Source: Fusobacteriota bacterium (GTDB lineage: Bacteria > Fusobacteriota > Fusobacteriia > Fusobacteriales > JAAYPW01). Taken from it: a DNA stretch of 64,000 bases. Positions within the stretch are counted from its first letter, which is position 1; every line of letters starts with the position of its first letter. The stretch covers positions 29,009 to 93,008 of the forward strand of contig JAAYPW010000115.1 in NCBI GenBank assembly GCA_012519615.1, given 5' to 3'. Under the pieces are notes generated by a model. That model saw only the letters and a list, made by a program, of their open reading frames with translations. It had not been told where the DNA came from and did not search any database. The position numbers and the translations under genes were made by a program. Shown here piece by piece: positions 1 to 64,000 of the stretch.

Positions 1-1035
1 TCTGGGATAGAGCTAGAAGCAAAAGGTAAACTGATTACTTTAAAAGGTACAGACCTTGAACTGACTATTAAAACGACTATTGATGGTGAGGTTATAGAAG
101 AAGGGAAGACTGTTTTTGCTTATAATTTAATTGTCGAGTATTTAAAAGAGGTAGATAAAGAGGAAATACTAATAGAGGAGCAAGAAGGAAAACTCATTAT
201 TAGTACAAAAATTGCTGTTTCTGAATTTCAAATTTATGATGCAGAGGAATATCCTGTAATAAGAGAAATAGAATCTGGAAAAGAGATTTTTATAAATAAA
301 GATCTTTTTGTAAATTCGCTTGAAAAAACAAAGATGGCAGCAGCACAAACTTCTGATAATTTATCAGTGCATTGTGTGAGAATGGAGATAAAAAATAGGA
401 TACTTAAAATTGTTTCTTCAGATACTTATAGACTTGCTTATTGCGAAGCCGAACTTGGCGAAGAGGCTGGTTTTGATACAGAAATAAAAGTGAGTATTCC
501 ACTTAAAACAATCGATAGTATGGTTAAAATTCTTAAAAATATCGATGGAACTATGATTAACGTAAGATATGAAGGAACTCAAATATTTTTTAGAATTGCA
601 GAAGTATCTATTTTGAGTAGAGTTATTGATTTAGAATTTCCTGATTATGAATCAATACTGTCAAACACACAATATAATAAAAAAGTTGTACTTAATACAA
701 AAGATTATACATCATTATTAAAAAGAGTTCTAGTTTTTGTAAGATCAAATATAGATAGTAAAAATAGTGCGATATTTTCTTTTATAGGTAATAAATTAAT
801 TATAAAAGGAATTTCAAAATCAGCGAAAATAAAAGAGGAAATCGATACAATTAAAGATGGAGATGATCTTAATATATCTTTAAATGTAAAATTTTTAATT
901 GATTATTTACAAAATTTAGAAACAACAAACATAGAGATGAATTTAACAGATTCATCGTCAGCAGTTTTATTAAAAGGGGAAAACGAAGAAAAATATATCT
1001 ATTTCACAATGCCTTTAGCACTATTAGAAGATTAA
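1..1035 (+). CDS. dnaN: DNA polymerase III beta subunit (sliding clamp); 5' end lies outside the window
   Basis: Frame 1 is open from base 1 (SGIELEAKGKLITLKGTDLELTIK...) and runs into the listed 334..1035 ORF. The sequence is clamp-like and ends ...YIYFTMPLALLED. The ATG at 334 is internal. Confidence 0.85.
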   Translation, partial: SGIELEAKGKLITLKGTDLELTIKTTIDGEVIEEGKTVFAYNLIVEYLKEVDKEEILIEEQEGKLIISTKIAVSEFQIYDAEEYPVIREIESGKEIFINKDLFVNSLEKTKMAAAQTSDNLSVHCVRMEIKNRILKIVSSDTYRLAYCEAELGEEAGFDTEIKVSIPLKTIDSMVKILKNIDGTMINVRYEGTQIFFRIAEVSILSRVIDLEFPDYESILSNTQYNKKVVLNTKDYTSLLKRVLVFVRSNIDSKNSAIFSFIGNKLIIKGISKSAKIKEEIDTIKDGDDLNISLNVKFLIDYLQNLETTNIEMNLTDSSSAVLLKGENEEKYIYFTMPLALLED

Positions 1036-1057
1036 AAAATAAAAGAGGAGGAGTTTT

Positions 1058-3259
1058 ATGGCTATTTTAAATGAATATGAAATGAAACAAATAATACATG
1101 CACACACAAAAGATCCTTTTGGTATTTTAGGTATGCATAAATTAAATGAGAATCAATTGGTAATAAGAACTTTTCACCCAGCAGCAAAATCGGTAAAGTT
1201 TATTGATGAGAAAGATGGTAAAGAGATTTATATGGAGAAAGTTCATGAAGATGGACTATTTGAATTAGTATATGATAAATCTCATATCGTAAAATATCAA
1301 TATATTTACGAATATTTTAATGGTGAAACATGGACAACAGTTGACCCATATTCATTTTTACCAGTTCTAACAGAATACGATATATATTTATTTAGAAAAG
1401 GAGATCACCATAGAATATATGAAAAAATGGGAGCTCATATTATAGAACATGACGGAGTATGGGGGACACATTTTTCTGTATGGGCACCTGAAGCTGTAAG
1501 ATTAAGTGTTATTGGAAGCTTTAATAACTGGGATGGAAGAGTACACCAAATGAGAATGTTAGGCGGTTCAGGAGTATGGGAATTATTTATTCCTGGAATT
1601 ATTGAAGGTGACTTATACAGATTTGAGATTAAAACAAAATATGGTCATGTACTAAAAAAATCTGACCCTTATGCATTTTTCACAGAAAAAAGACCAGCTA
1701 ATGCTTCAATTGTATATACAATTGATGAAAAACATGCTTGGGACGATAGCGAATGGATGGATAATAGAAAAAAAACAAATTGGCTTGAGAAACCAATTTC
1801 AATTTATGAAGTACATTTAGGTTCGTGGCAAAGAGTAATTGAAGATGGTGAAGAAAGATTTATGACATATAGAGAATTGGCAGATAGATTAGTGCCGTAT
1901 CTAGCTGAAAATAATTATACGCATGTAGAGTTTATGCCACTTGCGGAACATCCATTAGACGAATCTTGGGGATATCAAGTAACAGGTTTTTTCTCTGCAA
2001 CAAGTAGATTTGGAAAACCAGAAGATTTAATGTATTTAGTTGATAAACTACATCAAAATAATATAGGTGTTATATTAGACTGGGTGCCAGGACATTTCCC
2101 TAAAGATGCAAATGGTTTAGGTAGATTTGATGGAACTGCTTTATATGAACATATGGATCCACGTCAAGGTGAACATACTGATTGGGGTACATACATATTT
2201 AATTATGGTAGAAATGAAGTTAAAAACTTTCTTATAACAAATGCATTGTTTTGGTTAGATAAATTTCATATAGATGGATTAAGAGTTGATGCTGTTGCAT
2301 CTATGTTATATCTTGATTATAGCAGAAAAGATGGAGAATGGGTGGCAAACAAATTTGGTGGACGAGAAAATCTTGAGGCAATAGAATTTATTAAGTATTT
2401 TAATAGTATTTCACATAAATACTATCCAGGAATATTAACTATTGCTGAAGAATCAACAGCTTGGCCAGGAGTAAGTAAACCTTTACATTTAGGAGGATTA
2501 GGATTCTCTATGAAATGGAATATGGGTTGGATGAATGACTCGTTATCGTACATATCTAAGGATGCAATATATAAAAAATATCATCAAAATAATTTAACGT
2601 TTTCATTAATGTATGCATTTACAGAAAACTTTATTTTACCATTATCACATGATGAGGTTGTACATGGAAAAGGATCTATGTTAAATAAAATGCCAGGAGA
2701 TATGTGGCAAAAATTTGCAAATTCTAGACTATTTTATTCATATATATATGCTCATCCAGGAAAAAAACTTACATTTATGGGTAGTGATATAGGTCAGTGG
2801 AGTGAATGGAATTGTAAACAAAGTTTAGATTGGAACTTAATGGAGTTTGAACCACATCAAAAATTAAGAAAATTCACTGAAGAACTAAATAAAGTATATA
2901 AAAACAATAAGGCACTATGGGAAATTGACTTTAGTTACGAGGGTTTTGAGTGGATGGACTTTAATGATTCTGATAATAGCGTAATATCGTTTGCAAGAAA
3001 ATCAAAAAATAACGATGAAATAATTGTTTGCGTATTTAACTTTACACCAATGTATAGAGAAAATTATAGAATAGGGGTACCGCAACATGGATACTATGAA
3101 GAGATATTTAATAGTGATTCATGGGAGTATTGGGGAAGCAATAAAGGAAATTATGGTGGAAAATGGTCAGACGATTATAATTGGCAAGGTAGAAATCATT
3201 CAATAAACATTAATTTACCACCTTTAGCAGGAGTATATTTCAAATTAAAAAAAGATTAA
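1058..3259 (+). CDS. glgB: 1,4-alpha-glucan (glycogen) branching enzyme, GH13
   Basis: 733 aa. GH13 catalytic motifs are present: DWVPGHF, DGLRVDAVASMLY, IAEESTAWPG, PLSHDEVVHGKGS. GAGGAGG SD lies 6 nt upstream of the ATG. Confidence 0.95.
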   Translation: MAILNEYEMKQIIHAHTKDPFGILGMHKLNENQLVIRTFHPAAKSVKFIDEKDGKEIYMEKVHEDGLFELVYDKSHIVKYQYIYEYFNGETWTTVDPYSFLPVLTEYDIYLFRKGDHHRIYEKMGAHIIEHDGVWGTHFSVWAPEAVRLSVIGSFNNWDGRVHQMRMLGGSGVWELFIPGIIEGDLYRFEIKTKYGHVLKKSDPYAFFTEKRPANASIVYTIDEKHAWDDSEWMDNRKKTNWLEKPISIYEVHLGSWQRVIEDGEERFMTYRELADRLVPYLAENNYTHVEFMPLAEHPLDESWGYQVTGFFSATSRFGKPEDLMYLVDKLHQNNIGVILDWVPGHFPKDANGLGRFDGTALYEHMDPRQGEHTDWGTYIFNYGRNEVKNFLITNALFWLDKFHIDGLRVDAVASMLYLDYSRKDGEWVANKFGGRENLEAIEFIKYFNSISHKYYPGILTIAEESTAWPGVSKPLHLGGLGFSMKWNMGWMNDSLSYISKDAIYKKYHQNNLTFSLMYAFTENFILPLSHDEVVHGKGSMLNKMPGDMWQKFANSRLFYSYIYAHPGKKLTFMGSDIGQWSEWNCKQSLDWNLMEFEPHQKLRKFTEELNKVYKNNKALWEIDFSYEGFEWMDFNDSDNSVISFARKSKNNDEIIVCVFNFTPMYRENYRIGVPQHGYYEEIFNSDSWEYWGSNKGNYGGKWSDDYNWQGRNHSININLPPLAGVYFKLKKD

Positions 3260-3260
3260 T

Positions 3261-3310
3261 AAAACAAGGATAGCCAGATTTTAGTTGGCTATCCTTGTTT
3301 TATTTTTTTA
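3261..3310 (+). terminator. Rho-independent terminator after glgB
   Basis: Perfect 16-bp stem (3261-3276 pairs with 3286-3301) with a 9-nt loop, followed by ATTTTTTTA. Confidence 0.85.
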
Positions 3311-3914
3311 TAAAAAAATAAAACAATAATTTAGACTTATTAAATCTATATGCAAACAAATTAAATTTTATATATAATTTGTTTCTAATTAATTCATTTA
3401 CTATTTTTGAAAATTATTTTATAATGTTATTTCATGTGATATTTTAATTATAAAAAATTAAATATTTCCGTTTTATTAATGATGCAGATTTATTTTTAGA
3501 TAAAGTTTAATTATAATTGAAAAAAATGACATTATCATTACAATTTTTCTTTATTAATCTACAAAATAAACTTTAGTAAGATTTAGTTTGTACATATTAA
3601 ATTATAAAAAGTCGATATTCTAATTTTAATATTTATAAAATAAAAATATACTTCTAAATTAATATAATGGAAAAAAATTGTAAATAAAATAAAAAATATT
3701 TTAATTACTGATAAACATAGATAAAATTACAGTAGGAAGCACCTATAAAATCAAATGTAAATTTACTGGTAAAACTATTGAATAAAATGAATATATTAGA
3801 TCTTAAAAATTCAGATAAAATAAAATATATAATTAAAAAGAGTTTCCCTGCTAAAAAATTATATCAAGGAGTCTGAATATAATTTAAATTAAAAATAATA
3901 ATTTTCTATAAAAC

Positions 3915-3948
3915 TATATTAACATATATATATATATATGTTAATATA
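3915..3948. repeat. 34-bp perfect palindrome TATATTAAC(AT)8GTTAATATA containing an (AT)8 dinucleotide repeat
   Basis: Read directly. 3915-3923 is the reverse complement of 3940-3948, flanking 16 nt of alternating AT. It ends 4 nt before the putative -35 of mtnN. Confidence 0.8.
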
Positions 3949-3952
3949 TTTC

Positions 3953-3981
3953 TTGAAAAAAGTTGAAATATATCGTATAAT
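3953..3981 (+). promoter_or_regulatory. Putative sigma-70-type promoter of mtnN-folC
   Basis: TTGAAA (3953-3958), 17-nt spacer, TATAAT (3976-3981). Confidence 0.45.
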
Positions 3982-4015
3982 ATAAGTAAAATATTATATA
4001 ATTCAAATTGAAAGG

Positions 4016-4720
4016 ATGATAAAATTGATAGGAATAATTGGTGCAATGCAAGAAGAAATAATAGAATTAAAAAAACAGATTAAAAACATTAAAGAGAATA
4101 CAATGGCAGGTTTTGTATTTTATAGTGGAATTCTAAATAAAAAAGATATAATACTTGTGCAAAGTGGAATAGGTAAAGTAAATTCAGCAATTTGTACAAC
4201 AATATTAATTGAACAATTTAATGTAACAAAAATAATATTCACAGGAGTAGCTGGTGGTGTTAATAATGATTTGAATGTAGGTGATATTGTTATTTCAAAA
4301 GACTTAATCCAACATGATGTTGATGCAACAGCTTTTGGTGCAAAGTATGGACAAATTCCTCGAATGAATCAACTAGAATTTAAGTCTGATATTAACTTAA
4401 TAGAATTAGCTAAAAAATCAGCAAAGGATATATTTACTAATGAAAAAATTGTAGTAGGACGTATATTAAGTGGTGATCAATTTGTAAGCTCAATTGAGAA
4501 AATTAAATGGTTAAGAGATAAATTTAATGGGGATTGTGTTGAGATGGAGGGTGCTTCTGTTGCTCATGTGGCTACACTTTTTAATATACCGTTTGTAGTA
4601 ATTAGATCAATATCAGATAAGGCAGATCACTCTGCAAATATTGATTTTAATAAATTTGTAAATATTGCTGCAAATAATTCTAAAAACATTGTTTTAAAAA
4701 TGTTAGAGATAATGGTATAA
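4016..4720 (+). CDS. mtnN: 5'-methylthioadenosine/S-adenosylhomocysteine nucleosidase
   Basis: Pfs-like sequence: IGIIGAMQEE, GIGKVNSA, FTGVAGG, EMEGASVAHV, RSISDKA. The SD AAAGGA abuts the ATG at 4016, so the in-frame TTG at 4025 (8-nt spacing) may be the real start. Confidence 0.9.
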   Translation: MIKLIGIIGAMQEEIIELKKQIKNIKENTMAGFVFYSGILNKKDIILVQSGIGKVNSAICTTILIEQFNVTKIIFTGVAGGVNNDLNVGDIVISKDLIQHDVDATAFGAKYGQIPRMNQLEFKSDINLIELAKKSAKDIFTNEKIVVGRILSGDQFVSSIEKIKWLRDKFNGDCVEMEGASVAHVATLFNIPFVVIRSISDKADHSANIDFNKFVNIAANNSKNIVLKMLEIMV

Positions 4721-4722
4721 TT

Positions 4723-5961
4723 ATGGATAAATTACTAGAGAAATTATATTCGTATAACTCAAAAGGAATTAAATTAGGTTTAGATAATATCAGAAAAATT
4801 ATGGATAAATTGGGAAATCCACAAAACAATTATAAAATAATACATATTGCTGGTACCAATGGTAAAGGCTCTACTGCATCTATTTTGGAAAATGTATTAA
4901 TAGAAAATTCTTATAAAGTCGGAAAATATACATCACCGCATTTAGTTAAATTTAATGAGAGAATTGTAGTCAATAGAGAGTTAGTAGAAGATTCAGAAAT
5001 AATATATTATTTTAATAAAATTGAAAAAATAGTAAATGATTTGGAAATAGAAGCGACTTTTTTTGAAATTACAACAGCAATAATGTTACAATATTTTTCT
5101 GATAAAAAAGTTGATTGGGCAATACTTGAAACAGGTATGGGTGGAAGATTTGACTCTACTAATATCGTGAATCCAACATTATCAGTAATAACAAATGTTT
5201 CCATAGACCATACTGAATTTTTAGGAGACACAATAGAAAAAATTGCACATGAAAAAGCTGGTATAATTAAAGAAAATATTCCTCTATTTTTTTGCGATGA
5301 TAAAGAAAATGTAAAAGAAATTTTTAAATCATATACTAATTTATATATAGATATTTTAGAAAAATATAATAACCACAGTTATTATTTAGATATGGAAAAT
5401 TACAATACTGTAATAAATATAGATAAAGAAACATACGTATTACCATTATTTGGAGATTTTCAATGTAATAATTTTTTAACAGCATATGGAGTACTTAGAA
5501 GTCTTGGTATATCAAAAGAAAGTATTAAACAGGGAATTAAAAACACTGTTTGGAGTGGCAGACTTGAAATTGTAAAAAAAGATAAAATTAATATTTTTGA
5601 TGGGGCACATAATTTTGATTCAGCAACTAAGTTATGCAATACTATAAAAAAAATGTATAATAAGGATGAAGTTATATTGGTATGTTCAATATTAAAAGAT
5701 AAAGATGTTAAAAAAATATTAGAAATTTTTTCAGACTTTTCAAGTTCTGTTGTATTTACTTCATTAGATTATTATCGTGGAATGTGTGCAAATGAATTAA
5801 AGAATATAGGAAGAGAATTTTTTAGTGAGATATATGTTGAAAATAGCATTCAAAAAGCAATTAATACTGCAAATTTAACAGATAAAAAAGCAGTTGTTTA
5901 TGCTGGTTCACTGTATTTTATAGGTGAATTAAAAAAGGTGATGGTTAATGAAATTAAATAA
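4723..5961 (+). CDS. folC: Folylpolyglutamate synthase / dihydrofolate synthase
   Basis: 412 aa with the Mur-ligase-type P-loop HIAGTNGKGST, plus TSPHLVKFNERI and ETGMGGRFDSTN. Confidence 0.9.
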   Translation: MDKLLEKLYSYNSKGIKLGLDNIRKIMDKLGNPQNNYKIIHIAGTNGKGSTASILENVLIENSYKVGKYTSPHLVKFNERIVVNRELVEDSEIIYYFNKIEKIVNDLEIEATFFEITTAIMLQYFSDKKVDWAILETGMGGRFDSTNIVNPTLSVITNVSIDHTEFLGDTIEKIAHEKAGIIKENIPLFFCDDKENVKEIFKSYTNLYIDILEKYNNHSYYLDMENYNTVINIDKETYVLPLFGDFQCNNFLTAYGVLRSLGISKESIKQGIKNTVWSGRLEIVKKDKINIFDGAHNFDSATKLCNTIKKMYNKDEVILVCSILKDKDVKKILEIFSDFSSSVVFTSLDYYRGMCANELKNIGREFFSEIYVENSIQKAINTANLTDKKAVVYAGSLYFIGELKKVMVNEIK

Positions 5962-6544
5962 AAAAATAAAATTTAAAAATAAAAAAATCAGAGTAATAAC
6001 AAAATTAGTATTTTTAATAGCATTTATTATTGCTTTTACAATTTTAACAAATAATATTAAAAATTCGTATGTTATATTAAAATATAATCAGAAAGATACA
6101 ATGAGAAATATTCAAAACAATATTAATATTAGAGAATCAAATTTTTATATAACTACGCCTGAAATCCCATATATACCTATAAAAAGCACTGAAGAAAATT
6201 GTGATACGAATAATATAGAAAAAGATTTAAATGAAATTATTATTGAATCAGAAAACGGAACAAAACTAGATGAAAATTTAAATGAAAATATTGCTGAAAA
6301 TGATAAAGAAAAAACTTATTATATACAAATAGCAGTATATAGAGATGAAAGAAATGCTAATGAGTGTATTAAATCATATAAAGAATATAATCCTGAGATT
6401 ATGGTACAAAGTATTAATAATGTAAAATATTATAAAATTATAATTAATAATTTTAATTCAATGAATGATGCTGAAATAAAACGTAATGAGATTATCCAAA
6501 AGAAAAAAATTAAAGAGATTCCTTTAATAAGATTAAAAATTTAA
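5948..6544 (+). CDS. Membrane-anchored SPOR-domain protein
   Basis: N-terminal TM helix (VITKLVFLIAFIIAFTILT). The C-terminal ~75 aa are SPOR-like (YYIQIAVYRDERNANE...YYKIIINNFNSMNDAE). It overlaps the folC end by 14 nt. Confidence 0.6.
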   Translation: MKLNKKIKFKNKKIRVITKLVFLIAFIIAFTILTNNIKNSYVILKYNQKDTMRNIQNNINIRESNFYITTPEIPYIPIKSTEENCDTNNIEKDLNEIIIESENGTKLDENLNENIAENDKEKTYYIQIAVYRDERNANECIKSYKEYNPEIMVQSINNVKYYKIIINNFNSMNDAEIKRNEIIQKKKIKEIPLIRLKI

Positions 6545-6562
6545 TTTAAAAAGGAGAATTTT

Positions 6563-8512
6563 ATGGAAAAATTAATAACTGTTGAGCAATTAGTTAAAGA
6601 TTTAAAATTACGTGTTCTTTGTGGTAAAGATAATTTGTTAAAAACAAATATAACTGCTGATATTTACAGACCCGGAATAGAATTAACAGGATATTTATTA
6701 GAAAACAATCAAAATTTAGATAAGTATATTCATGTTATTGGTAAAGAGGAGGTAAAATATTTCTATTCATTACCAGAAGATATAAGAAAAGAGAATTTTA
6801 TAAGATATTTTAGTTATTCATTTCCTTGTTTAATTGTTGTAGATAATAAAAATTTAAAAAAAGATTTTATAGAGATTGCAAAAATTGAAAATAAAATATT
6901 ACTTCAAGTGAAGGGAACAATTCAAAGCTTTTTAACAATATTACGTATATATTTGCAAAAGGAACTTGCTCCTGAAATTATTTTAAATAATTTTACACTA
7001 TTAGATATTTTTGGAATTGGTTTAATGATTACAGGAGATGAAAGTGCTAAAATTGGTTCGACAATTGAATTACTTGAAAAAGGACATAGATTTATAACTG
7101 ATGAGTTACTTGTTATAAAAAAAATATCTGATACACAATTAATTGGTGAAAATGGATATCATCAAAATCAAAAAAATAAGAGATATATATTAAAAGTATT
7201 TAATGATGAAAAAATTGATGTTGTTGAGTACTTTGGAATAGGTTCATCCCGTAGAAATAAAGAAATTGATTTAATTATAAAATTTGAAAAATGGGATAGC
7301 AATAAAACATATGATAGACTAGGTGTTGATATAACAAATCAATATTTATTGGGAATAAATATCCCAAAACTTGTAATACCAGTAAGAAAAGGTAGAAATT
7401 TAGGAATTATACTAGAAACTGCTGCAATTAATGAAAGACTAAAAAAAAGTGGAGAAAATTCAGCTCTTACATTTATTAATGAAACTCAAAAAATGATTAC
7501 AATTAATCGTAAAAAAAGAGAAAAAATTGAGGAGGGCAAAATGAGTAATAACAAAATAATAAATGCTAGAACCATTAAAGAAAAATTTGACCTTAAAATT
7601 TTATATGGTGAATCTTTATTAGATGAAAAAAATCTTACAACCCCATATATACACAGACCTTCCTTGGAATTTTCTGGGTTCTATGAAATTTTGGAAGAGG
7701 GTGGGTATAAAAATCTTCAATTAATTGGTCAATCAGAATTAAATTATTTAAATAAATTATTAGACCAAAAAAGAGATAGATATTTAGAACACTATTTTAG
7801 CTATGATTTTCCATTTTTGTTAATAACTGGTGCAAAAAATGTGCCTGATTATATTATAAAAAATGTAAAAGAAAAAAATCATTTATTAATGTGTACCGAA
7901 CAAGATATAAATGAGGTTTCTGAAGAATTAATTGATTATTTTGAAAAAGAATTTGCAGAAGAAATAACTATGCATGGAGTATTAGTTGAAGTATTTGGAT
8001 TCGGAGTTATGCTTATTGGTAAAAGCGGGATAGGTAAAAGTGAAACAGCTTTGGAATTAATTCACAGAGGTCATAGATTAATTGCTGATGATAAGGTGAG
8101 ATTTGTCAAATATAATGATGGTCGAGTAATAGGTAGTGGACATAAATCACTGTACTTTATGGAGATACGAGGCATTGGAATTATTGATATAAAAACTTTA
8201 TATGGATTAGGATCAGTAAGGCATGAAAAACAACTTGATGTGGTAATAGAATTAAAGGAATTAAAAGTTGAAGATTACCTTACAAAAAAAGAGGAACCAA
8301 AAGAGGAAATTGAAATATTGGGAAAAAAATTTCCTAAAATTGAATTATATATATCTTCAGGAAGAAACGCATCATCAATGGTTGAAGTATCTACCATGAA
8401 CTTACGTGCAAAATTCTTAGGATATGAAAATGAAAAAAGAACGGAAAATATGGACAAAAAAGATAATTTCTTTTCTAATATTGGAAATATAATTACAGGG
8501 AGAAAAAAATAA
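6563..8512 (+). CDS. hprK: HPr kinase/phosphorylase, tandem two-module fusion (649 aa)
   Basis: Two HprK-like modules, aa 1-326 and 327-649. The second carries an intact P-loop, GKSGIGKSETALELIHRGHRLIADD, and EIRGIGIIDI. The first has GDESAKIGST at the P-loop position but keeps YDRLG...IPVRKGRNLGIILETAAINERLK. Confidence 0.85.
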   Translation: MEKLITVEQLVKDLKLRVLCGKDNLLKTNITADIYRPGIELTGYLLENNQNLDKYIHVIGKEEVKYFYSLPEDIRKENFIRYFSYSFPCLIVVDNKNLKKDFIEIAKIENKILLQVKGTIQSFLTILRIYLQKELAPEIILNNFTLLDIFGIGLMITGDESAKIGSTIELLEKGHRFITDELLVIKKISDTQLIGENGYHQNQKNKRYILKVFNDEKIDVVEYFGIGSSRRNKEIDLIIKFEKWDSNKTYDRLGVDITNQYLLGINIPKLVIPVRKGRNLGIILETAAINERLKKSGENSALTFINETQKMITINRKKREKIEEGKMSNNKIINARTIKEKFDLKILYGESLLDEKNLTTPYIHRPSLEFSGFYEILEEGGYKNLQLIGQSELNYLNKLLDQKRDRYLEHYFSYDFPFLLITGAKNVPDYIIKNVKEKNHLLMCTEQDINEVSEELIDYFEKEFAEEITMHGVLVEVFGFGVMLIGKSGIGKSETALELIHRGHRLIADDKVRFVKYNDGRVIGSGHKSLYFMEIRGIGIIDIKTLYGLGSVRHEKQLDVVIELKELKVEDYLTKKEEPKEEIEILGKKFPKIELYISSGRNASSMVEVSTMNLRAKFLGYENEKRTENMDKKDNFFSNIGNIITGRKK

Positions 8513-9234
8513 TGAAATATAATATTGATTTACATGTACATAGCGTTGCTTCACAACATGCTTATAGTACAATTGAGGAGATAGCAAGGCAGGCAAATAA
8601 AAAAGGGATAAAAGCATTTGCAATAACTGATCACGGACCAAATGCACCAGATGCCCCTTATAGGTATTATTTTTCAAATTTACGAGTTATACCAAATTAT
8701 ATAGACGGTGTGAGGATATATAAAGGGATTGAAGCAAATATAATATCTGAAAAAGGGGAAATAGATCTAGGGGATAATGATTTAAATAAACTAGATATTG
8801 TGTTAGCAGCATTTCATAAAAATACTGGTTATAATCATGAGACTTATGATAAAAATACAAATGCAGTAATAAATGGTATAAAATCTGGAAAAATAGATGT
8901 ACTTGCTCATATGGGGCATCCTTTATTTCAATTAAATTATGAATTAGCTGTTAAAACTGCAAAAGAGTACAATACTGCTATTGAGATAAACAATAGTTCC
9001 TTCACAGGAAGTAGAAAAGGTGGAGAAAAAAATTGTCATGAAATAATAAAATTAGCAAAAAAATATGGGTGTTTTATAAGTCTGGGGAGTGATTCACATA
9101 TATCTTTTTGTGTAGGAGAATTGTTTGAATCAATTAAATTAATAGAACAATATGATTATGATCAAAATCTAATAATAAATCAAAGCATGGAATTTTTAGA
9201 GAATTTTTTAAAAAATCGAAAAAAGGTGAAGTAA
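8512..9234 (+). CDS. PHP-family metal-dependent phosphoesterase (YcdX-like)
   Basis: 240 aa with PHP motifs: DLHVHSVAS, AITDHGP, AAFH, LAHMGHP, LGSDSH. Both ends show a 1-nt TAATG overlap, with hprK upstream and folB downstream. Confidence 0.8.
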   Translation: MKYNIDLHVHSVASQHAYSTIEEIARQANKKGIKAFAITDHGPNAPDAPYRYYFSNLRVIPNYIDGVRIYKGIEANIISEKGEIDLGDNDLNKLDIVLAAFHKNTGYNHETYDKNTNAVINGIKSGKIDVLAHMGHPLFQLNYELAVKTAKEYNTAIEINNSSFTGSRKGGEKNCHEIIKLAKKYGCFISLGSDSHISFCVGELFESIKLIEQYDYDQNLIINQSMEFLENFLKNRKKVK

Positions 9235-9605
9235 TGAGTGATAAAATTATTATAAAAAATATGAAAATTTATGGATTTCATGGTGTTTTAGAAGAGGAAA
9301 AAAAATTAGGACAAAATTATTTTATTGATGTTATAATTACTAAATCTTTAAAAAAAGCTTGTTTAAGCGATAATTTAAATGATTCAATAGATTATTCAAA
9401 AATATATTATGATATTGTAGATTTATCAAATGTAAATAAATTTAATTTAATTGAAGCATTTGCTGAAAATATTTGCACACTAATAATTGAAAAATATGTA
9501 GTAAAGAAAATCGAAGTTACTATAAAAAAACCAAATGCACCAATAAATGGAAATTTCGAATATGTTGCAATAAACATTACAAGGGAGAATAGTAATGAAA
9601 TATAA
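9234..9605 (+). CDS. folB: Dihydroneopterin aldolase
   Basis: 123 aa with FolB-like IIIKNMKIYGFHGVLEEEKKLGQNYFIDV and a VTIKKPNAPI tail. Confidence 0.85.
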   Translation: MSDKIIIKNMKIYGFHGVLEEEKKLGQNYFIDVIITKSLKKACLSDNLNDSIDYSKIYYDIVDLSNVNKFNLIEAFAENICTLIIEKYVVKKIEVTIKKPNAPINGNFEYVAINITRENSNEI

Positions 9606-10467
9606 AAATGTATTTTTAAGTGTAGGAACAAATCTTGGTAATAAAATAGAAAATATTATAACATCAATTATTAAAATTTCACAAATAGACAATACAAGAA
9701 TAATAAAAATTTCTTCATTATATGAAACTTTTCCGGTAGGGAATGCATTACAACCAAACTTTTATAATATTGGAATATATCTACAAACTAAGTTAAATCC
9801 ATATAAATTTTTGGAAGAAATAAATAAAATTGAAAATGATTTACATAGAGAGAGAATAGAATTTTGGGGAAGCAGAACAATTGATATTGATATTATATTA
9901 TATGAAAATATGAATATTAATACAGAAAAATTAACTATTCCACATAAAGAATATAAAAAAAGAAATTTTGTTTTAGAGCCTTTATATGAAATTTTTCCAT
10001 TTATTCGTCGTATGAAAAAAAATCTAAAATACGGAATTACTCGTAAAATTAAACCAAATATAAATATAGGTATAAGTGCTTGTATAGTTGGCATAAATAC
10101 AAAATATAACGGTGGTAATAATTATAAAAATATCTTTAAAGAGATGTATAAAATTGTTAATTTAATACCTTTATGTCCAGAACAACTATCAGGATTAAGT
10201 ACACCAAGAAATTCTGTGGAAATAGATAATAATAGAGTAATTGATGTATATAAAAATGATTATACGAATAAATTTATGATTGGAGCGTATGAATCATATA
10301 AAATACTTAAATTATTAAAATGTGAAATAGTGATTTTAAAATCCAATAGTCCTTCTTGTGGATACAAAGGGGTATATAATGGTAGTTTTAATAATACTCT
10401 CATATTAGGAAATGGAATAAGTGTAGATTATTATTTAAAAAAGAACATAAAAATTATAAAATATTAA
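9595..10467 (+). CDS. folK: HPPK (2-amino-4-hydroxy-6-hydroxymethyldihydropteridine diphosphokinase) fused to a DUF523 (TudS-like) domain
   Basis: The N-terminal ~150 aa are HPPK-like (VFLSVGTNLG, WGSRTIDIDIILY, IPHKEYKKRNFVLEPL). The C-terminal ~135 aa carry the three DUF523 Cys motifs: ISACIVG, LCPEQLSGLSTPR, SPSCGY. Confidence 0.8.
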   Translation: MKYKNVFLSVGTNLGNKIENIITSIIKISQIDNTRIIKISSLYETFPVGNALQPNFYNIGIYLQTKLNPYKFLEEINKIENDLHRERIEFWGSRTIDIDIILYENMNINTEKLTIPHKEYKKRNFVLEPLYEIFPFIRRMKKNLKYGITRKIKPNINIGISACIVGINTKYNGGNNYKNIFKEMYKIVNLIPLCPEQLSGLSTPRNSVEIDNNRVIDVYKNDYTNKFMIGAYESYKILKLLKCEIVILKSNSPSCGYKGVYNGSFNNTLILGNGISVDYYLKKNIKIIKY

Positions 10468-10482
10468 TTATTGGAGGTAAAA

Positions 10483-11445
10483 ATGTTTAATGAAATAAAA
10501 GAAAAAATTCAAAACGCAAAAAGGATACTAATTACTGCTCATAAAAATCCTGATGGAGATGCAATTGGATCTGGACTTGCGTTAATGTTAGCTTTGAATG
10601 CCTTAAATTCAGATAAAGAAAAAATTATAAGATTTGTTATTGACGATAAGATACCTAAATATCTTAAGTTTTTAAATCATTCTTTTTTAATAGAGGAGAA
10701 ATCTAACGTTGATACAAAGTATAAATTTGATTTGATAATAGCTCTTGATAGCGCTAATATTGAAAGAATTGGGAGAGTTGCAGAATTTATAGATGAGACG
10801 AATACTGTAATAAATATTGATCACCATATAAGTAATACTAAATATGGAAATATCAATTTTATTGGTTCAGAATATTCATCTACTTCAGAAATTATATATG
10901 AACTAATACAATTTTTAAATATTAAAATTGATTTGGATATTGCTGAGGCAATCTATACAGGTATTGTAAATGATACTGGAAATTTTGCATATAGTAATGT
11001 TACTGAAAAAACATTTTTCATAGCATATGAGTTAAAAAAAATTGGAGTAGATAATTCAAAAATAAATAATATTTTATTTAAAAATAAATCATTAAAGCAG
11101 ATGAAACTTTTTGGAAAATTATTTACGGAGTTTGTATTTGTAAAGGAAAAAAAATTAATATATTATTTTTTATCATATAATGATATGAAAAGTGATAAAC
11201 TTACAAAAGATGATACGGAAGGGCTTGTGGACTTTTTACGTGATTTTGAAGAAGCTGACTTTAGTTTATTTTTAAGAGAGGAAGAAAATGGTTCTGTTAA
11301 GGGTAGTATTAGATCAAAAAATGGAGATTCAAATCATTTAGCTTCGTTATTTAATGGTGGCGGTCATAAAAAAGCAGCAGGATTTACGTCAAGTTTAAGT
11401 TCTACAGAAGTAATAGATATAATAATGAAAAATATAATTAATTAA
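10483..11445 (+). CDS. nrnA: DHH/DHHA1 phosphoesterase (NrnA-type oligoribonuclease / pAp phosphatase)
   Basis: Motifs AHKNPDGDAIGS, DSAN, NIDHH and GGGHKKAAGF. GGAGG (10473-10477) favours the ATG at 10483 over the listed TTG at 10471. Confidence 0.85.
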   Translation: MFNEIKEKIQNAKRILITAHKNPDGDAIGSGLALMLALNALNSDKEKIIRFVIDDKIPKYLKFLNHSFLIEEKSNVDTKYKFDLIIALDSANIERIGRVAEFIDETNTVINIDHHISNTKYGNINFIGSEYSSTSEIIYELIQFLNIKIDLDIAEAIYTGIVNDTGNFAYSNVTEKTFFIAYELKKIGVDNSKINNILFKNKSLKQMKLFGKLFTEFVFVKEKKLIYYFLSYNDMKSDKLTKDDTEGLVDFLRDFEEADFSLFLREEENGSVKGSIRSKNGDSNHLASLFNGGGHKKAAGFTSSLSSTEVIDIIMKNIIN

Positions 11446-11476
11446 AAACAGGGTTATTTTAATCCTGTTTTTTATT
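11446..11476 (+). terminator. Rho-independent terminator after nrnA
   Basis: AAACAGGGTT / AATCCTGTTT stem with an ATTTT loop, followed by a T-run. Confidence 0.8.
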
Positions 11477-11840
11477 TAAATTGATTTTAAAAAGAATCTC
11501 ACAACAGATAAATTTTAATTAAGGATTGCAATTATTCTTACTTATATTCATCTTTTTTTATTTCATATCTGTTTATGTTTTAAAAGTTTTATTTGAATAT
11601 TAGAAATTATATCTAATTGTAAACGTGTAAAATTGAAAGACTTTTACTATGAAAAAAAATAATGAAATTTTAAATAAAAATTAAATTTCAGAAATAAAGA
11701 GTAAATTAAAAAAATAATGAAGAAAACTTTACCAAAATTAGTAAAAATAATTATTAAAAATTTTATAAATATATTAAATAATATGTTTTCCAATTTTAAA
11801 ACAATAATATATTTTAGAGTTTATATAATTATAAAATCTA

Positions 11841-11869
11841 TTGACTTATATTTATAAATAGAATATAAT
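11841..11869 (+). promoter_or_regulatory. Putative promoter upstream of the DUF4250 gene
   Basis: TTGACT (11841-11846), 17-nt spacer, TATAAT (11864-11869). Confidence 0.5.
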
Positions 11870-11908
11870 AACTATAAAAATACTCTAATTATAGGGAGGA
11901 ATTATTAT

Positions 11909-12103
11909 ATGAATTTAGTTAATTATAAATTAATGGATATACATATATTAATAAGTTTGATTAATATGAAATTACGAGATGAGTTTAATTCTATTTCGGA
12001 TTTAGTTTCTTATTATGATATTTCATTAGACGAATTCTTAATTTATTTAAATGAAAACAAATATATATATAATGAAAAAAATAATTCTTTAGTAGAAATT
12101 TAA
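11909..12103 (+). CDS. Small DUF4250-family protein (64 aa)
   Basis: The LISLINMKLRDEFNSISDLVSYYDISLDEF pattern resembles DUF4250. GGGAGG SD lies 9 nt upstream. Confidence 0.6.
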   Translation: MNLVNYKLMDIHILISLINMKLRDEFNSISDLVSYYDISLDEFLIYLNENKYIYNEKNNSLVEI

Positions 12104-12200
12104 TAAAAAAATTATAGATATAAATATGAAAAACAATTAAAATGACACATTATATACTAAAATTTTAACAAAAATAATATTTATAAGAGGAGGAATTTTA

Positions 12201-13019
12201 TTGTTTTATAGTGATTATCATATTCATTCGAATATATCTTTTGATGGGAACTTTGATATGGAAGATATTATTAAAGAGAGTATAAATAAAGGTTTGAAAG
12301 AGATTATGTTCACTGAACATCTAGATTATCGTGAACATGAGTATATTTTACCATTACCGAATTTTTCACAATATTTTTCTAAATACGAGAAATTAAGAGA
12401 AAAATATAATAATAGTATAATTATTAAAAAGGGATTGGAGTTAGGTCTACAACCAGAATTAAAAGATAAAATAGAATTTCAGATTAAAAATTTAAATTTT
12501 GATTTTATAATTGGTTCAACACATATTATAAATAATGTTGATTTTGTAGATAAAGTTTATTTTGAAAATAAAACAAAATATGAAGCTTATAACGAATATT
12601 TTGAAGAAATTCTTGAATCTATAGAGTTATTTAATGATTTTGATGTTTATGGACATTTAGATTTTATTAAAAGATATGGAATATATGAAAATAATGAGAT
12701 TGATTACGATGAACATGAAAAAATTATCGAAAAAATTTTGAATGAACTAATAAAAAAAGGGAAAGGAATTGAGATTAATACTTCTGGATTTAAATATGGT
12801 CTTAATTGTTTTCATCCTTCCGTAGATATTCTTAAAAAATATAAAAAACTTGGTGGAAAAATACTAACAATTGGTTCTGATGCACATCATTTAATTCATT
12901 TAGCAGATAATTTTGAAATAGTATATAACACATTAAAAGAGCTGGACTATAAAACTTTTACTATATTTGAAAAACGTAATCCTATATTTAAATCAATAGA
13001 TGAATTTAAAATAAAATAG
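12201..13019 (+). CDS. hisJ: Histidinol-phosphatase, PHP (HisJ) family
   Basis: 272 aa with YHIHSNISFDG, MFTEHLDY, GSTH, YGHLD and IGSDAHH. TTG start, with AGGAGG 7 nt upstream. Confidence 0.75.
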   Translation: MFYSDYHIHSNISFDGNFDMEDIIKESINKGLKEIMFTEHLDYREHEYILPLPNFSQYFSKYEKLREKYNNSIIIKKGLELGLQPELKDKIEFQIKNLNFDFIIGSTHIINNVDFVDKVYFENKTKYEAYNEYFEEILESIELFNDFDVYGHLDFIKRYGIYENNEIDYDEHEKIIEKILNELIKKGKGIEINTSGFKYGLNCFHPSVDILKKYKKLGGKILTIGSDAHHLIHLADNFEIVYNTLKELDYKTFTIFEKRNPIFKSIDEFKIK

Positions 13020-13042
13020 ATAAAGTGATAAAGGAGAATAGA

Positions 13043-14618
13043 ATGAAAAAAAAAATTACTAATATTTTATATATTAATAGTATTATTAATTAATGTAGGG
13101 TGTTCTAACAATAATATTAAAGAAAATGAACCTATAAAAGTAGAACCAGCACCGGTAATTGAGGAGAAATATGAGTATAGAAATATCAATGAATATTATG
13201 AAAATGGATATATAAAAGTAGAAAAGGTTTTAAGAGATAATCTATTGCATGGTTTATATACTTCATATTATGATAATGGTCAAATAGAGGAGGAAGGTTT
13301 GTACGAAAATGATAGAAAAACAGGTGAATGGATCACTTATCATTTTAATGGACAAATTGAATCAATATCAATGTACAAAGCAAATAGAAAAATTGGAAAA
13401 TATATATCATATCATGAAAATGGATTTGTAAAAATGAGAGGAATATATGAAAATGGTAAAAAAGATGGACAATTTGTCGAGTATGACGATATGGGCGAAT
13501 TAGCTATAAAGAGTAATTATAAAAATGATAAATTAGACGGGGAATATACATCATATTTCAATAATGGATATATTAAAGAAAAATCTTTTTATATAGACGG
13601 GAAGAAAGATGGCAAATCATTAGTATATTATGATAGTTCGTTAACAAAAATTGAATCTAATTATAAAAATGGAGAATACGATGGTAAAATCACTTCGTAT
13701 CATGCCAATGGTAAAATTAACGAAATTCAAAATTATGAAAATGGGAAAAAACATGGTAAATTTTATAAATATGATGATGATAATATAATTGTTGAAATTC
13801 TTTCATATAAAGATGATTTGTTGCATGGCGAATGTATTTGGTATAAAGATGGGATTGTTCAGAAAAAAATTAATTATAATTCGGGCGTAATAAGCGGTGA
13901 ATACATTACATATATAAATAATAAGTTAAATGAAATTATTACATATGAAAATAATAAGTTAAACGGGAAAAAGACTATTTTTGATGCAAATGGTTCAATT
14001 ACAAGAGAAGTACATTATAAAGATGACCGATTAGACGGTAGAACAATTAATTATTATGAAAACGGCGATGTTAAGGATATTATAACATATAAAAACAATG
14101 TTTTAAGTGGTGATTATATTATATATTATGATAACGGACAAGTTGAAATAATAACACATTATTTAGATGGAATGAAAGATGGTTTAGAAAAATATTTTTA
14201 TTATAGTGGAGTTGTTAAAGAATCAAATAATTATATAAAAGATAAATTGGATGGACTCTCTGCTTCTTTTTATGAAAATGGAATTTATGAATTAAAAATG
14301 AATTACGAAAATGGATTGCTAAACGGAGAATATATATCTTATTACTATGATGGAACAATTAAAGAGAGAAAAAATTATAAAGATGATTTACTAAATGGAA
14401 AAATGGAGATTTTTAATGAAAACGGCAAAATATTAGAGGAAAGAAATTATCTAGATGGTAAATTAAATGGAAATAATTATATATATTCTGTAAATGGAAG
14501 ATTATTAGAGCAAAAACATTATGTAGACAATAAATTAGATGGTGAATGGATAATATACGATAATGATGGGTTTATAGAATCAAGAGTTAGCTTTAGAAAA
14601 GGTGAAAGAGTAGAATAG
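13043..14618 (+). CDS. MORN-repeat (YwqK-like) lipoprotein. The reading frame is broken by an A10 tract directly after the ATG.
   Basis: AAGGAG SD, then ATG at 13043, then A10 (13046-13055). As written the ATG frame stops after 16 codons. The +1 frame reads KKKLLIFYILIVLLLINVGCSNN... (lipobox) and continues without a stop into the listed 13245..14618 ORF, which holds about 19 MORN-type repeats of ~23 aa. Confidence 0.75.
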
Positions 14619-14655
14619 AATTTAAATTATATTGAATAATAAACTGTAGGAGGTG

Positions 14656-14692
14656 AAAGCTGCTAACAATTTATTTTACGTTAGCAGAATTT
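14656..14692 (+). promoter_or_regulatory. Hairpin separating the SD (GGAGGTG, 14649-14655) from the ABC-F start codon (14700)
   Basis: 8-bp stem (14660-14667 pairs with 14680-14687). It can be extended by three A-U pairs (14656-14658 with 14690-14692) across a small internal loop. Confidence 0.45.
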
Positions 14693-14699
14693 AGGTAAT

Positions 14700-16316
14700 A
14701 TGATTATAGTAAATAACTTGAAAATGAATTTTTCAGGAAGGAAACTTTTCGAGGATGTAAATATTAAATTTACACCAGGAAATTGCTATGGATTAATTGG
14801 AGCAAATGGTGCTGGAAAATCAACTTTTTTGAAAATTTTGTCTGGAGATATTGATTCAACAGGTGGAGAGATTGTAGTAGAGAAAAATAAACGAATTGCT
14901 GTATTAAAACAAGATCACTTTGCTCATGAAGAAGATAGAGTTATAGATACTGTATTAATGGGACATAAAAAATTGTGGGATATTATGGTAGAAAAAAATG
15001 AAATTTATGCAAAAGATGATTTCTCTGAAGAGGAAGGTCTAAGGGCAGCTGAATTAGAAGGAGAGTTTGCAGAATTAGATGGTTGGGAAGCAGAAAGTGA
15101 TGCTGAGACAATGCTTACACAACTAGGAATCCCGTCAGAGCTACATGAAAAACTTATGAAAGAATTAACAGAACCAGAAAAAGTTAAAGTATTACTTGCT
15201 CAAACTTTATTTGGGAATCCAGATATTCTATTATTAGATGAACCTACAAACGGTCTTGATATTAAAGCTGTTGTTTGGCTAGAAAATTTTCTAATGGGAT
15301 TAGATGAAACTACAGTTATAGTTGTTTCTCATGATAGACACTTTTTAAATAAAGTATGTACAAATATTGCAGACATTGACTATGGACAAATTAAAATGTA
15401 TGTTGGAAACTATGATTTTTGGTACGAATCGAACGAACTTATGCAAAGATTAATATCAGCAAAAAATAAAAGAATCGAACAAAAGCGTGAAGAATTAAAA
15501 GAATTTATTGCAAGATTTAGCGCGAATGCTTCTAAATCAAAACAAGCAACTTCGAGAAAAAAACTCTTAGAAAAATTACAATTTGAAGATATGCAAATTT
15601 CAAGTAGAAAATACCCATTTATCGATTTTAAACCTGAGCGAGAAATTGGAAATAATTTACTTAAAGTAGAAAATATATCTAAATCAATTGATGGGGTTAA
15701 AATTTTAGATAATATTAGTTTTACAGTAAATCCTGATGATAAAATTGTATTTTTATCAAAAAATGATATTGTTAAAACAACATTATTATCAATTTTATCA
15801 GGTGAATTAGAATCCGATAGTGGTAGTTTCACATGGGGAGTTACAACATCAACAGCATATATGCCAAAAGATAATAATGAGTTTTTTGATAATAATGATT
15901 TAAATCTAATAGATTGGTTAAGACAGTATTCACCGGATCCACACGAATCATTTATACGGGGATTCTTAGGTAGAATGTTATTTTCTGGTGAAGAAGCTCT
16001 TAAAAAATCAAAAGTACTATCTGGAGGGGAAAAAGTAAGATGTATGTTATCAAAAATGATGCTTTCTAATGCAAATGTATTATTATTTGATAACCCAACA
16101 AACCATTTAGATTTAGAGAGCATTACATCACTAAATAAAGCACTTACTAACTTCAAAGGAAGTATTTTGTTCTCTGCACATGACCATGAATTCATTCAAA
16201 CTGTTGCAAATAGAATTATAGAGATTACCCCTAATGGAATAGTCGATAAAATGATGACATACGATGAATATTTAGAAGACGAACAAGTACAAGAAAGATT
16301 ATCCAAAATGTATTAA
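14700..16316 (+). CDS. ABC-F family ATPase (two ABC domains, no TM domain)
   Basis: 538 aa. It has Walker A GANGAGKST, signature and Walker B LLLDEPTNGLD, a second signature LSGGEKVR and LLFDNPTNHLD, and an inter-domain linker. Confidence 0.9.
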   Translation: MIIVNNLKMNFSGRKLFEDVNIKFTPGNCYGLIGANGAGKSTFLKILSGDIDSTGGEIVVEKNKRIAVLKQDHFAHEEDRVIDTVLMGHKKLWDIMVEKNEIYAKDDFSEEEGLRAAELEGEFAELDGWEAESDAETMLTQLGIPSELHEKLMKELTEPEKVKVLLAQTLFGNPDILLLDEPTNGLDIKAVVWLENFLMGLDETTVIVVSHDRHFLNKVCTNIADIDYGQIKMYVGNYDFWYESNELMQRLISAKNKRIEQKREELKEFIARFSANASKSKQATSRKKLLEKLQFEDMQISSRKYPFIDFKPEREIGNNLLKVENISKSIDGVKILDNISFTVNPDDKIVFLSKNDIVKTTLLSILSGELESDSGSFTWGVTTSTAYMPKDNNEFFDNNDLNLIDWLRQYSPDPHESFIRGFLGRMLFSGEEALKKSKVLSGGEKVRCMLSKMMLSNANVLLFDNPTNHLDLESITSLNKALTNFKGSILFSAHDHEFIQTVANRIIEITPNGIVDKMMTYDEYLEDEQVQERLSKMY

Positions 16317-16330
16317 GAAATATAAAATAA

Positions 16331-16362
16331 AAAGTTATAGTATTAATACTATAACTTTTTTT
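16331..16362 (+). terminator. Rho-independent terminator after the ABC-F gene
   Basis: AAAGTTATAGTA / TACTATAACTTT stem with a 4-nt loop, then TTTTTT. Confidence 0.8.
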
Positions 16363-16390
16363 ACTTAATGAAATAAATACTTATAAAGTA

Positions 16391-16419
16391 TTTACAAAAA
16401 AGTATTTATATGTTATAAT
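16391..16419 (+). promoter_or_regulatory. Putative promoter of rpsO-pnp
   Basis: TTTACA (16391-16396), 17-nt spacer, TATAAT (16414-16419) preceded by TGT. Confidence 0.5.
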
Positions 16420-16499
16420 TAAAATATTAATACTAAGTATATAGAAAGCCGACTTTATACTTGGTTTTAATAATCAAAATTATAAGGAGGAATACAAAA

Positions 16500-16763
16500 A
16501 TGGCACAAATTAACAAAGAAGAGATAATTAAAAATTACCAAAAAAAAGATGGAGATACTGGTTCAACAGAAGTTCAAATTGCATTACTTACAGCTAGAAT
16601 CAACTTACTTACAGAACATTTAAAAACGCATAAGAAAGACTATCACTCGAGATTAGGTTTACTTAAAATAGTTGGTAAAAGAAGAAGACTATTAAATTAT
16701 TTTAAAGACAATAATATTGAAGGATATAGAGAATTAATTGAAAAATTAGGTATAAGAAAGTAA
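16500..16763 (+). CDS. rpsO: 30S ribosomal protein S15
   Basis: [55 protein letters not shown]... AGGAGG lies 7 nt upstream of the ATG at 16500. The listed TTG at 16461 is rejected. Confidence 0.95.
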
Positions 16764-16765
16764 TA

Positions 16766-16794
16766 AAACGGGATATTAAATCCCGTTTTTTTTA
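16766..16794 (+). terminator. rpsO-pnp intergenic hairpin / terminator
   Basis: AAACGGGAT / ATCCCGTTT stem with an ATTAA loop, followed by TTTTT. Confidence 0.75.
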
Positions 16795-16811
16795 AAAAGA
16801 GGAGTGAAAAA

Positions 16812-18923
16812 ATGTTCGATGAAAAAATAGTAGAGAGAAATATAGCAGGTAGAAAATTAAAATTATCAACAGGTAAAATTGCAAGACAAACTCATGGAGC
16901 TGTTCTAGTAGAATATGGAGAAACTGTATTATTAGCTACAGCAGTTAGAAGTGAAGTTGCTAAAGAAGGAATTGACTTCTTTCCGTTAACTGTTGATTTT
17001 ATAGAAAAATATTATTCATCTGGAAAAATACCAGGTGGTTTTTATAAAAGAGAAACAAAACCTTCAACAAAAGCTACATTAACAGCGAGACTAATAGATA
17101 GACCAATTAGACCTTTATTTCCAGAAGGATTTTATAATGATGTACAAATTGTTATTACAGTGTTATCATATGATGAAAAAAATACTCCGGACTATTTAGG
17201 GATTATCGGAGCGTCTGCAGCACTAACAATATCAGACATCCCATTTTTAGGGCCAGTTGCAGGAGTTATTGTGGGTTATAAAGATGGAAATTTCATATTA
17301 AATCCAACTCCAGAAGAACTATTAGAAAGCGATATTGAGTTATCTGTTGCAGGTACAAAAGATGCAATTATGATGGTTGAAGCTGGTGCTAATGAAGTTA
17401 GCGAAGAGACTATGTTGGAAGCTATTAAATTTGGACATGAAGCAATTAAAGAGATAATATCTTTACAAGAGGAGTTTCAGAATATCGCAGGTAAAGAGAA
17501 GCTTGAGGTAATTGCACAAAGTTTTAATGAAGAAATAGTAAATTATGTAAATCAGTATAGAGATAATTTAGAAAAAGCTATTTTAACAATAGGAAAACAA
17601 AATCAAGCTGAAGCAGTTGCAAATTTAAAATCTATTGTTGTAGAAAAATATGAAAATGATAATATAGATAAAATAGAATCTGAAGAATACGAATTTAATT
17701 TATCTGAATTAAAAAATTATTTTGAAGAATTAATGAAGCAACTTGTTAGAGAAACAATTGTTCAAAAACATTTTAGGACTGATGGTAGAAAATTAGATGA
17801 AGTTAGACCAATTGCCATTGAAACAGGAGTTTTACCTATACCACATGGGTCAGCACTTTTTACACGTGGTGAAACACAAGCATTAGTTGTAACAACTTTA
17901 GGTACAAAAGAGGACGAGCAAATAGTAGATGGATTAGATGCTGAAGAGAGAAAAAAATTCTTTTTACATTATAATTTTCCACAATATAGTGTTGGCGAAA
18001 TTGGTTTCTTAAGAGGTCCTGGAAGAAGAGAATTAGGTCATGGAAATCTAGCTGAAAGAGCGCTTTCATATGTTATCCCTTCAGGGGAAGATTTTCCATA
18101 CACAATAAGAGTTGTTTCAGAAATTACAGAGTCAAATGGATCTTCATCACAGGCTAGTATTTGTGGTGGTTCACTATCACTTATGGCTGCAGGGGTACCA
18201 ATTAAATCTGCAGTATCAGGTATAGCTATGGGATTAATAAAAGAAGGTAATGATTACGCAATCTTAAGTGATATAATGGGATTAGAAGATCATTTAGGTG
18301 ATATGGATTTTAAAGTTGCAGGTACTAAAAAAGGTATCACAGCATTACAAATGGATATTAAAATTAAAGGTATTAATGAAGAAATTATGAAAAATGCCTT
18401 AGAACAAGCTAATTCTGGAAGAATGCATATATTAAACTTAATGAATCAAGCAATATCTAAGCCGAATGAATTGTCTGAAAAAGTACCTAGAATGCAAGTT
18501 ATAAACGTTAATCCTAAATTTATTGCAGAAATAATTGGACCATCAGGGAAAAACATTAAATCTATAATAGAAAAAACGTCTGCTAAAATTGATATAGATG
18601 ATACTGGTAAAATTGTAATATTTGCAGATTCAAAAGAGAATATTGAAAAAGCAGTATCTTTAATAAGTATACATTCATTTGAACCAAAAGTTGGAGATGT
18701 TTTCGACGGTAGAGTAGTGAGAATAACTAAATTTGGTGCATTTGTAGAATTAGCTCCAGGTAAAGATGGATTAGTTCATATTTCTGAAATCTCTCATGCT
18801 CGTGTTAAAACTGTTGAAGAGGTATTGAAAATAGATGAAATTATAAAAGTAAAAGTAAAAGAGATTGATGAGAATGGTAAAATAAATCTAAGTAGAAAAG
18901 AATTTTTAGCGGGAAATCAATAG
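16812..18923 (+). CDS. pnp: Polyribonucleotide nucleotidyltransferase (PNPase)
   Basis: 703 aa with two RNase PH domains, a KH domain ([13 protein letters not shown]) and an S1 domain ([21 protein letters not shown]). Confidence 0.97.
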
Positions 18924-18945
18924 AAAGGGATTTTCCCTTTTTGCT
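18924..18945 (+). terminator. Weak hairpin terminator after pnp
   Basis: AAAGGG / CCCTTT stem with a 5-nt loop and a short T-run. Confidence 0.4.
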
Positions 18946-18973
18946 TTATAAAATTTATTTCGGAAGGGGTAAC

Positions 18974-20317
18974 ATGAATACTATAATAGTAAGTTTAGGA
19001 TGCCATAAAAATCTAGTTGATACTGAAAACATGTTAGGTATTCTTAAAAAAAATAAAAATATAAATCTTATAACAGATCCTTTAAAAGCAGATATTGCTA
19101 TTATAAATACTTGTGGATTTATAAATGATGCAAAAGAGGAGTCTATTAATGCAATATTGGAAATTGCTATGAATAAAGAAATTGGACAACTTAAAAAACT
19201 TATTGTTACAGGGTGTCTTGCACAACGTTACTCGAAAGAATTAATGGATGAAATCCCAGAAATTGATGCAATATTAGGCACTGGAGAAATTGAAAAAATA
19301 GGTAAAGTTATAGAAGAAATATGTTATAAAGAAAAAATAATCGAGATAGAAAATATGGAATTTATATGTAATGCAAGTACAGAAAGATTAATAACCACGC
19401 CTGCTCATGTAGCTTATATTAAAATAGCAGAAGGGTGTGATATGTCATGTTCATATTGTATTATTCCAAAATTAAGAGGTAAATTTAGAAGTAGATCAAT
19501 CGAAGATATTATAAAAGAGGTAGAAAATCTTGTATCTATAGGTGTTAGAGAGTTTAATATTATAGCACAGGAGACTACTGAATACGGAAGAGACATATAT
19601 GGAAAAAAAATGTTACCTGAATTATTAGAAAAAATATCAAAAGTAGATGGGGTAAAATGGATTAAAAACTTTTATACATATCCAGATGATTTTTCTAACG
19701 AACTAATACAAGTTATAAAAAATAATGATAATATTTGTAAATATATAGATATACCGATACAACATGTAAGCGAATCGATTTTAAAAAAAATGAAAAGAAA
19801 TTCCAATTTTGAAAAAATTGAAAATATATTGTATAATATCAGAAAAGAGATTCCCGAGGCAGTTTTTAGAACTTCGTTAATAGTTGGATTTCCTGGTGAA
19901 ACAGAAGAAGATTTTCAAAAATTATATGATTTCACAAAAAAATTTGAATTTGATTATGTAGGAATATTTAAATATTCTCGTGAGGAAGATACTGCAGCTT
20001 TTGATTTATCAAATCAAGTAGATGAGGAGATAAAAGATGAAAGATGGACTAAACTTATTAATTTGCAAAATGATATTATAAATAGGAAGAACTTAAAATA
20101 TATTGATCATATTTTTGATGTGATAATTGATGGAGTTTCTGAAGAAAGCGAGTTTATGTTAGAGGGGAGAACATCATTTCAAGCATATGATATTGATGGA
20201 AAAGTGCTAATTAATGATGGAACTGGTAAAGTAGGTGAAATTGTTAAAGTAAAAATAGAACAAAATTTTGATTATGATTTGTTAGGAGGTATCGTAGAAA
20301 ATGAATTTACCGAATAA
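18974..20317 (+). CDS. rimO: Ribosomal protein S12 methylthiotransferase (radical SAM, MiaB family)
   Basis: Motifs VSLGCHKNLVDTE, radical SAM CDMSCSYC, and a C-terminal TRAM domain. GAAGGGG SD precedes the ATG at 18974; the listed TTG at 18941 lies inside the pnp terminator. Confidence 0.85.
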   Translation: MNTIIVSLGCHKNLVDTENMLGILKKNKNINLITDPLKADIAIINTCGFINDAKEESINAILEIAMNKEIGQLKKLIVTGCLAQRYSKELMDEIPEIDAILGTGEIEKIGKVIEEICYKEKIIEIENMEFICNASTERLITTPAHVAYIKIAEGCDMSCSYCIIPKLRGKFRSRSIEDIIKEVENLVSIGVREFNIIAQETTEYGRDIYGKKMLPELLEKISKVDGVKWIKNFYTYPDDFSNELIQVIKNNDNICKYIDIPIQHVSESILKKMKRNSNFEKIENILYNIRKEIPEAVFRTSLIVGFPGETEEDFQKLYDFTKKFEFDYVGIFKYSREEDTAAFDLSNQVDEEIKDERWTKLINLQNDIINRKNLKYIDHIFDVIIDGVSEESEFMLEGRTSFQAYDIDGKVLINDGTGKVGEIVKVKIEQNFDYDLLGGIVENEFTE

Positions 20318-20831
20318 ATTAACAGTTTTTAGAATGATTATTGTTCTACCATTTATTATATTATTATTTTTAGGTAAAAGTAATATTTGGTACTCTATTG
20401 GAGCAGGTATAATATTCGGAATTGCTTCTCTTACTGATTTTTTAGATGGATACATTGCTAGAAAAAAGGGGATTGTTACTGATTTTGGTAAATTAATGGA
20501 TCCTCTTGCTGATAAAATTTTGGTATTATCGGCGTTGATTTGTTTTATTGAACTTGGGTATATTCCTGCTTGGATGGTTATTATCATTGTTATTAGAGAA
20601 TTTCTTGTAACAGGAATAAGGGTTATTGCTGCATCAAAAGGGGAAATAATTCCCGCAGGCAAATTAGGAAAATACAAAACAATATCACAAATGATAGCAA
20701 TACCGATAATATTATTAATTAGAAATGAGTATGTATTAGCAAATCAATTAATTATGTTGATACCAGTTATATTAACAGTATGGTCTGGTTATCAGTATGT
20801 AATGAATTCAAAAGAATACTTTAAACACTAG
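20301..20831 (+). CDS. pgsA: CDP-diacylglycerol--glycerol-3-phosphate 3-phosphatidyltransferase
   Basis: CDP-alcohol phosphatidyltransferase motif DFLDGYIARKKGIVTDFGKLMDPLADK, in a multi-TM protein. Confidence 0.9.
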   Translation: MNLPNKLTVFRMIIVLPFIILLFLGKSNIWYSIGAGIIFGIASLTDFLDGYIARKKGIVTDFGKLMDPLADKILVLSALICFIELGYIPAWMVIIIVIREFLVTGIRVIAASKGEIIPAGKLGKYKTISQMIAIPIILLIRNEYVLANQLIMLIPVILTVWSGYQYVMNSKEYFKH

Positions 20832-20853
20832 ATTTATGGAGGATGTATATATA

Positions 20854-21666
20854 ATGAAACTTGGATTTATAGGTGCCGGTAAAATGGCAGAAGCATATAT
20901 TAGTGCTTTGGAAAAAGATAATGAAATAGTTTATATAGAGAAAAATATTGAAAGAGATGAATATATAAAATCTAAATATAGAGTAGAATCCCAAAAAAAT
21001 CTATCTTATTTAATTAAGGATTCCGATTTTATAATACTTGCAGTTAAACCTCAAAATATTGAGGAAGTTTTAACTGAAATATCAAAATTGGATATAAAAA
21101 TGGAAGAATTATCTAACAAAATATTTATATCAATAGCTGCTGGAATTAAAATTAAAACAATAGAAAAATATTTAAATAAGAATAATATTAAAATTGTTAG
21201 AGTTATGCCAAATACACCTGCAGCAATAAAAAAAGGGATATCTGCATATACTTTAAATGATAATATTAAATCAAGTGAAGAAATTTTTGATATTGAAACT
21301 ATTTTAAAGGCAACAGGTGAAATTGTTTATGTAAATGAAAAAGATTTGGATATTGTAACTGCAATATCAGGAAGTGGACCTGCATATGTATTTGTTATGT
21401 TAAATGCAATTGCTGATGCTGGTGTGAAAAACGGACTAACTAAAGATTTAGCTCTGAAATTTGCAGTGGAAACATTTATTGGAGCATCATATTTAGTAAA
21501 ACAAAGTGGTGAACATCCAGAAAAATTAAAAGACAGTGTTACATCTCCTAGCGGAACTACTGCAGCAGGCTTAGCTATGTTAGAAAAAAATAATATTAGA
21601 ACAGTATTAATTGAAACTATAGATGCTGCTTATAATAAATCAATAGAGCTTGGTAAAGGGGAGTGA
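20854..21666 (+). CDS. proC: Pyrroline-5-carboxylate reductase
   Basis: Motifs MKLGFIGAGKMAEA, VRVMPNTPA and SPSGTTAAGL. An alternative start is at 20836. Confidence 0.9.
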   Translation: MKLGFIGAGKMAEAYISALEKDNEIVYIEKNIERDEYIKSKYRVESQKNLSYLIKDSDFIILAVKPQNIEEVLTEISKLDIKMEELSNKIFISIAAGIKIKTIEKYLNKNNIKIVRVMPNTPAAIKKGISAYTLNDNIKSSEEIFDIETILKATGEIVYVNEKDLDIVTAISGSGPAYVFVMLNAIADAGVKNGLTKDLALKFAVETFIGASYLVKQSGEHPEKLKDSVTSPSGTTAAGLAMLEKNNIRTVLIETIDAAYNKSIELGKGE

Positions 21667-21673
21667 TTAGAGA

Positions 21674-21967
21674 ATGCGTATATTTTTTCTACTTTTAGAG
21701 AGAAGCTTAAGAATAATTGAAACACTTCTTATAATTAGAATAATATTAAGCTGGGTACTACCAGGAAACTTCTTTTATAGTATGTCAAGAGGTGGATTTT
21801 CAGAGCTTTTAAGTGATTTAGTTAAAGCGATATATAAAGTTACTGACCCGATTTTAAAACCTTTTAGGATTATAATTCCATTAGGTGGAGCAATGTTAGA
21901 TATCGGACCTATTGTTGTATTTTTTATAATAAGAATACTAAGAGGTATATTAGCTTTTCTGGCTTAA
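21674..21967 (+). CDS. yggT: YggT-family small membrane protein
   Basis: 97 aa with two hydrophobic segments and a YggT-like LLIIRIILSWV motif. It lies next to proC, a pairing common in other bacteria. Confidence 0.65.
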   Translation: MRIFFLLLERSLRIIETLLIIRIILSWVLPGNFFYSMSRGGFSELLSDLVKAIYKVTDPILKPFRIIIPLGGAMLDIGPIVVFFIIRILRGILAFLA

Positions 21968-22067
21968 AGATTGTATACTCTCTTTTTGTATTTATATTTG
22001 TTAAAAAAATATCAATCTAATAATAATTGAAAATAATGCAAATAATGTATATTTAGGAGGAAAATTA

Positions 22068-22412
22068 ATGAAATTAAATGATATTGCAAAACTTCTTAAT
22101 GCAAGTATAATAACATGTGAGGATAAAATAGATAATATTGAAGTTGATTTTGTAGGGGCTGCAGATCTTATGAGTGAGGTATTAGCATTTACGAAAGAAA
22201 ATTCTGTACTACTAACTGGACTAACTACACCACAGGTTATTAGAACTGCACAAATGGTTGAATTAAGTGCTATAATATTTGTAAGAGGTAAGATGCCATT
22301 AGAGGAAACAATTAATTTATCGAAGGCAACAAAAATACCGTTATTAGTTACAAATGAATTACTATATACATCTTGTGGTAAGTTATATGAAAAAGGTTTA
22401 AAAAATTGCTAA
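22068..22412 (+). CDS. DRTGG-domain protein
   Basis: 114 aa. VLLTGLTTPQVIRTAQMVELSAIIFVRGK resembles the DRTGG domain. Confidence 0.6.
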   Translation: MKLNDIAKLLNASIITCEDKIDNIEVDFVGAADLMSEVLAFTKENSVLLTGLTTPQVIRTAQMVELSAIIFVRGKMPLEETINLSKATKIPLLVTNELLYTSCGKLYEKGLKNC

Positions 22413-22425
22413 AAGGGGTTTTTTT

Positions 22426-23367
22426 ATGGAAAATAAAGAGATGAGAATATTAGAAAAGTATAAGTTTTTTTTTAAGGATTTAACTGCATGTAAAATAATG
22501 AACAGGATGATAATATATTTAAAAGAAGATAATACAATTGCTGAAGCAAAATCTATTATGAAAAATGAGAAAATATCTGGAATCCCAATAGTTGATGATG
22601 CCAAAAATCTTATAAATATTATCTCTACAGAGGATATTATTTGTGCGCTGGAAGATGGAATTATTGACTGCAAAATAAAAGTATTGGGAAGAAAAAATCT
22701 TATCTCTTTTAGAGATGATGATAATTTTGGTGAAATACTAGAACAACATGCAAAATATGCATATGGTAGATATCCAGTAGTAAATCAGGATAATAAGCTA
22801 GTTGGTATTATTACAAAGCATGATCTATTATATGCTGTGATATCAAAATTATCAGTATTGTATCTTCACGATGAAAGAAGAAAAGAGATTTTAGATTCTC
22901 CATTATCTATATACATAAAAAACACACATAAATATAATAAACCAAAATTTGTATTTAACATAAATAATAATGATGTGAATAGTTCTGGGGAAGGATCGGC
23001 GCTTTTAAAAAATTATTTATTAGAAAAAAATATTGATAAAACATTAGTTCGAAAAATAAGTATTTCAACCTATGAAGCGGAAGTAAATGTTGTAATTCAT
23101 GGTGGCGGAGTAGGAAAAATTATTGCAAATATAACTGATGACTCTATAATTGTATATGTTGAAGATTTAGGACCAGGGATAGAAAACATAGATAAAGCTT
23201 TAGAAGCAGGATTTTCTACAGCACCGGAATATATACGTAGTTTAGGATTTGGTGCAGGTATGGGATTACCAAATATTAAGAGATTTGCTGATAAACTGGT
23301 AATTACTTCAGAAAAAAATAATGGTACTAAAGTAGAAATGGTATTTTGGGTAAATGAAGTAAAATAA
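22426..23367 (+). CDS. CBS-pair + HATPase_c (anti-sigma-factor/Ser kinase-like ATPase) protein
   Basis: Two N-terminal CBS motifs (ISGIPIVDD..., RYPVVNQDNKLVGIITKHDL). The C-terminal GHKL ATPase has N, G1 and G2 boxes (VNVVIHG, EDLGPGI, GFGAGMGLPNIKR). Confidence 0.7.
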   Translation: MENKEMRILEKYKFFFKDLTACKIMNRMIIYLKEDNTIAEAKSIMKNEKISGIPIVDDAKNLINIISTEDIICALEDGIIDCKIKVLGRKNLISFRDDDNFGEILEQHAKYAYGRYPVVNQDNKLVGIITKHDLLYAVISKLSVLYLHDERRKEILDSPLSIYIKNTHKYNKPKFVFNINNNDVNSSGEGSALLKNYLLEKNIDKTLVRKISISTYEAEVNVVIHGGGVGKIIANITDDSIIVYVEDLGPGIENIDKALEAGFSTAPEYIRSLGFGAGMGLPNIKRFADKLVITSEKNNGTKVEMVFWVNEVK

Positions 23368-24040
23368 TATAATATTAGAATAGCATCTATAAGAAAATAA
23401 TTTTAGATATAATTATTACTAATTATGTATAATATAATATTCGTTTATGGAGAATAATTCTTTTGTATAAAATAGAGGATTAAATTCTTACTATGTTATA
23501 TGGTCTGAGATGAGAAAAGGAGATATCATTATTTCTAAATCATAATATTATTTTAAAAAACAAATTTTAGTAATATAACTAATTATTTATTTTTAAAAGA
23601 ATTTTATAATGATGACTTAATTCAAAATGACGAGCATATAAAGTTTAATTATAAATTTATAAATAAAATCAAAAAAAATAAAATATAAAAAGATTTAGAA
23701 AATAGAAAAGACTTTTTAGGAAAAAGAAATAAACTTATAAATAAAAAATCATATATTGAAAAGAGATAAATAATTCTCTAATAAATAATAATTTTTTATA
23801 GCAATAAGATCTAAAATTATGTAGATTATAGGGAAAAATGAATAACTGATTTTAATTATGATTTATTATCGAATACTTCATTTAAAATTGATTTTAAAAG
23901 AAAACTTACTGACAAATTAATTAATTTTTATTTTAAAAAATTAATTAAAATCTTTAGAAAATAGATAGTAACGGTTATAAAAATAAAAAATGTATAATCA
24001 AAAATAATTGATATATATTAAAAAAAATTATAATTTATAA

Positions 24041-24077
24041 AAGGTGATACTATTTTGTATTACCTTATTTTTTATTT
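24041..24077 (+). terminator. Orphan terminator-like hairpin 45 nt upstream of the dinG-like gene
   Basis: 10-bp stem (24041-24050 pairs with 24057-24066, one G-U pair) with a 6-nt loop, then ATTTTTTATTT. No annotated gene ends here. Confidence 0.5.
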
Positions 24078-24104
24078 GAATTTTACTTTTTAGTATGATA
24101 TAAT
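24076..24104 (+). promoter_or_regulatory. Putative promoter of the JAB-DinG gene
   Basis: TTGAAT (24076-24081), 17-nt spacer, TATAAT (24099-24104). Confidence 0.45.
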
Positions 24105-24119
24105 AAATATGGTGATGAA

Positions 24120-26582
24120 ATGGATATAACAAAACTAATTAGCAGTGAAGTAATTATTGATATTAAAAATGAGATTAATCTTTCTAATGGAAATGAGATA
24201 TTTTTTAAAGGTATTATTGATAAAAAAGGTATGGTAATTGATGTAGAGGTATTGGCAAGAGGAAATAGATCTTCAGTAAGTGCCATATTAAAAAAAATGA
24301 AAAAAAACGAAGCAATTATACATAATCATCCATCTGGTCTTCTTACACCTTCAGATAATGATATACAAATTTCTTCTATTTATTGTAATAATTATGGAGG
24401 AGCAAGTTATATTATAAATAATGATGCAACAGAGATATATGTTATCGTTCCGTATAAAGAAGAGAAATTTGAAAAAATATCAATAGAAAATTACTTTAAG
24501 AAAAATGGGAATATAGAAAGTAAATTTACAAATTATGAATATAGAAAAGAACAACAAGATATGGCTATATCAATAGAAGATGGTTTAAATACTGGTAAAA
24601 AAGTTATTATTGAAGCAGGTACTGGTACTGGTAAAACTTTAGCTTATCTCATTCCACTTGTTGAATTTAGTTTACTTAATAATATTCGCGGTATAGTTTC
24701 AACGAATACAATAAATTTACAAGAACAACTATTATCAAAGGATCTGCCACTTGTAAGTAAAATAATTAATAAAAATTTTAAATATTCACTTGTAAAGGGA
24801 AGGTCGAATTTCCTATGTATAAGAAAAGCTAAAAATATAAAATTAAATGAATTTAATGAATTAAATGATGTGCAAAAAAAAGAACTTACAGAGGTATTAA
24901 ACTGGGCATCACAGACAAACTACGGAGATAGAAATGAATTATTTTTTGAAGTGAATTATGAAGTATGGGATATGGTTAATAGTGAAAGTGATTTCTGTCT
25001 TAAAACAAAATGTCCGTATAAAGATAGATGTTATTTTAATATATCAAGAAAAAACTTATTATCATCAGATATACTAATTGTAAATCATCATATGTTTTTT
25101 TCAGATTTAGATATTCGAAAAGAATTAGGATTTTATACAAATTACTCAATTTTACCAGATTATAATTCCATTGTTTTTGATGAGGCACATAATATAGAAT
25201 CCGTTGCAAGAGATTATTTTAGTTTTAAAGTATCAAAATATGCATTTAATAAAACTATGAATAAAATTTATAATGTAAAGGGTACAAAAAAGGGGATTGG
25301 CGGGAGTATTATTAAAGTGTTATCATTTTTAAATGATGAAGTAAATAATAGTGAATTTATAAAATCAATACATTTTTATTTTGATAACTATTTTCAAATT
25401 GCGCATAAGAATTTATTAGAAAAAGGAAATGATTTTTTTAATGATTTTATAAACTATTTTTCAAATAAAATAAGTTCCGGTGAGACTAAAATACGACTTA
25501 CTAATGAAAATATTTTAAATAATACAGAATGGGAAAACATAATTTTAAATAAATTTGATAATTTAAAGTCCGAATATATAAGGTACCAAAAAATAATTAA
25601 AGAATTTAGTGATATTATTGATGAACTTAATATTGATGATGATAATGGTATAATTAGTGATTTTTTTACATATGTTGAAAAATTAAGTGTATTTTTTAAG
25701 AATTTTGATTTTATATTAAAACGAGAAGACGGTGAATATGTATATTGGGTAGAGATTAGCATTAAAGTTTCAAATATTATTATTAGTGCGACACCGCTAT
25801 CAATTTCAGAAAATTTAAATAAAAACCTTTATGAAAAAATATCTAATATAATTTTTACTTCTGCAACTTTAGCGATAAATAATAAATTTGACTACTTTAA
25901 AAATACAGTTGGTATTAATGAAAAAATTATAGATAAAGTAATTGACTCTCCTTTTAATTATAAAGAGCAGATGAAAGTAATTGTACCAACTGATATATCA
26001 CTACCAAAGGATAAAAATTTTATAATGAGTATAAAAGACTTTATAGTAGATATGTTGATAAAAACAAATGGAAATACATTTATTTTGTTTACATCGTATA
26101 ACGCTATGAATAGTCTCTATAAATTAATTGAAAATAGATTGTATGACTTGGGATTTGATATACTACTTCAAGGTAAAATGCCGCGAAATAAACTTTTAGA
26201 AACATATAAATTAAGTCCGAAACCAGTACTTTTTGGAACAGATAGTTTTTGGGAAGGCGTTGATGTACAAGGGGAAAAACTAAAATCAGTGATTATTGTA
26301 AAAATACCTTTTAAAGTACCAACGGAACCAGTAATAGAAGCAATAATTGAAAATATAACTAATAATGGTGGTAATTCTTTTATGGAATATCAAGTTCCAG
26401 AAGCTGTAATTAAATTTAAACAAGGTATAGGTAGACTTATTCGTAGTAAGAAAGATTCGGGATATTTAACAATACTAGATACACGTGTATTAAATAAAAC
26501 TTATGGTAAAACATTTTATAAAATTTTAGAAAAAGGGGATATTATTGTAGATAAAAAAGATCAAATTATAGAAAAAATTTAA
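24120..26582 (+). CDS. dinG: DinG/XPD-family Fe-S DNA helicase with an N-terminal RadC-like JAB/MPN domain
   Basis: The N-terminal ~110 aa carry HNHPSGLLTPSDND, which fits HxHx7Sx2D. The rest has Walker A EAGTGTGKT, four Cys (FLCIRK, DFCLKTKCPYKDRCYF), DEAH box VFDEAHNIE, and C-terminal helicase motifs (FGTDSFWEGVD, KQGIGRLIRS). Confidence 0.85.
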   Translation: MDITKLISSEVIIDIKNEINLSNGNEIFFKGIIDKKGMVIDVEVLARGNRSSVSAILKKMKKNEAIIHNHPSGLLTPSDNDIQISSIYCNNYGGASYIINNDATEIYVIVPYKEEKFEKISIENYFKKNGNIESKFTNYEYRKEQQDMAISIEDGLNTGKKVIIEAGTGTGKTLAYLIPLVEFSLLNNIRGIVSTNTINLQEQLLSKDLPLVSKIINKNFKYSLVKGRSNFLCIRKAKNIKLNEFNELNDVQKKELTEVLNWASQTNYGDRNELFFEVNYEVWDMVNSESDFCLKTKCPYKDRCYFNISRKNLLSSDILIVNHHMFFSDLDIRKELGFYTNYSILPDYNSIVFDEAHNIESVARDYFSFKVSKYAFNKTMNKIYNVKGTKKGIGGSIIKVLSFLNDEVNNSEFIKSIHFYFDNYFQIAHKNLLEKGNDFFNDFINYFSNKISSGETKIRLTNENILNNTEWENIILNKFDNLKSEYIRYQKIIKEFSDIIDELNIDDDNGIISDFFTYVEKLSVFFKNFDFILKREDGEYVYWVEISIKVSNIIISATPLSISENLNKNLYEKISNIIFTSATLAINNKFDYFKNTVGINEKIIDKVIDSPFNYKEQMKVIVPTDISLPKDKNFIMSIKDFIVDMLIKTNGNTFILFTSYNAMNSLYKLIENRLYDLGFDILLQGKMPRNKLLETYKLSPKPVLFGTDSFWEGVDVQGEKLKSVIIVKIPFKVPTEPVIEAIIENITNNGGNSFMEYQVPEAVIKFKQGIGRLIRSKKDSGYLTILDTRVLNKTYGKTFYKILEKGDIIVDKKDQIIEKI

Positions 26583-26620
26583 ATTATATTTAAAAAAAAT
26601 ATGTTTAACGTAATAATAAC

Positions 26621-26649
26621 TTGAATTCTTTTTATAAATGTGGTATTAT
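26621..26649 (+). promoter_or_regulatory. Putative promoter of the NlpC/P60 tandem
   Basis: TTGAAT (26621-26626), 17-nt spacer, TATTAT (26644-26649) with TG 2 nt upstream. Confidence 0.4.
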
Positions 26650-26735
26650 AGTACATAAAAGTTAGAAATTACTTAAAAATGAAAATAATGTTCAAAATTT
26701 ATTCAATTCAAATATAATATTGAAAGGGGAAAATA

Positions 26736-28220
26736 TTGATTAGTTTAGAAAAATATTTAAAAACTGGGTTAATTGTAAGCATTATTTTGATAAATATAGG
26801 TTGTAAAAAAATACCAAAAAATAATGAAGTAACACAAATTAAAATAGAAAACACTGTATCGGAAGTTATTATTGAAAAAACTGAAAATATTACTACTAAA
26901 TCTGATGAAGTTGTCTATAAAGAACTTTTAGATGATAAAATTTCTCATAATAAGAATGTGTTAAATGAGATTGATTATTATAATTATGATGAAAATTTTT
27001 TCATTGAAAATATAATTGAACCAAATAAAATCATTATGAATAAATCCGAAATTATAAATTTTAATAAAAAAAATATTTTAGATAATGATTTTATGTATAA
27101 TATATCAGAATTTTTCGATTTTCTTAAAGGGGAAGAGATTAATAAAAGGATATTAACTGTAAGTACACCATCAAAATACAATAGATATAAAAAAAATGGA
27201 TTAATAATGTCAGAAGATGATTATAAAATATTACATGAAAATCTTAATTTAAAAACTAATATTAATGATGATTATCCTATAAAATTTGGTATTTGTGTAA
27301 ATAGAACTATTATGAAATCATACCCTACAGATATACAAATATCAGTTTTACCAGGCGATATAGCTTATGATAGATTTACTGAATCGGCAATATATCCTAA
27401 TGAATCAATGGCAATTTTAAATGAAAGTACTGATAATAATTGGTATTTTGTTCAAGTCTTTCATTCTGCTGGATGGGTAAAAAAAGAAGATATTGGTTTG
27501 TGTAAAAAAGATATAATTATAGATTCTGAAAAAAATGAAAATTTTGCTATTGTAACAGATAAAATGATTAACATTGTTTATTATGATAACAATTTAGGTG
27601 AAATTAATAATATTAGTTATGATATGGGTGTAAAAATAAAAATAAAAGATGTAGATAATAAGAGTGACTATATTTTAGGATATTTACCATTTAAAGATGA
27701 GAAAAATAATCTTATTTATAAAAAATTAAATTTAGAGAGAAAAAGTCTGAATATAGGTTATTTACCATATACAAAAGAAAATCTCATTAAGCAATCATTT
27801 AAGTTTTTAGGAGAATATTATGGTTGGGGGGGATTAAATAATTCAAGAGATTGTTCTGCTTTTTTACAAGATATATATAGAACTTTTGGGATACAAATAC
27901 CGCGAAATTCATCCCAACAGGGAAAATATTCCATAGGTAAAACACTTAATTTTATTGAACAAGATGATTTTAATAGTAAATATACAATGTTGAAAGATAT
28001 GGAAATGGGTGCAGGAATATATATACCTGGACATGTTATGATGTATTTAGGGGAATATAATGGGAAACACTATGTAATACATACATTTACTGGATATTAT
28101 AGAGATAATAAATATGTTGATGTGATGAAAGGTGCAATAACTACACTTGATATAAAATCAAAAGATGGAAAAACATATTTAGAAAAAGTGTATGCTGTGA
28201 AAGAATTTATATATAAATAA
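26736..28220 (+). CDS. NlpC/P60 cysteine peptidase lipoprotein with SH3b-like domains (YkfC-like)
   Basis: Lipobox LINIGC. The catalytic region reads GWGGLNNSRDCSAFLQDIYRTFGIQIPRNSSQQ ... GHVMMYLG ... VIHTF. TTG start after AAAGGGGA. Confidence 0.8.
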   Translation: MISLEKYLKTGLIVSIILINIGCKKIPKNNEVTQIKIENTVSEVIIEKTENITTKSDEVVYKELLDDKISHNKNVLNEIDYYNYDENFFIENIIEPNKIIMNKSEIINFNKKNILDNDFMYNISEFFDFLKGEEINKRILTVSTPSKYNRYKKNGLIMSEDDYKILHENLNLKTNINDDYPIKFGICVNRTIMKSYPTDIQISVLPGDIAYDRFTESAIYPNESMAILNESTDNNWYFVQVFHSAGWVKKEDIGLCKKDIIIDSEKNENFAIVTDKMINIVYYDNNLGEINNISYDMGVKIKIKDVDNKSDYILGYLPFKDEKNNLIYKKLNLERKSLNIGYLPYTKENLIKQSFKFLGEYYGWGGLNNSRDCSAFLQDIYRTFGIQIPRNSSQQGKYSIGKTLNFIEQDDFNSKYTMLKDMEMGAGIYIPGHVMMYLGEYNGKHYVIHTFTGYYRDNKYVDVMKGAITTLDIKSKDGKTYLEKVYAVKEFIYK

Positions 28221-28236
28221 AATAAGGAGGAAAAAA

Positions 28237-29724
28237 ATGAAAAAAAAATTTTTATTAGTTTTATTATTACTTGCAATTTCATTAACTTTTGGTGCTTGTA
28301 GAAAGGCAAAGGTTGTTGAAGAACCAGTTATAACTGAAGCACCAGTTGAAGTGGAAAAACCTGTGTATGTTGAAGAAAAAAATATTGTTGAACCAACACC
28401 AGTTATAATTGAATTACCAAAAGAGGAACTAAAACCAGTATTTATAGAACCAGAACCAGTTATTATTGAGTCGGAACCTATAAAAACATTAACAAAAAAT
28501 GATGTAGCATACTGGTTAGAAAAATATGATGATGATGAGTTAAATCAAATTTTAATGACTCAAGATGATATTAAACTATTTAACGATTTAAATATTGAAA
28601 ATTCAATTCCTTTAGTCGATTTAAAAAAAGAAAAAACAGTCTTAACAAAATCAGAACTTACTAAATTAATAAAATCGGTAAGTACACCATCAAAAAGTCA
28701 AAGATATGATGAAAACGGTGCAATTGTAGATAATAATTTTTATAATAAATTAAATGAAAATTTAGATTTAGATTCAATTTCTAATTCTAATGAAATTCAA
28801 TACGCAATTTGTACAAATAGAACAATATTAAGAACTTATCCTACAGATGCAAAAATAACAAAAGAGCCTTTTCAATTTGAATTTGATAGATTTGCAGAAA
28901 CTGCTGTATATGCTGCCGAACCTTTATTAGTTTATAAAGAGAGTAAAGATAAAAATTGGTATTTTGTTAGAATGTATAATTATATAGGATGGATAAATGC
29001 AAATGATATTGCCTTAACTTCAAGAGATAATTTATTTGAATATGTTGAAAAAGCACCGTTTATTGTTGTTAATGCAGATAAAATTTATTTAGAAGGTAAC
29101 GAATTTTCAATGGGAACAAGACTTCCAATTTCTAAAATAAATTATGAAAATGAAGATAAAACAGTGATCATTCCAGTAAGAAAATCTGATGGAACTGCTG
29201 AATTTAAAAATGTATCGGTTAATTCAAGCTTGGATGTATCTTTAGGATATTTATCATACAATAGAAAAAACATCTTAATACAAGCATTTAAATTATTAGA
29301 TGATCCTTATGGATGGGGTGGATTAAATGGCGGAAGAGATTGTTCAGCATTTATAATTGATATATATAGAACATTTGGATTAGATTTACCGCGTAATTCT
29401 TATGAACAAGGGAAACTTTCTCTAGGAAAACAATATCCTATGCCTTATGATATGAATATTGAAAGTAGAGAAGAACTATTTAGAACATTAAAACCAGGAA
29501 CACCTTTATATATTTTAGGACATGTAATGATCTATCTTGGTGAAGATAATGGCGACTTTTTTATAATACATAATTATACGGGAAATTATACAAGAGATAA
29601 TGGAAATTTAGAATATAATAGAGTAATGTCCACAACTATTAGCCCGCTATCAATGAGATTATTTAATGGAAAAACATATTTAGAAAGAATATATACAGGA
29701 AAAGATTTTATTTTAAATAAATAA
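28237..29724 (+). CDS. NlpC/P60 cysteine peptidase lipoprotein, paralogue of the preceding gene, with a Pro/Glu-rich linker
   Basis: MKKKFLLVLLLLAISLTFGAC lipobox. An EP/PV-rich linker spans aa 25-85. It shares GWGGLNGGRDCSAFIIDIYRTFGLDLPRNSYEQ and GHVMIYLG. The ATG is followed by an in-frame A9 tract. Confidence 0.8.
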   Translation: MKKKFLLVLLLLAISLTFGACRKAKVVEEPVITEAPVEVEKPVYVEEKNIVEPTPVIIELPKEELKPVFIEPEPVIIESEPIKTLTKNDVAYWLEKYDDDELNQILMTQDDIKLFNDLNIENSIPLVDLKKEKTVLTKSELTKLIKSVSTPSKSQRYDENGAIVDNNFYNKLNENLDLDSISNSNEIQYAICTNRTILRTYPTDAKITKEPFQFEFDRFAETAVYAAEPLLVYKESKDKNWYFVRMYNYIGWINANDIALTSRDNLFEYVEKAPFIVVNADKIYLEGNEFSMGTRLPISKINYENEDKTVIIPVRKSDGTAEFKNVSVNSSLDVSLGYLSYNRKNILIQAFKLLDDPYGWGGLNGGRDCSAFIIDIYRTFGLDLPRNSYEQGKLSLGKQYPMPYDMNIESREELFRTLKPGTPLYILGHVMIYLGEDNGDFFIIHNYTGNYTRDNGNLEYNRVMSTTISPLSMRLFNGKTYLERIYTGKDFILNK

Positions 29725-29733
29725 AAAAATAAA

Positions 29734-29767
29734 AGCAGGAAGGCATCATAAAAGATGCTTTCTTGCT
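29734..29767 (+). terminator. Hairpin terminator after the NlpC/P60 pair
   Basis: 14-bp stem (two G-U pairs) pairing 29734-29747 with 29754-29767, with a 6-nt loop. The T-run is weak. Confidence 0.55.
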
Positions 29768-29836
29768 AATGTTATTTATATACTTCAGTATTTAAAAATG
29801 ATAGATAAATGTTAAAGTATATAAAGGGAGAGATTA

Positions 29837-31471
29837 ATGAGTAAAGTTGTGAAACCCCGTGAAAATTTAAGTAGTAAAATACAGTTAAAAATTATGGTAA
29901 ATGTAATTTTATCTATTTTAATAACATCTTTTTTTGTATCCTCTTTTTTAATAATTAATTTTTTAAATAATCTTAAAAATGATAAATCGAAATTTATAAA
30001 GACAGAAGTCGAAAGTAAAGTTAAAATAATTGATAATGAAATTTTAAAAAAAATTGAACTATCTAAGCAAATTGCAAGCAGAACAATGATTAAAAGAGAA
30101 TTAATAAAATATAATGAAAATAAAATATCAAAAAGCGAACTTATTAATTATACGGAAGATAAACTTTATGATGCAATTAAAGAGATAGATAGTTTAGTAA
30201 GTTTAACAAGATATTCTGCAAATAATGAAAAAATTCTTACATTACGGGAAGACATTGATATAAAAGATTACACAATGTCATTAGATAATTTCAAAGAATT
30301 TATTATAACACTTTTACTTATAAGAGATGAATTACATTTGGTTATAGAAAATTCTATTATAGATGATAATAAACAATATATTGGTAAAGATTTAATAATA
30401 TTTGACATTTCTAATTTAATTGACATTATAAATAGTGAAAAACAATCAGTAATATTAAATCAACATAGTAATAATAAGAATATTGTATTTAAGAACTCTA
30501 CAGCTAATAAAATTGATACAAAATGTGATATAAATAATAAGCATGCACTTATGTTTACAAAGAAAATTGATTTTATAGACATAAACTATAACTATATTAT
30601 ATGTAAAAAAGATTTTTATAAAAATATAAAATCAGAAATTCTAGCTGTCTTATTAATTACAATTACTCTTACTTTAATAGCAATTGGGATAACATTTTTA
30701 ATTCTTTATCCTCTTACAGGAAAAATAATAATAAGAGAAGAACATCTTTTAAAAGAGATTGAAGATAAAACAAAAGAGATTGAAAAAGAAATTGAAATAA
30801 AAAATAATTTTTATCAAATTTTAGCTCATGATTTAAAAAATCCTATTTCGGCAAATATAAGTTTTCTTGATTTAATGATTGATGAGATAGAAAATAATAG
30901 ATATAATAAAGATGAAATATTAGAAAAATTAAAAATAATTTTTTCAAACAATATAAATATTTTAGAGATGTTTGAAAAAATACTAACTTGGTCACAAAGT
31001 CAAAAGAAAAATCTAAAAGTTAAAAAAATAAGATTTAAAGTTATTGATGTAGTTAATGAAAGTGTTAGTATATTATCACAAAATATTTCTAAAAAAAATC
31101 TTAATTTAAAGATAACAGGCGATAACAATCTATTTATTATTGCAGATAAAAACATGATTGAAACAGTAGTAAGAAATATTTTATCGAATTCAATTAAATT
31201 TACTCAAAATAATAAGAAAACTAAAATTGATTTATCACATAAAAGAAAAAAAACAATTATAAAAATACAAGATGAAGGTGTAGGAATTGAAGAATCAAAA
31301 TTAAAAACTATTTTTGAATACAAAAATTTTCAAAGCACTAAATCAACTGACGGTACAAAAGGTATGGGATTAGGATTAATATTTTGTAAAGAATTTATAG
31401 AAAAAAACAATGGGAAATTAAAAATAGAAAGTAAAATTAATATTGGAACTACAGTAATAATCGAAATTTAA
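29837..31471 (+). CDS. Sensor histidine kinase (two TM helices, ~230-aa extracytoplasmic domain)
   Basis: H-box FYQILAHDLKNPIS, N-box VRNILSNSIKFT, G-boxes IQDEGVGI and GMGLGLIFCKEF. TM helices lie at about aa 20-45 and 268-292. Confidence 0.85.
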   Translation: MSKVVKPRENLSSKIQLKIMVNVILSILITSFFVSSFLIINFLNNLKNDKSKFIKTEVESKVKIIDNEILKKIELSKQIASRTMIKRELIKYNENKISKSELINYTEDKLYDAIKEIDSLVSLTRYSANNEKILTLREDIDIKDYTMSLDNFKEFIITLLLIRDELHLVIENSIIDDNKQYIGKDLIIFDISNLIDIINSEKQSVILNQHSNNKNIVFKNSTANKIDTKCDINNKHALMFTKKIDFIDINYNYIICKKDFYKNIKSEILAVLLITITLTLIAIGITFLILYPLTGKIIIREEHLLKEIEDKTKEIEKEIEIKNNFYQILAHDLKNPISANISFLDLMIDEIENNRYNKDEILEKLKIIFSNNINILEMFEKILTWSQSQKKNLKVKKIRFKVIDVVNESVSILSQNISKKNLNLKITGDNNLFIIADKNMIETVVRNILSNSIKFTQNNKKTKIDLSHKRKKTIIKIQDEGVGIEESKLKTIFEYKNFQSTKSTDGTKGMGLGLIFCKEFIEKNNGKLKIESKINIGTTVIIEI

Positions 31472-31547
31472 ATTAAAATAAAAAAGGATTTATTTAAATC
31501 CGAAGTATATTATATTACATTAATAAGTATTGTAAGGGGAGTATAAA

Positions 31548-32294
31548 ATGATTAGAATAGACTTATCTTTTATGATTACACTTGCATTTATTATACTATC
31601 AACTGTATTAATTGCATTTATAAGAAGAAAAAATTTAGATAAATGTTTACGTGACTTTAATAAAGACAATATAAATCTTGTAATTAATGAAGATATTACT
31701 TTTATTGGTAAATTACGTGTTGAAAATACAGGATTTGAACTTGTATTTCAAAAAATGATTGCTTATAATGCAAGTTATATTTTATATAAAAATGAATTTG
31801 CAAATATAAAATATATAATTAGATATTATGAAGATCAAACTGAAAAAAGCAAAAAAAGAAGAGAGTGGTCGCTGAAAAATACGTATCATCCTAGCTTAAT
31901 TAAAAAAATGATTAGAAATATTCAGAATTCATTTAGGATATTGAGAGATTCACTTTTAGAGGTAATAAATCTAATTATAGGTAGTTCAAAAAATAAATTA
32001 CCAATTGTAGGTAGTTTTAATTATCAAGATAAATATATGACACAAATTAAAAAAGAGATTGTTGATGCAGTTGGTACATCGTATGAACCGTTATTAGAAA
32101 AGATAATAGGAAAGAAAGTTGTAATAATATTTAATTATAATGGCACCATAGAAAAATTTATAGGTATATTGAAAGAATACAGTACAGATTTTATTCAATT
32201 ATTAAATGTACAATATGAAGAACATAATGTATTTATAAATAGTGATGTTATATTTTTAAGAAAATATGCAACTGTTAAGCATTTAGCAGAATGA
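31548..32294 (+). CDS. Hypothetical membrane-anchored protein (248 aa)
   Basis: One N-terminal TM helix (FMITLAFIILSTVLIAFI) and a good SD (AAGGGGAG). No recognisable domain. Confidence 0.5.
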   Translation: MIRIDLSFMITLAFIILSTVLIAFIRRKNLDKCLRDFNKDNINLVINEDITFIGKLRVENTGFELVFQKMIAYNASYILYKNEFANIKYIIRYYEDQTEKSKKRREWSLKNTYHPSLIKKMIRNIQNSFRILRDSLLEVINLIIGSSKNKLPIVGSFNYQDKYMTQIKKEIVDAVGTSYEPLLEKIIGKKVVIIFNYNGTIEKFIGILKEYSTDFIQLLNVQYEEHNVFINSDVIFLRKYATVKHLAE

Positions 32295-32316
32295 TCTAAT
32301 AAAACAGGGGGGAATT

Positions 32317-33336
32317 ATGAAGAAATATATAATAATATTTTTTGTATTTATTTCTATATCTATTTTTCCAATTGAAAAAGAAAAACAAATTTTATTATGT
32401 CCAAAAGCATTAAATAACCCATTTTGGTTTGCAGTTGAAAATGGGATGAAAGATGCTGCTAAAGATTTGGATATAGATTTTATCTTTGACGCACCATTAA
32501 ATATTGATTCTAATGAACAATTTAGATTTTTAGTTAAATACATTGAAAATGGCATAAAAGGCTTAGGTGTATCTCCAATAGATCCAATTATAATTAGCGA
32601 ATTAGGAGATACTGCATTAAAAAAAATGATACCATTTATAACATTTGATTCAGATATTTCTAATAAAGAAAATAGATTGCTGTATATAGGAACAGATAAC
32701 TATAGTGCTGGTAAAGAAGCTGCTAAATTAATGATTGAAAAGATAAATAGTAAAAAATCAGATAAAAAAATTATAAAAATTGCTATATTAACAGGAAGTG
32801 TTGAAGCTAAAAATTTAAATGAAAGAATTGATGGCTTTCGGGAACATATCTTAAATGTAACAAATAGAGATTTTGAAGTAATATTATTAGAAAAACTATA
32901 TACAGGTAATGAAGATACAGCAAAAAGTATAGAAGCGCTTAAATTAATAAATATCGAGCATCCAGATATTGACTGTATATTTATGGCTGGTGCTTGGGCT
33001 TTATTTGGAAAAGAGGAAAAATATGTAGAATCTTTTTCAGATATAAATAATGCTATAGAAACTATTGTTGTCTCATTTGATACATTACCAAATGAATTAG
33101 AATTACTAAAAAAAGGATATGTGGATGGATTAATAGGACAAAAACCATATGATATAGGATATTTAGCAGCTATGGTTTTATATAATATTAATAAATTTGG
33201 TGTAGAGAATACATATAAGATGATGTCACTTTGTGTAAAAGATAACAATACTCTATATACAGAACTTGATATCGTAACTGATTCAAATGTTGATAAATAT
33301 ATTGAAATTGCTAATAAAATTTATAATAGAAAATAA
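32317..33336 (+). CDS. Periplasmic binding protein, type-1 (ribose/LsrB/LuxP-like sugar-binding fold)
   Basis: N-terminal signal/anchor MKKYIIIFFVFISISIF. PBP1-like motifs: NNPFWFAVENGMKDAAKDL, ITFDSD, YIGTDNYSAGKEAAK, VSFDTLPNELELLKKGYVDGLIGQKPY. No ABC permease or ATPase gene is nearby. Confidence 0.75.
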   Translation: MKKYIIIFFVFISISIFPIEKEKQILLCPKALNNPFWFAVENGMKDAAKDLDIDFIFDAPLNIDSNEQFRFLVKYIENGIKGLGVSPIDPIIISELGDTALKKMIPFITFDSDISNKENRLLYIGTDNYSAGKEAAKLMIEKINSKKSDKKIIKIAILTGSVEAKNLNERIDGFREHILNVTNRDFEVILLEKLYTGNEDTAKSIEALKLINIEHPDIDCIFMAGAWALFGKEEKYVESFSDINNAIETIVVSFDTLPNELELLKKGYVDGLIGQKPYDIGYLAAMVLYNINKFGVENTYKMMSLCVKDNNTLYTELDIVTDSNVDKYIEIANKIYNRK

Positions 33337-33353
33337 ATATGAAGGAGGTACTA

Positions 33354-33740
33354 ATGAGAAAAATTAATTGGTATATTGTTATTTATGTATTAAGTTTTTT
33401 AATTTTATCCTCATTATTTATCATAACTTCAATTTATTTTTCAAAAATTGATGAATCTTATACAAATGTTAGTTCTTCTTTGAAAAATACGGAGGAGAAT
33501 TATGTTAGTTACTATGAAATTTTATCGTTAAAAGGAGAAATACAGGAAAATATTGAACAAATATTGGCATTGGGATATATTAAAGATAAAAATCTTGCTA
33601 ATATAATCTATAATAATTTTTATAGTTCAAATAAAATTATAAAAGAAAAGATTGATAAAATAGAAAAAAATATAATATTAAGAGATTTTTTTAAAGAAAT
33701 TGAAGTTTTAATAGAAAAAATTATTGATTTAAAAAAATAG
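33354..33740 (+). CDS. Sensor histidine kinase, N-terminal segment (TM1 + start of the extracytoplasmic domain). It ends at an in-frame TAG.
   Basis: GAAGGAGG SD precedes the ATG at 33354. TM helix WYIVIYVLSFLILSSLFIITSIYF. It is in the same frame as 33867..35870, with no other stop between them. Confidence 0.6.
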   Translation: MRKINWYIVIYVLSFLILSSLFIITSIYFSKIDESYTNVSSSLKNTEENYVSYYEILSLKGEIQENIEQILALGYIKDKNLANIIYNNFYSSNKIIKEKIDKIEKNIILRDFFKEIEVLIEKIIDLKK

Positions 33741-33866
33741 GAATTAGATTTAATCTACGATTATAATGATTTATATATAAAACATAGAGAAGATAATATA
33801 AAATTAATACAATTATCTAATGAAATTAATAATCAAAAAATTGTTGATTATACAAAAATTGATACA

Positions 33867-35870
33867 ATGTACAGAAAATATAAAAATATTAAAAATATAA
33901 AATTTGAAAAAACAGATAATGAACTGGAAATAATAGAAAAAAGTTATAAAACCCTTAAAATAGAAAATCTAACGATTTATGAATTAGAGAGAGCATTAGT
34001 AAATGAAAATATATCAAAAATTTCAACTAAATTTAAAGAGCTTAGTGAATTAAATTCTTTGTCTAGAGAAATTTTTATTGCAACTAATATAGAAGAACTT
34101 AATTTAGAAAATAAAATAAATAACAGAGCAGATATTATCGTTTCTTCCATATATATATTAAATAGTCCAGGATATTTTGCTATGGATATTTTTCAGGAAC
34201 AACTAATAAAAAATTTACTTTTTGAATATACGAATAAACTGGAAAAATTAATAAAAATTAAGAAAAAATTTATAATAAAAGAGGAAAATAGTAAAATAAT
34301 TACTGATGAAATGTACGAATTACAAAATAAAATTGATTATAATAAAGAAAATTCATTCTTAATTATAAATAATGATTTACAAAATAAAATTGATGAATTT
34401 AATAAAATTTTAACACCTGTTCAACAAGATTTTGATAAATCAACAAGAGAAAGTCTTGTGGAGTCTTTTACAATTAATAAAAAAAATGAAAGAGATATTA
34501 AGAAAACAATATTAAATATATATATTATTTTATTTGGGAGTCTATTTTTAGCAAGCATTATATCAACTATTATTATAAAAAAAATAAATAATAATTTAAA
34601 AAATAGAAATAAAGATTTGGAAAAAAATGTAGAAATAAGGACATCTGAAATAAAAGAGAATAACAATAGATTGTGTAGTATTCAAAAAATAGGTTTAAGA
34701 ATATATAACGAGAAAGAATCTAAAAAAGCAATCGAATTATTATTGACAGTTATATCAAAAGAAAAATATTATATGTTAGGTTTTTATTTGGAAAAAGATT
34801 CTGTAGATAGGAATAAAGCACATATTTTAGGAATTGGAATAAACTATAATGATTTTAATGAAGATAAAGCAACAAAAGCAAATAAAATTGTGAATAAATC
34901 TATTGATTTAAGTCAAAATGATTTCTTGCTTAATTCATTTGATGATGATAAAATATATGAATATTTAGATAATAAAGATCAATTACAGGTGGGGAATTAT
35001 AATTTAGATAAATATATTACAGTTCCTGTAGTTACGTACGTAAATAATATAAGGTATATTTATGGACTTATAGTTCTTGAATTAAATGATAATATTACAA
35101 GTATACCAGCTCTAGAAAAAGAAGCTCTTAAGATTTTTGGAGGATATTTAGCATCTTATTTTGAAAAAATTAGTTTAGAAAGTGAAAAAGAAAAAAATGA
35201 GAGGTTAAAACTTTTATTAGCATTATCATCATCTATTGTACATGAACTTCGTACACCTGTAACATCAATACTTGGATTTTCAAGATTGATTAATTCAAAT
35301 AACAGTAATAAAGACAAACTACAAATGTATTCAAATCAGATTGAAAAAGAGTGTTATAGAATAGAAGACATGGCAAAAGAGTTAATAGATTATTCATCTT
35401 CACATTCATATGAATTATATTATTTTAATAAACTTAATATAATAAAGCTATTTGATGATGTAATTTCAAATTGGTTAAATGAGTTTAAGTTAAATAATGG
35501 AGAACTGTGTATTGATTTTATAAATATTAATAATGAAGATGAAATAGTTCTAGATGAGCAAAAAATCAAGAAAGTTTTTAACTATATAATTAAAAATGCA
35601 TTGGAATCTTTTAATAAAGAAGACAATAAACTTTGTATTGTTGTAGAGAAAACTAAAGAATACATAGTTTTTGAATTTAAAGATAATGGAAGAGGTATAG
35701 ATGAGGAATTACTAAAAAAAATATTTGAGCCATTAGTTACAAACAAAATACAAGGAACAGGATTAGGTTTATCTATTGTAAAAAATATAATCTATCACCA
35801 TAACGGAAAAATAGATATAACTTCAAAATTAGATTTAGGTACAACGTTAATGTTACGGTTTCCAATATAA
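33867..35870 (+). CDS. Sensor histidine kinase, C-terminal segment (rest of sensor domain, TM2, GAF-like, HisKA, HATPase_c)
   Basis: TM helix ILNIYIILFGSLFLASIISTIII, H-box SSIVHELRTPVTSILGF, and FKDNGRGI, GTGLGLSIVKNII. No SD precedes the ATG at 33867. The open frame continues upstream to the TAG at 33738. Confidence 0.7.
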   Translation: MYRKYKNIKNIKFEKTDNELEIIEKSYKTLKIENLTIYELERALVNENISKISTKFKELSELNSLSREIFIATNIEELNLENKINNRADIIVSSIYILNSPGYFAMDIFQEQLIKNLLFEYTNKLEKLIKIKKKFIIKEENSKIITDEMYELQNKIDYNKENSFLIINNDLQNKIDEFNKILTPVQQDFDKSTRESLVESFTINKKNERDIKKTILNIYIILFGSLFLASIISTIIIKKINNNLKNRNKDLEKNVEIRTSEIKENNNRLCSIQKIGLRIYNEKESKKAIELLLTVISKEKYYMLGFYLEKDSVDRNKAHILGIGINYNDFNEDKATKANKIVNKSIDLSQNDFLLNSFDDDKIYEYLDNKDQLQVGNYNLDKYITVPVVTYVNNIRYIYGLIVLELNDNITSIPALEKEALKIFGGYLASYFEKISLESEKEKNERLKLLLALSSSIVHELRTPVTSILGFSRLINSNNSNKDKLQMYSNQIEKECYRIEDMAKELIDYSSSHSYELYYFNKLNIIKLFDDVISNWLNEFKLNNGELCIDFININNEDEIVLDEQKIKKVFNYIIKNALESFNKEDNKLCIVVEKTKEYIVFEFKDNGRGIDEELLKKIFEPLVTNKIQGTGLGLSIVKNIIYHHNGKIDITSKLDLGTTLMLRFPI

Positions 35871-35898
35871 AAAGAAAGTTTAAATTTAAACTTTCTTT
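35871..35898. terminator. Bidirectional terminator between convergent genes
   Basis: 28-nt perfect palindrome AAAGAAAGTTTAAA|TTTAAACTTTCTTT flanked by A/T runs. It overlaps the stop codon of the minus-strand reductase gene. Confidence 0.7.
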
Positions 35899-36746
35899 TT
35901 ATTTAATATATTTATATTTTCAATTAAATGTTTTTCTTTTGTCATACTTATTAAAATAACAGAAACATTATTATTTAAAAGATAATTGATAGAAGTCTGT
36001 AAAATTGGCTTTTCAATCTTATTAATCTCATTATATATATTTTTATTATGAAAAAGAGGATTAAATCTACGGATATCATTTTTACTTAATGTATAATTTT
36101 TATCAAAGCATCCAGATAAAAGTCCCTGTGCCAGGGGACTATATGCAATAAAACCAATATTTTTATTAGTACAAAATGGAATTATATCATTTATATCATT
36201 ATTTTGTAGAATATTAAATTGATTCTGTATTGAGCATATTGGAATAATATCATATGCATTTTTTAATAAATTAATTTTAAAATTAGAAACACCAATATAC
36301 TTAATAATTTTATTTTTTTTTAATTCATTCAAGGTATTCAGTACCTCTTTTAAATTAAATCCTTCATATGGCCAATGAATTTGATATAGATCAATATAAT
36401 CGGTTTTTAATCTTTTTAAACTTTTTTCAATGTCACTTAAAATAAAATCTCGTGATAAATTATGAATTACTCGACCTGTATCGCTCCATTCTAATCCTGT
36501 TTTTGAAGCAATATATAAATTTTTTCTAATAGATTTTGTTATATCACCAATTATCATTTCGGATTTTCCAAATCCATATATTGGTGCAGTATCGATAAAA
36601 TTTATACCTAGTTCAATTGATTTTTCAAATGTTTTTATTGCTTCATCTTGGTTTACATTTTTCCAACCTGTTTTACCTAAAGCCCAGCTACCATAACCTA
36701 ATTTTGAGACGTTCATATCTGAATTGCCTAAAAAGTTATATATCAT
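35886..36746 (-). CDS. Aldo/keto reductase family oxidoreductase
   Basis: 286 aa with LGYGSWALG, INFIDTAPIYGFGKSE, DLYQIHWP and GVSNF. This is the only minus-strand gene in the window. Confidence 0.85.
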   Translation of the reverse strand: MIYNFLGNSDMNVSKLGYGSWALGKTGWKNVNQDEAIKTFEKSIELGINFIDTAPIYGFGKSEMIIGDITKSIRKNLYIASKTGLEWSDTGRVIHNLSRDFILSDIEKSLKRLKTDYIDLYQIHWPYEGFNLKEVLNTLNELKKNKIIKYIGVSNFKINLLKNAYDIIPICSIQNQFNILQNNDINDIIPFCTNKNIGFIAYSPLAQGLLSGCFDKNYTLSKNDIRRFNPLFHNKNIYNEINKIEKPILQTSINYLLNNNVSVILISMTKEKHLIENINILNKKKV

Positions 36747-37200
36747 CAGTTTATCTCCAATCTTTTTTACTATTTTAACATAAATTTAATAAATTTTAAA
36801 GTATTTAATAATTAAATATAATATTTTATTTAAAATAAGATCAAAATTTATAAATTTTATTAATATTATATAGATGTTAATGTAGTTTTATACGAAAGTT
36901 CTAATTTAAAAAAATAATTTTAATTAGAAAAAAATATTTTTACAATTTAATAATTATGAAATAAAGAATAAAATTATATACATTTCCAAATTCACACCCA
37001 AACATAGAAAATTGGAATTATATTTTTTGTAAGAAAGTTGTGTTTAATTTATTATATTAGAAAAAGTATACATGCTTATTTTAGAATTTATAACAGAATA
37101 AAAAAAACTATAAGATTATATAAAGATATATTTATTAAAAATTAGTAGGTGGTGAATAAAAATAATAAATAAAAAGATAATATACATAATAATATTTTTT

Positions 37201-39468
37201 TTGGTAGTTATATCTAGTTTTGGAATACATCTTTATTATAAAGTTCCAATAATTTTTGAAAAAAATAATTATAGTACAGTTGTTTTAGATAAAAATGGTG
37301 AGATATTACGTGTTTTTTTAAATGAAAAAGAGGATTGGAAATATCCAGCAATAGATGAACCTATTCCAGAAAAATTAAAAATTGCAACAATTTTATATGA
37401 AGATAAGAACTTTTATAAACATATTGGTATTGATATGAAATCATTACTAAGAGCAATAATGTTAAATATTAAAAACATGAAAAAAGTGAGTGGAGCCAGT
37501 ACAATCACTATGCAGGTATCGAGATTATTAGAACCTAAAAAAAGAACATATTTTAATAAAATTAAAGAAATTATTGTATCTTTTATTATTGAAATTAGGT
37601 ATTCAAAAGATGAAATATTAAGATATTATTTAAATAATGCACCATATGGTGGAAATATTATAGGATATAAAACTGCAAGTTTAAAATATTTTAATAAGTT
37701 ACCAGATAATTTAACATGGTCAGAGGCTGCTTTACTATCTGTATTACCAAATGCTCCAGGATTAATCAATCCTAAAAAAAATCACGATCAATTAATAATA
37801 AAACGGAATAATTTACTAAAAAAACTCTATGAATATTCTATAATAAGCGAATCTGAATACAAGTTATCATTAAGGGAAGGTGTAACAAATATAGTATATA
37901 ATTTTGATTTTTATGCACCACATTTTTGCGAAAAAGTAAAAAGAGAGTGTAAAGAAAATATTATATATACTACAATTGAAAAGCAGTTACAAATAAATAT
38001 AGAAAAAATTTTATATGAATATATTGAAGAATTAAAAGAGATAGGGATTAATAATGGAGCTGTAGTAGTCATTGAAAATAGCTCAAAAAATGTTATTAGT
38101 TATATTGGTTCAAATAATTATTGGGATAAAATTAATGGTGGGATGGTCGATGGAGTTACTGCAAAAAGATCGTCTGGTTCAACTTTAAAGCCTTTTTTGT
38201 ATGCACTCGCAATAGATAAAGGGTTAATTTCATTAGATTCGAAGCTAAAAGATATTCCGTCTTACTATGGAAATTTTTCTCCGCAAAATGCAAGTAGAGA
38301 ATTTCAAGGGATGGTAACAGTAAGAGAAGCACTTATTAATTCGTTAAATACTCCTATTGTTAATTTATTAGATGAGTTTGATTTATTAGAATTTTATAAT
38401 TTTTTTAAAGAGATCAAAATGGATATAAATGATACCTATGGACATTATGGATATTCGATAATTTTAGGTGGTATGGAGGTAAATTTACTAGAGATTTCAT
38501 CTTTATATACAGCTCTAGCCAACTATGGTGATTATAGTAAATTAAAATATATTGTCGACAAAGAGGAAAAATCTAAAAATATATTTTCGCAAGGAAGCTC
38601 TTATCTAATTTTAGACACACTTAAAGATGTTTCACGTCCAGGAGACGAATTCTATTGGGATAAATTTATTAATAAAGATAAAATATCATGGAAAACAGGG
38701 ACTAGTTTTGGAAGACGAGATGGATGGGCTATAGGTATGACACCGAAATACACAGTAGCTGTATGGGTCGGGAATTTCAATGGAAAGGGATCTTATAAAT
38801 TAACAGGTGTAGAGAGTGCAGGAACACTTCTATTTAGGATATTTAATAGTTTAGGTAATGAAAATATAGCAGAATTTACAGAACCAAAAGGAGAATTAAA
38901 GGAGATTTATGTTGATGAGGAAACTGGCTATTTTATAGATAATAGCGTTGAGAATATTGAAATAAATAAGATAAAAATAAAATACCCTACACAAGCAAAA
39001 CAGTTACGTGTTTCACCATATTATAAATATGTTTACTTAGATAAGACATGTGAATATGAGGTTTGTTCAAAATGTTGGAAACATGATAAAGTTTTTAAAA
39101 AAATTCTAGTTTATCCTGTAGATATTATAAATTTTTATCAAAAAAACGGAATAAAATTTCATAAAAAATTCGAACATAATCCAAACTGTAGTACCAATTA
39201 TGAACAAAATTCATTTAATATAATATATCCAAAAAATAATAGTAAAATTTTATTACCTTTAAATAATGAAAATATAAGAGAAACTCTTAATATAAAAACT
39301 AATTTTACAATAGGAAAACTATTTTGGTTTTTAAATAAGGAATTATACATTGAAACAATAAATAAATCTGAAATAAATATGGCTCTACCTTTAGGAGAAA
39401 ATATAATTACAATTATGGATAGTAACGGTTATAAAAAGACTATTAAAATAAAAATAATTTATAATTAA
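37201..39468 (+). CDS. pbpC: Bifunctional class A penicillin-binding protein, PBP1C-like (glycosyltransferase GT51 + transpeptidase + C-terminal PBP1C domain)
   Basis: GT51 motifs EDKNFYKHIGID, GASTITMQVSR, RYSKDEILRYYLNNAPYGGN. Transpeptidase motifs SSGSTLKPFLY, SLN, KTGTS. The true start is unresolved, because the TM-anchor coding sequence continues upstream to the TGA at 37153 without a canonical start codon. Confidence 0.85.
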   Translation: MVVISSFGIHLYYKVPIIFEKNNYSTVVLDKNGEILRVFLNEKEDWKYPAIDEPIPEKLKIATILYEDKNFYKHIGIDMKSLLRAIMLNIKNMKKVSGASTITMQVSRLLEPKKRTYFNKIKEIIVSFIIEIRYSKDEILRYYLNNAPYGGNIIGYKTASLKYFNKLPDNLTWSEAALLSVLPNAPGLINPKKNHDQLIIKRNNLLKKLYEYSIISESEYKLSLREGVTNIVYNFDFYAPHFCEKVKRECKENIIYTTIEKQLQINIEKILYEYIEELKEIGINNGAVVVIENSSKNVISYIGSNNYWDKINGGMVDGVTAKRSSGSTLKPFLYALAIDKGLISLDSKLKDIPSYYGNFSPQNASREFQGMVTVREALINSLNTPIVNLLDEFDLLEFYNFFKEIKMDINDTYGHYGYSIILGGMEVNLLEISSLYTALANYGDYSKLKYIVDKEEKSKNIFSQGSSYLILDTLKDVSRPGDEFYWDKFINKDKISWKTGTSFGRRDGWAIGMTPKYTVAVWVGNFNGKGSYKLTGVESAGTLLFRIFNSLGNENIAEFTEPKGELKEIYVDEETGYFIDNSVENIEINKIKIKYPTQAKQLRVSPYYKYVYLDKTCEYEVCSKCWKHDKVFKKILVYPVDIINFYQKNGIKFHKKFEHNPNCSTNYEQNSFNIIYPKNNSKILLPLNNENIRETLNIKTNFTIGKLFWFLNKELYIETINKSEINMALPLGENIITIMDSNGYKKTIKIKIIYN

Positions 39469-39540
39469 AAAGGAAAAATAAAATTTAAAAGTATATATAA
39501 TATATACTGGTAAATATAATAAAGAATCGGAGGAATAAAT

Positions 39541-41244
39541 ATGAATTTAAAAAATAAATTTTATATTAACTTTTTTGCAATAGGTATAGTAATATTTTCT
39601 ATTTTATATATTATATTTATAAGAGAAAGTATAGAAAAATATTTAGGCTTTATCTTGTCTTTTTTTATAACATTTGGAGTAATTAATTTTATATTTTTTA
39701 GTAGTATAATAAAAAGAATAGAAAATATTACAAAATATATAAAAGATTTAGGTAATGAAAATGCAAAAAAGATACTTAAAAATGACTCTAAAATATTAGA
39801 TGAGATAGGAGAAATTTCAAAAAATTTAAATATATTTATTGATGATGTGGAGTCAATTGTAGTAGAGTCCAATTTTGTAAGTGAAGAAATCGCAAATAGA
39901 AGTATGGATCTTACTGGAATAATTAATTGTATAATTAGTGGAAAAAATGAAGGAAATAGAAACAATATATCTTCATTAAAAAATCAAACAGAAGACATTT
40001 TAAAAGGGGTAGAAAATCAAACTGCATCTACACAGGAGATATCTGCAAATATAAGTGAAATATCATATAATTTAAATAATTTATCTAAAAATACAGAAGA
40101 AACAATGAAATTTTCAAATGAGACTTTAAATTATGCTAAAATAGGGCGTGAATCACTTGAAGAGAGTTTAACTAGCATTCTATCCGTAGAAGATACTGTT
40201 AAAAAAATTGAAAAAAAATCATTAGAGCTTATAAATTCATCTGAAAAAATAGGAAATATTGTAAGTATGATATCACAAATATCAGAAAGAACAAATCTTC
40301 TATCATTAAATGCAGCAATTGAAGCAGCAAGAGCTGGAGAAGCAGGAAAAGGTTTTGCTGTTGTTGCGGAAGAGGTAAGAACATTAGCTGATAACTCAAA
40401 TAGTGCTTCAAGAGAGATTGAAGACCTTATAAGAGTAATTCAAAACGAGATTAGAGAGGTAACGTCAAGTATTAGAGAAACATATACGAAGGTTGAAAAT
40501 AGTCGTGATAATTTTGGAAATACAAGAGAAAAATTTTTAAATATAGTAAGTAAGGTAGATAGTACAAATGAACAGATTGAAAATATATCTAACTCTATTA
40601 TAGAACAAGCAAAATCTATAGATGAGATTGATATAGTAACTAGAAGTATTGCAGAAAATAGTGAAGAGATTGGTCAACTTTCAACAGAACAAAATATCTC
40701 TTTTGATAATATTGCTAAAGAGTTAAATAATGTTTTAAATTATTCTAAAAAAGTATCTGAAATCTCTTTAGGTTTAAAGAATATAGCAAGTTTTTTCACA
40801 GTAAATCTTAATAAATCAGTAAATGAAAGAACAGATTTGGTAAAATGGAGTGAAAAATTTAGTGTTAATGTAGAGCAATTTGATAATGAACATAAAAATT
40901 TATTAAATATAATAAATAAATTAAATAAAGCAACATTAGAAGGGGAAGGAATTAATTCAGTCAACGAAATACTTGATGAATTAATAGATTATACTGCATT
41001 TCACTTTAAAAACGAGGAGGAATTATTTCAAAAATATAAATATCCAAATTATAAAGAACATAAGAAAACTCATGATAGTATAATCGAAAAAGTTCTGGAA
41101 ATGAAAGATAAGTTTAATGAAAATCCTGATGATGAAAATGTTATTTATGAAATAATGGAGCTTCTAAAAAAATGGATTATAAATCATATATTAGGGACGG
41201 ATAAAAAATATAGTGATTTTTTTAAAAATAAAAAAATTAAATAA
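39541..41244 (+). CDS. Methyl-accepting chemotaxis protein with a C-terminal hemerythrin-like domain (DcrH-like)
   Basis: Two N-terminal TM helices with a minimal loop. The MCP signalling hairpin reads [34 protein letters not shown]-terminal hemerythrin motifs: [43 protein letters not shown]. Confidence 0.85.
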
Positions 41245-41260
41245 TGGAAGGTGGTGTAAA

Positions 41261-41285
41261 AAAACTTAGTATTAAACTAAGTTTT
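41261..41285 (+). promoter_or_regulatory. Hairpin separating the SD (AAGGTGGTG, 41248-41256) from the oxidoreductase start codon (41290)
   Basis: Perfect 10-bp stem (41261-41270 pairs with 41276-41285) with loop ATTAA. No SD lies adjacent to the ATG. Confidence 0.5.
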
Positions 41286-41289
41286 AATC

Positions 41290-42465
41290 ATGAAATATTT
41301 AATAATTGGAAATGGAGTAGCTGGAACAGAAGCAAGTTTAATAATTAAAAAAAATAATGAAAATGCAGATATAACTATAATAGATAGTGAAAAACATCTT
41401 TTTTATTATAGACCTCGTTTAATTGATCACTTAGCAGGAAAAATTGATGACGATAAAATCATTGCACACAAACAAAGTATTTATGATAATAATAATATTA
41501 ATATCATTAAAAATACTGAGGTTGTAAATATTGATATTAAAAATAAAATAGTTATATGTGATGATAATACTACATATAAATATGATAAACTTTTAATTGC
41601 TACTGGCGCATCACCGTTAATTCCATCTGTAGAATTGGAAGATAATCATGGAGTATTTGAATTTAGAGATATAGAAGACTCTCATAAAATACGAGAATTT
41701 TGTACCGAAAATAAAGGGGAATATGCTATAATAGGTGGTGGATTGTTAGGTATTGAAACTGCAAACGCTATTATGCAATTAGGTTGTGATGTAAGGATCA
41801 TAGAATTTTATAATAGAATTTTACCTAGACAATTAGATGAGGAAACTTCAAATCTATTAGAAAAAAAGTTATCTGATAAAGGGATAAAATTTAATTTAAA
41901 TTGTAGTGTAGATAAAATTGAGACAATTCATGAAGAAAATAGTATTAAAAAAAGAATAGTTTTAAAAAATGGGGAGTCAATAGTTGTAAATGGTATAATT
42001 TTTTCTACAGGAATATGTCCTAAAATTGAACTATTTAAACAAATTGGAATTCTAACAAACAGAGGTGTAATTGTAAATGAATTTATGGAAACAAATATAA
42101 AAGATATATATGCTGCTGGTGATATTGCAGAGTTTAATAGTATTATATATGGTTTATGGCTACCTTCAAAAAAACAAGGTGAAATTGCTGGAGAAAATAT
42201 GTCTGGAAATAATAAAAAATTTGAATCAATTCCTATGGAAACAAGATTAAAAGTAACAGGAATAAATCTTTTTTCTGTTGGCGACTTCAACAAAAAATTT
42301 GAAGAGATCAAAACATATGATAACGGAGAATCGTTTAAAAAATATTTTATAAATAATAAAAAATTAGAAGCCGCAATAATTATTGGCGACAATAAATTAC
42401 CGCTAATTGTAGGAAAAGTATTAAATGGTCGTGAACCCCTGGAATCATTATATAAATTAGAATAA
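41290..42465 (+). CDS. FAD/NAD(P)H-dependent pyridine nucleotide-disulfide-family oxidoreductase (rubredoxin reductase / NADH oxidase-like)
   Basis: 391 aa with IIGNGVAGTEAS (FAD site), IIGGGLLGIETA (NAD site), LLIATGASP and YAAGDIAEF. Confidence 0.8.
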   Translation: MKYLIIGNGVAGTEASLIIKKNNENADITIIDSEKHLFYYRPRLIDHLAGKIDDDKIIAHKQSIYDNNNINIIKNTEVVNIDIKNKIVICDDNTTYKYDKLLIATGASPLIPSVELEDNHGVFEFRDIEDSHKIREFCTENKGEYAIIGGGLLGIETANAIMQLGCDVRIIEFYNRILPRQLDEETSNLLEKKLSDKGIKFNLNCSVDKIETIHEENSIKKRIVLKNGESIVVNGIIFSTGICPKIELFKQIGILTNRGVIVNEFMETNIKDIYAAGDIAEFNSIIYGLWLPSKKQGEIAGENMSGNNKKFESIPMETRLKVTGINLFSVGDFNKKFEEIKTYDNGESFKKYFINNKKLEAAIIIGDNKLPLIVGKVLNGREPLESLYKLE

Positions 42466-42479
42466 AATAATTATTATAT

Positions 42480-42515
42480 GGTGTTTGAATTAATTTTCGA
42501 ACACCTTTTTATTTT
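42480..42515 (+). terminator. Rho-independent terminator after the oxidoreductase gene
   Basis: GGTGTTTGAA / TTCGAACACC stem with a 6-nt loop, then TTTTTATTTT. Confidence 0.85.
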
Positions 42516-42585
42516 AAAAAATAAAGAAATATTAAAAAAACTTTGATTTTACTAAATAGATAGGAAAATTATCCGATAATTGTAT

Positions 42586-42655
42586 ATAATATAATATAAT
42601 ATAATATAATATAATATAATATAATATAATATAATATAATATAATATAATATAAT
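42586..42655. repeat. Perfect pentanucleotide microsatellite (ATAAT)x14
   Basis: Counted directly: 70 nt, 14 uninterrupted units. The array creates 13 overlapping TATAAT hexamers. It ends 10 nt before the AGGGAG SD of pseB. Confidence 0.95.
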
Positions 42656-42679
42656 TAATAAAAACAGGGAGTGAATGAA

Positions 42680-43687
42680 ATGTTAAATGGTGCAAATGTT
42701 TTGGTAACAGGCGGAACAGGCTCTTTTGGTAAAAAGTTTATTAACATGGCGTTAGATAGATATGATTTGGAAAGATTAATTATATATTCAAGGGATGAAT
42801 TTAAACAAAGTGAGTTAAAGCAAAATTTAAAAATTAAACTAAGCCCAGAAAAATTTAAAAAATTAAGATTTTTTATAGGAGATGTTCGCGATAAGGAGAG
42901 ACTTTTAAGAGCATTTAAAGGAGTTGATTACGTAATACACGCAGCAGCTATGAAACAAATAACAACTTGTGAATATAACCCCTTCGAAGCTATAAAAACT
43001 AATATACATGGAGCACAAAATGTAATTGATGCTGCAATTGATAGAGATGTAAAAAAAGTAGTAGCACTTTCTACAGATAAAGCTGTAAATCCTATAAATC
43101 TTTATGGCGGAACTAAACTTGTATCTGATAAACTTTTTATCTCTGCAAATGCGTATTCAGGTGGAAATGGGACAATATTTTCAATAGTAAGATACGGTAA
43201 TGTTGCTGGAAGTCGTGGTTCAGTAATACCTTTTTTTAAAAAAATGGTGGAAGATGGTGTAAATGAATTACCCATTACAGATTTTAATATGACTCGTTTT
43301 TGGATAACTCTCGAAGAGGGCGTTGAACTTGTTTTTAAAGCGTTATCTGAATCAAAAGGTGGTGAAACATATATTTCAAAAATACCTTCATTTAAAATAA
43401 CGGATTTAGCATATGCAATAAAAGATAACATTAAATTAAAAGAGATTGGAATACGAGAAGGGGAAAAAATAGATGAAGTTATGATAACGAAAGATGATTG
43501 GAAAAATACATATGAATATGAGAAACATTATATAATTTATCCAAGCTTTGAGTGGTGGAGTAAAAAAAATTTTACAAATGGAGGTATTCAAATTGCAAAA
43601 GATTTTGAATACAATTCGGGAAATAATAAAGAGTGGTTATCAGTGGCCGATTTAAAAAAAGCATTAATAACACTAGAAAAATATTAG
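42680..43687 (+). CDS. pseB: UDP-N-acetylglucosamine 4,6-dehydratase (inverting)
   Basis: Motifs VLVTGGTGSFGK, HAAAMKQI, STDKAVNPINLYGGTK and VRYGNVAGSRGSV (FlaA1/PseB-like). AGGGAG SD lies 8 nt before the ATG at 42680; the listed GTG at 42671 is less likely. Confidence 0.85.
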   Translation: MLNGANVLVTGGTGSFGKKFINMALDRYDLERLIIYSRDEFKQSELKQNLKIKLSPEKFKKLRFFIGDVRDKERLLRAFKGVDYVIHAAAMKQITTCEYNPFEAIKTNIHGAQNVIDAAIDRDVKKVVALSTDKAVNPINLYGGTKLVSDKLFISANAYSGGNGTIFSIVRYGNVAGSRGSVIPFFKKMVEDGVNELPITDFNMTRFWITLEEGVELVFKALSESKGGETYISKIPSFKITDLAYAIKDNIKLKEIGIREGEKIDEVMITKDDWKNTYEYEKHYIIYPSFEWWSKKNFTNGGIQIAKDFEYNSGNNKEWLSVADLKKALITLEKY

Positions 43688-43696
43688 GTGAAAACT

Positions 43697-44542
43697 ATGA
43701 AAATAGGAGTAATTATACAGGCACGTGCAACATCGACACGTTTAAAAGGGAAAATTTTTAAGAAATTACCATATAATTCAGATGTTACAGTTTTAGAACA
43801 AGTAATAAGACGAGTAAAGAGGGTTAATATCGTAAATGAAATAATAATTGCCACAACAATTAATAACGAGGATGATTTTATAGAAATTATAGCAAAAAAA
43901 GAAAATGTTAAAATATTTAGAGGATCAGAATTAAATGTATTAGAGAGATTTTATTTAGCTGCTACAGAACATTCACTTAATGTGGTTGTAAGAATAACTG
44001 CAGATTGTCCATGTATTGATTTTGAAGTTATAGAGGATATAATTATGAATCATATAAATTTAGAAAATGATTATACTTCAAATACTTTGATTAGATCATA
44101 TCCACACGGATTAGATGTGGAAGTCTTTAACTATAGTGTATTAAAAGAGGCATATGAAAATGGAAGAAATAATTATGAGATAGAACATGTAACACCGTAT
44201 ATTTATAAATATAATTCTCATAAATTTAAAATTGGTAATGTTTTAGCGAATAATAATGTAATAATGCCAAACTTAAGAATAACCCTTGATACCGAAGAAG
44301 ATTATACATTATTATGTATAATCTATGATTTTCTTTATAAAAAAAATAATTATTTTAATACTATTGATATAGTAAATTTAGTAAAAAAAAGTGATTATTT
44401 ATTAAATATTAATAAAAATATTGTTCAAAAACAAATATTTGATTCGATTTCTGAAGAATATGCTTTTGCAATAGAGATACTAAAAAAGCAAGATTTATTT
44501 AGAATGATTTTATTTTTGGAGGAGTGTTGGAATGATAGGTAG
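43697..44542 (+). CDS. pseF: Cytidylyltransferase (SpsF/PseF-like; probable pseudaminic acid cytidylyltransferase)
   Basis: MKIGVIIQARATSTRLKGK..., RITADCP and context within the pse operon. The assignment rests on family plus context. Confidence 0.65.
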   Translation: MKIGVIIQARATSTRLKGKIFKKLPYNSDVTVLEQVIRRVKRVNIVNEIIIATTINNEDDFIEIIAKKENVKIFRGSELNVLERFYLAATEHSLNVVVRITADCPCIDFEVIEDIIMNHINLENDYTSNTLIRSYPHGLDVEVFNYSVLKEAYENGRNNYEIEHVTPYIYKYNSHKFKIGNVLANNNVIMPNLRITLDTEEDYTLLCIIYDFLYKKNNYFNTIDIVNLVKKSDYLLNINKNIVQKQIFDSISEEYAFAIEILKKQDLFRMILFLEECWNDR

Positions 44543-45956
44543 ATTATATATTTTAACTGAAGCCGGTGGAACATACGGATATGGACATGTTATACGATGC
44601 AATGAATTATATAAAAAAGCATACAGAAAATCTGATTTAGAACTTGTTTTTTTAGTAGAAGGTGTTGAATTTTCAAATGGTATTATTTCTGAAGAATATA
44701 TAGAAAAATTTAACTGGAAAAGAATTGAATTCATAGAAAAATATATTACAGAAAAAGACTATGTGATAATTGATTCATATAATACAAGCGAAGAGTTATA
44801 TCATGAAATTGCGTTAAGAGCAAAAAAAGTAATATATATAGACGATTATAATAGAATAAATTATCCAAGAGGAATTGTTGTTAATCCGTCATTATATGGA
44901 AAAAAACTTGATTATAAATATGATTCACTTAAGCACTATTTAAGTGGAGATGAGTATATAATTTTAAGAAATGAGTTTTACTATGAGTCAAGAAATAATA
45001 TTAATGATGAAGTAAAAAATATACTAATAACATTTGGTGGAAGCGATATACTAAATTTAACACCACTTATTTTAAAAAAAGTAAATGAAATTTCTCCTAA
45101 TTCAAAAAAAATGGTAGTAATTACTGATAATTTTAAAAATTATGAGAAAATATTAGATTATAAAAATGAAAATACTACAATATTAAAAAATATTACTGCT
45201 AGTAAAATGTGTAGACTAATGTTAGATGCAGATATTGCAATATCTGCAGGTGGACAAACAATATATGAGTTAATAAAAACATCTACTCCGTCAATTATTT
45301 TTGAAGTAAGCTATAATCAAAAGTATAATATAAAAGCACTAGAGGATCTTGGAACAATTTTGAAATCAGATATTGATTTATTTGAGGAAAATTTTAAATT
45401 AATTGAAAATTATGATGTACGAGAAAGTTTTTTTAAAAACTGTAATAAAGTTAATATAAAAAACGGTGCTGAAAATATAATTTTTTCACTATTAACTCCA
45501 GAATTAAAATTGAGAAAAGCTGAAAAAAAAGATATAGATTATGTTTATGAATTATCCAATGAAAAAATTGTTAGAGAAAATTCTTTAAATACGCAAAGTA
45601 TTGAATTTCAAAACCATATTGTATGGTTTAATGAAAAAATTAATTGCAAGAACTTTAAATTTTACATTATATACAACGATAACGATAATTTTCTAGGACA
45701 AATGAGGTTTGAAATAAATAATGATGAAGCAACTGTAAGTATTAGTTTAGCTGAAAAAATAAGAGGAAAAAATAACGGAACTTATGTATTAGAATTAGGA
45801 AAACAAGCTCTATTAGAGGAAAATATAGATATAAAAAAATTAATCTCTTATGTTAAGGAAACTAATATAAGTTCATCAAAATTATTCAAAAAATATGGAT
45901 TTATAGAGGTAGAAAATAAGGATAATATTATAAAATATATCTATGATATAAAATAA
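44532..45956 (+). CDS. pseG: Fusion of a PseG-like UDP-sugar hydrolase and a PseH-like GNAT N-acetyltransferase
   Basis: The N-terminal ~320 aa are GT-B/PseG-like (GGTYGYGHVIRC, ITFGGSD, AISAGGQTIYEL). The C-terminal ~150 aa are GNAT-like (LRKAEKKDIDYVYEL ... GQMRFE ... KKYGFIEVE). Confidence 0.7.
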   Translation: MIGRLYILTEAGGTYGYGHVIRCNELYKKAYRKSDLELVFLVEGVEFSNGIISEEYIEKFNWKRIEFIEKYITEKDYVIIDSYNTSEELYHEIALRAKKVIYIDDYNRINYPRGIVVNPSLYGKKLDYKYDSLKHYLSGDEYIILRNEFYYESRNNINDEVKNILITFGGSDILNLTPLILKKVNEISPNSKKMVVITDNFKNYEKILDYKNENTTILKNITASKMCRLMLDADIAISAGGQTIYELIKTSTPSIIFEVSYNQKYNIKALEDLGTILKSDIDLFEENFKLIENYDVRESFFKNCNKVNIKNGAENIIFSLLTPELKLRKAEKKDIDYVYELSNEKIVRENSLNTQSIEFQNHIVWFNEKINCKNFKFYIIYNDNDNFLGQMRFEINNDEATVSISLAEKIRGKNNGTYVLELGKQALLEENIDIKKLISYVKETNISSSKLFKKYGFIEVENKDNIIKYIYDIK

Positions 45957-45979
45957 TAGGTATTGAAAGGGGGAGGAAA

Positions 45980-46003
45980 TATTTTAGAAAAATTTCTAAA
46001 ATA
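45980..46003 (+). promoter_or_regulatory. Hairpin separating the SD (GGGGGAGG, 45969-45976) from the pseI start codon (46012)
   Basis: Palindrome ATTTTAGAAA AA TTTCTAAAAT (45981-46002), extendable by a T-A pair. No SD lies adjacent to the ATG. Confidence 0.5.
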
Positions 46004-46011
46004 GATTAATT

Positions 46012-47046
46012 ATGAAAATAGGTAATTTTAATCTAAATGATAATATATTTATTATTGCTGAGATGTCTGCAAATCATGGCAAAAATATTAAAATAGCTCT
46101 TGATACAATATATGCAGCTAAAGAATCAGGAGCAAATGCTATTAAAATACAAACTTATACACCTGATACAATTACTATAAATTGTAGTAATGAATATTTT
46201 AAACTAAAACAAGGTACGATATGGGATGGAAAAAATTTATATGAATTATATAAAGAAGCTTATACCCCTTGGGAATGGCATGATGAATTAAAAAAATATG
46301 CAGATAGCATTGGAATAATTTTATTTTCAACCCCTTTTGACAATAGCGCTGTAGATTTACTTGAATCAATAAATGTATTAGCTTATAAAATTGCATCATT
46401 TGAAATTACGGATATTCCTTTAATTAAGTATGTTGCAAGTAAGCAAAAACCGATTATAATTTCAACAGGGATAGCTAATTTAGATGACATACAAAATGCA
46501 GTAGATACATGTAGAGGTGTAGGTAATAATAATATTGCACTTCTCAAGTGTACCTCTGCATATCCTGCTAAAATAGAAGATGCAAATTTAAAAACAATAC
46601 AAAATTTAAAAGAAACTTTTAATGTTGTTTCAGGATTATCGGATCATACATTAGGTATTACTGTTCCAATTGTGTCTGTTGCAATGGGGGCAAGAATAAT
46701 TGAAAAACATTTTATATTAGATAAATCAATTGGTGGACCTGATTCATCTTTTTCTCTGAATAAAGATGAATTTAAATTAATGGTAAATTCTGTAAGAGAA
46801 GCAGAAAAATCAGTTGGAGAGATAGATTATAAATTAACAGAACAAAAATTAAAAAGTAGAGAATTGTCGAGATCTCTATTTGTAGTTAAGGATATAAAAA
46901 AAGGAGAAATTTTTACAAAAGATAATATTAGATCAATAAGACCAGGATATGGATTACCACCTAAATATTATGATGAAATTATTGGAAAAAGAGCTGCAAA
47001 TGATATAAATAGAGGGCTACCTTTAAAATGGAGCGATATAATATAA
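46012..47046 (+). CDS. pseI: Pseudaminic acid synthase (NeuB family)
   Basis: 344 aa with IIAEMSANHG, IKIQTY, KIASFE, LKCTSAYP, SDHTLG and a C-terminal SAF domain (RSLFVVKDIKKGEIFT). Confidence 0.85.
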   Translation: MKIGNFNLNDNIFIIAEMSANHGKNIKIALDTIYAAKESGANAIKIQTYTPDTITINCSNEYFKLKQGTIWDGKNLYELYKEAYTPWEWHDELKKYADSIGIILFSTPFDNSAVDLLESINVLAYKIASFEITDIPLIKYVASKQKPIIISTGIANLDDIQNAVDTCRGVGNNNIALLKCTSAYPAKIEDANLKTIQNLKETFNVVSGLSDHTLGITVPIVSVAMGARIIEKHFILDKSIGGPDSSFSLNKDEFKLMVNSVREAEKSVGEIDYKLTEQKLKSRELSRSLFVVKDIKKGEIFTKDNIRSIRPGYGLPPKYYDEIIGKRAANDINRGLPLKWSDII

Positions 47047-47063
47047 TAGGAGTGTGATTAAGA

Positions 47064-48242
47064 ATGTATATTCCCTACGGTAAACAGTGCATAGATGAAA
47101 AGGATATTGAATCAGTAATTAATGTTTTAAAATCAGACTATTTAACTCAGGGACCTAAGATAAGAGAGTTCGAAGAAAAAGTTGCAAATTATCATGGTGT
47201 GAAATATGCTGTTGCACTATCTAATGGTACTGCTGCATTACACGCCGCATATAAAGTTATTGGTTTAGATGTAGATGATGAATTTATAACAACTCCGATT
47301 ACATTTGCAGCTACTTCTAACGGTGGTCTTTATTTAGGAGGTAAGCCTGTTTTTGTTGATATAGATAAGAGTGATTATAATATAGATGTCACAAAAATAG
47401 AGGAAAAAATAACTTCAAGAACAAAAGTTATTACGCCTGTTTCATATGCAGGATTTCCAGTTAATATGGAAGAGATTAAAAAAATTGCAAATAAATATAA
47501 TTTAAAAATCATTCATGATGCAGCACATGCTATTGGTGCAAGACGAAATGGATACAGTGTATCCGATATTGCAGATATGACGGTGTTATCATTTCATCCT
47601 GTAAAACACATAACTTGTGGTGAAGGTGGCATGATTTTAACAAATAATGAAGAGTATTATAAAAAATTACTTTTATTTCGTACGCATGGTATTACAAAAA
47701 ATATTGATGAAATGGAGGCAAAAGACGGTCCATGGTATTATGAAATGCAAGAATTAGGATATAATTATAGAATTACAGATATACAATGTGCTCTTGGAAT
47801 TACACAGATGGAAAAGTTAAATGGATTTTTATGCAAAAGAAATAAAATCGCAGAATTTTATGATAAAAATCTTATAAAAATGGACTGGATCACAACTCCT
47901 AAATACTTCAATAAAGATTGGATAGATACACCTCTTTATAGTAATTTACATAAAAAACCAAATAATTTATGTTCATATCACATCTACCCAATTTTAATAA
48001 AAAATAAATCTAATAGAAGAGCATTTGTTGAATATATGCGTTCTAGTGGTATTTATGTTCAAGTTCACTATATACCTTTACATTTAATGCCTTATTATAA
48101 AAAACATTTTGGATATAAAGCTGGTGATTTCCCTATTGCAGAGGATTTCTATGAAAGAGAAGTAAGTATCCCTATATATCCTGATTTAACAGAACAGGAG
48201 CTGAATTATATCCTTAATAAAATATATACTTTTAAATTTTAA
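47064..48242 (+). CDS. pseC: UDP-4-amino-4,6-dideoxy-N-acetyl-beta-L-altrosamine transaminase (DegT/DnrJ/EryC1 family)
   Basis: IPYGKQCIDEKDIESV, SNGTAALH, DAAHAIGA and SFHPVKHITCGEGG (PLP lysine). The context is the pse operon. Confidence 0.85.
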   Translation: MYIPYGKQCIDEKDIESVINVLKSDYLTQGPKIREFEEKVANYHGVKYAVALSNGTAALHAAYKVIGLDVDDEFITTPITFAATSNGGLYLGGKPVFVDIDKSDYNIDVTKIEEKITSRTKVITPVSYAGFPVNMEEIKKIANKYNLKIIHDAAHAIGARRNGYSVSDIADMTVLSFHPVKHITCGEGGMILTNNEEYYKKLLLFRTHGITKNIDEMEAKDGPWYYEMQELGYNYRITDIQCALGITQMEKLNGFLCKRNKIAEFYDKNLIKMDWITTPKYFNKDWIDTPLYSNLHKKPNNLCSYHIYPILIKNKSNRRAFVEYMRSSGIYVQVHYIPLHLMPYYKKHFGYKAGDFPIAEDFYEREVSIPIYPDLTEQELNYILNKIYTFKF

Positions 48243-48330
48243 TATATTAAAATATTCATATTATTTGTTATTGAAATAATTAATATAATATGATATAATT
48301 AGTAGGGTTATATATTTTTAGAGAGGGGGA

Positions 48331-48353
48331 TATTGCAAAATATTTTTGCAATA
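48331..48353 (+). promoter_or_regulatory. Hairpin between the SD (GAGAGGGGGA, 48321-48330) and the miaB ATG (48360)
   Basis: Perfect inverted repeat TATTGCAAAA TAT TTTTGCAATA. Confidence 0.45.
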
Positions 48354-48359
48354 AAAATA

Positions 48360-49673
48360 ATGTTTAAAAAAGCAACAATTATTACATATGGATGCCAAAT
48401 GAATGTTAACGACAGTGCAAAAGTAAAAAAAATTTTAGAAAATAATAATTATGAGATAGTAAATGATATTAATAATAGTAATTTAATTATTATAAATACA
48501 TGTACTGTAAGAGAAGGCGCCGCTGAAAAAGTATACGGTAAATTAGGAGAATTAAAGCACTTAAAACTTAGGAAAAAAAATCTTATAATTGGTGTTATTG
48601 GGTGCTTAGCTCAGGAAAAAAAAGACGAAATATATAAAAAAGTACGGCATGTAGATTTTGTTCTTGGAAATCAAAATATTGGAAAAATACCACAACTTCT
48701 TGAAACAATTGAAAATGAAGATGTAAAGCATATTAATTACACTTATGATGAAGATAAATTACCAGATAAAGTATATGCAGATTTTGATTCGAAAATAACT
48801 GCGTATATTTCTATTACATATGGTTGCAACAACTTCTGTACATATTGTATTGTTCCTTATGTACGTGGTCGTGAAAGAAGTGTACCTATAAATGAGGTTA
48901 TTGATGAAATAAATCATTATTTAGATAAAGGATATAAGGAGATATACTTACTTGGTCAAAATGTAAACTCTTATGGAAAAGGATTAGATGAAAATGTTAA
49001 TTTTACAGATTTACTAAAAGAAATATGTAAAATTGATAAAAAATTTAGATTACGATTTATGTCGCCACATCCACGTGACTTCACAGATGAACTTATAGAA
49101 GTTATAAAAAATGAAGATAAAATATGTAAAAATATACATTTACCTATACAAGCTGGTTCAACAGATGTTCTTAAAATGATGAATCGTGGTTATACAAAAG
49201 AGGAATATTTATATTTAATAGAAAAAATAAAAAATAAGATACCAGATATATCTTTAAGTACTGATATTATTGTTGGATTTCCGAATGAGACAGATAATAA
49301 TTTTAATGACACTTTTGATGTTGTAGAACAAGTTGAATTTGACAATTCGTATATGTTTATGTATTCTAAACGTCAAGGTACACCTGCAGCTACAATGGAT
49401 GGACAAATAGATGAATCAGAAAAAAAAGCAAGATTGCAAAAGTTAATTGATTTACAAGCAAAGAAATCAAAATTACAAAATGAAAAATATATTGGAAAAA
49501 TAGTAGAAGTATTAGTAGAAGGTCCTACACCTAAAAATCCTGAAAATTATTCAGGGAGAACAGATGAAAATAAAATTGTAATCTTAAAAAGTGATCAAAA
49601 AAATGTAGGTGAGTTTGTGAAGGTAAAAATATACGACGCTAAAACATGGACATTGTATGGTAAAATAATATAA
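48360..49673 (+). CDS. miaB: tRNA-2-methylthio-N6-dimethylallyladenosine synthase
   Basis: Motifs TYGCQMNVNDS, radical SAM CNNFCTYC and a TRAM domain. A MiaB-typical N-terminus starts at the ATG at 48360. The in-frame TTG at 48333 (listed) is the alternative start. Confidence 0.9.
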   Translation: MFKKATIITYGCQMNVNDSAKVKKILENNNYEIVNDINNSNLIIINTCTVREGAAEKVYGKLGELKHLKLRKKNLIIGVIGCLAQEKKDEIYKKVRHVDFVLGNQNIGKIPQLLETIENEDVKHINYTYDEDKLPDKVYADFDSKITAYISITYGCNNFCTYCIVPYVRGRERSVPINEVIDEINHYLDKGYKEIYLLGQNVNSYGKGLDENVNFTDLLKEICKIDKKFRLRFMSPHPRDFTDELIEVIKNEDKICKNIHLPIQAGSTDVLKMMNRGYTKEEYLYLIEKIKNKIPDISLSTDIIVGFPNETDNNFNDTFDVVEQVEFDNSYMFMYSKRQGTPAATMDGQIDESEKKARLQKLIDLQAKKSKLQNEKYIGKIVEVLVEGPTPKNPENYSGRTDENKIVILKSDQKNVGEFVKVKIYDAKTWTLYGKII

Positions 49674-49696
49674 TTTTAATATAGTGGGAGGAAGTT

Positions 49697-51004
49697 ATGA
49701 GAAAAGGGATTAGAGTTTACAATTTATATCCAAAATTAGTAGGTAGTATGGAAAAATGGATTACACACTTTGACAGAATTAAAAAGATGAATTTTGATTG
49801 GATATATGTTAATCCAATAAATGCACCAGGATTTTCTGGATCAGATTATGCAATTAAAGATTATTATGGTTACCACCCTCTATTTGTAACCGGTGAGTAT
49901 AATTTTGATAAAATTGAAGAAGAAAAACCGTTAGGAAATGAACTACTTAAAAAAGTATGTACTGAAGCAAATAATCATGGTTTAAATGTAATGTTTGACC
50001 TTGTAATTAATCATACAGCAGTTGATTCGCATCTTACAAAAGATCATCCAAATTGGTATCTTAAAAACGAAGATGGTTCAATAAAAAATCCAGGAACGTT
50101 AGATGGTACAAATTATATTACATGGGGAGATTTAGCTCAGATAGACAATGAAAATTCATTAGATAAAGATAATTTATGGGAATACTGGTTAGATATGACT
50201 TTATTCTATTGTGGTTTAGGTGTTAGAGGATTTAGATGTGACGCTGCTTATCATGTACCTACTAGCCTGTGGAAATTTTTAATACAAAACGTAAAAAATA
50301 GATATCCAGACACAATATTTTTAGCTGAAACACTAGGAGACCAATGTACTCCAAAAATATTAGCAGAAGTTGCAGATTCAGGGTTTGACTATGTTATGAG
50401 TAGCTTTAAGTGGTGGGATTTAAAATCAGATTGGTTTTTAAAAGATTATTCTACTTGGGCAGGGAAATATCCATCGCTTAGTTTCCCTGAAAATCATGAT
50501 ACAATTAGATATTCTACAGAGATAAATGGAAATAAAAATATGGCGATTAATAAATATGCTCTATGTGCTTATTTTAGTTCTAGTATTGCTACAACAATCG
50601 GATATGAATATGGATTTAAAAGAAAAATTGATGTAGTACAAACAAATCCAACATGGTGGGAGGAACCATCGTATGATATATCAGAAGATATTGCGAAAAT
50701 AAACGAGATTAAATCTAAATATGATGTACTTTTAGAAGATAATATGATTAATTTAGTTAATTTTAACAATAATAATATTGTGGGATTTACAAAATATAAT
50801 TTAGGCGGAACAGAGAAAGTGTTAGTTATATCAAATGGTAATCAATACAATAGTGAAGTTGCTAAAATTAATGGTATTTATGGATTAATGGGAGGATCTA
50901 ATGTAATTGATATTTCTCATGGTTATAGAATGGATAACGTACCTGATAATTTAGAATATAATTTAAATCCTGGTGAAGTAAAGCTATTCTATTTAAAAAA
51001 ATAA
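49697..51004 (+). CDS. Cytoplasmic GH13 alpha-amylase-family enzyme (GlgE-like catalytic core)
   Basis: 435 aa with no signal peptide. Motifs: DLVINHTA, GFRCDAAYHVP, FLAETLG, FPENHD. The exact activity cannot be assigned. Confidence 0.65.
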   Translation: MRKGIRVYNLYPKLVGSMEKWITHFDRIKKMNFDWIYVNPINAPGFSGSDYAIKDYYGYHPLFVTGEYNFDKIEEEKPLGNELLKKVCTEANNHGLNVMFDLVINHTAVDSHLTKDHPNWYLKNEDGSIKNPGTLDGTNYITWGDLAQIDNENSLDKDNLWEYWLDMTLFYCGLGVRGFRCDAAYHVPTSLWKFLIQNVKNRYPDTIFLAETLGDQCTPKILAEVADSGFDYVMSSFKWWDLKSDWFLKDYSTWAGKYPSLSFPENHDTIRYSTEINGNKNMAINKYALCAYFSSSIATTIGYEYGFKRKIDVVQTNPTWWEEPSYDISEDIAKINEIKSKYDVLLEDNMINLVNFNNNNIVGFTKYNLGGTEKVLVISNGNQYNSEVAKINGIYGLMGGSNVIDISHGYRMDNVPDNLEYNLNPGEVKLFYLKK

Positions 51005-51037
51005 TGAAGTGTTTAAGTTTTTATAGAGGTGGAGATT

Positions 51038-51421
51038 ATGGAGAAAACAATTCTTTTAATAGATGATGAGTATGATGTTGTTGATACAGTGGAAACAATG
51101 TTAAAAGGAGAAGGATTTAAAACATTAATAGCGCGTAATGGAGAAGAGGGGCTTAAATTATTAAAAAAACATAGACCGATTCCTGATTTAATCCTTTTAG
51201 ATATCATGATGCCTGTTATAAATGGTGTGGAATTATGTGGGATGATAAGAGAAATTGATGAATTAAAAAGTGTTCCAATAGTGATGTTCACAGCTAAAAC
51301 AAATGCTGTTGATAAGAAAAAATCATTTGATGCAGGTGCAAATGGTTTTATTTCTAAGCCATTTAATACAAGAGGATTTATAGCTAGTATAAAAACGTAT
51401 TTAGAATTAGGTGATATCTAG
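51038..51421 (+). CDS. Stand-alone response-regulator receiver domain (CheY-like)
   Basis: Motifs ILLIDDEYDV, LILLDIMMP, VMFTAK and FISKPF. There is no output domain. GAGGTGGAG SD precedes the ATG at 51038. Confidence 0.85.
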   Translation: MEKTILLIDDEYDVVDTVETMLKGEGFKTLIARNGEEGLKLLKKHRPIPDLILLDIMMPVINGVELCGMIREIDELKSVPIVMFTAKTNAVDKKKSFDAGANGFISKPFNTRGFIASIKTYLELGDI

Positions 51422-51456
51422 ATTGATTTTATACTTAAATATTAGAGGGGTATAGT

Positions 51457-52719
51457 ATGAAATTAAATAAATTTAAATTTGATGAAATTGCAAACTTAAA
51501 GTTAAAAGATTTAACAGAGCTTGCACAAAATGTTGGGATGGATAAAATTTATAAATATAAAAAAGATGAATTAATAATGAAGTTAATTGAAAAAAAAGGT
51601 GAAGATGAAAAAATATTAATTGGTTGTGGAGAATTAGACATTTTACCAGACGGTTATGGATTTCTTAGACAAAGTAATGTAGTACAAGATATCTATCTTT
51701 CTGCATCACAAATAAAAAAATTTGCATTAAGAATAGGGGACATAATTATTGGTGAGATTAGAGAACCTGTTGGAGAAGAAAAAAATTATGCTATATTAAA
51801 AATAATCTTGGTTAATGGAGATTTATTAGAGAAAGCTAAATCAAGACCTAAATTTGATGACTTATTGCCATCATATCCAACAGAAAAAATTCATTTAGAA
51901 ACTAATTTAAAAGAGAATTTATCAGGTAGGATGATAGATCTTATTGCACCAATTGGTAAAGGACAAAGAGGTTTAATTGTAGCACCACCTAAAGCAGGTA
52001 AAACTATCCTAATTAGTCAAATGGCAAATAGCATTATTGAAAATTATCCTGATTTAAAGCTATGGATTTTACTTATTGATGAAAGACCAGAAGAAGTTAC
52101 AGATATAAAAAATAATGTAAAAGATGCTGAAGTTTTCGCATCAACATTCGATGAAGAACCCCATAATCATCTGAAAGTAACTGAGATGGTTTTAGAAAAA
52201 GCAAAACGTCTTGTGGAAGAGGGGAAAGATATATTTATATTAATGGATAGTCTTACTCGACTTGCAAGATCATATAATATAATTGTACCATCAAGTGGTA
52301 AACTTATATCAGGTGGGATTGATCCGGCGGCATTATACTTTCCAAAGAAGTTTTTTGGTGCTGCTAGAAATATTAAAAATGGAGGCAGTCTAACAATTAT
52401 TGCAACAGCTTTAGTTGATACAGGGAGTAAAATGGATGATGTAATATACGAAGAATTTAAAGGTACAGGAAATATGGAGATACATTTAGATAGACATTTA
52501 GCAGAGTTACGGATATTTCCTGCGATAGATGTAAAAAGATCTGGTACACGAAGAGAAGAATTGCTTATTTCAGAAAAAGAATTAGAAGCAATTTGGAATT
52601 TTAGAAACTTAATTGCTAATGATACAACAGCAGATTCTTCAAAAAAATTTATAGAACTTATTAAAAATACAAAGAATAACGATGATTTGCTAAATCATTT
52701 TTCAAAGGGTGTGAGATAA
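51457..52719 (+). CDS. rho: Transcription termination factor Rho
   Basis: 420 aa with an N-terminal Rho_N/CSD (GFLR), P-loop APPKAGKT, LLIDERPEEV and SGTRREELL. Confidence 0.97.
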   Translation: MKLNKFKFDEIANLKLKDLTELAQNVGMDKIYKYKKDELIMKLIEKKGEDEKILIGCGELDILPDGYGFLRQSNVVQDIYLSASQIKKFALRIGDIIIGEIREPVGEEKNYAILKIILVNGDLLEKAKSRPKFDDLLPSYPTEKIHLETNLKENLSGRMIDLIAPIGKGQRGLIVAPPKAGKTILISQMANSIIENYPDLKLWILLIDERPEEVTDIKNNVKDAEVFASTFDEEPHNHLKVTEMVLEKAKRLVEEGKDIFILMDSLTRLARSYNIIVPSSGKLISGGIDPAALYFPKKFFGAARNIKNGGSLTIIATALVDTGSKMDDVIYEEFKGTGNMEIHLDRHLAELRIFPAIDVKRSGTRREELLISEKELEAIWNFRNLIANDTTADSSKKFIELIKNTKNNDDLLNHFSKGVR

Positions 52720-52720
52720 A

Positions 52721-53791
52721 ATGTCAAATACATTGTTAAGAAGAATATCTTTTACTATGAGTATTCTATTTTTTTTCGTATTTCTATTTTTTTCATTTAA
52801 AACTGGCGCTGTTATTTATTCGTCAGGTACAGATGATTTAAGTGCATATGAAACAACGGACTTAACAAATATAAATGAGAGTGGATTAAAATTTATTGAT
52901 GTGGAACAAGTATTTATTTTTCAAAAAGAATATAATCTTAATGAATTAGATAAAACAATTGAAGATACAAATAATTATATAGATGAAGTAGATTATGTTT
53001 TAGAGGATTTAAAAAAAGAGGAAGAAGATATAAAAAAGATATCAATAGAATATTATACTGTTATTGAGGGTGACTCTCTTTATAGAATAGCAAAAAAAAT
53101 CGGTCAAAATATAGATGTATTAGTTGCAAATAATCCAGAAGTAGGTAATGGTGTTATTAAAATTGGTCAAAAATTAAAAATATTATCAGAAAATGGCATT
53201 CATTATAAAGTTCAAAAAGGGGATTCGCTTATTAAACTTGCTAAAAGATACGGTGTAAAAACTGATGATATTATCAAAGAAAATAATTTAGAAACAACAA
53301 CACTATTTATAGGACAAAGGATTTTTATTAAAAATCCAGATTTAAATTTTGTAAAAAATGATATTAAAAAGCAATCTAATATAAAATCGAATAATGTTGT
53401 GTCTAATAATAATTTTATTTGGCCAATTAAATGGAATGGGGTGACAAGTCCTTTTGGTTCAAGAATGCATCCTGTTTTAAAAAGATATATATTTCATGCT
53501 GGTGTAGATTTAAGAGCTGGTGTAGGTACACCAATATATGCAGCAGATGATGGGAAAATATCATATTCCGGTTGGGCATCAGGTTATGGGAATCTTATTA
53601 AAATTGAGCATAGTAGAGGTTATTCTACAAGATATGGACATTTAGATAAATTAATTGCAAAACAAGGTTCTACTGTAAAAAGAGGAGAACTTATAGGATA
53701 CAGTGGTAAAACTGGAAGAGTAACAGGACCACATTTACATTATGAAATTAGAGAAAGTGATAAACCTATTAATCCGATGAAATTTAGATAG
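52721..53791 (+). CDS. LysM-domain M23 metallopeptidase
   Basis: N-terminal TM/signal, two LysM repeats (YTVIEGDSLYRIAKK, YKVQKGDSLIKLAKR) and M23 motifs (HAGVDL, GPHLHYEI). Confidence 0.9.
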   Translation: MSNTLLRRISFTMSILFFFVFLFFSFKTGAVIYSSGTDDLSAYETTDLTNINESGLKFIDVEQVFIFQKEYNLNELDKTIEDTNNYIDEVDYVLEDLKKEEEDIKKISIEYYTVIEGDSLYRIAKKIGQNIDVLVANNPEVGNGVIKIGQKLKILSENGIHYKVQKGDSLIKLAKRYGVKTDDIIKENNLETTTLFIGQRIFIKNPDLNFVKNDIKKQSNIKSNNVVSNNNFIWPIKWNGVTSPFGSRMHPVLKRYIFHAGVDLRAGVGTPIYAADDGKISYSGWASGYGNLIKIEHSRGYSTRYGHLDKLIAKQGSTVKRGELIGYSGKTGRVTGPHLHYEIRESDKPINPMKFR

Positions 53792-53942
53792 TAGAAAATA
53801 ATTATTAAAATTTTAGGCGAAGTAGAATTTAATATCTATATCGCCTTTTTTATATTGAAATTAATATTAATATTGAAAAAATTAACTTAATATAGTATAA
53901 TTCAAGTATATAAAATATAATTTAAATATGAAAGGAAGAAAT

Positions 53943-55154
53943 ATGAAAAAAATAGAGTTATTAGCTCCAGCAGGAAATATGGAAAAATTAGAGATGGTTT
54001 TTCATTATGGTGCAGATGCTGCTTATATTGGTGGAAAATCATTTAATTTAAGAGCACTTTCAGGAAATTTTGATGATGAAGACTTGAAAAAAGCTGTAGA
54101 CTATGCGCATGTACAAGGAAAAAAAGTATATATTACATTAAATATTATTCCTCATAATAGTGAAATTGATATAATGGCGGATTATATTAAATATTTATCT
54201 AGTATAAATGTAGATGGAGTAATTGTGGCAGATTTAGGAGTATTTGAATTAGTAAAAGAAAATTCTAATTTAAATATAAGTATTAGTACACAAGCAAGTA
54301 ATACAAATTGGAGAAGTGTTGCCTTTTGGAAAAGGTTAGGTGCAAAGCGTGTTGTACTTGCTAGAGAAGTTTCTTTAAATGATATTAAAACAATAAGAGA
54401 GAAAGTTCCTGATGTAGAACTTGAGATGTTTATTCACGGAGCAATGTGTATCTCAATATCAGGTAGATGTCTTATGAGTAACTATATGGCTTCGCGTGAT
54501 GCAAATAGAGGAGCATGTGCTCATCCTTGTAGATGGAACTACTCTTTAATGGAGGAAAAACGCCCAGGCGAGTATTTTCCTGTTTTTGAAGACGATAGAG
54601 GAACATATATTTTTAATTCAAAGGATTTATGTTCTATAGAATTTATAGATCAAATACTAGATATTGGTATAGATAGTCTAAAAATAGAAGGACGTATGAA
54701 AGGGATCTATTACGGTGCAAATGTTGTAAAAGTATATAGAAATGCAATTGATAGTTATACTAATGGTAACTATAAATTTGATCCAAATTGGATTGAAGAA
54801 CTTAAAGGTACAAGTAATCGTTCTTTTACCAGTGGATTTTATCTTGGTTTACCTAACGAAAATTCACAAAATTATAACACTAATTCATCTTATAGTCAAA
54901 CTCATCAATTAGTTGCAAAAGTAATCGAAAAGTTAGAAGATAATACCTATATTTTAGAGGTAAGAAATAGATTAACTACTGGAGAAGAACTAGAAGTAAT
55001 TACACAAACTTATGCACCATATCAATTTATTATGCCAGAAATGATAAATAATGAAAATGATGAACTTATTAAAATTGCACATCCAAATACAATTATTAAA
55101 ATAAAAACAGATAATAATCTTAAAGTATATGATATGATTCGTAAAAAATTATAA
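53943..55154 (+). CDS. Peptidase U32 family protein
   Basis: MKKIELLAPAGN..., the GADAAYIGG motif, and the U32 signature region EMFIHGAMCISISGRCLMSNY. AAAGGAAG SD precedes the ATG at 53943. Confidence 0.85.
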   Translation: MKKIELLAPAGNMEKLEMVFHYGADAAYIGGKSFNLRALSGNFDDEDLKKAVDYAHVQGKKVYITLNIIPHNSEIDIMADYIKYLSSINVDGVIVADLGVFELVKENSNLNISISTQASNTNWRSVAFWKRLGAKRVVLAREVSLNDIKTIREKVPDVELEMFIHGAMCISISGRCLMSNYMASRDANRGACAHPCRWNYSLMEEKRPGEYFPVFEDDRGTYIFNSKDLCSIEFIDQILDIGIDSLKIEGRMKGIYYGANVVKVYRNAIDSYTNGNYKFDPNWIEELKGTSNRSFTSGFYLGLPNENSQNYNTNSSYSQTHQLVAKVIEKLEDNTYILEVRNRLTTGEELEVITQTYAPYQFIMPEMINNENDELIKIAHPNTIIKIKTDNNLKVYDMIRKKL

Positions 55155-55172
55155 TTTAAGGAAGTGAGCATT

Positions 55173-57773
55173 ATGGAGATAATTATTAGTCATACTAATC
55201 TTGACCTCGATGGACTTGCATCTATGCTTTTGGCAAAAAAAATATATCCAAATGCTAAATTGGTATTACCAGGAAATACTAATAAAAATGTTAATGAATT
55301 AATTGTACTGTATCAAAATCATTTTAATATACATCGTTCGAAAGAGATTGATATTGATAAAATAAAAAAAATAATAATTGTAGATACAAACCTACCTAAT
55401 AAATTAGGGAAATTTGGTGAAATTTATAAAAAAGATAATGTTGATATTATTATATATGATCACCATAATATTGATAAAAATAATCCGTTTTTAAAAAAAG
55501 CGAAAATTATTCATAAAAACTATGGTTCCAATACATCTTTATTATTAGAAGAAATTATTAATAAAAATGGTGAAATTAGTCTAATAGGGCATGAACCAAC
55601 AATATTTATGATGGGAATATATGAAGATACAGGTTCCTTATTATATAGTCGGACAAAACCAATTGATATGAAAATGGCAACATTTTTACTTGAAAAAGGT
55701 GCAAGTCTTAAAATTGTAAGTGAATATATTAATAAAAGACTAGAAAAAAAACAATTTAGAGTTTTTCTAGAGTTATTAAAGCAGGGAGAAATTTTAAAAA
55801 TTTCTCTTGATACAATTTTTTTAAGTTATTATGAATCTGATGATTTTATTTATGGATTTGATGTAATTATAAATAAAATTAAAGATGTAGAAAATGTAAC
55901 TGGGGCCTTTGTTGTATATGGAAACAAAGAAAAAATATATATTATTGGCAGAAGCTCTAGCTCACATATTAATGTAAATAAAATATTATCAGTATTTGGT
56001 GGTAGTGGTCATTTTGACGCAGCAGTTGCAATTGTAAAAGATATCAATATTACAGAGGTATACAGTGTTTTAAAAGATAAAATTCTAAATGATACAATAA
56101 TTGATATTAGAGCAAAAGATATTATGCAACAGCCTGTTAAAACAATTGATAAAGAGTTAAAAATTAAAGATGCATATAAAATAATGACCCGTTTTGGGTA
56201 TAATGGTATCCCTGTAACTGAAAATGATAAATTAATTGGTATAATAAGTAGACGTGATACTGATAAAGCAATAATTCATGGATTTGGAAATGCACCGGTA
56301 AGAGCATATATGGTTACTAATGTTTTTACATTTTATAGTGATTCCAAAATTGATGAGATAAAGAGATCCATGATTGAAAATAATATTGGAAGAATTGTAA
56401 TTATAAATAGAGAGAAGCATGTTATTGGTATTGTAACAAGAACTGATTTGCTTAAAAATATACATGATTTTGAAAATTATAATTATAAAAAGGAAACAAT
56501 CTTTAAAGAAAATATTAAAAGTAAAATTAAATCTAATATAGATGATGAACTCTTAGATATTTTAAAAAAAATATCCTATATCTCAAATGTACGAAAAGAG
56601 AAAGCGTATCTTGTTGGTGGAATTGTAAGAGATATAATACTAAATATAAAAAATTCTGATTTAGATTTAGTTGTTGAAGGAGATGGAGTATCATTTGCAA
56701 TAGAATTAAATAAGATACTAAATGGCGAAAATCTAGTAATACATGATAAATTTAAAACAGCAACAATTAATTTGAAAAACGGACTTAATATCGATATTGC
56801 TACATCAAGAATTGAATTTTACGAGTATCCAACATCATTACCTGTAGTAGAGTACAGTAATATTAAACAAGATTTATATAGACGTGATTTTACTATAAAT
56901 GCAATGGCAATCGATATGAGTTACGAGAACTTCGGAAAACTTATTGATTATTTTAACGGATTAGAAGATTTAAAAAATAAACAAATTCGAGTTTTACATA
57001 GTTTAAGTTTTATTGAAGATCCAACTAGGATTATTCGAGCAATTCGTTTTCAATCAAGATATGGTTTTAAAATTGAATTAGATACTGAGAAATATATTTT
57101 AGATGCAATTAATAATAATTTTCTTGATAAATTAACTTGGAAACGTGTAAAAGATGAATTTCAGTTAATTTTTAGTGAAAAAAATGTAATAGAATCAATA
57201 AACTTACTTTCTAAATATAATATACTATTAACAATTAATAAAAATATAAAAATTACAGATGAACTTATTGAAAAACTTAAACTAATTTCTTTAAATGAGG
57301 ATGTAATTATTCATTTAAATATTGAAAAATGGTTATTATATTTTTTATTGTTAATAGATGATTTAAATATTATTGAGCAGGAAAAAATACTGGATAAATT
57401 TGTATTTAGTGAAAAATTTATAAAAAAATTTATTAAAGACAAATTAATATGTGATAAAGTTGTAAATAATCTAAGTATTAAATCTAAAAATTCTGATATA
57501 TATAATAATCTTTTTTCTTTATGCGATGAAACAATACTTATAATATATTTTAGAACAGATAATAATATATTAAAAGATAATATTAATAATTTTTTTAAAA
57601 AAATTAAAAATAAAGTCAATATAATAAGTGGTAAGGATTTAGAAATAATTGGATATAAAAAAGGTCCATTATTTAAAAAAATCTTAGATTATATATTTTT
57701 AATTCAATTAGATGAAGAAATTACCGAAAAAGAAATCTTGATTGATATTTTGAAAAAAGAATTTAAAATATAA
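55173..57773 (+). CDS. cca: Multidomain DHH/DHHA1 + CBS pair + polyA-polymerase/CCA-adding nucleotidyltransferase
   Basis: Motifs SHTNLDLDGLAS, IYDHH and GGSGHFDAA; two CBS motifs; then the nucleotidyltransferase core LVGGIVRDIIL...DLDLVVEG and RRDFTINAMA. Confidence 0.8.
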   Translation: MEIIISHTNLDLDGLASMLLAKKIYPNAKLVLPGNTNKNVNELIVLYQNHFNIHRSKEIDIDKIKKIIIVDTNLPNKLGKFGEIYKKDNVDIIIYDHHNIDKNNPFLKKAKIIHKNYGSNTSLLLEEIINKNGEISLIGHEPTIFMMGIYEDTGSLLYSRTKPIDMKMATFLLEKGASLKIVSEYINKRLEKKQFRVFLELLKQGEILKISLDTIFLSYYESDDFIYGFDVIINKIKDVENVTGAFVVYGNKEKIYIIGRSSSSHINVNKILSVFGGSGHFDAAVAIVKDINITEVYSVLKDKILNDTIIDIRAKDIMQQPVKTIDKELKIKDAYKIMTRFGYNGIPVTENDKLIGIISRRDTDKAIIHGFGNAPVRAYMVTNVFTFYSDSKIDEIKRSMIENNIGRIVIINREKHVIGIVTRTDLLKNIHDFENYNYKKETIFKENIKSKIKSNIDDELLDILKKISYISNVRKEKAYLVGGIVRDIILNIKNSDLDLVVEGDGVSFAIELNKILNGENLVIHDKFKTATINLKNGLNIDIATSRIEFYEYPTSLPVVEYSNIKQDLYRRDFTINAMAIDMSYENFGKLIDYFNGLEDLKNKQIRVLHSLSFIEDPTRIIRAIRFQSRYGFKIELDTEKYILDAINNNFLDKLTWKRVKDEFQLIFSEKNVIESINLLSKYNILLTINKNIKITDELIEKLKLISLNEDVIIHLNIEKWLLYFLLLIDDLNIIEQEKILDKFVFSEKFIKKFIKDKLICDKVVNNLSIKSKNSDIYNNLFSLCDETILIIYFRTDNNILKDNINNFFKKIKNKVNIISGKDLEIIGYKKGPLFKKILDYIFLIQLDEEITEKEILIDILKKEFKI

Positions 57774-57798
57774 ATATTATAATAAAGGAGAAATTATA

Positions 57799-58473
57799 TT
57801 GACTAATTTAGATTTGGGCCATCGTAATAGATTACGGGAAAAATACTATAAAAATGGAATCGATTCATTACATGATTATGAAATTTTAGAATTATTACTT
57901 ACTTACTCTATCCCTAGAAAAAACTGTAAACCGATTGCAAAAGAGTTACTTAAAAAAAATAAAAATATAAAAGAATTATTTGATGCTAAAGAGGAAAATT
58001 TATTAGAAATTGATGGTTTAGGAAGAAATACATATATTTTTCTTAGATTAATTAAAGATATTACAAAAATTTGTACACAAATATCTTTATATGAAAAAGT
58101 ATATATAAATTGTACTAAGGAATTAGTAGACTATCTAAAACTTAATATTGATAATAAAGAATTAGAGTATTTTAAAATAATTTTATTAAATACAAATAAT
58201 CAACTTGTATATGATGAGATATTGTTTAAAGGCACAATAGATAGAAGTAGTATATACATACGAGAACTAATTAAAAAGATATTTAAATTTGATGCAAAAT
58301 CAGTTATTTTTGCTCATAATCATCCATCTGGAAGCTTAAAACCATCACTTTCAGATATTAATTTTACTAATAAATGTAAAGAAATTTTAAATAATTTAGA
58401 GATAAATCTATTAGATCATATTATTGTATCTAGTGAAGGGCATTATAGTTTCTTAGAAAATGGTATTTTATAA
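57799..58473 (+). CDS. radC: RadC-family JAB-domain protein
   Basis: LGHRNRLREKY, HhH region IDGLGRNT and JAMM motif FAHNHPSGSLKPSLSD. TTG start, with AAAGGAG 7 nt upstream. Confidence 0.9.
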   Translation: MTNLDLGHRNRLREKYYKNGIDSLHDYEILELLLTYSIPRKNCKPIAKELLKKNKNIKELFDAKEENLLEIDGLGRNTYIFLRLIKDITKICTQISLYEKVYINCTKELVDYLKLNIDNKELEYFKIILLNTNNQLVYDEILFKGTIDRSSIYIRELIKKIFKFDAKSVIFAHNHPSGSLKPSLSDINFTNKCKEILNNLEINLLDHIIVSSEGHYSFLENGIL

Positions 58474-58544
58474 AAAAAGTTGTTTTAAATAATTGTATTA
58501 TGTGATAAGATATAATAGATAAATAAATATTTGGAGGAATAGCT

Positions 58545-59129
58545 ATGAAGAGAGATATAAAAATAGAAAGAAAAACTAAAGAAACAGAAATTTCATTATA
58601 TTTCAATCTAGACGGTACAGGAAATACTAATTTAAATACAGGAATAGGATTTTTGGATCATATGTTAGAATTATTAGCTAAACATGGAGACTTTGACATT
58701 GAGTGTACAGCAAAAGGTGATATAGAGGTAGATTATCATCATACAACAGAAGATATTGCAATAGTCATAGGTCAAGCTATAAAGGAAACATTAGGAAATA
58801 AAATAGGAATAAATAGATATAGTACAATTCATATACCAATGATGGAAACATTGGCTAGAGTTTCATTAGATTTAAGTGGTAGAGGTTTTTTATCATTTGA
58901 TTATGAATTTAAATCAGAAAAAGTTGGTACATTTGATACTGAGCTTGTTGAAGAATTTTTTTATTCAATTGCTTATAATGGAGGTATAAACTTACATATA
59001 GATGTTTTAAAAGGGAAAAATGTACATCATATTATTGAAGCTATTTTTAAAGCATTTGCAAGATCGCTTAAAGAAGCTGTAAAAATAACAAGTGATAAAC
59101 TACCATCAAGCAAAGGTTTAATTCAATAA
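58545..59129 (+). CDS. hisB: Imidazoleglycerol-phosphate dehydratase
   Basis: 194 aa with RKTKETEI, GIGFLDHMLELLAKHG, DYHHTTEDIAI and NVHHIIEAIFKAF. Confidence 0.95.
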   Translation: MKRDIKIERKTKETEISLYFNLDGTGNTNLNTGIGFLDHMLELLAKHGDFDIECTAKGDIEVDYHHTTEDIAIVIGQAIKETLGNKIGINRYSTIHIPMMETLARVSLDLSGRGFLSFDYEFKSEKVGTFDTELVEEFFYSIAYNGGINLHIDVLKGKNVHHIIEAIFKAFARSLKEAVKITSDKLPSSKGLIQ

Positions 59130-59145
59130 AATATAGGAGGAGATT

Positions 59146-60042
59146 ATGAAATATAAGGTTATTGGTGTAATTTTTGAAATAACAAAAAAAAGATATTTTT
59201 TTGAGAATAAAGACAATATAGATTACAAAAAAGGGGATATGGTAATTGTAGATACTGCTAGAGGAATGGAACTTGGTAAAGTATATGCTGAGACAAGAGA
59301 ATACGAGGAAGAGGTACTTGTACTACCTTTAAAGGCTGTGATTCGAAAAGCAACAACTGATGATATAGAAAGATATAATGTATTAAAAAATGAGGCTAAA
59401 AATGCATTTATAATATGTAGAGAAAAAATTACACTACATAATTTACCAATGAAATTAATTAAATCTGAATATACATTTGATAAAACAAAACTGATATTTT
59501 ATTTCACAGCAGAGGGAAGAATTGATTTTAGAGCACTTGTAAAAGATTTAGCTGCTATATTTAAACTTCGTATTGAACTAAGACAAATCGGCGTAAGAGA
59601 TGAAGCAAGAATAGTTGGTGAAGTAGGAGTATGTGGAAAGGAACTTTGTTGTAGATTATTTATAAATAAATTTGATTCAATTGCTATAAAAATGGCAAGA
59701 GATCAGGGACTTGTAATAAATCCATCAAAAATATCAGGTATATGTGGTAGATTACTATGTTGTATTAAATATGAAAATGAGCAGTATGAAGAGGAATTAA
59801 AAAGTTATCCTGCAATTGGACAAAATGTAACTACAAAATTAGGTAATGGAAGAGTAACAAGTCTAAATCCTCTAAATGGTTATTTATATGTAGATATTGT
59901 AGGCAAGGGGATTAATAAAATTGATTTAAAAGATGTTGAGTTTGATATTAACGAGGCTAATTTGCTTAAAGAAAAACCTGTTGATAGTGAAGATGAACAT
60001 AAAGATCTTGTTGAAGATTATCAAGCAGCAGAAAAAATTTAA
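59146..60042 (+). CDS. PSP1 domain protein (YaaT/RicT-like)
   Basis: PSP1 C-terminal domain with a Cys cluster (GVCGKELCCRLF, GICGRLLCCIKYE). Confidence 0.85.
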   Translation: MKYKVIGVIFEITKKRYFFENKDNIDYKKGDMVIVDTARGMELGKVYAETREYEEEVLVLPLKAVIRKATTDDIERYNVLKNEAKNAFIICREKITLHNLPMKLIKSEYTFDKTKLIFYFTAEGRIDFRALVKDLAAIFKLRIELRQIGVRDEARIVGEVGVCGKELCCRLFINKFDSIAIKMARDQGLVINPSKISGICGRLLCCIKYENEQYEEELKSYPAIGQNVTTKLGNGRVTSLNPLNGYLYVDIVGKGINKIDLKDVEFDINEANLLKEKPVDSEDEHKDLVEDYQAAEKI

Positions 60043-60053
60043 GGAGTTTTTTT

Positions 60054-60776
60054 ATGATTGAAATTCATGATGATGAAACACTTGACACATTAAACAAAGT
60101 TAATAAGAAGATTATACAGAAAAAATATGGATTTCGTTTTGCAATTGATGCTGTTTTAATTGCTAACTTTTTAGAGTTGAAAAATATAAAAACTATTTTA
60201 GATATAGGGACTGGTACGGGAATTATACCACTTCTTTTATCAGAAGAGAAAAATATAAATAAAATATACGGTGTTGAAATACAAGAAAATATTGCAAATA
60301 TGGCACTAAGAAGTATTAAGTTAAATAATTTGTCAGAGAAAATTGAAATTATAAATAGTGATATAAAGGATATAGATAAAAATATATCAGTTGATTTAAT
60401 AGTGTCAAATCCACCTTATATGAAACTTGACGAGGGAAAAATAAGTGAAAATCATGAAAAAGCAATTTCTAGATACGAATTAAAGCTTAATTTTGAGGAG
60501 TTTGTAAAATCATCAAAACGGTTACTTAAAAGTGGGGGTAGCTTAAATATAATTCATAGATTAAAAAGGTTTGAGCATGTTATAACTACACTTACAATGA
60601 ATAACTTTAATATAAAAAGACTGCGTTTTATATACTCAAAAGAAGGAAAAGATGCTATTTTATTTATGGTAGAAGCAATAAAAGATAGAAAAACAAGTAT
60701 TTCAATAAAAGAACCAATCTATCTATATAATAAGCAATTTTCAAATTATGAAGAGATAGAAAATTATTATAAATAA
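60054..60776 (+). CDS. SAM-dependent N6-adenine methyltransferase, tRNA1(Val) m6A37 (YfiC/TrmN6)-like
   Basis: Motifs ILDIGTGTGIIPLLL and VSNPPYM. Confidence 0.7.
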   Translation: MIEIHDDETLDTLNKVNKKIIQKKYGFRFAIDAVLIANFLELKNIKTILDIGTGTGIIPLLLSEEKNINKIYGVEIQENIANMALRSIKLNNLSEKIEIINSDIKDIDKNISVDLIVSNPPYMKLDEGKISENHEKAISRYELKLNFEEFVKSSKRLLKSGGSLNIIHRLKRFEHVITTLTMNNFNIKRLRFIYSKEGKDAILFMVEAIKDRKTSISIKEPIYLYNKQFSNYEEIENYYK

Positions 60777-60780
60777 AATA

Positions 60781-60815
60781 AAAAAAGACCACTAAAATTG
60801 TGGTCTTTTTTTTAT
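60781..60815 (+). terminator. Rho-independent terminator
   Basis: AAAGACCAC / GTGGTCTTT stem with a 7-nt loop, followed by TTTTTTT. Confidence 0.85.
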
Positions 60816-60888
60816 TTAAAAAAACTAAAAAAAAATAAAAAAAAAGCAATAACTAAATATATAGTTAATATATGTGAGGTGAAATATT

Positions 60889-61413
60889 ATGAAAAATGGA
60901 TTTACTGTACTTGAATTAGTTTTATCAATGGCAATTATTATGATAATTACATCATTTGGTATTATGCAATTTGGGGATATGGAGAAAAGAGAATTAAATA
61001 GAATACGTATTGAATTTAATCTATTTATAGATAATGCAGCATTACACTGTTTAAATTCTGGTGAACGTTCTAATATTGTACTAGATTTTAATAACAAAGT
61101 AATAACTGCAAAAGGTCCACGCTATAATAAAAAGTATAAATTACCCAAAAAATTAAATTATTTTATAAAAGATGGAAATAAAACTATTCTTGATAAATTT
61201 GAATTTCAATTAAATTCCACAGGTAATGCAAATAAAATGTTTGTTATATATATCAGCGATAAACATAAGAAAAAAGTACTACATAGAATAGGTATATATT
61301 CTATAAGCGTAGTTAAATATGTAAAGATTAGACAATTTGTTCCGAAAAAATCTCCGTTATATCTTACAGATGATAAATTTTATGAAATTGAAAAATGGAA
61401 GGAAATACAATAA
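60889..61413 (+). CDS. Type IV pilin-like / type II secretion pseudopilin (prepilin N-terminal methylation motif)
   Basis: MKNGFTVLELVLSMAIIMIITSFG matches the class III signal (G|FTxxE plus a hydrophobic helix). 174 aa; the remainder is GspH/FimT-like at best. Confidence 0.7.
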   Translation: MKNGFTVLELVLSMAIIMIITSFGIMQFGDMEKRELNRIRIEFNLFIDNAALHCLNSGERSNIVLDFNNKVITAKGPRYNKKYKLPKKLNYFIKDGNKTILDKFEFQLNSTGNANKMFVIYISDKHKKKVLHRIGIYSISVVKYVKIRQFVPKKSPLYLTDDKFYEIEKWKEIQ

Positions 61414-61483
61414 ATGAAAATAAATTGCTAATACTTTAATTGTAAAAATAATTTATATAAAAATATTAAAAAGGGGGATTAAA

Positions 61484-64000
61484 TTGAAAAAAATTATTTT
61501 TTATTTACACTAGTTTTTCTTATTCTAACAGGTTGTTTTAATAGTAATAGTGAAAACAATATTAAACTTGAAAAAGGTCTATCAGCAATAAAAGGAAAAA
61601 ACGAAATTGAGATACTTACAAATAAAAAACATTTAGCTACACAAATTGAGATTAAAGGTGATATTGAAAAAGATGATATTTTTGTGTCTAATGAATTTTT
61701 ATCAATTATTGAAAAAAATAATGATGTAATTACTATTAATGTATCAAACTTAAATAGCATTGATAACAATATTAAATTTAAACTTTTAAGAGATAACTTT
61801 GATAATATTAATATTAAAATTGTAAGAATTGTTACATTAGAGGATGTATTTGTTGAGGATAATATCAAAAAAAATCTGAACAATATCTTATTAGGAGATT
61901 ATGATGAAAATGGTATTGTTGATTTAAATGACTTTTCTATATTTACAGAAAATTTTAATAAAAAAAATAGTATATATGATATTGCACCATCATCAAAAGG
62001 TACAAATAAATGGGGAGAAATTTATTGTAATTTAGCCGGTGATGGATTTATAGGTATAGAGGATTTAGTTGTATTTGCACATAACTTTGGAAAAATAAAA
62101 CCTATAGATGATTTAAATATTGAAGTAAAAGATATTAATATTGTTATTGATAAACAAACTCTAAAAATAGGGGATACATTAAATGTATATGGAAATGTTA
62201 TTCCAGAAAATGCAGCAAATAAAAAAATAATTTGGACAACAAATAATAACAATATTAGTATTACAAATATAAATGATACAACAATTAGTATAACTGCTAA
62301 TAATGTAGGTACAACTGTCTTAACTGCAACAAGTGTAAATGGAAAATTAAAAACTATTAATATTATTATAGCTGAAGAGGAAACAAAACAAGATTTAATA
62401 ATTTATATCGAATCAACAACTGCACCGAGATTATATGCGTGGACAGGAAGTGGAGCAAGTGAAGTTAAATTGCTTGGTGCGTGGCCAGGAAAAGATTTAA
62501 CAGAACAAGAAGGAAAATTTTATTATTATAATTTTGGTAGTGAGATTAAATCACTTAATTATATACATTTCATTGGTGGACAATCTGCTGATTTAACTAC
62601 ATCTGAAAGTATATGGATTACATCGGATAAAAAAATACATAAAGCAAACCCATATGAACCATCAAAACCAATTATAACGGTTGGATTAGTTGATGGAAAA
62701 TATAACGGTGATACTTCTATATCAGTGGAAATTACTGCAATTAATAATACAGTTGATACTGAGAATATTTTGTTTAATGGAAAAAAAATTCCATATAGTA
62801 ATACAGAAGCTAGTTTTAAAATTTCTGATTATATAAATGACGGAGACTCTGGATTACTTGAAATTACTGCTAGTAATTCACAAGGAACTGTTACAAAAGT
62901 TGTAAGTATTGAAAGAGATGATACAATCTCATCTTTAAAATTGTACTTAGAAAAAAATCAAGTTGTTTATGGTTGGACTGTTGTAAATGGTGAAGTAATT
63001 ACAGTAAATGGTGGTTGGCCTGGAAAACAATTAGATAAAACAATTGTAACAAATGGGAAAACTTGGTATGTACTGGATTTTGGATTTGTAGACTCTGGAA
63101 GTTATATATTAAATGGTCAAGGAGGTACAGACCAGTCAATTAGCCAAACTACTTGGGTTGATGCAACTGGTGGAAAATATAATGTCGATCCATATGAACC
63201 AACAAAACCAGAAATAAGTATTACACCGGGTTCTGGTACATATTCAGATAAAAATGGTAAAAGAAAAATTGTAATTTCTGTTACAGTTAGAAACGCAACA
63301 ATAGATTCAAAATCTGCAACAATTACAGTTGATGGAACTTCAAAACCGATAACTTTAACAGGTGAAAAAACCGAATTAATATTTTCAGAAACTATTCCTA
63401 ATAATAGTACTGCAACAATTAAGGTTACAGCATCAAATTCATTAGGTACATCTGAAAAAACTGTTGAAATCAAAAGGGATGATGAGTATACTGTGCCGCG
63501 TGGTGAATTTACTTGGGATAATGCACTTATATACTTCGTATTAACAGATCGATTTTATAATGGAAATCCAAGTAATGATAATTCTTATGGTAGAAAAAAT
63601 AAAATTGGTGCAGATCCATTAGATATTGCAACATTCCATGGTGGAGACGTTGCAGGATTAACAGAAAAAATTGAAGAGGGATATTTTGATGAATTAGGTG
63701 TAAACGCAATATGGGTAACAGCATTGTATGAACAAATACATGGATGGGTTGGTGGAGGAAGTGGAGATTTCCCACATTATGCTTATCATGGTTATTATGG
63801 ACTAGATTGGACTGCAGCAGATAAAAATATGGGTACAGTTGATGAAATAAGAAAATTTGTTGACACAGCTCATGAACATGGAATAAGAGTAATAATGGAT
63901 ATAGTTGTTAATCATGTTGGATATAATTCAGCAATGGACATGGTAGATTACGGATTTGCATCTTATGATAAAGCTGTAATTACAGATCGTGATTGGATGC
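61484..64000 (+). CDS. Modular secreted alpha-amylase lipoprotein (dockerin-like + Big_2-like + 2x CBM25/26-like + GH13 catalytic domain). The start is frameshifted by an A7 tract and the 3' end lies outside the window.
   Basis: AAGGGGGA SD, then TTG at 61484, then A7 (61487-61493). The TTG frame stops after 9 codons. The adjacent frame, open from 61483 to 64000 with no stop (translated by hand), reads ...NYFLFTLVFLILTGCFNSN (lipobox) ... GDYDENGIVDLNDF ... LYAWTGSG..GAWPGKDL ... FVLTDRFYNGNPSNDN, GVNAIWVT, RVIMDIVVNHVG. Confidence 0.8.

What the first reader, a model, noticed from the sequence alone, without database searches (positions are those of the whole stretch)
6563..8512. Tandem-duplicated HPr kinase/phosphorylase with complementary degeneration and an internal RBS
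Seen in sequence:
- The 649-aa ORF is two HprK/P-length modules, about twice the usual ~310 aa.
- Module 2 (aa 327-649) has the intact P-loop GKSGIGKSE, the preceding HGVLV and EIRGIGI. Its C-terminal region is divergent (ISSGRNASSMVEV in place of PVRxGRN).
- Module 1 has lost the His and the P-loop Lys-Ser (NNFTLL..., GDESAKIGST). It retains the canonical C-terminal YDRLG...IPVRKGRNLGIILETAAINERLK.
- A strong internal SD (GAGGAGGG, 7529-7536) sits 4 nt before the in-frame ATG at 7541 that opens module 2. A stand-alone active kinase could therefore be co-produced.

Established knowledge: HprK/P works as a homohexamer whose C-terminal regions contribute to neighbouring active sites.

Inference: this is a pseudo-kinase/kinase fusion forming a built-in heterodimer, likely a trimer of fused dimers. 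It looks like a fusion of two tandem paralogues.
Basis: partly seen in the sequence, partly recalled or inferred. Interest (0 to 1): 0.65.

Follow-up and report, generated by a model that had tools for sequence, protein, structure and literature searches.

The report
Fusobacterial double HPr kinase, half dead
This gene encodes two HPr-kinase units joined in one protein, each keeping only the half of the shared active site that the other has lost, and a conserved ribosome-binding site and start codon at the joint probably let the cell also make the second unit alone.

Summary
ORF 6563-8512 (+) encodes 649 aa made of two complete HprK/P modules, each with an N and a C domain. It is not an assembly artefact: more than 120 double-length homologues exist across Fusobacteriales (Fusobacteriaceae, Haliovirgaceae, Leptotrichiaceae). 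A 2008 paper already mentioned the fusion for F. nucleatum in one sentence.

Two findings seem to be unreported in the literature I could search.
- **Complementary loss.** In 118 homologues, module 2 keeps 100% of the catalytic-side residues (His140, Walker A, Asp179, Glu204, Arg206) and 0% of Trp237, Tyr243, Asp244, Arg245 and Pro266. Module 1 shows the reverse. In ordinary HprK/P, Arg245 and the C-terminal helix reach into a neighbouring subunit's active site. Each chain should therefore hold one composite site (module 2 catalytic half plus module 1 trans half).
- **Conserved internal start.** All 37 main-clade loci with DNA have an SD plus start codon at the junction. Val is always GTG and Leu always TTG, both rare codons. 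SD strength (-8.2 kcal/mol) is close to that of true gene starts (-9.2), against -1.5 for background. A module-2-only product is likely.

The oligomer, the enzyme activity and the second product are untested. This is a new variant of a known kind.

The parts
6551..6557 (+). Shine-Dalgarno (AAGGAGA) of the full-length gene, 5 nt before the ATG at 6563
   Evidence: Read directly from the sequence. Own-start SD energies in 30 homologous loci average -9.2 kcal/mol.
6563..8512 (+). Tandem hprK ORF, 649 aa plus stop. The stop TAA (8510-8512) overlaps the ATG (8512) of the downstream PHP-domain gene by 1 nt.
6563..7540 (+). Module 1 (aa 1-326): a complete HprK/P-like unit (N domain aa 5-131, C domain aa 145-306) that is catalytically dead but conserved. 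It acts as the 'trans half' donor.
   Evidence: Pfam N 2e-24 and C 3e-36. TIGR00679 217 bits, below the 240 cut-off. Residue table. Module-1 clade bootstrap 293/300 and 43% mean identity between species.
7034..7063 (+). Module 1 degenerate P-loop GDESAKIGST (aa 158-167). It is one residue shorter than Walker A and has no GK[ST].
   Evidence: Ser162 0%, Glu163 replaced by Gly in 100%, Gly160 replaced by Ala in 93%. Still patterned: G158, G165 and E169 are invariant in A1.
7310..7324 (+). Module 1 YDRLG (aa 250-254), equivalent to L. casei Tyr243-Asp244-Arg245-Leu-Gly: the flexible-loop arginine that acts in a neighbouring subunit's active site
   Evidence: 100% conserved in 118 module-1 sequences. 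Role of Arg245 taken from PMC9399212.
7379..7399 (+). Module 1 canonical K3 loop PVRKGRN (aa 273-279), followed by the conserved C-terminal helices (ETAAINERLK...)
   Evidence: P266 100%, V267 98%, G270/R271/N272 100%, F297 100%, I305 99%.
7511..7558 (+). Inter-module linker (about aa 317-332). Lys/Arg/Glu-rich, variable in sequence, low AF2 confidence (residues 321-329 below pLDDT 50).
7521..7526 (+). A6 run. One extra A here gives gaa aaa aat TGA, which ends module 1 just before the internal start. This split allele is seen in one near-identical metagenome contig.
   Evidence: P0270 (322 aa, ends ...REKN) and P0272 (323 aa, equal to residues 327-649) lie on one JGI contig.
7529..7536 (+). 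Internal Shine-Dalgarno GAGGAGGG (duplex energy -12.7 kcal/mol with the anti-SD)
   Evidence: An SD-like motif is conserved at this position in all 37 main-clade loci although the linker residues differ.
7541..7543 (+). Internal in-frame ATG (Met327), the putative start of a module-2-only product of 323 aa
   Evidence: The junction column is M in 76, V in 29 and L in 7 of 118 sequences. V is always GTG and L is always TTG in the loci with DNA.
7541..8509 (+). Module 2 (aa 327-649): a complete HprK/P unit holding all catalytic-side residues
   Evidence: Pfam N 9e-25 and C 8.6e-53. TIGR00679 286 bits, above the 240 cut-off..
7973..7975 (+). Module 2 His471, equivalent to L. casei His140
   Evidence: H in 100% of 118 module-2 sequences and 0% of module-1 sequences.
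8018..8041 (+). Module 2 Walker A GKSGIGKS (aa 486-493)
   Evidence: G155, S157, G158, G160, K161 and S162 are 100% conserved. Invariant in A1.
8087..8092 (+). Module 2 Asp509-Asp510, equivalent to L. casei Asp178-Asp179 (catalytic acid/base)
   Evidence: 100% conserved.
8162..8182 (+). Module 2 HprK/P signature EIRGIGI (aa 534-540; Glu204, Arg206, Gly207 equivalents)
   Evidence: 100% conserved in module 2 and lost in module 1.
8258..8296 (+). Module 2 replacement of the Trp237...YDRLG loop (ELKVEDYLTKKEE). There is no Trp, no Asp-Arg-Leu-Gly and no Arg245.
   Evidence: W237, Y243, D244, R245 and G247 are each 0% in 118 module-2 sequences. AF2 pLDDT is below 50 at residues 572-577.
8345..8368 (+). 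Module 2 derived K3 loop LYISSGRN (aa 595-602). It differs from the canonical PV(R/K)xGRN but is itself nearly invariant in the family.
   Evidence: P266 replaced by Y in 83%, K268 replaced by S in 99%, G270 and R271 100%, N272 99%. L595, G600 and R601 are invariant; I597, S598, S599 and N602 are at least 90% conserved.

Best explanation
This is the Fusobacteriales form of HPr kinase/phosphorylase: one gene encoding two full HprK/P units in tandem that have divided the composite active site between them.

In ordinary homohexameric HprK/P, each active site is built from two subunits. One supplies His140, the P-loop, Asp179 and the Glu204/Arg206 signature (the cis half). The adjacent one supplies Arg245 on a flexible loop and the C-terminal helix that docks HPr (the trans half).

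Here module 2 keeps only the cis half and module 1 keeps only the trans half. Each 649-aa chain can therefore form one complete site (module 2 cis + module 1 trans) and one dead site. Module 1 is a conserved pseudo-kinase whose job is to complete module 2's site and present the substrate to it.

The most economical assembly is a pseudo-D3 'hexamer' of three chains with three active sites instead of six.

A conserved SD plus ATG/GTG/TTG at the module junction most likely also starts translation internally. That would give a 37-kDa module-2-only product alongside the 75-kDa chain, and so more module 2 than module 1.

Shown: the architecture, the complementary residue pattern and its conservation, the nucleotide-level conservation of the internal start signal, and the phylum-wide spread.

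Inferred: trans-complementation within or between chains, the oligomer, actual use of the internal start, and activity on HPr Ser46.
For: Architecture:
- Two N+C HprK/P units by Pfam and TIGR00679.
- The AF2 model (pLDDT 80.4) matches 1ko7_A at TM 0.84.

Spread:
- More than 120 double-length homologues of 605-665 aa in Fusobacteriaceae, Haliovirgaceae and Leptotrichiaceae.
- Only 5 double-length cluster representatives among 1.84 billion.

Complementarity (118 + 118 modules against 121 singles):
- Module 2 has 100% H140, G158, G160, K161, S162, E163, D178, D179, E204, R206 and G207, and 0% W237, Y243, D244, R245, G247 and P266.
- Module 1 has 0% H140, S162, E163, E204 and R206, 11% D179, and 100% W237, Y243, D244, R245, G247, P266, G270, R271, N272 and F297.
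- The same pattern holds in the most divergent branches.

Module 1 is maintained, not decaying: mean identity between species is 43%, against 48% for module 2, and each module class is monophyletic (293/300 and 247/300).

Composite site: PMC9399212 lists the substrate site as Arg245, Thr294, Leu301 and Ile305 from one subunit plus His140', Ser157', Asp179' and Glu204' from the other.

Internal start:
- All 37 main-clade loci have an SD plus a start codon at the junction. Aligned Val is GTG in 4/4 and Leu is TTG in 2/2, where GTG is 3-15% of Val codons and TTG 1-17% of Leu codons (joint about 1e-6).
- Junction SD energy averages -8.2, against -1.5 for 782 other in-frame start-capable codons (Mann-Whitney p = 8e-20) and -9.2 for true starts.
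- The junction SD is in the top 1% of all codon positions in its own ORF, and the top 4% among purine-matched windows.
- TTG starts carry the strongest SDs.
- A gene caller used this ATG when a 1-nt indel split the gene.
Against: - No biochemical, structural or proteomic data exist for any tandem HprK in the literature I could search.
- I could not establish whether the two subunits that share a site in canonical HprK/P are related by the two-fold or by the three-fold axis. The primary structure papers are not held. If it is the three-fold neighbour, a simple trimer of tandem chains would not pair every module 2 with a module 1.
- The AF2 job returns no coordinates, so the module 1-module 2 interface was not examined.
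- The internal start is not universal. P0121 (L169) has no start-capable codon with an SD in its linker, and P0122 has only a weak one at -4.9.
- The linker is purine-rich, which by itself raises SD-like scores: the purine-matched control gives the top 4%, not the top 1%.
- Related lineages are not independent, so the 1e-6 figure is an upper bound on the significance.
- Module 1's patterned pseudo-P-loop could have a ligand-binding role of its own.
Confidence: 0.62

Rival explanations
1. The protein is made only as the full-length chain. The junction SD and start codon are a relic of a former two-gene arrangement, or a by-product of a purine-rich, Gly-containing linker, or act as a translational pause that helps the two modules fold one after the other. 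They do not serve as an initiation site.
For: The linker is Lys/Arg/Glu/Gly-rich, and such codons generate SD-like strings. In purine-matched windows the junction SD is only in the top 4%. One lineage (P0121/L169) has no internal start and another has a weak one, so the element can be lost. No second product has been observed experimentally.
Against: A relic or a composition effect does not explain why Val is always GTG and Leu always TTG at this one column when those codons make up 1-17% of usage. It does not explain why the SD persists while the linker amino acids change (GEES, RGE, GNL, GDNK, REED, EEGK). It does not explain why weak TTG starts have the strongest SDs. A pause site would need the SD but not a start codon.
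Confidence: 0.2
2. Module 1 is not mainly a trans-complementing half-site. It is an allosteric sensor. Its reshaped pseudo-P-loop still binds a phosphorylated effector (fructose-1,6-bisphosphate, Pi, PPi or a nucleotide) and regulates module 2, much as the non-catalytic N-terminal domain is proposed to do in the related PDRP.
For: The pseudo-P-loop is not random. G151, G153, G158, G165 and E169 are invariant, and T167, H175 and D180 are nearly so. PDRP, a structural relative of HprK/P, has two domains with the same fold and P-loops. [quoted passage not shown]
Against: The most strictly conserved module-1 features are the trans elements themselves: W237, Y243, D244, R245, G247, the K3 loop and the C-terminal helix are at 99-100%. 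These are exactly what module 2 has lost. A sensor role would not require that complementarity. The two roles can coexist.
Confidence: 0.12
3. The double length is an artefact: two adjacent ordinary hprK genes merged by a sequencing or assembly error that removed a stop codon.
For: One near-identical contig encodes the two modules as separate 322-aa and 323-aa proteins. The junction lies next to A-runs that are prone to indel errors.
Against: The fused frame is found in more than 120 clusters from independent assemblies, including the complete genome of Haliovirga abyssi and chromosome-level MAGs. All 40 loci with DNA that I inspected are open through the junction. The split copy is the exception and is explained by +1 A in an A6 run. 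Neither module is an ordinary HprK.
Confidence: 0.02
4. Module 1 is a decaying, functionless remnant of a duplicated kinase that is being carried along.
For: It has lost every catalytic-side residue and falls below the TIGR00679 cut-off (217 against 240 bits).
Against: Identity between species is 43%, against 48% for the active module. There are about 50 invariant positions across 13-27 diverse sequences. It has been retained across three families of the order.
Confidence: 0.03

Closest known systems
Canonical HPr kinase/phosphorylase (HprK/P; L. casei 1JB1/1KKL/1KKM, S. xylosus 1KO7, M. pneumoniae 1KNX)
   Same: Same two-domain fold in each module (Pfam PF02603 + PF07475; Foldseek TM 0.84 to 1ko7_A). 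Module 2 has every catalytic-side residue. The G-R-N of the K3 loop is kept in both modules.
   Different: The canonical enzyme is a chain of about 310 aa that forms a homohexamer with six equivalent composite sites. Here two non-equivalent units are fused, and each lacks one half of the site. At most one complete site per two units is possible. Module 1 alone fails the TIGR00679 cut-off.
Tandem HprK of Fusobacterium nucleatum as noted by Zuniga and co-workers, BMC Evol Biol 2008 (PMC2405797)
   Same: [quoted passage not shown] The window protein is an orthologue in an uncultured Fusobacteriota MAG.
   Different: That paper gives one sentence and no residue-level analysis. The complementary loss of half-sites, the phylum-wide conservation and the conserved internal start were not described there or in any other paper I could search.
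PDRP/PSRP (DUF299) bifunctional kinase/pyrophosphorylases
   Same: A structural relative of HprK/P with two tandem domains of the same fold, both with P-loops. Only the C-terminal one is catalytic, and the N-terminal one is proposed to be regulatory (PMC9138534).
   Different: PDRP duplicates only the catalytic-type domain within a protein of about 270-430 aa and forms a homodimer. Here whole two-domain HprK/P units are duplicated, and the dead unit keeps exactly the trans-acting active-site elements.
Heterodimeric ABC transporters with one consensus and one degenerate ATP site (from my own knowledge, not checked here)
   Same: A composite nucleotide site is built from two homologous halves. 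After duplication, complementary substitutions kill one of the two sites and leave the other intact.
   Different: Unrelated fold and function. This is an analogy of evolutionary logic only.
Bacterial genes with in-frame internal translation starts that give two isoforms (for example CheA-L/CheA-S, IF2 alpha/beta, ClpB 93/79; from my own knowledge, not checked here)
   Same: An in-frame SD plus start codon inside an ORF, conserved among relatives, gives a full-length product and an N-terminally shortened one.
   Different: In those cases the two products have been shown experimentally. Here the second product is inferred only from sequence conservation.

Membership tests
HPr kinase/phosphorylase (TIGR00679; PF02603 + PF07475) | Hpr_kinase_N followed by Hpr_kinase_C domain | tested here: met
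   Both modules, each scanned alone, match both profiles nearly full length.
HPr kinase/phosphorylase (TIGR00679; PF02603 + PF07475) | Score above the NCBIfam equivalog cut-off (240 bits) | tested here: met
   Whole protein 491 bits and module 2 alone 286 bits. Module 1 alone scores 217 bits and does not pass.
HPr kinase/phosphorylase (TIGR00679; PF02603 + PF07475) | Walker A P-loop GxxGxGK[ST], with Lys161 and Ser162 | tested here: met
   Module 2 has GKSGIGKS, 100% conserved. Module 1 does not (GDESAKIGST; Ser162 0%, Glu163 replaced by Gly in 100%).
HPr kinase/phosphorylase (TIGR00679; PF02603 + PF07475) | Catalytic His140, Asp179 and the signature Glu204-x-Arg206-Gly | tested here: met
   All are 100% conserved in module 2. 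In module 1 they are 0%, 11%, 0% and 0%.
HPr kinase/phosphorylase (TIGR00679; PF02603 + PF07475) | Arg245 on the flexible loop (W...Y-D-R-L-G) in the same subunit that carries the catalytic residues | tested here: not met
   Module 2 has 0% R245, D244, W237 and G247. Only the catalytically dead module 1 carries them, at 100%. Taken as a whole the chain has one copy of each element, but they sit on different modules.
HPr kinase/phosphorylase (TIGR00679; PF02603 + PF07475) | K3 loop P-V-(R/K)-x-G-R-N | tested here: met
   Canonical in module 1. Derived in module 2 (Y-I-S-S-G-R-N), with G-R-N kept at 99-100%.
HPr kinase/phosphorylase (TIGR00679; PF02603 + PF07475) | HprK/P three-dimensional fold | tested here: met
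   AF2 pLDDT 80.4. Foldseek gives 1ko7_A E = 9e-27 and TM 0.84, and the 1knx, 1kkm, 2qmh and 3tqf chains also match.
HPr kinase/phosphorylase (TIGR00679; PF02603 + PF07475) | Homohexamer with D3 symmetry | not testable with these tools
   Only a single-chain model without coordinates is returned. A homohexamer of six equivalent sites is impossible given the residue pattern.
HPr kinase/phosphorylase (TIGR00679; PF02603 + PF07475) | ATP/PPi-dependent phosphorylation of HPr Ser46 and Pi-dependent phosphorolysis | not testable with these tools
   This needs an enzyme assay. No ptsH gene lies in the 64-kb window.
Fusobacterial tandem HprK (PMC2405797) | Two HprK units in one polypeptide, in a member of Fusobacteriota | tested here: met
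   The identical protein is named 'HPr(Ser) kinase/phosphatase [Fusobacteria bacterium]', NLK63059.1.
Genes with a functional in-frame internal translation start | In-frame start codon with an SD at proper spacing, conserved among orthologues beyond what the protein sequence requires | tested here: met
   37/37 main-clade loci. GTG and TTG are used specifically. SD -8.2 against a background of -1.5. It is absent in one divergent lineage and weak in another.
Genes with a functional in-frame internal translation start | Two protein products detected | not testable with these tools
   This needs a western blot, N-terminomics or initiation-site ribosome profiling.

The most novel reading that the evidence does not exclude
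The Fusobacteriales HprK/P is an obligate pseudo-heteromer in which a dedicated pseudo-kinase module supplies Arg245 and the HPr-docking helix to a catalytic module that can no longer supply them to itself. The cell sets the ratio of catalytic to pseudo-kinase modules by translating one ORF from two starts. If the composite site in HprK/P lies between three-fold neighbours, the extra free module 2 would be needed to fill the rings. That would give a mixed assembly of 75-kDa and 37-kDa products with fewer active sites, and possibly different kinase/phosphorylase balance, than any known HprK/P.
Probability: 0.35. Interest if true: 0.68.

Novelty: new variant of a known kind. Interest (0 to 1): 0.55.

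Why it matters
HprK/P is the central sensor of carbon catabolite control in Firmicutes and a proposed antibacterial target. Its shared active site and its cooperativity have only been studied in symmetric homohexamers.

The Fusobacteriales enzyme is a natural experiment. Evolution has separated the cis and trans halves of the site onto two covalently linked modules and kept both for the whole history of the order. This makes three questions directly testable:
- what Arg245 and the C-terminal helix contribute in trans;
- whether half the sites are enough;
- how the pseudo-site is used.

It also adds a bacterial P-loop example to the pseudo-kinase/kinase theme. It is a well-supported candidate for a conserved internal translation start in Fusobacterium, a genus of medical interest.

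For annotation, gene callers and NCBIfam name the protein as an ordinary HPr(Ser) kinase/phosphatase, or as 'hypothetical' in Sebaldella. That hides the fact that one half cannot be a kinase.

Tried and rejected
- **Sequencing-error fusion:** rejected by more than 120 independent double-length homologues and by 40 loci that are open through the junction.
- **Lineages with the modules as separate genes:** none found. L082, L091 and L092 first looked like non-tandems but were missed by my regex (their P-loop is GRSGIGKS) and are fused. P0126 (327 aa, module-2-like) is a contig-edge fragment that begins inside module 1. P0145 is a UvrC-HprK gene-call chimera. The only split copy is the +1 A allele.
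- **Genome and metagenome scans:** They gave 31 tandem loci, not a census.
- **Hexamer geometry** (which neighbour shares the site): the primary papers (PNAS 2002 complex, EMBO J 2001, PNAS 2002 S. xylosus, MMBR 2006) are not held. The held papers say only 'adjacent subunit'.
- **AFDB search** for named tandem homologues: the library was not available.
- **First phylogeny script:** timed out and was redone with vectorised code.
- **Duplication in situ versus fusion of two paralogues:** the NJ tree never makes module 1 and module 2 sisters (0/300), but long branches make this inconclusive.
Full report
**1. The observation.** The window (25% G+C) carries an ORF at 6563-8512 (+) of 649 aa, preceded by AAGGAGA 5 nt upstream. 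Pfam finds Hpr_kinase_N + Hpr_kinase_C twice. When the halves (aa 1-326 and 327-649) are scanned separately, each matches both profiles almost end to end. The NCBIfam equivalog TIGR00679 scores 491 bits for the whole protein, 286 for the second half and 217 for the first half, against a cut-off of 240. An AlphaFold2 model built on 27 homologues has mean pLDDT 80.4 and pTM 0.60. Confidence is low only at residues 202-204, in the inter-module linker (321-329), in a loop of module 2 (572-577) and in the C-terminal tail. Foldseek matches the model to S. xylosus HprK/P (1ko7_A, E = 9e-27, TM 0.84) and to the other HprK/P entries.

**2. Not an artefact, and not new as an architecture.** The identical protein is deposited as 'HPr(Ser) kinase/phosphatase' of a Fusobacteria MAG.
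- A search of 5.8 billion proteins returned 120 top hits. All of them are double-length apart from two truncated entries (503 and 570 aa). They come from Cetobacterium, Ilyobacter, Psychrilyobacter, Haliovirga abyssi (complete genome) and many Fusobacteriaceae MAGs.
- A search seeded with the most divergent branch reached Sebaldella.
- The form therefore spans Fusobacteriaceae, Haliovirgaceae and Leptotrichiaceae.
- An exhaustive HMMER pass over 1.84 billion cluster representatives found only five double-length representatives. Everything else is about 310 aa.
[quoted passage not shown] I found no further analysis of it in the searchable literature.

**3. Complementary loss of half-sites.** I split 118 double-length proteins into their modules and aligned them with L. 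casei and S. xylosus HprK/P and with 121 ordinary single-module enzymes. In L. casei numbering:

| Residue group | Module 2 | Module 1 |
|---|---|---|
| H140, G158, G160, K161, S162, E163, D178, D179, E204, R206, G207 | 100% | H140, S162, E204, R206 0%; E163 is Gly in 100%; D179 11%; P-loop one residue shorter |
| W237, Y243, D244, R245, G247, P266 | 0% | 100% |
| G270, R271, N272 | 99-100% | 100% |
| F297, I305 | not conserved | 100%, 99% |

The same pattern holds in the three most divergent tandem clusters and in the Sebaldella branch. Module 1 is not decaying. Its mean identity between species is 43%, against 48% for module 2, and it has about 50 invariant positions. Module 2's altered K3 loop (LYISSGRNAA) and module 1's altered P-loop are themselves nearly invariant, so both are derived states under selection.

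**4. What the residues do.** According to PMC9399212, which summarises the L. casei HprK/P-HPr crystal structures:
- Arg245 on the flexible loop of that other subunit stabilises the interaction and is counted as an active-site residue.
- The substrate site is listed as Arg245, Thr294, Leu301 and Ile305 from one chain plus His140', Ser157', Asp179', Arg180', Ile198', Leu199' and Glu204' from the other.
- The K3 loop of a neighbour also packs next to the P-loop.

Mapping this onto the table above, module 2 is a pure cis half and module 1 is a pure trans half. A chain can therefore build one complete site (module 2 cis + module 1 trans), and the reciprocal site is dead. This step is an inference from residue identity and published structures. 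It was not tested here.

**5. The internal start is conserved at the nucleotide level.** In the protein alignment, the column of Met327 is Met in 76, Val in 29 and Leu in 7 of 118 sequences. I collected DNA for 37 main-clade tandem loci.
- Every one has a start-capable codon at or within a few codons of that column, preceded by an SD-like motif about 5-8 nt upstream, although the linker residues differ between lineages.
- Where the residue is Val the codon is GTG (4/4), and where it is Leu the codon is TTG (2/2). In those genes GTG is 3-15% of Val codons and TTG is 1-17% of Leu codons. The joint probability is about 1e-6 if the lineages are treated as independent, which overstates it.
- The apparent exceptions (L164, L167) carry AAGGAGG-N5-TTG three codons downstream.
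- The anti-SD duplex energy at the junction averages -8.2 kcal/mol (30 non-identical loci). The 782 other in-frame ATG/GTG/TTG codons of the same genes average -1.5 (p = 8e-20), and the genes' own starts average -9.2.
- The junction SD ranks in the top 1% (median) of all codon positions in its ORF, and in the top 4% among windows of equal purine content.
- The TTG starts have the strongest SDs.
- The Sebaldella branch conserves G-R-N-(K/S)-M in 7 of 8 sequences (Met in all 8), read as GGGAGAaataagATG in L171 at -7.3.
- The signal is missing in P0121 and weak in P0122, so it can be lost.
- In one contig more than 90% identical to the window, an extra A in the A6 run at 7521-7526 creates TGA just before the start. 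The gene caller then called module 2 from this ATG.

**6. Evolution.** Module-1 sequences form one clade (293/300 bootstraps) and module-2 sequences form another (247/300). The two modules of one protein share only 26% identity, less than either shares with ordinary HprK/P (29% and 31%). The NJ tree never makes them sisters. The two-module state therefore predates the radiation of the order. Whether it arose by in-situ duplication or by fusion of two paralogues cannot be decided, and no split-gene lineage was found. Synteny is conserved: mtnN, folC, a small or SPOR-domain protein, hprK, a YitT or PHP gene, folB, folK and nrnA.

**7. Most likely mechanism, and its limits.** I favour a pseudo-hexamer of three chains with three composite sites, in which module 1 is a conserved pseudo-kinase that completes module 2's site and docks HPr onto it, plus a module-2-only isoform from the internal start.
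- Canonical elements pair with canonical ones (module 1 K3 loop and Arg245 with the module 2 P-loop), and derived elements pair with derived ones (module 2 K3 loop with the module 1 pseudo-P-loop). This fits a reciprocal, two-fold-like module 1-module 2 pairing, but I could not confirm which symmetry mate shares the site in the crystal structures.
- If it is the three-fold neighbour, three tandem chains cannot pair every module 2 with a module 1. The free module 2 might then be a structural necessity.
- Enzyme activity, the oligomer and the second product all remain to be shown.

**8. Verdict.** The residue-level complementarity and the conserved internal start appear to be undescribed. This is a new variant of a known kind and of moderate interest.

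Noticed in passing
window 7521-7526 (A6 run); proteins P0270/P0272 on one JGI contig: A contig more than 90% identical to the window encodes the two modules as separate proteins of 322 and 323 aa. One extra A turns gaa aaa att gag into gaa aaa aat TGA, so module 1 stops inside the SD and module 2 starts at the internal ATG. This could be a homopolymer sequencing error or a real split allele. Either way, a single indel converts the fused form into the split form.
   Followed up: partly
window 8510-8514: The hprK stop codon TAA overlaps the ATG of the downstream PHP-domain gene by one base (TAATG), which suggests translational coupling. In other lineages a YitT/DUF2179 membrane-protein gene occupies this position instead of the PHP gene.
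   Followed up: partly
window 9595-10467: The folK (HPPK) gene is fused to a 2-thiouracil desulfurase (PF04463/DUF523) domain in a single 290-aa ORF. The same fusion is called in Cetobacterium and Haliovirga loci (L162, L166).
   Followed up: no
window 4016-11445 and loci L161-L171: The gene order around hprK is conserved across Fusobacteriales: mtnN, folC, a small or SPOR-domain protein, hprK, a YitT or PHP gene, folB, folK and nrnA (DHH/DHHA1). This is a folate/nucleotide housekeeping context with no PTS or ccpA genes nearby, and no ptsH in the 64-kb window.
   Followed up: partly
L169 (protein P0121): This is the one tandem lineage without any SD/start signal at the junction. It also has a different upstream context (asp23, DUF2273, nusB) and three consecutive YitT paralogues downstream. 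Its module 2 K3 loop reads FYVTPGRS.
   Followed up: partly
protein P0145 (552 aa): An apparent UvrC C-terminal fragment fused in frame to an ordinary single-module HprK. It is probably a frameshift or gene-call chimera reflecting uvrC-hprK adjacency in a Firmicute.
   Followed up: no
protein P0287 (Sebaldella sp.): NCBI names the Sebaldella tandem HprK 'hypothetical protein', so the Leptotrichiaceae branch escapes the standard HprK annotation rule.
   Followed up: no
L163 3417-4920: In one Cetobacterium-like contig the downstream YitT/DUF2179 and DHH/DHHA1 (nrnA) genes are called as a single 614-aa product, a possible fusion or a missed stop.
   Followed up: no

What the first reader, a model, noticed from the sequence alone, without database searches (positions are those of the whole stretch)
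13031..13110. A10 tract directly after the start codon frameshifts a MORN-repeat lipoprotein gene (candidate phase-variable switch)
Seen in sequence:
- AAGGAG SD, the ATG at 13043, then ten A residues (13046-13055).
- As written, the ATG frame gives MKKKITNILYINSIIN and then a stop.
- With nine A residues it would read MKKKLLIFYILIVLLLINVGCSNN... This is a textbook lipoprotein signal that continues without a stop for about 520 codons through the MORN/YwqK-like repeat array to 14618.
- The listed ORF (TTG at 13245) has no SD and lacks the signal peptide.
- The neighbouring lipoprotein gene at 28237 carries an in-frame A9 at the same position. Other A7-A8 runs inside essential genes (for example rimO, 19603-19610) are also in frame, which argues against pervasive homopolymer miscalling.

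Established knowledge: homopolymeric tracts at the 5' end of surface lipoprotein genes mediate ON/OFF switching, with classic examples in Mycoplasma.

Inference: this copy is in the OFF state.
Basis: partly seen in the sequence, partly recalled or inferred. Interest (0 to 1): 0.6.

Follow-up and report, generated by a model that had tools for sequence, protein, structure and literature searches.

The report
Poly-A frameshift silences a lipoprotein gene
Ten A's right after the start codon put a surface-lipoprotein gene out of frame in this biogas-reactor bacterium, while a 99.9%-identical sister lineage has nine A's and an intact gene: a real, inherited on/off difference of a well-known kind, with no sign of rapid switching.

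Summary
AAGGAG (13031-36), ATG (13043) and A10 (13046-55) are there. The ATG frame stops after 16 codons. With A9 the gene encodes a 524-aa MORN_2-repeat protein with a lipoprotein-type signal peptide.

The A10 is not an assembly error. Near-identical contigs from other biogas-fermenter metagenomes carry A10 in 5 samples and A9, with the intact gene, in 8. None of 31 other A/T runs of at least 8 bases varies, including the A9 at 28240.

Rapid switching is not supported. Tract length follows clonal lineage exactly (markers at 8100 and 46813), and no haplotype within either lineage has switched. The A10 lineage also carries a second signal-peptide frameshift: T7 to T6 in a 1233-aa amylase lipoprotein gene at 61484. 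The two frameshifts always occur together. In the OFF lineage the MORN gene also collects more SNPs than expected.

A9 is simply the default coding of Met-Lys-Lys-Lys here, because AAA makes up 90% of Lys codons.

Best reading: a replication-slippage null allele at a mutational hot spot, inherited stably and revertible in principle. It resembles Listeria inlA A7/A6 more than Mycoplasma vaa. It is a new member of a known kind, of modest interest.

The parts
13031..13036 (+). Shine-Dalgarno AAGGAG, 6 nt upstream of the start codon
   Evidence: Read directly. Identical in all related contigs.
13043..13045 (+). ATG start codon of the MORN-repeat lipoprotein gene
   Evidence: Gene callers start the 524-aa product here in the A9 contigs L001, L002, L004, L007, L101 and L103-L105.
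13046..13055 (+). A10 homopolymer (codons 2-4 plus one extra A): the frameshifting tract. It is A9 in the sister lineage.
   Evidence: It is the only run of 10 or more in the window.
13043..13093 (+). Truncated product of the OFF allele: 16 codons (MKKKITNILYINSIIN) plus the TAA stop
   Evidence: Translation.
13047..14618 (+). Open frame of the gene body. It has no ATG, GTG or TTG before 13245. It encodes the h-region and lipobox (Cys codon 13101-13103) and about 20 MORN_2 repeats of 24-aa period.
   Evidence: No stop codon in this frame in any of the 13 samples.
13245..14618 (+). Remnant ORF (TTG start, 457 aa, no signal peptide, no SD) that gene callers report in A10 contigs
   Evidence: The gene is called as 457 aa in L003, L005, L009, L102 and L107-L109.
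61484..61513 (+). Second frameshift of the same type in the same lineage: the start of a CBM26/alpha-amylase lipoprotein gene. TTG is at 61484 and the T6 run at 61497-61502. The window reads MKKIIFYLH and stops at TAG 61511-13. With T7 it reads MKKIIFLFTLVFLILTGC... (1233 aa).
   Evidence: T7 is found in 7 lineage-I samples. T6 is found in the window and SRR5185872.
28240..28248 (+). Control tract: an in-frame A9 directly after the ATG of an NlpC/P60 lipoprotein gene, invariant in all assemblies of both lineages

Best explanation
The organism is an uncultured Fusobacteriaceae-like bacterium from biogas fermenters with 25% G+C. In such a genome a signal peptide that starts Met-Lys-Lys-Lys is almost automatically encoded as ATG+A9.

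In the ancestor of the lineage this window belongs to, replication slippage added one A, giving A10. Translation from the only usable start then ends after 16 codons, so the 524-aa exported MORN_2-repeat lipoprotein is not made. That protein is probably a surface adhesin-like protein.

The null allele is inherited stably. It is fixed in one clonal lineage, and the sister lineage keeps A9 and an intact gene. The same lineage has also lost a surface amylase lipoprotein through a T7-to-T6 slip in its signal-peptide region.

The tract remains a hot spot, so reversion is possible, and rare in-frame mRNAs from transcriptional slippage are possible. Even so, this behaves as a slow, lineage-level ON/OFF polymorphism or an incipient pseudogene, not as a fast dedicated switch.

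Shown here: the tract, the frameshift, both alleles in nature, the lineage linkage and the second frameshift. Inferred: the slippage origin, the loss of the protein, its surface or adhesin role and the potential for reversion.
For: 1. Anatomy: SD, ATG and A10, a stop after 16 codons, and A9 restoring a 524-aa MORN_2 protein with a signal peptide.
2. A10 is reproduced in 5 independent samples by several assemblers (MEGAHIT k127 and k141, JGI, Logan). A9 is found in 8 samples. The contigs are more than 99.9% identical.
3. None of 31 other A/T runs of at least 8 bases between 8.7 and 39.7 kb varies between lineages, including A9 at 28240 and T9 at 22465 and 36313.
4. Tract state is perfectly congruent with SNPs at 8100 and 46813. 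For 8100 the split is 5 A10/G against 5 A9/C, with a hand-computed two-sided Fisher p of about 0.008.
5. It is also congruent with the T6/T7 frameshift at 61497: 5 samples ON/ON, 2 OFF/OFF, none mixed.
6. Each lineage contains several SNP haplotypes, all with the same tract length.
7. Within the OFF lineage, 3 of 12 SNP sites fall in this gene (2 nonsynonymous), p=0.015 after weighting for coverage. In the ON lineage it is 1 of 61.
8. AAA is 90% of Lys codons, so MKKK is A9 with p=0.73 without any selection for mutability.
9. Precedent: the Listeria monocytogenes inlA 5' poly(A), with lineage-restricted A7/A6 alleles, an 8-aa truncated product and reversion at about 5.5e-7 (PMC2831843).
Against: - Consensus contigs cannot show minority variants, so frequent switching inside populations is not excluded.
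- In sample JGI 3300002168, contigs end inside both tracts (L006 starts at 13048, L115 ends at 61502). This means length heterogeneity within that sample, from either co-occurring lineages or in-situ slippage.
- The ORF is still intact over 1.57 kb in every OFF haplotype. That fits a reversible state as well as a young pseudogene.
- The SNP-enrichment test rests on 3 sites.
- Samples from one project are not independent.
Confidence: 0.6

Rival explanations
1. This is a true contingency locus. The A9/A10 tract switches reversibly and frequently by slipped-strand mispairing, and populations use it to turn a surface lipoprotein ON and OFF, as in Mycoplasma hominis vaa. The T6/T7 tract of the amylase lipoprotein would be part of the same set of switchable genes.
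For: - Both in-frame and out-of-frame lengths exist in nature in near-identical genomes.
- The ORF is intact in all OFF copies.
- The tract lies at the 5' end of a surface-protein gene.
- Contigs of JGI 3300002168 break inside both tracts, and contigs of JGI 3300002378, SRR14812357 and SRR25904989 end 10-25 nt from one of them.
- Elsewhere in these data, contig ends coincide with within-sample polymorphisms: 14455/14468 flank the SNPs at 14456/14467, and 33737 lies next to the SNP at 33738.
- 2 of the 3 lineage-distinguishing homopolymer indels hit the first 25 codons of lipoprotein genes, which hold only 5 of the window's 430 A/T runs of at least 6 bases.
Against: - There is no homoplasy. Tract length is fully congruent with lineage SNPs in 13 samples, and the two tracts are always ON/ON or OFF/OFF. 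Independent fast switches should give mixed combinations.
- A T6/T7 run is short for a fast switch.
- A9 is the default encoding of MKKK here.
- The identical A9 start tract at 28240 never varies.
- The contig breaks can be explained by the two lineages co-occurring in one sample.
- A library search found no report of homopolymer phase variation in Fusobacterium.
Confidence: 0.24
2. The gene still works in the A10 state. RNA polymerase slippage on the A run (-1 or +2 nt), or ribosome sliding on AAA AAA AAA A, restores the frame in a fraction of products. A10 would then be a low-expression allele rather than OFF.
For: - Transcriptional insertions rise exponentially with A/T run length up to 9-11 nt in E. 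coli and Buchnera (PMC5574713).
- Bacterial slippage on runs of 9 A or T yields mRNAs with up to 6 extra nt, and ribosome sliding on A runs has been reported (PMC5009743).
- A12 would read MKKKKLLIF..., which is in frame.
- The ORF is intact in all OFF copies.
Against: - Single-nucleotide insertions dominate. From A10 these give A11, which is still out of frame. Deletions in runs are rarer.
- That study found no case in Buchnera of a transcription error restoring a frame.
- The hint of excess SNPs in the OFF lineage argues for relaxed constraint.
- No expression data exist.
Confidence: 0.1
3. Sequencing or assembly artefact: the genome really has A9, and the tenth A is a homopolymer miscall.
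For: - Homopolymer errors do occur in this data set. The 3.3x-coverage assembly ERZ2647912 has more than 10 private deletions in A5-A8 runs that split essential genes such as rimO, rho and the HPr kinase gene.
- JGI 3300002392 has a private A insertion at 7520.
Against: - A10 recurs identically in 5 other samples from at least 4 projects and 3 assembly pipelines.
- It is always linked to the same SNP markers.
- Those errors are private and scattered. This difference is shared and lineage-specific.
- The A9 at 28240 is never miscalled.
Confidence: 0.03
4. Programmed recoding: the out-of-frame arrangement is the designed state, with a 16-aa leader peptide and regulated frameshifting into the lipoprotein frame.
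For: A slippery A run lies at the junction of two frames. A-run recoding sites such as dnaX and IS elements are known (PMC5009743).
Against: - The out-of-frame arrangement is not conserved. The sister lineage is simply in frame with A9.
- No stimulatory element is evident.
- No orthologue with this arrangement was found.
Confidence: 0.02

Closest known systems
Listeria monocytogenes inlA 5' poly(A) tract (A7 in frame, A6 frameshifted, 8-aa product)
   Same: - A poly(A) run in the first codons of a gene for an exported surface protein.
- A +/-1 slip gives a very short truncated peptide.
- The alleles are distributed by phylogenetic lineage.
- The tract is a hot spot roughly 1000-fold above the point-mutation rate rather than a fast switch (PMC2831843).
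   Different: - The tract here is longer (A9/A10), and the null allele is an insertion rather than a deletion.
- The organism is an environmental Fusobacteriaceae-like anaerobe, not a pathogen.
- No reversion frequency has been measured.
- inlA frameshifts had at least two independent origins. Here a single origin suffices.
Mycoplasma hominis vaa adhesin poly-A switch (A8 ON; A7 or A9 OFF; 1e-3 to 1e-4)
   Same: A poly-A tract at the 5' end of a surface lipoprotein or adhesin gene in an AT-rich genome, with frame-dependent ON/OFF states (PMC524362).
   Different: - vaa switching is shown to be reversible and frequent within clonal populations.
- Here the state is lineage-fixed, with no recurrent change seen in 13 samples.
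- Whether this organism has mismatch repair was not examined here, so the tract's mutation rate is unknown (mycoplasmas lack it, from my own knowledge).
Poly(A) frameshifts in AT-rich endosymbionts (Buchnera, Blochmannia) with proposed rescue by transcriptional slippage
   Same: A genome of about 25% G+C, in which long A runs in coding sequence cause frameshifted genes. Slippage by RNA polymerase could give some in-frame mRNA (PMC5574713, PMC5009743).
   Different: - The bacterium is free-living, and long runs are strongly depleted in it (1 A10 against 17 expected).
- The frameshift is polymorphic between lineages, not ancient and conserved.
- Rescue is untested.
Fusobacterium MORN2-domain surface proteins (Pfam PF07661)
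   Same: - Tandem 22-24-aa MORN_2 repeats behind a signal peptide, in a member of the Fusobacteriaceae neighbourhood.
- Function unknown, predicted to be adhesion.
- 87% of 697 Fusobacterium MORN2 genes have signal peptides (PMC4222103; Pfam hit).
   Different: - No orthologue above about 32% identity was found among 5.8 billion proteins, and none in GTDB species genomes.
- The gene is not syntenic in the nearest Fusobacterium and Cetobacterium MAGs.
- The habitat is a biogas reactor, not a host.

Membership tests
Simple-sequence-repeat phase-variable (contingency) locus | A slippage-prone repeat inside the reading frame or promoter of the gene | tested here: met
   A10 at 13046-13055, directly after the ATG.
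Simple-sequence-repeat phase-variable (contingency) locus | Repeat-length variants that put the gene in and out of frame exist among close relatives, with the ORF otherwise intact | tested here: met
   A9 in 8 samples, A10 in 5 samples plus the window, in contigs more than 99.9% identical. No other stop codon in any copy.
Simple-sequence-repeat phase-variable (contingency) locus | Switching is recurrent and reversible: homoplasy of tract length on a clonal background | tested here: not met
   Tract length is fully congruent with the SNP markers at 8100 and 46813 and with the T6/T7 frameshift at 61497. Several haplotypes per lineage all share one state, so one event suffices. The resolution is limited to consensus sequences of 13 samples.
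Simple-sequence-repeat phase-variable (contingency) locus | High switching frequency within a clonal population (about 1e-2 to 1e-5 per generation) | not testable with these tools
   No reads or cultures are available. The only indirect hints are contigs ending inside the tracts in JGI 3300002168.
Pfam MORN_2 (PF07661) repeat proteins | A score above the Pfam gathering threshold, with tandem 22-23-aa repeats | tested here: met
   144.6 bits against a cutoff of 29.6, E=2.2e-44. About 20 repeat cores at 12- or 24-aa spacing.
Bacterial lipoprotein (SPase II substrate) | A basic n-region, a hydrophobic h-region and a lipobox [LVI][ASTVI][GAS]C within about 35 residues | tested here: inconclusive
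   MKKK, then LLIFYILIVLLI, then N-V-G-C. Positions -1 and -2 fit, but Asn at -3 fails a strict PROSITE-type pattern. The same I-N-I-G-C occurs in the gene at 26736. No SignalP or LipoP was available.
YwqK-family antitoxin (the source name given to many MORN_2 hits) | A cytoplasmic protein encoded next to a YwqJ-type toxin | tested here: not met
   The restored protein has an export signal. Its neighbours are a HisJ-family histidinol phosphatase and an ABC-F ATPase.
NCBIfam NF033566, LIC20035 family adhesin | A score at or above the curated cutoff of 250 bits | tested here: not met
   111 bits, E=5.9e-32. This is repeat-level resemblance only.
Programmed frameshift or transcriptional-slippage gene | The out-of-frame arrangement is conserved among relatives | tested here: not met
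   The sister lineage is in frame with A9.

The most novel reading that the evidence does not exclude
An environmental, non-pathogenic Fusobacteriaceae-like anaerobe uses homopolymers inside signal-peptide coding regions (A9/A10 in the MORN lipoprotein, T7/T6 in the amylase lipoprotein) as a reversible multi-gene switch set. With it, the bacterium sheds or restores surface lipoproteins, for example under phage or substrate pressure in biogas reactors. The breaks of JGI 3300002168 contigs inside both tracts would then reflect in-situ switching.
Probability: 0.15. Interest if true: 0.5.

Novelty: new member of a known kind. Interest (0 to 1): 0.3.

Why it matters
- For annotation: the 457-aa ORF at 13245 is a remnant. 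The gene should be recorded as a frameshifted lipoprotein gene whose intact allele (A9) exists in nature. The amylase gene at 61484 needs the same treatment.
- For population biology: two near-clonal lineages of one uncultured biogas-reactor bacterium differ mainly by homopolymer slips that remove two exported lipoproteins. This is a compact example of surface-protein loss by hot-spot mutation in an engineered ecosystem.
- As a lead: public read sets can directly show whether such tracts switch in situ.
- For mechanism: it does not reveal a new one.

Tried and rejected
- A homologue search with the restored protein returned only repeat-level hits of 22-38% identity and no orthologue, so tract conservation in diverged orthologues could not be examined.
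- An exact look-up of the ON and OFF products in the protein collection found nothing. A look-up of the window's own 457-aa ORF also found nothing, because the window carries a private SNP at 14467.
- A scan of the GTDB genomes with the restored protein found no relative. The second scan, with the ABC-F neighbour, identified the nearest relatives as Fusobacterium and Cetobacterium MAGs at 75-79% aa identity. None has a MORN gene at the syntenic position.
- Two scans of the JGI metagenome contigs with DNA patterns around the tract returned nothing, so no wider census of tract lengths was possible.
- The promoter and terminator scan was uninformative in this AT-rich DNA (49 promoter-like sites against 36 expected). 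No terminator separates the HisJ-family gene from the MORN gene. The best promoter-like site (11/12) lies at 11841-11869, upstream of the DUF4250 gene.
- Contig ends near the tracts were considered as evidence of within-sample heterogeneity. Only JGI 3300002168 is clear. Other ends lie 10-25 nt away, and contig ends also cluster at non-polymorphic places such as 35896, so this was kept as a hint only.
- A mutator (mismatch-repair-deficient) origin for lineage II was considered. The SNP spectrum within that lineage is 8 transitions to 4 transversions (my count), which is not decisive, and no mutS or mutL locus is in the window.
- No structure prediction was run. It would not bear on the switch question.

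Full report
**1. The observation**

The window has 25.1% G+C. At 13031-13036 there is AAGGAG. Six bases later comes ATG (13043-13045), followed by exactly ten A (13046-13055).

- Read from the ATG, the frame gives MKKKITNILYINSIIN and stops at TAA 13091-13093.
- Deleting one A gives an uninterrupted 524-codon frame to 14618, beginning MKKKLLIFYILIVLLINVGCSNN.
- The restored protein matches Pfam MORN_2 (PF07661) at 144.6 bits against a cutoff of 29.6. It has about 20 repeat cores at 12- or 24-residue spacing.
- In the frame of the gene body there is no ATG, GTG or TTG between the tract and the TTG at 13245. The 457-aa ORF that a mechanical ORF list reports is therefore a remnant without an export signal.
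The gene at 28237 starts ATG+A9 in frame, and rimO is intact.

Two qualifications apply.

- The lipobox is I-N-V-G-C. Asn at -3 fails a strict PROSITE-type pattern, although the neighbouring lipoprotein gene at 26736 has I-N-I-G-C.
- A10 is not 'more than chance' by count. It occurs once against 17.3 +/- 6.9 in shuffles. Long runs are avoided in this genome, and this is the single exception.

**2. Source organism**

The neighbouring ABC-F protein is found, with identical sequence, on contigs from many biogas-fermenter metagenome assemblies (ENA, JGI, Logan). Its closest relatives among GTDB species genomes are Fusobacterium and Cetobacterium MAGs at 75-79% amino-acid identity.

The organism is therefore an uncultured Fusobacteriaceae-like bacterium. 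The MORN gene has no close orthologue anywhere searched. It is also absent from the syntenic position in the nearest MAGs.

**3. The tract in related genomes**

Six exact-protein look-ups brought in 59 loci (L001-L010 and L091-L139) that are 99.3-100% identical to the window.

| Tract length | Samples | Gene call |
|---|---|---|
| A9 | ERZ2647912, ERZ2647956, ERZ12298803, ERZ12298798, SRR25904988, SRR25904989, SRR14812365, SRR14812357 | 524 aa from the ATG |
| A10 | the window, ERZ27280794, SRR3184649, SRR3184675, JGI 3300002392, SRR5185872 | 457-aa remnant |

The A10 contigs come from three assembly pipelines and at least four projects, so the tenth A is not a one-off miscall.

The control is good. 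Between 8.7 and 39.7 kb there are 31 other A/T runs of at least 8 bases, including A9 at 28240 and T9 at 22465 and 36313. None differs between lineages.

Homopolymer errors do exist in these data. The 3.3x-coverage assembly ERZ2647912 has more than ten private deletions in A5-A8 runs that break rimO, rho and the HPr kinase gene. Those errors are private and scattered, unlike the shared A9/A10 difference.

**4. Is it switching?**

A full comparison over the 64 kb shows two clonal lineages.

| Feature | Lineage II | Lineage I |
|---|---|---|
| Members | the window and the other A10 samples | the A9 samples |
| Tract at 13046 | A10 | A9 |
| SNP at 8100 | G | C |
| SNP at 46813 | G | A |
| T run at 61497-61502 | T6 | T7 |
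| SNP block at 63462-63651 | one version | the other version |

- Tract length is perfectly congruent with these markers. For 8100 the split is 5 against 5 samples, with a hand-computed two-sided Fisher p of about 0.008.
- Each lineage contains several internal SNP haplotypes. In lineage II the variable sites include 13558, 14456, 14467, 22860/22872, 31205/31221 and 33738. None of these haplotypes has a different tract length.
- One insertion event explains everything.

The only hint of heterogeneity within a sample is JGI 3300002168. One of its contigs begins inside the A tract (L006 starts AAAAAAAATTACT at 13048) and another ends at the last T of the T run (L115 ends at 61502). Elsewhere in these data, contig ends sit next to sites that are polymorphic within a sample, such as 14455/14468 and 33737. 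That sample also mixes markers of both lineages (T6 at 18937 together with G at 46813). Co-occurrence of the two lineages explains the breaks as well as in-situ slippage does.

**5. A second case that changes the reading**

The gene after 61413 is a 1233-aa CBM26/alpha-amylase gene in lineage I.

- In lineage I it starts TTG AAA AAA ATT ATT TTT TTA..., which reads MKKIIFLFTLVFLILTGC with a canonical lipobox.
- In the window and in SRR5185872 the T7 is T6. The frame then reads MKKIIFYLH and stops at 61511-61513, and gene callers report a 1166-aa product without a signal peptide.

The OFF lineage has therefore lost two exported lipoproteins by one-base slips in the signal-peptide region.

- Among samples where both tracts are known, 5 are ON/ON, 2 are OFF/OFF and none is mixed. 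This is the pattern of clonal inheritance, not of independent fast switches.
- Only 5 of the window's 430 A/T runs of at least 6 bases lie in the first 25 codons of its four lipoprotein genes, yet 2 of the 3 lineage-distinguishing homopolymer indels are there.
- That points to these surface proteins being dispensable, or their loss being favoured, in lineage II.

**6. Signs of decay**

- Within lineage II, 3 of 12 SNP sites fall in the 1.6-kb MORN gene: F to Y at 13558, a synonymous change at 14456, and S/N at 14467, which is private to the window. After weighting for sample coverage, p=0.015.
- Within lineage I, 1 of 61 SNP sites falls in the gene.
- The numbers are small, but the direction is that of relaxed constraint on a silent gene.

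**7. Why the tract exists**

AAA makes up 90% of Lys codons in the window (1707 against 187 AAG). A Met-Lys-Lys-Lys n-region is therefore ATG+A9 with p of about 0.73 from codon usage alone. No selection for mutability is needed.

**8. Mechanism and leakiness**

The frameshift acts at translation. The tract is inside the ORF, not in a promoter spacer.

- From published work, transcriptional insertions on A/T runs rise exponentially with run length up to 9-11 nt (PMC5574713).
- Runs of 9 A or T give mRNAs with up to 6 extra nucleotides, and ribosomes can slide on A runs (PMC5009743).
- An A10 template could therefore give a minority of in-frame A12 or A9 messages.
- Single insertions dominate, however, and from A10 they give A11, which is still out of frame. 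That study also saw no frame restoration in Buchnera. A small leak is possible but untested.

**9. Comparison with known systems**

- The closest match is the 5' poly(A) of Listeria monocytogenes inlA. It has lineage-restricted A7/A6 alleles, an 8-aa truncated product, and reversion at about 5.5e-7, roughly 1000-fold above the point-mutation rate (PMC2831843).
- The classic fast switch, Mycoplasma hominis vaa (A8 ON, A7 or A9 OFF, 1e-3 to 1e-4; PMC524362), has the same anatomy. Its defining property, recurrent switching on a clonal background, was tested here at consensus level and not met.
- The protein belongs to the MORN_2 repeat proteins that are expanded in Fusobacterium. 87% of those carry signal peptides and their function is unknown (PMC4222103).
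- It resembles the Leptospira LIC20035 adhesin family only below threshold: 111 bits against a cutoff of 250.
- The 'YwqK antitoxin' label attached to many database hits does not fit an exported protein flanked by a HisJ-family phosphatase and an ABC-F ATPase.
- A search of the held literature found no report of homopolymer phase variation in Fusobacterium.

**10. Verdict**

The window carries the OFF allele of a genuine natural ON/OFF polymorphism at a slippage hot spot.

The evidence favours a stably inherited, lineage-fixed null allele that is revertible in principle (0.6) over a fast phase-variable switch (about 0.24). Leaky expression (0.1), artefact (0.03) and programmed recoding (0.02) are minor alternatives.

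It is a new member of a known kind, with interest of 0.3. Read-level tract-length counts phased to the nearby SNPs in the listed public runs would settle the question.

Noticed in passing
window 61484-61513 (T run at 61497-61502); L111-L119: A second signal-peptide frameshift. A 1233-aa CBM26/alpha-amylase lipoprotein gene (TTG at 61484, lipobox LTGC) is out of frame in the window and in SRR5185872 (T6) and intact in 7 other samples (T7). It is always linked to the A10/A9 state.
   Followed up: yes
window 33738 (stop TAG at 33738-33740); L091-L098: A nonsense SNP (GAG to TAG) splits an 838-aa HisKA sensor kinase into 133 + 667 aa in the window and in ERZ27280794 only. Contigs L097 and L098 end exactly at 33737, which suggests both alleles coexist in those samples.
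   Followed up: partly
window 18933-18937 (pnp-rimO spacer): A T5/T6 length polymorphism in the intergenic spacer. It is T6 in lineage I and also in JGI 3300002168, which otherwise carries lineage-II markers. That means recombination, recurrent slippage or a mixed consensus.
   Followed up: partly
whole window: Long homopolymers are strongly depleted. A10 occurs once against 17.3 +/- 6.9 expected from dinucleotide shuffles. There are only five 9-mers among 430 A/T runs of at least 6 bases.
   Followed up: yes
L001/L091/L120/L134 (ERZ2647912, coverage 3.3x); window 7626-7834, 20112, 39765, 45634, 45969, 51590-51780: This low-coverage SPAdes assembly has many private 1-3-nt deletions in A5-A8 runs (and one G5 run) that break rimO, rho, the HPr kinase gene, an MCP gene and others. 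These are almost certainly assembly errors, and they are a useful negative control for the shared A9/A10 difference.
   Followed up: partly
window 63462-63651 and 21549-21954 (L094): Dense SNP patches. Sixteen SNPs in 190 bp of the amylase gene separate the two lineages. About 75 SNPs or indels in 400 bp around yggT are private to SRR25904988. These look like imported recombination tracts.
   Followed up: no
window 42584-42598: A 15-bp deletion (three ATATA/TATAA units) in an AT repeat upstream of the nucleotide-sugar/NeuB gene cluster, seen in ERZ2647912 and ERZ2647956 only.
   Followed up: no
window 60827-60845: Two A9 runs separated by a single T, about 45 nt upstream of a pilin-like gene (60889, MKNGFTVLELV...). 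They do not vary in any of the assemblies that cover them.
   Followed up: partly
window 13092-13103 and 26736-26810: Two putative lipoproteins share an unusual lipobox with Asn at -3 (I-N-V-G-C and I-N-I-G-C). This may be a lineage-specific lipobox variant.
   Followed up: no
window 6225-6275 (L131): A 51-bp in-frame deletion in the SPOR-domain gene in ERZ2647956 (181 aa against 198 aa). dnaN is also split into two ORFs in the same contig.
   Followed up: no

Follow-up and report, generated by a model that had tools for sequence, protein, structure and literature searches.

A perfect ATAAT array in the predicted 5' leader of a pseudaminic acid operon of an uncultured Fusobacteriota bacterium

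An uninterrupted array of 14 ATAAT units precedes the pseudaminic acid (pse) genes of an uncultured Fusobacteriota bacterium, and we put at about even the chance that it is a transcribed leader microsatellite, located behind a conserved sigma-28-type promoter and having at most a graded effect on expression. The array lies in a stretch of DNA of 64,000 nucleotides (hereafter the window) that belongs to a metagenome-assembled genome (MAG) from anaerobic digesters and biogas reactors. The proteins of the window are identical to NLK63069-63096 (MAG Fusobacteria/Fusobacteriota bacterium), the GC content is ~25%, and DNA of >99.7% identity was found in biogas-fermenter and other metagenome assemblies.

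Results

A perfect pentanucleotide array in front of the pse genes

Positions 42586-42655 are a perfect (ATAAT)x14 repeat of 70 nt with zero interruptions, exactly as an earlier note on this DNA had described. The same note counted 13 overlapping TATAAT hexamers; there are in fact 14 perfect ones, starting at 42585, 42590 and so on to 42650. TRF scored the array at 147 and every other array in the window at 62 or less. The runner-up among perfect repeats with a unit of 1-9 nt across the 64-kb window has 18 nt, and when the window was simulated 200 times with a first-order Markov model, perfect period-5 runs reached at most 20 nt (mean 12.7). The 70-nt array is far above chance expectation and is the sole long simple repeat within the window. 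An Rfam search of the window returned zero families. Uninterrupted repeats of such length and purity slip readily elsewhere, and these 14 perfect 5-nt units are of that kind, as the note had supposed.

We re-measured the geometry of the region and obtained the distances reported earlier. From the end of the terminator (42515) to the start of the array there are 70 nt, and the array ends 10 nt before the Shine-Dalgarno (SD) sequence and 24 nt before the pseB ATG, in the promoter/5' leader position of a rheostat locus (Table 1). Unique sequence flanks the array, ...CCGATAATTGTAT before it and TAATAAAAACAGGG after it. The gene that precedes the region (41290-42465) encodes a NirB-like FAD oxidoreductase. 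Its terminator, with a 10-bp stem, a 6-nt loop and a TTTTTATTTT tail, is the only terminator-like site of the region (shuffled sequences yield 0.0-0.4), and it shields the pse operon from read-through. With the array lying between this terminator and the SD, the argument that the only room for a pse promoter is in or next to the array holds.

Table 1 Features of the array region and the predicted pse operon, in window coordinates
Feature	Position	Strand	Evidence or remark
Intrinsic terminator of the preceding gene (NirB-like FAD oxidoreductase)	42480..42515	+	Hairpin 42480-42505 and T-run
Conserved promoter block, two boxes with a variable spacer of constant length	42545..42585	+	33/41 identical to L098
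-35-like box TAAATAGA, sigma-28 (FliA/SigD)-type	42553..42560	+	Sequence; identical in L098
-10-like box TCCGATAA (consensus GCCGATAA), 11 nt past the -35 box	42572..42579	+	Sequence, conservation
(ATAAT)x14 perfect pentanucleotide array	42586..42655	+	Sequence, TRF, exact count
3'-most TATAAT	42650..42655	+	Corresponds in position to the relative's -10-like TAAAAT, each 24 nt ahead of the ATG
Shine-Dalgarno AGGGAG	42666..42671	+	8 nt before the pseB ATG; sequence
pseB (UDP-GlcNAc 4,6-dehydratase, inverting)	42680..43687	+	TIGR03589, 516 bits (cut-off 408)
Cytidylyltransferase, pseF-like, 281 aa	43697..44542	+	CTP_transf_3, Pfam PF02348 on record
pseG-pseH fusion (hydrolase and N-acetyltransferase), 474 aa	44532..45956	+	TIGR03590 and TIGR03585, both below cut-off
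pseI (pseudaminic acid synthase)	46012..47046	+	TIGR03586, 510 bits (cut-off 340)
pseC (aminotransferase), final operon gene	47064..48242	+	TIGR03588, 461 bits (cut-off 423.5)
miaB promoter TTGAAA-N17-TATAAT with TG, canonical	48271-48299		11/12; after pseC

Judged by their predicted products, the downstream genes are a pseudaminic acid operon, with PseB, PseI and PseC above their NCBIfam equivalog cut-offs. This bears out the earlier assignment to a surface nonulosonic acid, and the same three equivalogs give the locus the predicted surface-structure product of a rheostat locus. The pseB product (335 aa) is identical to NCBI NLK63088.1. The cytidylyltransferase has only weak, KdsB-type NCBIfam matches. 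Within the fusion protein, the pseG domain (residues 7-269) reaches 132 bits with TIGR03590 (cut-off 153.6) and the pseH domain (residues 328-465) 37.5 bits with TIGR03585 (cut-off 93.1). Beyond the host species, the nearest PseB homologues share at most 81% identity, and those from 78% identity downward are clostridial, tissierellial and thermotogal. The neighbours of the operon are housekeeping genes (dnaN, glgB, hprK, pnp, miaB and rho).

A candidate sigma-28-type promoter block upstream of the array

The sigma-28/SigD consensus is TAAA-N15-GCCGATAA (TAAA-N15-CCGATAA), and TAAATAGA-N11-TCCGATAA at 42553-42579 matches it near-perfectly and with the correct spacing. We searched the window with the pattern TAAA-N14-16-CCGATA and obtained two matches against 0.44 expected, of which the one upstream of the array is the only intergenic one. 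The other, at 21901-21926, lies antisense inside a yggT-like ORF and was rejected as a chance match.

Three Logan contigs (L098-L100) represent a relative with 81% PseB identity and no array, from a sister lineage present in samples DRR821167, SRR25909817 and SRR25909831. Over the block, 33 of 41 positions are identical and both boxes and their spacing are kept, while the sequence of the spacer and the leader diverge; the comparison covers 133 nt upstream of pseB in what is in essence a single relative. In a third lineage (L228, 78% PseB identity), TAAA-N17-CGATAT stands before pseB. We then scanned 80 other pse loci from other anaerobes with the relaxed motif TAAA-N16-18-CGATA[AT]. It occurs within 300 nt upstream of pseB in seven of them against 0.56 expected, a ~12-fold enrichment (Poisson P ~2e-6) for which the background was the rest of the same 80 loci, mostly coding DNA, and in which the loci are phylogenetically non-independent. 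Because sigma-28/SigD-type motifs stand ~12-fold over background, the enrichment suggests that pseB operons are often members of the flagellar regulon. The seven motifs lie 51-114 nt before pseB, in the clostridial-type loci L040, L046, L053, L054, L065, L068 and L086.

Sigma-28 promoters usually start transcription ~7 nt past the -10 box. By this geometry the start most likely falls at ~42586 +/- 2, the first base of the array. The block can alternatively be read as a weak sigma-70 promoter (TAAATA-N16-GATAAT, 8/12), which would start in the same place. We infer both the sigma-28 assignment and the start site from these sequence features. Of the two placements that the earlier note had offered for the pse promoter, the one next to the array is thereby favored, the block at 42545-42585 being conserved where the array is absent, and the one within the array is disfavored by the weak -35 matches of its hexamers.

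Against a sigma-28 promoter, known Fusobacteriota are mostly non-motile, the MCP gene of the window lacks a sigma-28-type motif, and no FliA or flagellar gene was seen in the 64-kb window. The window also contains no maf, flagellin or glycosyltransferase genes; of related genes it has only one for an MCP-hemerythrin protein, one for a CheY-like receiver and a pilin-like ORF. Our search of the literature on flagella in Fusobacteriota found nothing usable.

Comparison with an array-less relative

Where the window has the array, the relative represented by L098-L100 has 22 unrelated nucleotides (GTGTCAAAGCTGAAACCAAATA) between the same two anchors. An ungapped alignment of the two sequences anchored on the ATG gives 23 identities in 33 positions at shift 0 and 9-17 at shifts of +/-1-6. 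Because the array fills the space between two orthologous anchors, it is most likely a lineage-specific expansion within the 5' leader. The closer PseB relatives P0012, P0013 and P0015 carry pseB inside larger sugar clusters and have no comparable intergenic region. In the relative, pseB is directly followed by a gene for a 411-aa RRXRR and HNH (IscB-like) protein (L098:1395-2630), instead of the cytidylyltransferase.

Copy number in public assemblies

We compared the array with public assemblies from ENA, JGI and Logan. Both of its junctions recur base for base in independent assemblies from at least eight samples, built with MEGAHIT and SPAdes among others. Besides the window, one contig resolves the array, a MEGAHIT k127 contig of ERZ925076 (L002, L011, L101), and it has 14 units. 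This contig is base-identical to the window across 7,176 nt and therefore may come from the same data, and is perhaps not independent.

The SPAdes contigs L001 and L003 have 11 units each; with 3-6 SNPs per 7 kb, they derive from slightly different strains. When we walked the shortest de Bruijn path through the window sequence, k=55 gave 11 units, k=31 gave 6, and k=77 or 127 gave 14. Because the collapse at k=55 yields exactly 11 units, the 11-unit contigs are not evidence of a second allele; 11 is the product expected for any array of at least 11 units, and we rejected an 11-unit allele. Contigs that stop within the array do so after 55-58 nt of it in the MEGAHIT, SPAdes and JGI assemblies and after 25-30 nt in Logan (k=31), and reading these breaks as length heterogeneity was rejected on the same graph-collapse explanation. 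Every sample in which the region assembled has 11 units or more. A scan of JGI for the conserved promoter block gave 0 matches, and JGI is therefore without contigs that span the array. Public assemblies thus hold no evidence of the copy-number variation that the note had envisaged: the resolved arrays have 14 units and the 11-unit contigs are k=55 collapses. A practical warning concerns short-read contigs: a count of k/5 repeat units, such as 11 for k=55 or 6 for k=31, is an artefact of the graph and should not be taken for an allele.

Predicted consequences of a change in copy number

All units are identical, and gain or loss of units therefore does not change how far the 3'-most hexamers lie from the SD and the ATG. 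The 5'-most units are likewise fixed relative to the upstream block, and only the distance between the unique flanks changes. The earlier proposal that the transcription start would shift in 5-bp steps does not follow from such a homogeneous array. Of its suggestion that the array could switch or grade expression, the switch falls for the same reason, and a graded effect at most would be left.

We modeled the leader RNA with 0-25 units, and the predicted accessibility was constant for the SD (0.39) and for the AUG (0.77). By itself the array is predicted to form no more than a weak hairpin of A-U pairs (-7.9 kcal/mol), at the very 5' end, and the whole leader to fold no better than shuffled sequence (z = -0.11). 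A structured RNA switch was rejected on this z score and on the independence of SD accessibility from copy number. We also rejected a leader peptide, the + strand repeat having UAA in all three frames.

In the reading that we prefer, a microsatellite would have expanded in the 5' leader of the pse operon, between the sigma-28-type promoter (42553-42579) and the conserved ribosome-binding segment. Transcription would begin at ~42586, so that the mRNA would open with (AUAAU)14. Gain or loss of units would alter how long the A/U-only leader is and how many -10-like hexamers the early transcribed DNA contains. Since the array is homogeneous, no promoter element would move relative to the gene, and the effect would be graded, on transcript yield, with no on/off switch. 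It could arise through re-binding of the housekeeping sigma factor with pausing or promoter occlusion, or through altered leader stability or ribosome loading. A/U-rich leaders can affect ribosome loading and decay. In early transcribed DNA, -10-like elements cause sigma-dependent pausing (PMC7876045, PMC5389655, PMC3326312). A regulatory role of the array is a conjecture, and the array is an unusual candidate for the known class of promoter-proximal repeats that act as expression rheostats.

Alternative explanations

A promoter inside the array would be an obvious rival to a promoter in front of it. The housekeeping sigma factor would then use one or more working -10 elements within the array; the TATAAT nearest the gene would be the ancestral proximal -10, which slippage multiplied into start sites 5 nt apart, possibly alongside the sigma-28-type promoter. 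The last TATAAT does align without gaps to the TAAAAT of the array-less relative, where GTGTCA-N16-TAAAAT scores 9/12, and a start ~7 nt past 42655 would give a workable leader of ~17 nt that includes the SD. The -35 matches of the array hexamers, by contrast, are 2-3/6, below the threshold of 4/6 applied at 16-18 nt, and a TG extension is lacking; with the same threshold, our scan of 42466-42700 called no two-hexamer sigma-70 site on the + strand. In favor of such a promoter, many intergenic regions of the window reach just 8-9/12 with weak -35 boxes, and the promoters of Fusobacterium (F. nucleatum) have a pronounced -10, a weaker -35 and a median 5' UTR of 39 nt (PMC11005410), so that perfect hexamers might initiate unaided. 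Matches of 9/12 are, however, at chance level in such composition (4.1 +/- 2.1 per 235 nt in shuffles). A promoter of this kind would also leave the conserved TAAA...CCGATAA block unexplained, and copy number would leave the gene-proximal promoter geometry unchanged, which removes the switch that had been proposed. Altogether we regard initiation from the array hexamers as unlikely. Our search of the literature for ATAAT repeats in bacterial promoters found nothing usable.

The same anatomy is also compatible with neutral slippage in a tolerant A/T-rich leader; the array would then neither affect pse expression nor vary adaptively. We consider this explanation possible, if rather improbable. 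The relative manages without an array, the predicted accessibility of the ribosome-binding site is indifferent to copy number, and no length polymorphism is demonstrated among the assemblies. The host, moreover, lives in a bioreactor and is not under immune selection, and the absence of a second such repeat in 64 kb gives no sign of a genome-wide contingency-locus strategy. Yet 14 uninterrupted units with zero point substitutions are unusual for bacteria: we found no perfect repeat of at least 20 nt in the ~700 kb of the 80 related pse loci of other anaerobes. The presence of at least 11 units in every assembled sample is a further point against neutrality, and 70 nt of perfect -10 consensus right after a promoter would be unlikely to be invisible to the holoenzyme (PMC7876045). 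That the array is an artefact of assembly or scaffolding might be suspected from the many contigs that break inside it, but its junctions recur base for base across MEGAHIT, SPAdes, JGI and Logan assemblies of different samples and the k127 contig spans all 14 units, and we hold an artefact to be extremely improbable.

A more far-reaching version of the leader-microsatellite reading is that the array is an evolvable ladder of housekeeping-sigma -10 elements in the first 70 transcribed bases behind the sigma-28-type promoter, which tunes the display of pseudaminic acid. This we consider a long shot. If it were true, copy number would set the occupancy by housekeeping holoenzyme or free sigma, and through it pausing or occlusion, and slippage would make the locus a rheostat for a surface glycan in a bacterium that lives free in digesters, where selection would plausibly come from phages and not from an immune system. 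Nearly all known promoter-proximal repeats that tune surface structures come from host-adapted pathogens. An array that varies and modulates expression would extend this strategy to uncultured environmental Fusobacteriota and to nonulosonic-acid biosynthesis, and, its unit being the -10 consensus, it would provide a natural system for the handling by sigma factors of promoter-like DNA inside a transcript. If it is invariant, the array would be a curiosity, a rare and very pure bacterial microsatellite tolerated in a leader.

Relation to known systems

In Haemophilus influenzae hmw1A/hmw2A (7-bp repeats) and Neisseria meningitidis nadA (TAAA repeats), repeat number tunes adhesin transcription in steps. 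These repeats are promoter-proximal, as is the array, and lie upstream of or between mapped promoters, where they act via spacing or regulator binding; the array differs in having a unique promoter-like block upstream and in being probably transcribed. The TA repeats of H. influenzae hif and the homopolymers of Neisseria porA, opc and fetA are, like the array, slippage-prone tracts in the promoters of surface structures. They stand in the -35/-10 spacer, where unit changes alter the spacing between the two boxes and cause on/off or three-level switching. Because the array hexamers are without a -35 partner and their spacing is self-similar, this spacer-length mechanism does not apply to the array.

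The closest documented parallel is Moraxella catarrhalis uspA2, where a tract of 6-23 AGAT units in the 5' UTR tunes expression (Attia & Hansen 2006, as described in PMC4679880 and PMC7302503). The changes there are graded, ~1.4- to 3.4-fold at the mRNA level, with an optimal number of units and not an on/off response. Both systems have uninterrupted repeats between the start site (here predicted) and the start codon of a surface-related gene. The uspA2 unit is a tetranucleotide with a G, whereas the Fusobacteriota unit is an A/T-only pentamer equal to the -10 consensus. For uspA2, strain-to-strain and in-culture length variation and an effect on expression were measured, whereas both would be conjectural for the array; the host of uspA2 is a human pathogen and that of the array a digester Fusobacteriota MAG.

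Sigma-dependent pause elements resemble the array in presenting a -10-like hexamer on the non-template strand just past the start site (PMC7876045, PMC5389655, PMC3326312). The known elements are single imperfect hexamers at ~+1 to +25 of sigma-70 or sigma-38 promoters, whereas here 14 perfect ones would span +1 to +70 of a transcript from a sigma-28-type promoter, where we can only infer pausing. Flagellin-glycosylation (pse/flm) genes under sigma-28/SigD share with the array locus a TAAA-N15-CCGATAA-type motif directly upstream of pseB, and flagellated Clostridia, Tissierellia and Thermotogae supply the closest PseB homologues, of which one bears the name FlmA. Unlike those loci, the Fusobacteriota operon is without nearby flagellar, maf or flagellin genes and stands among housekeeping genes.

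We also scanned JGI for (ATAAT)10 and obtained at least 120 matches (L104-L223) with arrays of 10-25 units, nearly all in low-coding, eukaryote-like DNA of 33-45% GC. Five A/T-rich, coding-dense contigs among them (L109, L134, L174, L192 and L209) look like giant-virus or protist DNA and carry the array in short intergenic spacers, a few bases from a downstream ATG in L192 and L174. None of these JGI matches was a bacterial parallel to the array.

Other features of the window

Several observations concern other genes of the window. A 649-aa protein (6563-8512) has two tandem sets of HPr kinase N and C domains and is a duplicated HprK. At 33738, a TAG splits a histidine kinase gene (33339-35870) into ORFs of 133 and 667 aa; contig L101 has G for T at this position, the sole difference in 21 kb, and a single ORF of 838 aa. 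In SPAdes contig L001 (coverage 3.3), two A's are missing from the A6 run at 39765-39770 of the MCP-hemerythrin gene (39541-41244). The resulting frameshift in this chemoreceptor leaves 78 and 493 aa in place of 567, and may reflect homopolymer slippage in the strain or a low-coverage error.

An A-rich tract at 60817-60845 (~TAAAAAAAA x3, with two A9 runs) lies just upstream of the ORF 60889-61413, which encodes 174 aa with a type IV pilin-like N-terminus (MKNGFTVLELV...); this is another arrangement of a short repeat before a surface gene. A long + strand ORF (61483-64000) exceeds 839 aa and runs past the end of the window; its N-terminus is lipoprotein-like, and it contains repeated Ig-like segments and, in the C-terminal part, the catalytic region of an alpha-amylase.

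What the first reader, a model, noticed from the sequence alone, without database searches (positions are those of the whole stretch)
45967..46014. Split ribosome-binding site: a strong SD lies 35 nt from the pseI start codon, with a perfect hairpin between them (pattern recurs at four genes)
Seen in sequence:
- AAAGGGGGAGGAAAT (core GGAGG at 45972-45976) is followed by the palindrome ATTTTAGAAA-AA-TTTCTAAAAT (45981-46002), then AGATTAATT and the ATG at 46012.
- Nothing SD-like lies next to the ATG, and the upstream in-frame codons hit a TAA at 45997.
- With the helix formed, the SD-to-AUG path shrinks from 35 nt to about 11 nt.
- Nearly every other gene in this window has a canonical SD 5-10 nt from its start.
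- The four exceptions (14700, 41290, 46012, 48360) all show the same SD-hairpin-AUG layout, using unrelated hairpin sequences.

Established knowledge: phage T4 gene 38 uses a hairpin to bring a distant SD to functional spacing.

Inference: this organism may use structure-bridged RBSs as a recurrent device. Such sites could be sensitive to temperature, helicases or a binding protein.
Basis: partly seen in the sequence, partly recalled or inferred. Interest (0 to 1): 0.6.

Follow-up and report, generated by a model that had tools for sequence, protein, structure and literature searches.

The report
Recurrent hairpin-bridged ribosome-binding sites
In this very AT-rich Fusobacteria-like bacterium from biogas reactors, about one gene in ten has its ribosome-binding signal 30-46 bases from the start codon with a perfect hairpin filling the gap, the layout phage T4 uses at genes 38 and 25, here recurring in a cellular genome.

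Summary
Of 46 plus-strand genes, 40 have an SD 4-11 nt (median 7) from the start. Six do not, and four of those (ABC-F 14700, oxidoreductase 41290, pseI 46012, miaB 48360) have a very strong SD 30-46 nt upstream.

- **Hairpins:** each of the four spacers holds a perfect 8-10 bp hairpin. Such stems occur in 1.7-5% of intergenic 35-mers.
- **Spacing:** with the helix formed, 4-10 unpaired nt remain, which is the canonical range.
- **More cases:** 20 kb of flanking sequence from the same organism adds two (tsaD, STAS antagonist).
- **SD strength:** the distant SDs are stronger than ordinary ones (median -14.9 vs -10.2 kcal/mol, p=1.6e-4).
- **Relatives:** five of the six orthologous leaders compared are canonical, so the hairpins are derived. 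The sixth, miaB in a 73%-identical relative, keeps SD-hairpin-AUG with three stem pairs changed on both sides and none broken.
- **Control:** the same scan recovers T4 gene 38.

Best reading: split (noncontiguous) ribosome-binding sites of the T4 gene 38/25 kind, with no experimental proof.

Caveats: ABC-F also has a weak adjacent AGGT, miaB has an in-frame TTG 3 nt after the SD, and other SD-less genes lack the layout.

The parts
45965..45979 (+). Distant Shine-Dalgarno of pseI (GAAAGGGGGAGGAAA; core GGAGG 45972-45976)
   Evidence: Duplex with the 16S 3' end is -15.2 kcal/mol, against a median of -10.2 for canonical genes. It lies 35 nt upstream of the ATG.
45980..46003 (+). Perfect hairpin between SD and start codon of pseI (10 bp, 4-nt loop)
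   Evidence: Single copy in 84 kb. Contains in-frame stops TAG 45985 and TAA 45997 and no ATG/GTG/TTG.
46012..47046 (+). pseI (pseudaminic acid synthase) coding sequence; ATG at 46012-46014 with no adjacent SD
   Evidence: NCBIfam PseI 510 bits against a cut-off of 340. Homologues cover 100%. Adjacent SD energy -2.4.
41246..41256 (+). Distant SD (GGAAGGTGGTG) of the FAD-dependent oxidoreductase gene
   Evidence: -14.6 kcal/mol; aligned spacing 35 nt.
41261..41285 (+). Perfect hairpin (10 bp, loop ATTAA) between SD and the ATG at 41290
   Evidence: It leaves 6+4 unpaired nt. The ortholog in relative L128 has AAAGGAGG-5 nt-ATG and no hairpin.
41290..42465 (+). Pyridine nucleotide-disulfide oxidoreductase (NirB-N/NorW-like) coding sequence; start has no adjacent SD
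   Evidence: Adjacent SD +0.1 kcal/mol. The N-terminus MKYLIIGNGVAG matches the L128 ortholog MNYLIIGNGIAG. Family matches.
48271..48299 (+). Promoter-like site TTGAAA-17-TATAAT with TG extension upstream of the miaB leader
   Evidence: Best promoter match in 41000-48500, 11 of 12. It places both the SD and the hairpin in the 5' UTR (inference).
48320..48330 (+). Distant SD (AGAGAGGGGGA) of miaB
   Evidence: -15.4 kcal/mol; 30 nt from the ATG at 48360.
48331..48353 (+). Perfect hairpin (10 bp, loop TAT) between SD and the miaB ATG; contains the in-frame TTG at 48333 that gene callers use
   Evidence: Folding z-score -3.7. It leaves 1+6 unpaired nt. The relative L127 keeps a 9-bp hairpin at the same place, with 3 pairs changed on both sides.
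48360..49673 (+). miaB coding sequence from the ATG that matches all homologues' N-termini
   Evidence: 12 of 12 homologues inspected start M.KKA.IITYGCQMN, and the listed homologues are 435-441 aa (apart from one 579-aa call) covering 97-98% of the 446-aa call. MiaB model 540 bits against 355.
14647..14657 (+). Distant SD (TAGGAGGTGAA) of the ABC-F ATPase gene
   Evidence: -16.1 kcal/mol; aligned spacing 46 nt.
14660..14687 (+). Perfect 8-bp hairpin (CTGCTAAC/GTTAGCAG, 12-nt loop); predicted to extend by UGAA/UUUA (14654-14657 with 14690-14693)
   Evidence: pair probability about 1.0. With the extension, 6 unpaired nt remain before the ATG.
14700..16316 (+). ABC-F family ATPase coding sequence; only a weak AGGT (14693-14696) next to the start
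   Evidence: Adjacent SD -3.8 to -6.2 kcal/mol. PRK15064 ABC-F profile positions 1-529 match residues 1-530.

Best explanation
These are split (noncontiguous) ribosome-binding sites. The 30S subunit anchors on an unusually strong Shine-Dalgarno sequence. The 23-34 nt that follow fold into a perfect hairpin that loops out of the mRNA path. This leaves 4-10 unpaired nucleotides between SD and AUG, the same spacing as at ordinary genes of this organism, so initiation occurs at the distant AUG.

The layout arose recently. A palindrome appeared between a formerly adjacent SD and its start codon, and it was tolerated, or kept, because it folds.

**Shown:** the layout, its statistics, its recurrence at six genes in about 84 kb, and its persistence at miaB in a relative.

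**Inferred:** that the ribosome actually initiates this way and that the hairpin is required.
For: 1. **Association with missing SDs.** Distant strong SDs occur at 4 of 6 genes lacking an adjacent SD and at 0 of 40 genes that have one (p = 9e-5).
2. **Hairpins.** Every spacer holds a perfect stem of 8-13 bp. Intergenic 35-mers reach at least 8 bp in 5.1% and at least 10 bp in 1.7% of cases.
3. **Spacing.** Residual unpaired spacing is 4-10 nt in 7 of 7 cases, against 4-11 nt (median 7) at 40 canonical genes.
4. **SD strength.** Distant SDs are stronger than canonical ones: median -14.9 vs -10.2 kcal/mol, Mann-Whitney p = 1.6e-4. That is expected if anchoring must compensate for a structured spacer, and not expected of relics.
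5. **No competing starts.** ATG, GTG and TTG are all absent from the spacers of ABC-F, the oxidoreductase gene, pseI and STAS. In-frame stops separate the SD from the ORF at those four.
6. **miaB in a relative.** In L127 (73% aa identity) the leader reads GGAGG-AA-[ATTACGTAA AAAAATC TTGCGTAAT]-ATTAAAA-ATG. Against the window stem ATTGCAAAA/TTTTGCAAT, 3 of 9 pairs changed on both sides (G-C to A-U, A-U to G-C, A-U to U.G), none is broken, and the loop differs freely. L127 has no in-frame start codon near the SD.
7. **More cases.** Two further cases lie in flanking DNA of the same organism: tsaD and a STAS anti-sigma antagonist.
8. **Scan specificity.** The scan gives 4 hits among 418 SD-less candidate starts in the window, all four being the listed sites. 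It gives one stem of at least 10 bp in 1.58 Mb of unrelated loci, and it recovers T4 gene 38.
9. **Precedent.** Mutational evidence exists for T4 genes 38 (22 to 5 nt) and 25 (27 to 11 nt) (PMC3014915; PMC7297116).
Against: - There is no experimental evidence for this organism.
- Five of the six orthologous leaders compared in relatives are canonical: pseI in L086; miaB in L128, L138 and L139 (counted as one leader in this tally); the oxidoreductase gene in L128; tsaD in L137. The layout is therefore not under long-term conservation.
- Covariation rests on one pair of sequences. It could also come from a DNA-level process that keeps palindromes perfect.
- Perfect AT-rich palindromes are common in this genome's intergenic DNA: 17 of at least 9 bp in 5.2 kb. 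Three of those 17 fall in SD-AUG spacers, which is only mildly more than their share of intergenic length (my estimate of about 6%).
- ABC-F has a weak adjacent AGGT.
- miaB has an in-frame TTG 3 nt after the SD.
- tsaD has a TTG-TAA and an ATG-AAA-AAA-TGA mini-frame in its spacer.
- In 100-nt contexts the predicted ensemble partly pairs the SD and AUG at the oxidoreductase site (P unpaired about 0.3).
Confidence: 0.65

Rival explanations
1. Neutral or mildly harmful palindrome insertions. This genome generates perfect AT-rich palindromes throughout its intergenic DNA. Some landed between an SD and its start codon. The upstream SD is a relic, and the genes are now translated weakly or without an SD, through an A/U-rich unstructured start region or coupling to the upstream gene.
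For: - Most orthologous leaders compared in relatives have ordinary adjacent SDs, so the hairpins are recent.
- All stems are perfect, which suggests youth.
- Palindromes are frequent in intergenic DNA.
- Within-species diversity (99.7-100% identity) is too low to show purifying selection on the leaders.
Against: - Relic SDs should be average or decaying. These are the strongest in the region.
- Residual spacing after folding falls in the canonical range in 7 of 7 cases.
- The miaB arrangement survived 27% protein divergence with compensated stem changes, including a sense-strand-only U.G pair.
- No new adjacent SD has evolved at five of the six sites.
Confidence: 0.15
2. The strong SD serves a different start codon placed right after it. 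That start is either an N-terminal extension (TTG 48333 at miaB) or a short upstream frame with a rare start codon (CTG 14660 ending TAA 1 nt before the ABC-F ATG; ATT 45981 ending TAG 46002-46004 before pseI; TTG-TAA at tsaD). The main AUG is then reached by termination-reinitiation.
For: - Gene callers choose TTG 48333.
- The PBP gene at about 37160 seems to need an ATA/ATT start after its SD, so rare start codons may be in use in this organism.
- Candidate mini-frames can be read in the sequence.
Against: - There is no common pattern. Four of six spacers contain no ATG, GTG or TTG at all.
- The oxidoreductase and STAS spacers offer no plausible start.
- TTG 48333 lies only 3 nt from the SD core, below the 4-11 nt range of 40 genes.
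- That TTG adds 9 residues that no homologue has, and the equivalent is absent in L127.
- This model does not explain why a perfect hairpin is always present.
Confidence: 0.08
3. The hairpins are regulatory or processing sites rather than spacers: operators for an RNA- or DNA-binding protein, RNase III or other nuclease targets, or temperature- or helicase-sensitive switches. Their position between SD and AUG lets them gate translation. This can coexist with bridging.
For: - Position inside the initiation region.
- Stability is moderate, -7 to -12 kcal/mol, so small changes in conditions could shift the folded fraction.
- Perfect dyad symmetry would also suit dimeric DNA-binding proteins.
Against: - The six hairpin sequences are unrelated and single copy, so no common factor is indicated.
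- The stem covaries rather than keeping its sequence at miaB.
- The SD and AUG lie outside the stems, unlike known RNA thermometers.
- No Rfam family matches.
Confidence: 0.1

Closest known systems
Phage T4 gene 38 translation initiation region (split RBS)
   Same: The order is the same: SD, hairpin, then a few unpaired nt, then AUG. In T4 I read AAGGAG-[AGAGGGGC UUCG GCCCUUCU]-AAAU-AUG, with 22 nt between SD and AUG. My scan detects it with the same criteria, relaxed only so that the SD may overlap the base of the stem. The literature says the structure reduces 22 nt to 5 nt and that destabilising mutations lower initiation (PMC3014915).
   Different: - T4 uses a short GC-rich stem with a UUCG tetraloop (about 20 nt) that overlaps the end of the SD.
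- Here the hairpins are 23-34 nt, AU-rich and perfect, and they sit clear of the SD.
- T4 is a phage with two isolated cases. Here there are six cases in about 84 kb of a bacterial chromosome.
Phage T4 gene 25 split RBS (Nivinskas 1999; Malys and Nivinskas 2009)
   Same: A hairpin reduces 27 nt to 11 nt. The arrangement is present in close T-even phages and absent from more distant relatives, so it is a derived insertion (PMC3014915). The phylogenetic pattern here is the same: miaB is split in the window and in the 73% relative, and canonical at 68%, 64% and 62%.
   Different: Gene 25 lies at an intercistronic junction in a phage and has reporter and DMS-probing evidence. Here the evidence is sequence only.
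Noncontiguous TIRs of E. coli rpmE and thrS mRNAs
   Same: These are cellular mRNAs in which a stable hairpin inside the ribosome-binding region is tolerated, or helps by arranging the elements (PMC7297116).
   Different: As described in that paper, those hairpins belong to autoregulatory operators. It presents them as cases distinct from the T4 genes 38/25 layout, in which a hairpin separates the SD from the start codon. I did not analyse their sequences here.
RNA thermometers (ROSE, fourU) and other SD-sequestering leaders
   Same: A local hairpin in the initiation region whose stability would set the translation rate.
   Different: In thermometers the SD and/or AUG are paired and melting switches translation on. 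Here both lie outside the stem, and melting would be expected to switch translation off.

Membership tests
Split / noncontiguous RBS (T4 gene 38/25 type) | A sequence complementary to the 16S 3' end lies too far from the start codon in the linear sequence (over about 15 nt), with no functional SD adjacent | tested here: met
   Aligned spacing is 30-46 nt, against 4-11 nt at 40 canonical genes. Adjacent SD energies are +1.1 to -3.8 kcal/mol. Caveat: weak AGGT at ABC-F.
Split / noncontiguous RBS (T4 gene 38/25 type) | The intervening sequence forms a stable local hairpin that restores a functional SD-AUG distance | tested here: met
   Perfect 8-13 bp stems; spacer MFE -7.0 to -11.7 kcal/mol; residual unpaired spacing 4-10 nt in 7 of 7. 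In silico only.
Split / noncontiguous RBS (T4 gene 38/25 type) | SD and start codon themselves remain single-stranded | tested here: inconclusive
   P(unpaired) for the SD core is 0.76-0.95 at ABC-F, pseI and miaB, but 0.27 at the oxidoreductase site. For the AUG it is 0.34-0.93, depending on the 100-nt context chosen.
Split / noncontiguous RBS (T4 gene 38/25 type) | The stem matters rather than its sequence: disruption lowers and compensation restores initiation | not testable with these tools
   The only natural proxy is the miaB stem in L127, which differs at 3 of 9 pairs, all compensated, with a different loop. That is one sequence pair only.
Split / noncontiguous RBS (T4 gene 38/25 type) | Same signature as the accepted example when scored by one method | tested here: met
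   The scan that finds the four window sites finds T4 gene 38 as the only hit in 18.9 kb of T4, once the SD is allowed to overlap the base of the stem.
Intrinsic terminator / attenuator | G+C-rich stem followed by a U tract | tested here: not met
   The tails are GATTAATT, AATC, AAAATA and AATTTAGG. The terminator scan of 41000-48500 does not list the three stems in that range (oxidoreductase, pseI, miaB). The ABC-F stem at 14660-14687 was outside the scanned range, and its tail is read from the sequence. The real terminators of the window have T runs.
Repeated palindromic element (REP/MITE-like) | Many related copies in the genome | tested here: not met
   Each hairpin is single copy with up to 3 mismatches allowed in 84 kb. 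The second hit at that threshold is the palindrome matching itself on the other strand (my reading). Pairwise alignments between the six hairpins show no meaningful similarity; the one positive score (pseI vs miaB, 9) I attribute to shared AT-richness. Only 84 kb could be searched.
RNA thermometer | SD and/or AUG sequestered in the temperature-labile helix | tested here: not met
   The SD and AUG lie outside the perfect stems.
Known RNA families (Rfam 15) | Match at the gathering score | tested here: not met
   No match anywhere in the 64-kb window.

The most novel reading that the evidence does not exclude
In this Fusobacteriota lineage a mutational process repeatedly creates perfect palindromes, and those that land exactly between an SD and its start codon are retained as working, structure-bridged initiation sites backed by extra-strong SDs. 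About 10% of genes, including translation-related ones such as miaB, tsaD and an ABC-F factor, would then share a layer of control in which translation depends on a folded helix. Heat, helicases or transcription-translation timing could turn them down together, which is the reverse logic of RNA thermometers.
Probability: 0.3. Interest if true: 0.75.

Novelty: new member of a known kind. Interest (0 to 1): 0.6.

Why it matters
**What is known.** Split ribosome-binding sites are textbook curiosities known from two phage T4 genes. In the searched paper library only four open-access papers cite the T4 gene 25 paper (Nivinskas 1999), and the two I read (a T4 review and the E. coli rpmE study) do not describe the layout as recurrent in a cellular genome.

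**What is new.** Six cases in about 61 genes would make this organism a natural test set for three questions:
- how large a structure the 30S subunit can loop out between the SD and the P site;
- how much extra SD strength that costs;
- how such sites are born.

**Practical consequences.**
- Gene finders mis-call such starts. miaB is called 9 codons too long.
- Genes of this kind are scored as having no SD, which biases SD-usage statistics.
- The sites suggest compact designs for structure-dependent translation control.

Tried and rejected
1. **Close relatives by collection scans.**
 - The genome-contig scan with PseI gave at best 73% identity, in unrelated Bacillaceae (horizontal transfer), and no orthologous leader.
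 - The metagenome-contig scan with the oxidoreductase gave at best 38%.
2. **Third protein search.** I used a chimeric oxidoreductase+TsaD query. It returned only TsaD fusions and assembly chimeras and no oxidoreductase orthologs. Only L137 was usable. ABC-F and oxidoreductase leaders in the 73% relative therefore remain unseen.
3. **Within-species variation.** 17 contigs from other samples are 99.7-100% identical and identical in all leaders, so they carry no information on selection.
5. **MAFFT alignment of the miaB leaders.** It put the 3' arms out of structural register, so I counted pairs by hand.
6. **PBP gene as a further case.** Its spacer between the SD at 37146-37154 and TTG 37201 shows no significant structure (z = +0.85). 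Rejected.
7. **Terminator, repeated element, thermometer and Rfam-family readings.** All rejected.
8. **Ribosome-protection-type ABC-F leader attenuation at 14700.** I considered this. The protein's best NCBIfam hit is the generic ABC-F ATPase profile PRK15064, which I take to be YbiT-like, and no leader peptide with a standard start codon exists.
Full report
**What is at the coordinates**

The sequence reads GAAAGGGGGAGGAAA-TATTTTAGAA-AAAT-TTCTAAAATA-GATTAATT-ATG.
- GGAGG is at 45972-45976.
- The perfect palindrome is at 45980-46003.
- The ATG is at 46012.

The upstream gene (PseG-like plus acetyltransferase) stops at 45956. In the pseI frame there are stops at 45985 and 45997. The ORF from 46012 is a full-length pseudaminic acid synthase:
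- NCBIfam PseI scores 510 bits against a cut-off of 340.
- 344-aa homologues align end to end.

Nothing SD-like lies next to the ATG (-2.4 kcal/mol). The same holds for the three other leaders at 14700, 41290 and 48360.

**The organism**

The window has 25% G+C. Identical or 99.7-100% identical contigs come from several biogas-fermenter metagenomes. NCBI labels the PseI protein 'Fusobacteria bacterium'. MiaB is 61-64% identical to Fusobacterium, Leptotrichia and Haliovirga proteins.

**Is it more than chance?**

I fixed the starts of 46 plus-strand genes by their SDs and by homology.
- 40 genes have an adjacent SD (9-mer duplex with the 16S 3' end of -7.7 kcal/mol or better), at an aligned spacing of 4-11 nt, median 7.
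- Six genes lack one. Four of those six have a strong SD (-10.2 to -15.2) 30-46 nt upstream.
- None of the 40 canonical genes has such a distant SD (Fisher p = 9e-5).

The four spacers contain perfect stems of 8, 10, 10 and 10 bp.

| Null set of 35-mers | stem of at least 8 bp | stem of at least 10 bp |
|---|---|---|
| whole window | 1.1% | 0.2% |
| intergenic only (palindrome-rich) | 5.1% | 1.7% |

Even under the harsher intergenic null, four out of four is about 1e-5 to 1e-6.

A formal scan looked for: no adjacent SD, an SD of -9 or better, a stem of at least 7 bp ending 2-13 nt before a start codon, and an ORF of at least 80 codons.
- It returns exactly these four sites among 418 SD-less candidate start codons on the two strands.
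- In 1.58 Mb of unrelated bacterial loci it gives 44 hits. Nearly all have 7-bp stems, many of them probably at internal codons. Only one has a stem of at least 10 bp.
- As a positive control, the scan finds T4 gene 38 as the only hit in 18.9 kb of T4, once the SD is allowed to overlap the base of the stem.

**Geometry**

After folding, the unpaired nucleotides left between the SD core and the AUG number 6 (ABC-F, with a predicted UGAA/UUUA extension of the stem), 10 (oxidoreductase), 5-11 (pseI, depending on SD register) and 7 (miaB). All lie within the 4-11 nt range of ordinary genes.

Removing the hairpin from each leader would recreate an ordinary RBS.

**More cases**

Ten kilobases on each side of the window, from contigs of the same organism, add two cases:
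- tsaD: GGAGG-GATTTAT-[TGTAAAATAT TAT ATATTTTACA]-TGAAAAA-ATG.
- STAS anti-sigma-factor antagonist: AAAGGGGGGGAG-[13-bp stem, loop TTA]-ACAAGACT-ATG.

That makes six in about 84 kb, or about 61 genes. The six hairpins are unrelated in sequence and single copy, so they are not a repeated mobile element.

**SD strength**

The six distant SDs are significantly stronger than 51 canonical SDs of the same organism: median -14.9 vs -10.2 kcal/mol, Mann-Whitney p = 1.6e-4. This argues against decaying relics. It fits a need for firmer anchoring when the spacer is structured.

**Relatives**

| Gene | Relative (aa identity) | Leader |
|---|---|---|
| pseI | L086 (76%) | GAGGTG-6 nt-ATG, no hairpin |
| miaB | L128 (68%), L138 (64%), L139 (62%) | canonical |
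| oxidoreductase | L128 | canonical |
| tsaD | L137 (71%) | canonical |
| miaB | L127 (73%; same study as L086) | SD-hairpin-ATG |

The L127 miaB leader reads GGAGG-AA-[ATTACGTAA AAAAATC TTGCGTAAT]-ATTAAAA-ATG. Pair by pair against the window stem (ATTGCAAAA/TTTTGCAAT):
- six pairs are unchanged;
- three changed on both sides (G-C to A-U, A-U to G-C, A-U to U.G);
- none is broken;
- loop length and sequence differ.

L127 has no in-frame ATG, GTG or TTG between the SD and the ATG, so the split layout is unambiguous there.

The hairpins are therefore derived, and one has persisted with compensation. This is the phylogenetic pattern reported for T4 gene 25 (PMC3014915).

**The miaB start**

Gene callers take TTG 48333, giving 446 aa. 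All 12 homologues I inspected begin M.KKA.IITYGCQMN, which corresponds to ATG 48360, and the listed homologues (apart from one 579-aa call) are 435-441 aa. TTG 48333 sits 3 nt from the SD core, below the range of the 40 canonical genes, and it lies inside the stem. I judge ATG 48360 the main start, though some initiation at the TTG is not excluded.

**Rivals**

- **Relic SD plus neutral palindrome.** Supported by the youth of the hairpins and by the abundance of perfect palindromes in intergenic DNA: 17 of at least 9 bp in 5.2 kb, with only mild enrichment in SD-AUG spacers. It is weakened by the SD strengths, the spacing regularity and the miaB persistence.
- **Upstream mini-frame or alternative start.** There is no consistent pattern. 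Four of the six spacers have no standard start codon.
- **Regulatory operator, processing site or thermosensor.** This can coexist with bridging. Nothing points to a common factor, and no Rfam family matches.
- **Terminator.** Excluded, as there are no U tracts.

**Comparison with what is known**

The layout and inferred mechanism match the split or noncontiguous RBSs of T4 genes 38 (22 to 5 nt) and 25 (27 to 11 nt), for which mutational and probing evidence exists (PMC3014915; PMC7297116).

The differences here are:
- cellular chromosomal genes;
- longer (23-34 nt), perfect, AU-rich hairpins that sit clear of the SD;
- unusually strong SDs;
- recurrence at about 10% of genes.

I found no report of such recurrence in the searchable library. 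That library misses most subscription journals.

**Verdict**

The mechanism is a known kind with new members, and the organism-wide recurrence is the interesting part. Confidence in functional bridging is about 0.65, and experiments are needed.

Noticed in passing
window 13043-13056 (A run after the ATG at 13043); L134:21924, L135:21973, L136:14152: A lipoprotein gene (signal MKKKLLIFYILIVLLINVGCS) starts ATG followed by a poly-A run. The run is A10 in the window and L135, which puts the ATG out of frame. It is A9 in L134 and L136, which gives an intact 524-aa protein. This looks like homopolymer phase variation, or an assembly error.
   Followed up: partly
window 37146-37201: The penicillin-binding protein gene has a strong SD (AGGTGGTGA, 37146-37154). 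No ATG, GTG or TTG follows until TTG 37201, which would cut its transmembrane helix (IIYIIIFFLVVISSFGIHLYY). The spacer has no significant structure (z = +0.85). An ATA or ATT start around 37162-37165 seems likely.
   Followed up: partly
window 33741-33867 and 4690-4723: Two further genes have no adjacent SD and no distant SD or hairpin. The 667-aa ORF is called from ATG 33867; it is open from 33741. The folC-like gene at 4723 starts 2 nt after the upstream stop, so it is probably translationally coupled.
   Followed up: no
L133:18270-18325 and L134:8430-8485 (same organism, outside the window): Two more SD-hairpin-AUG leaders, at tsaD and at a STAS anti-sigma antagonist. The tsaD spacer also holds TTG-TAA right after the SD, and a mini-frame ATG-AAA-AAA-TGA whose stop overlaps the main ATG.
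   Followed up: yes
window 3258-3973: The 765-nt gene-free stretch after glgB is packed with long perfect palindromes: stems of 19, 14, 10, 9, 15 and 9 bp. One is a TA-repeat-centred 34-mer at 3915-3948. Another gene-free AT-rich stretch lies at 23368-24119, with a 13-bp palindrome.
   Followed up: no
hairpin stems at 14660-14687, 41261-41285, 45980-46003 and L134 STAS leader: Four of the six stems contain the dyad TTAG/CTAA, which puts TAG and TAA stop codons in both arms. This could be chance in AT-rich DNA, or a way to stop stray translation through the spacer (read).
   Followed up: no
window 48333-48359: Public gene calls for this MiaB (446 aa, P0121) carry a 9-residue N-terminal extension, MQNIFAIKI, that no homologue has. 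It is probably a start-codon mis-call caused by the displaced SD.
   Followed up: yes
L089, L131 (contig ERZ2647912 NODE_252, 3.3x coverage): This low-coverage assembly of the same organism has several frameshifted genes (MCP, pseG-like, rho) and a 1-nt indel just upstream of the pseI SD, near the end of the upstream gene. These are most likely assembly errors rather than biology.
   Followed up: partly
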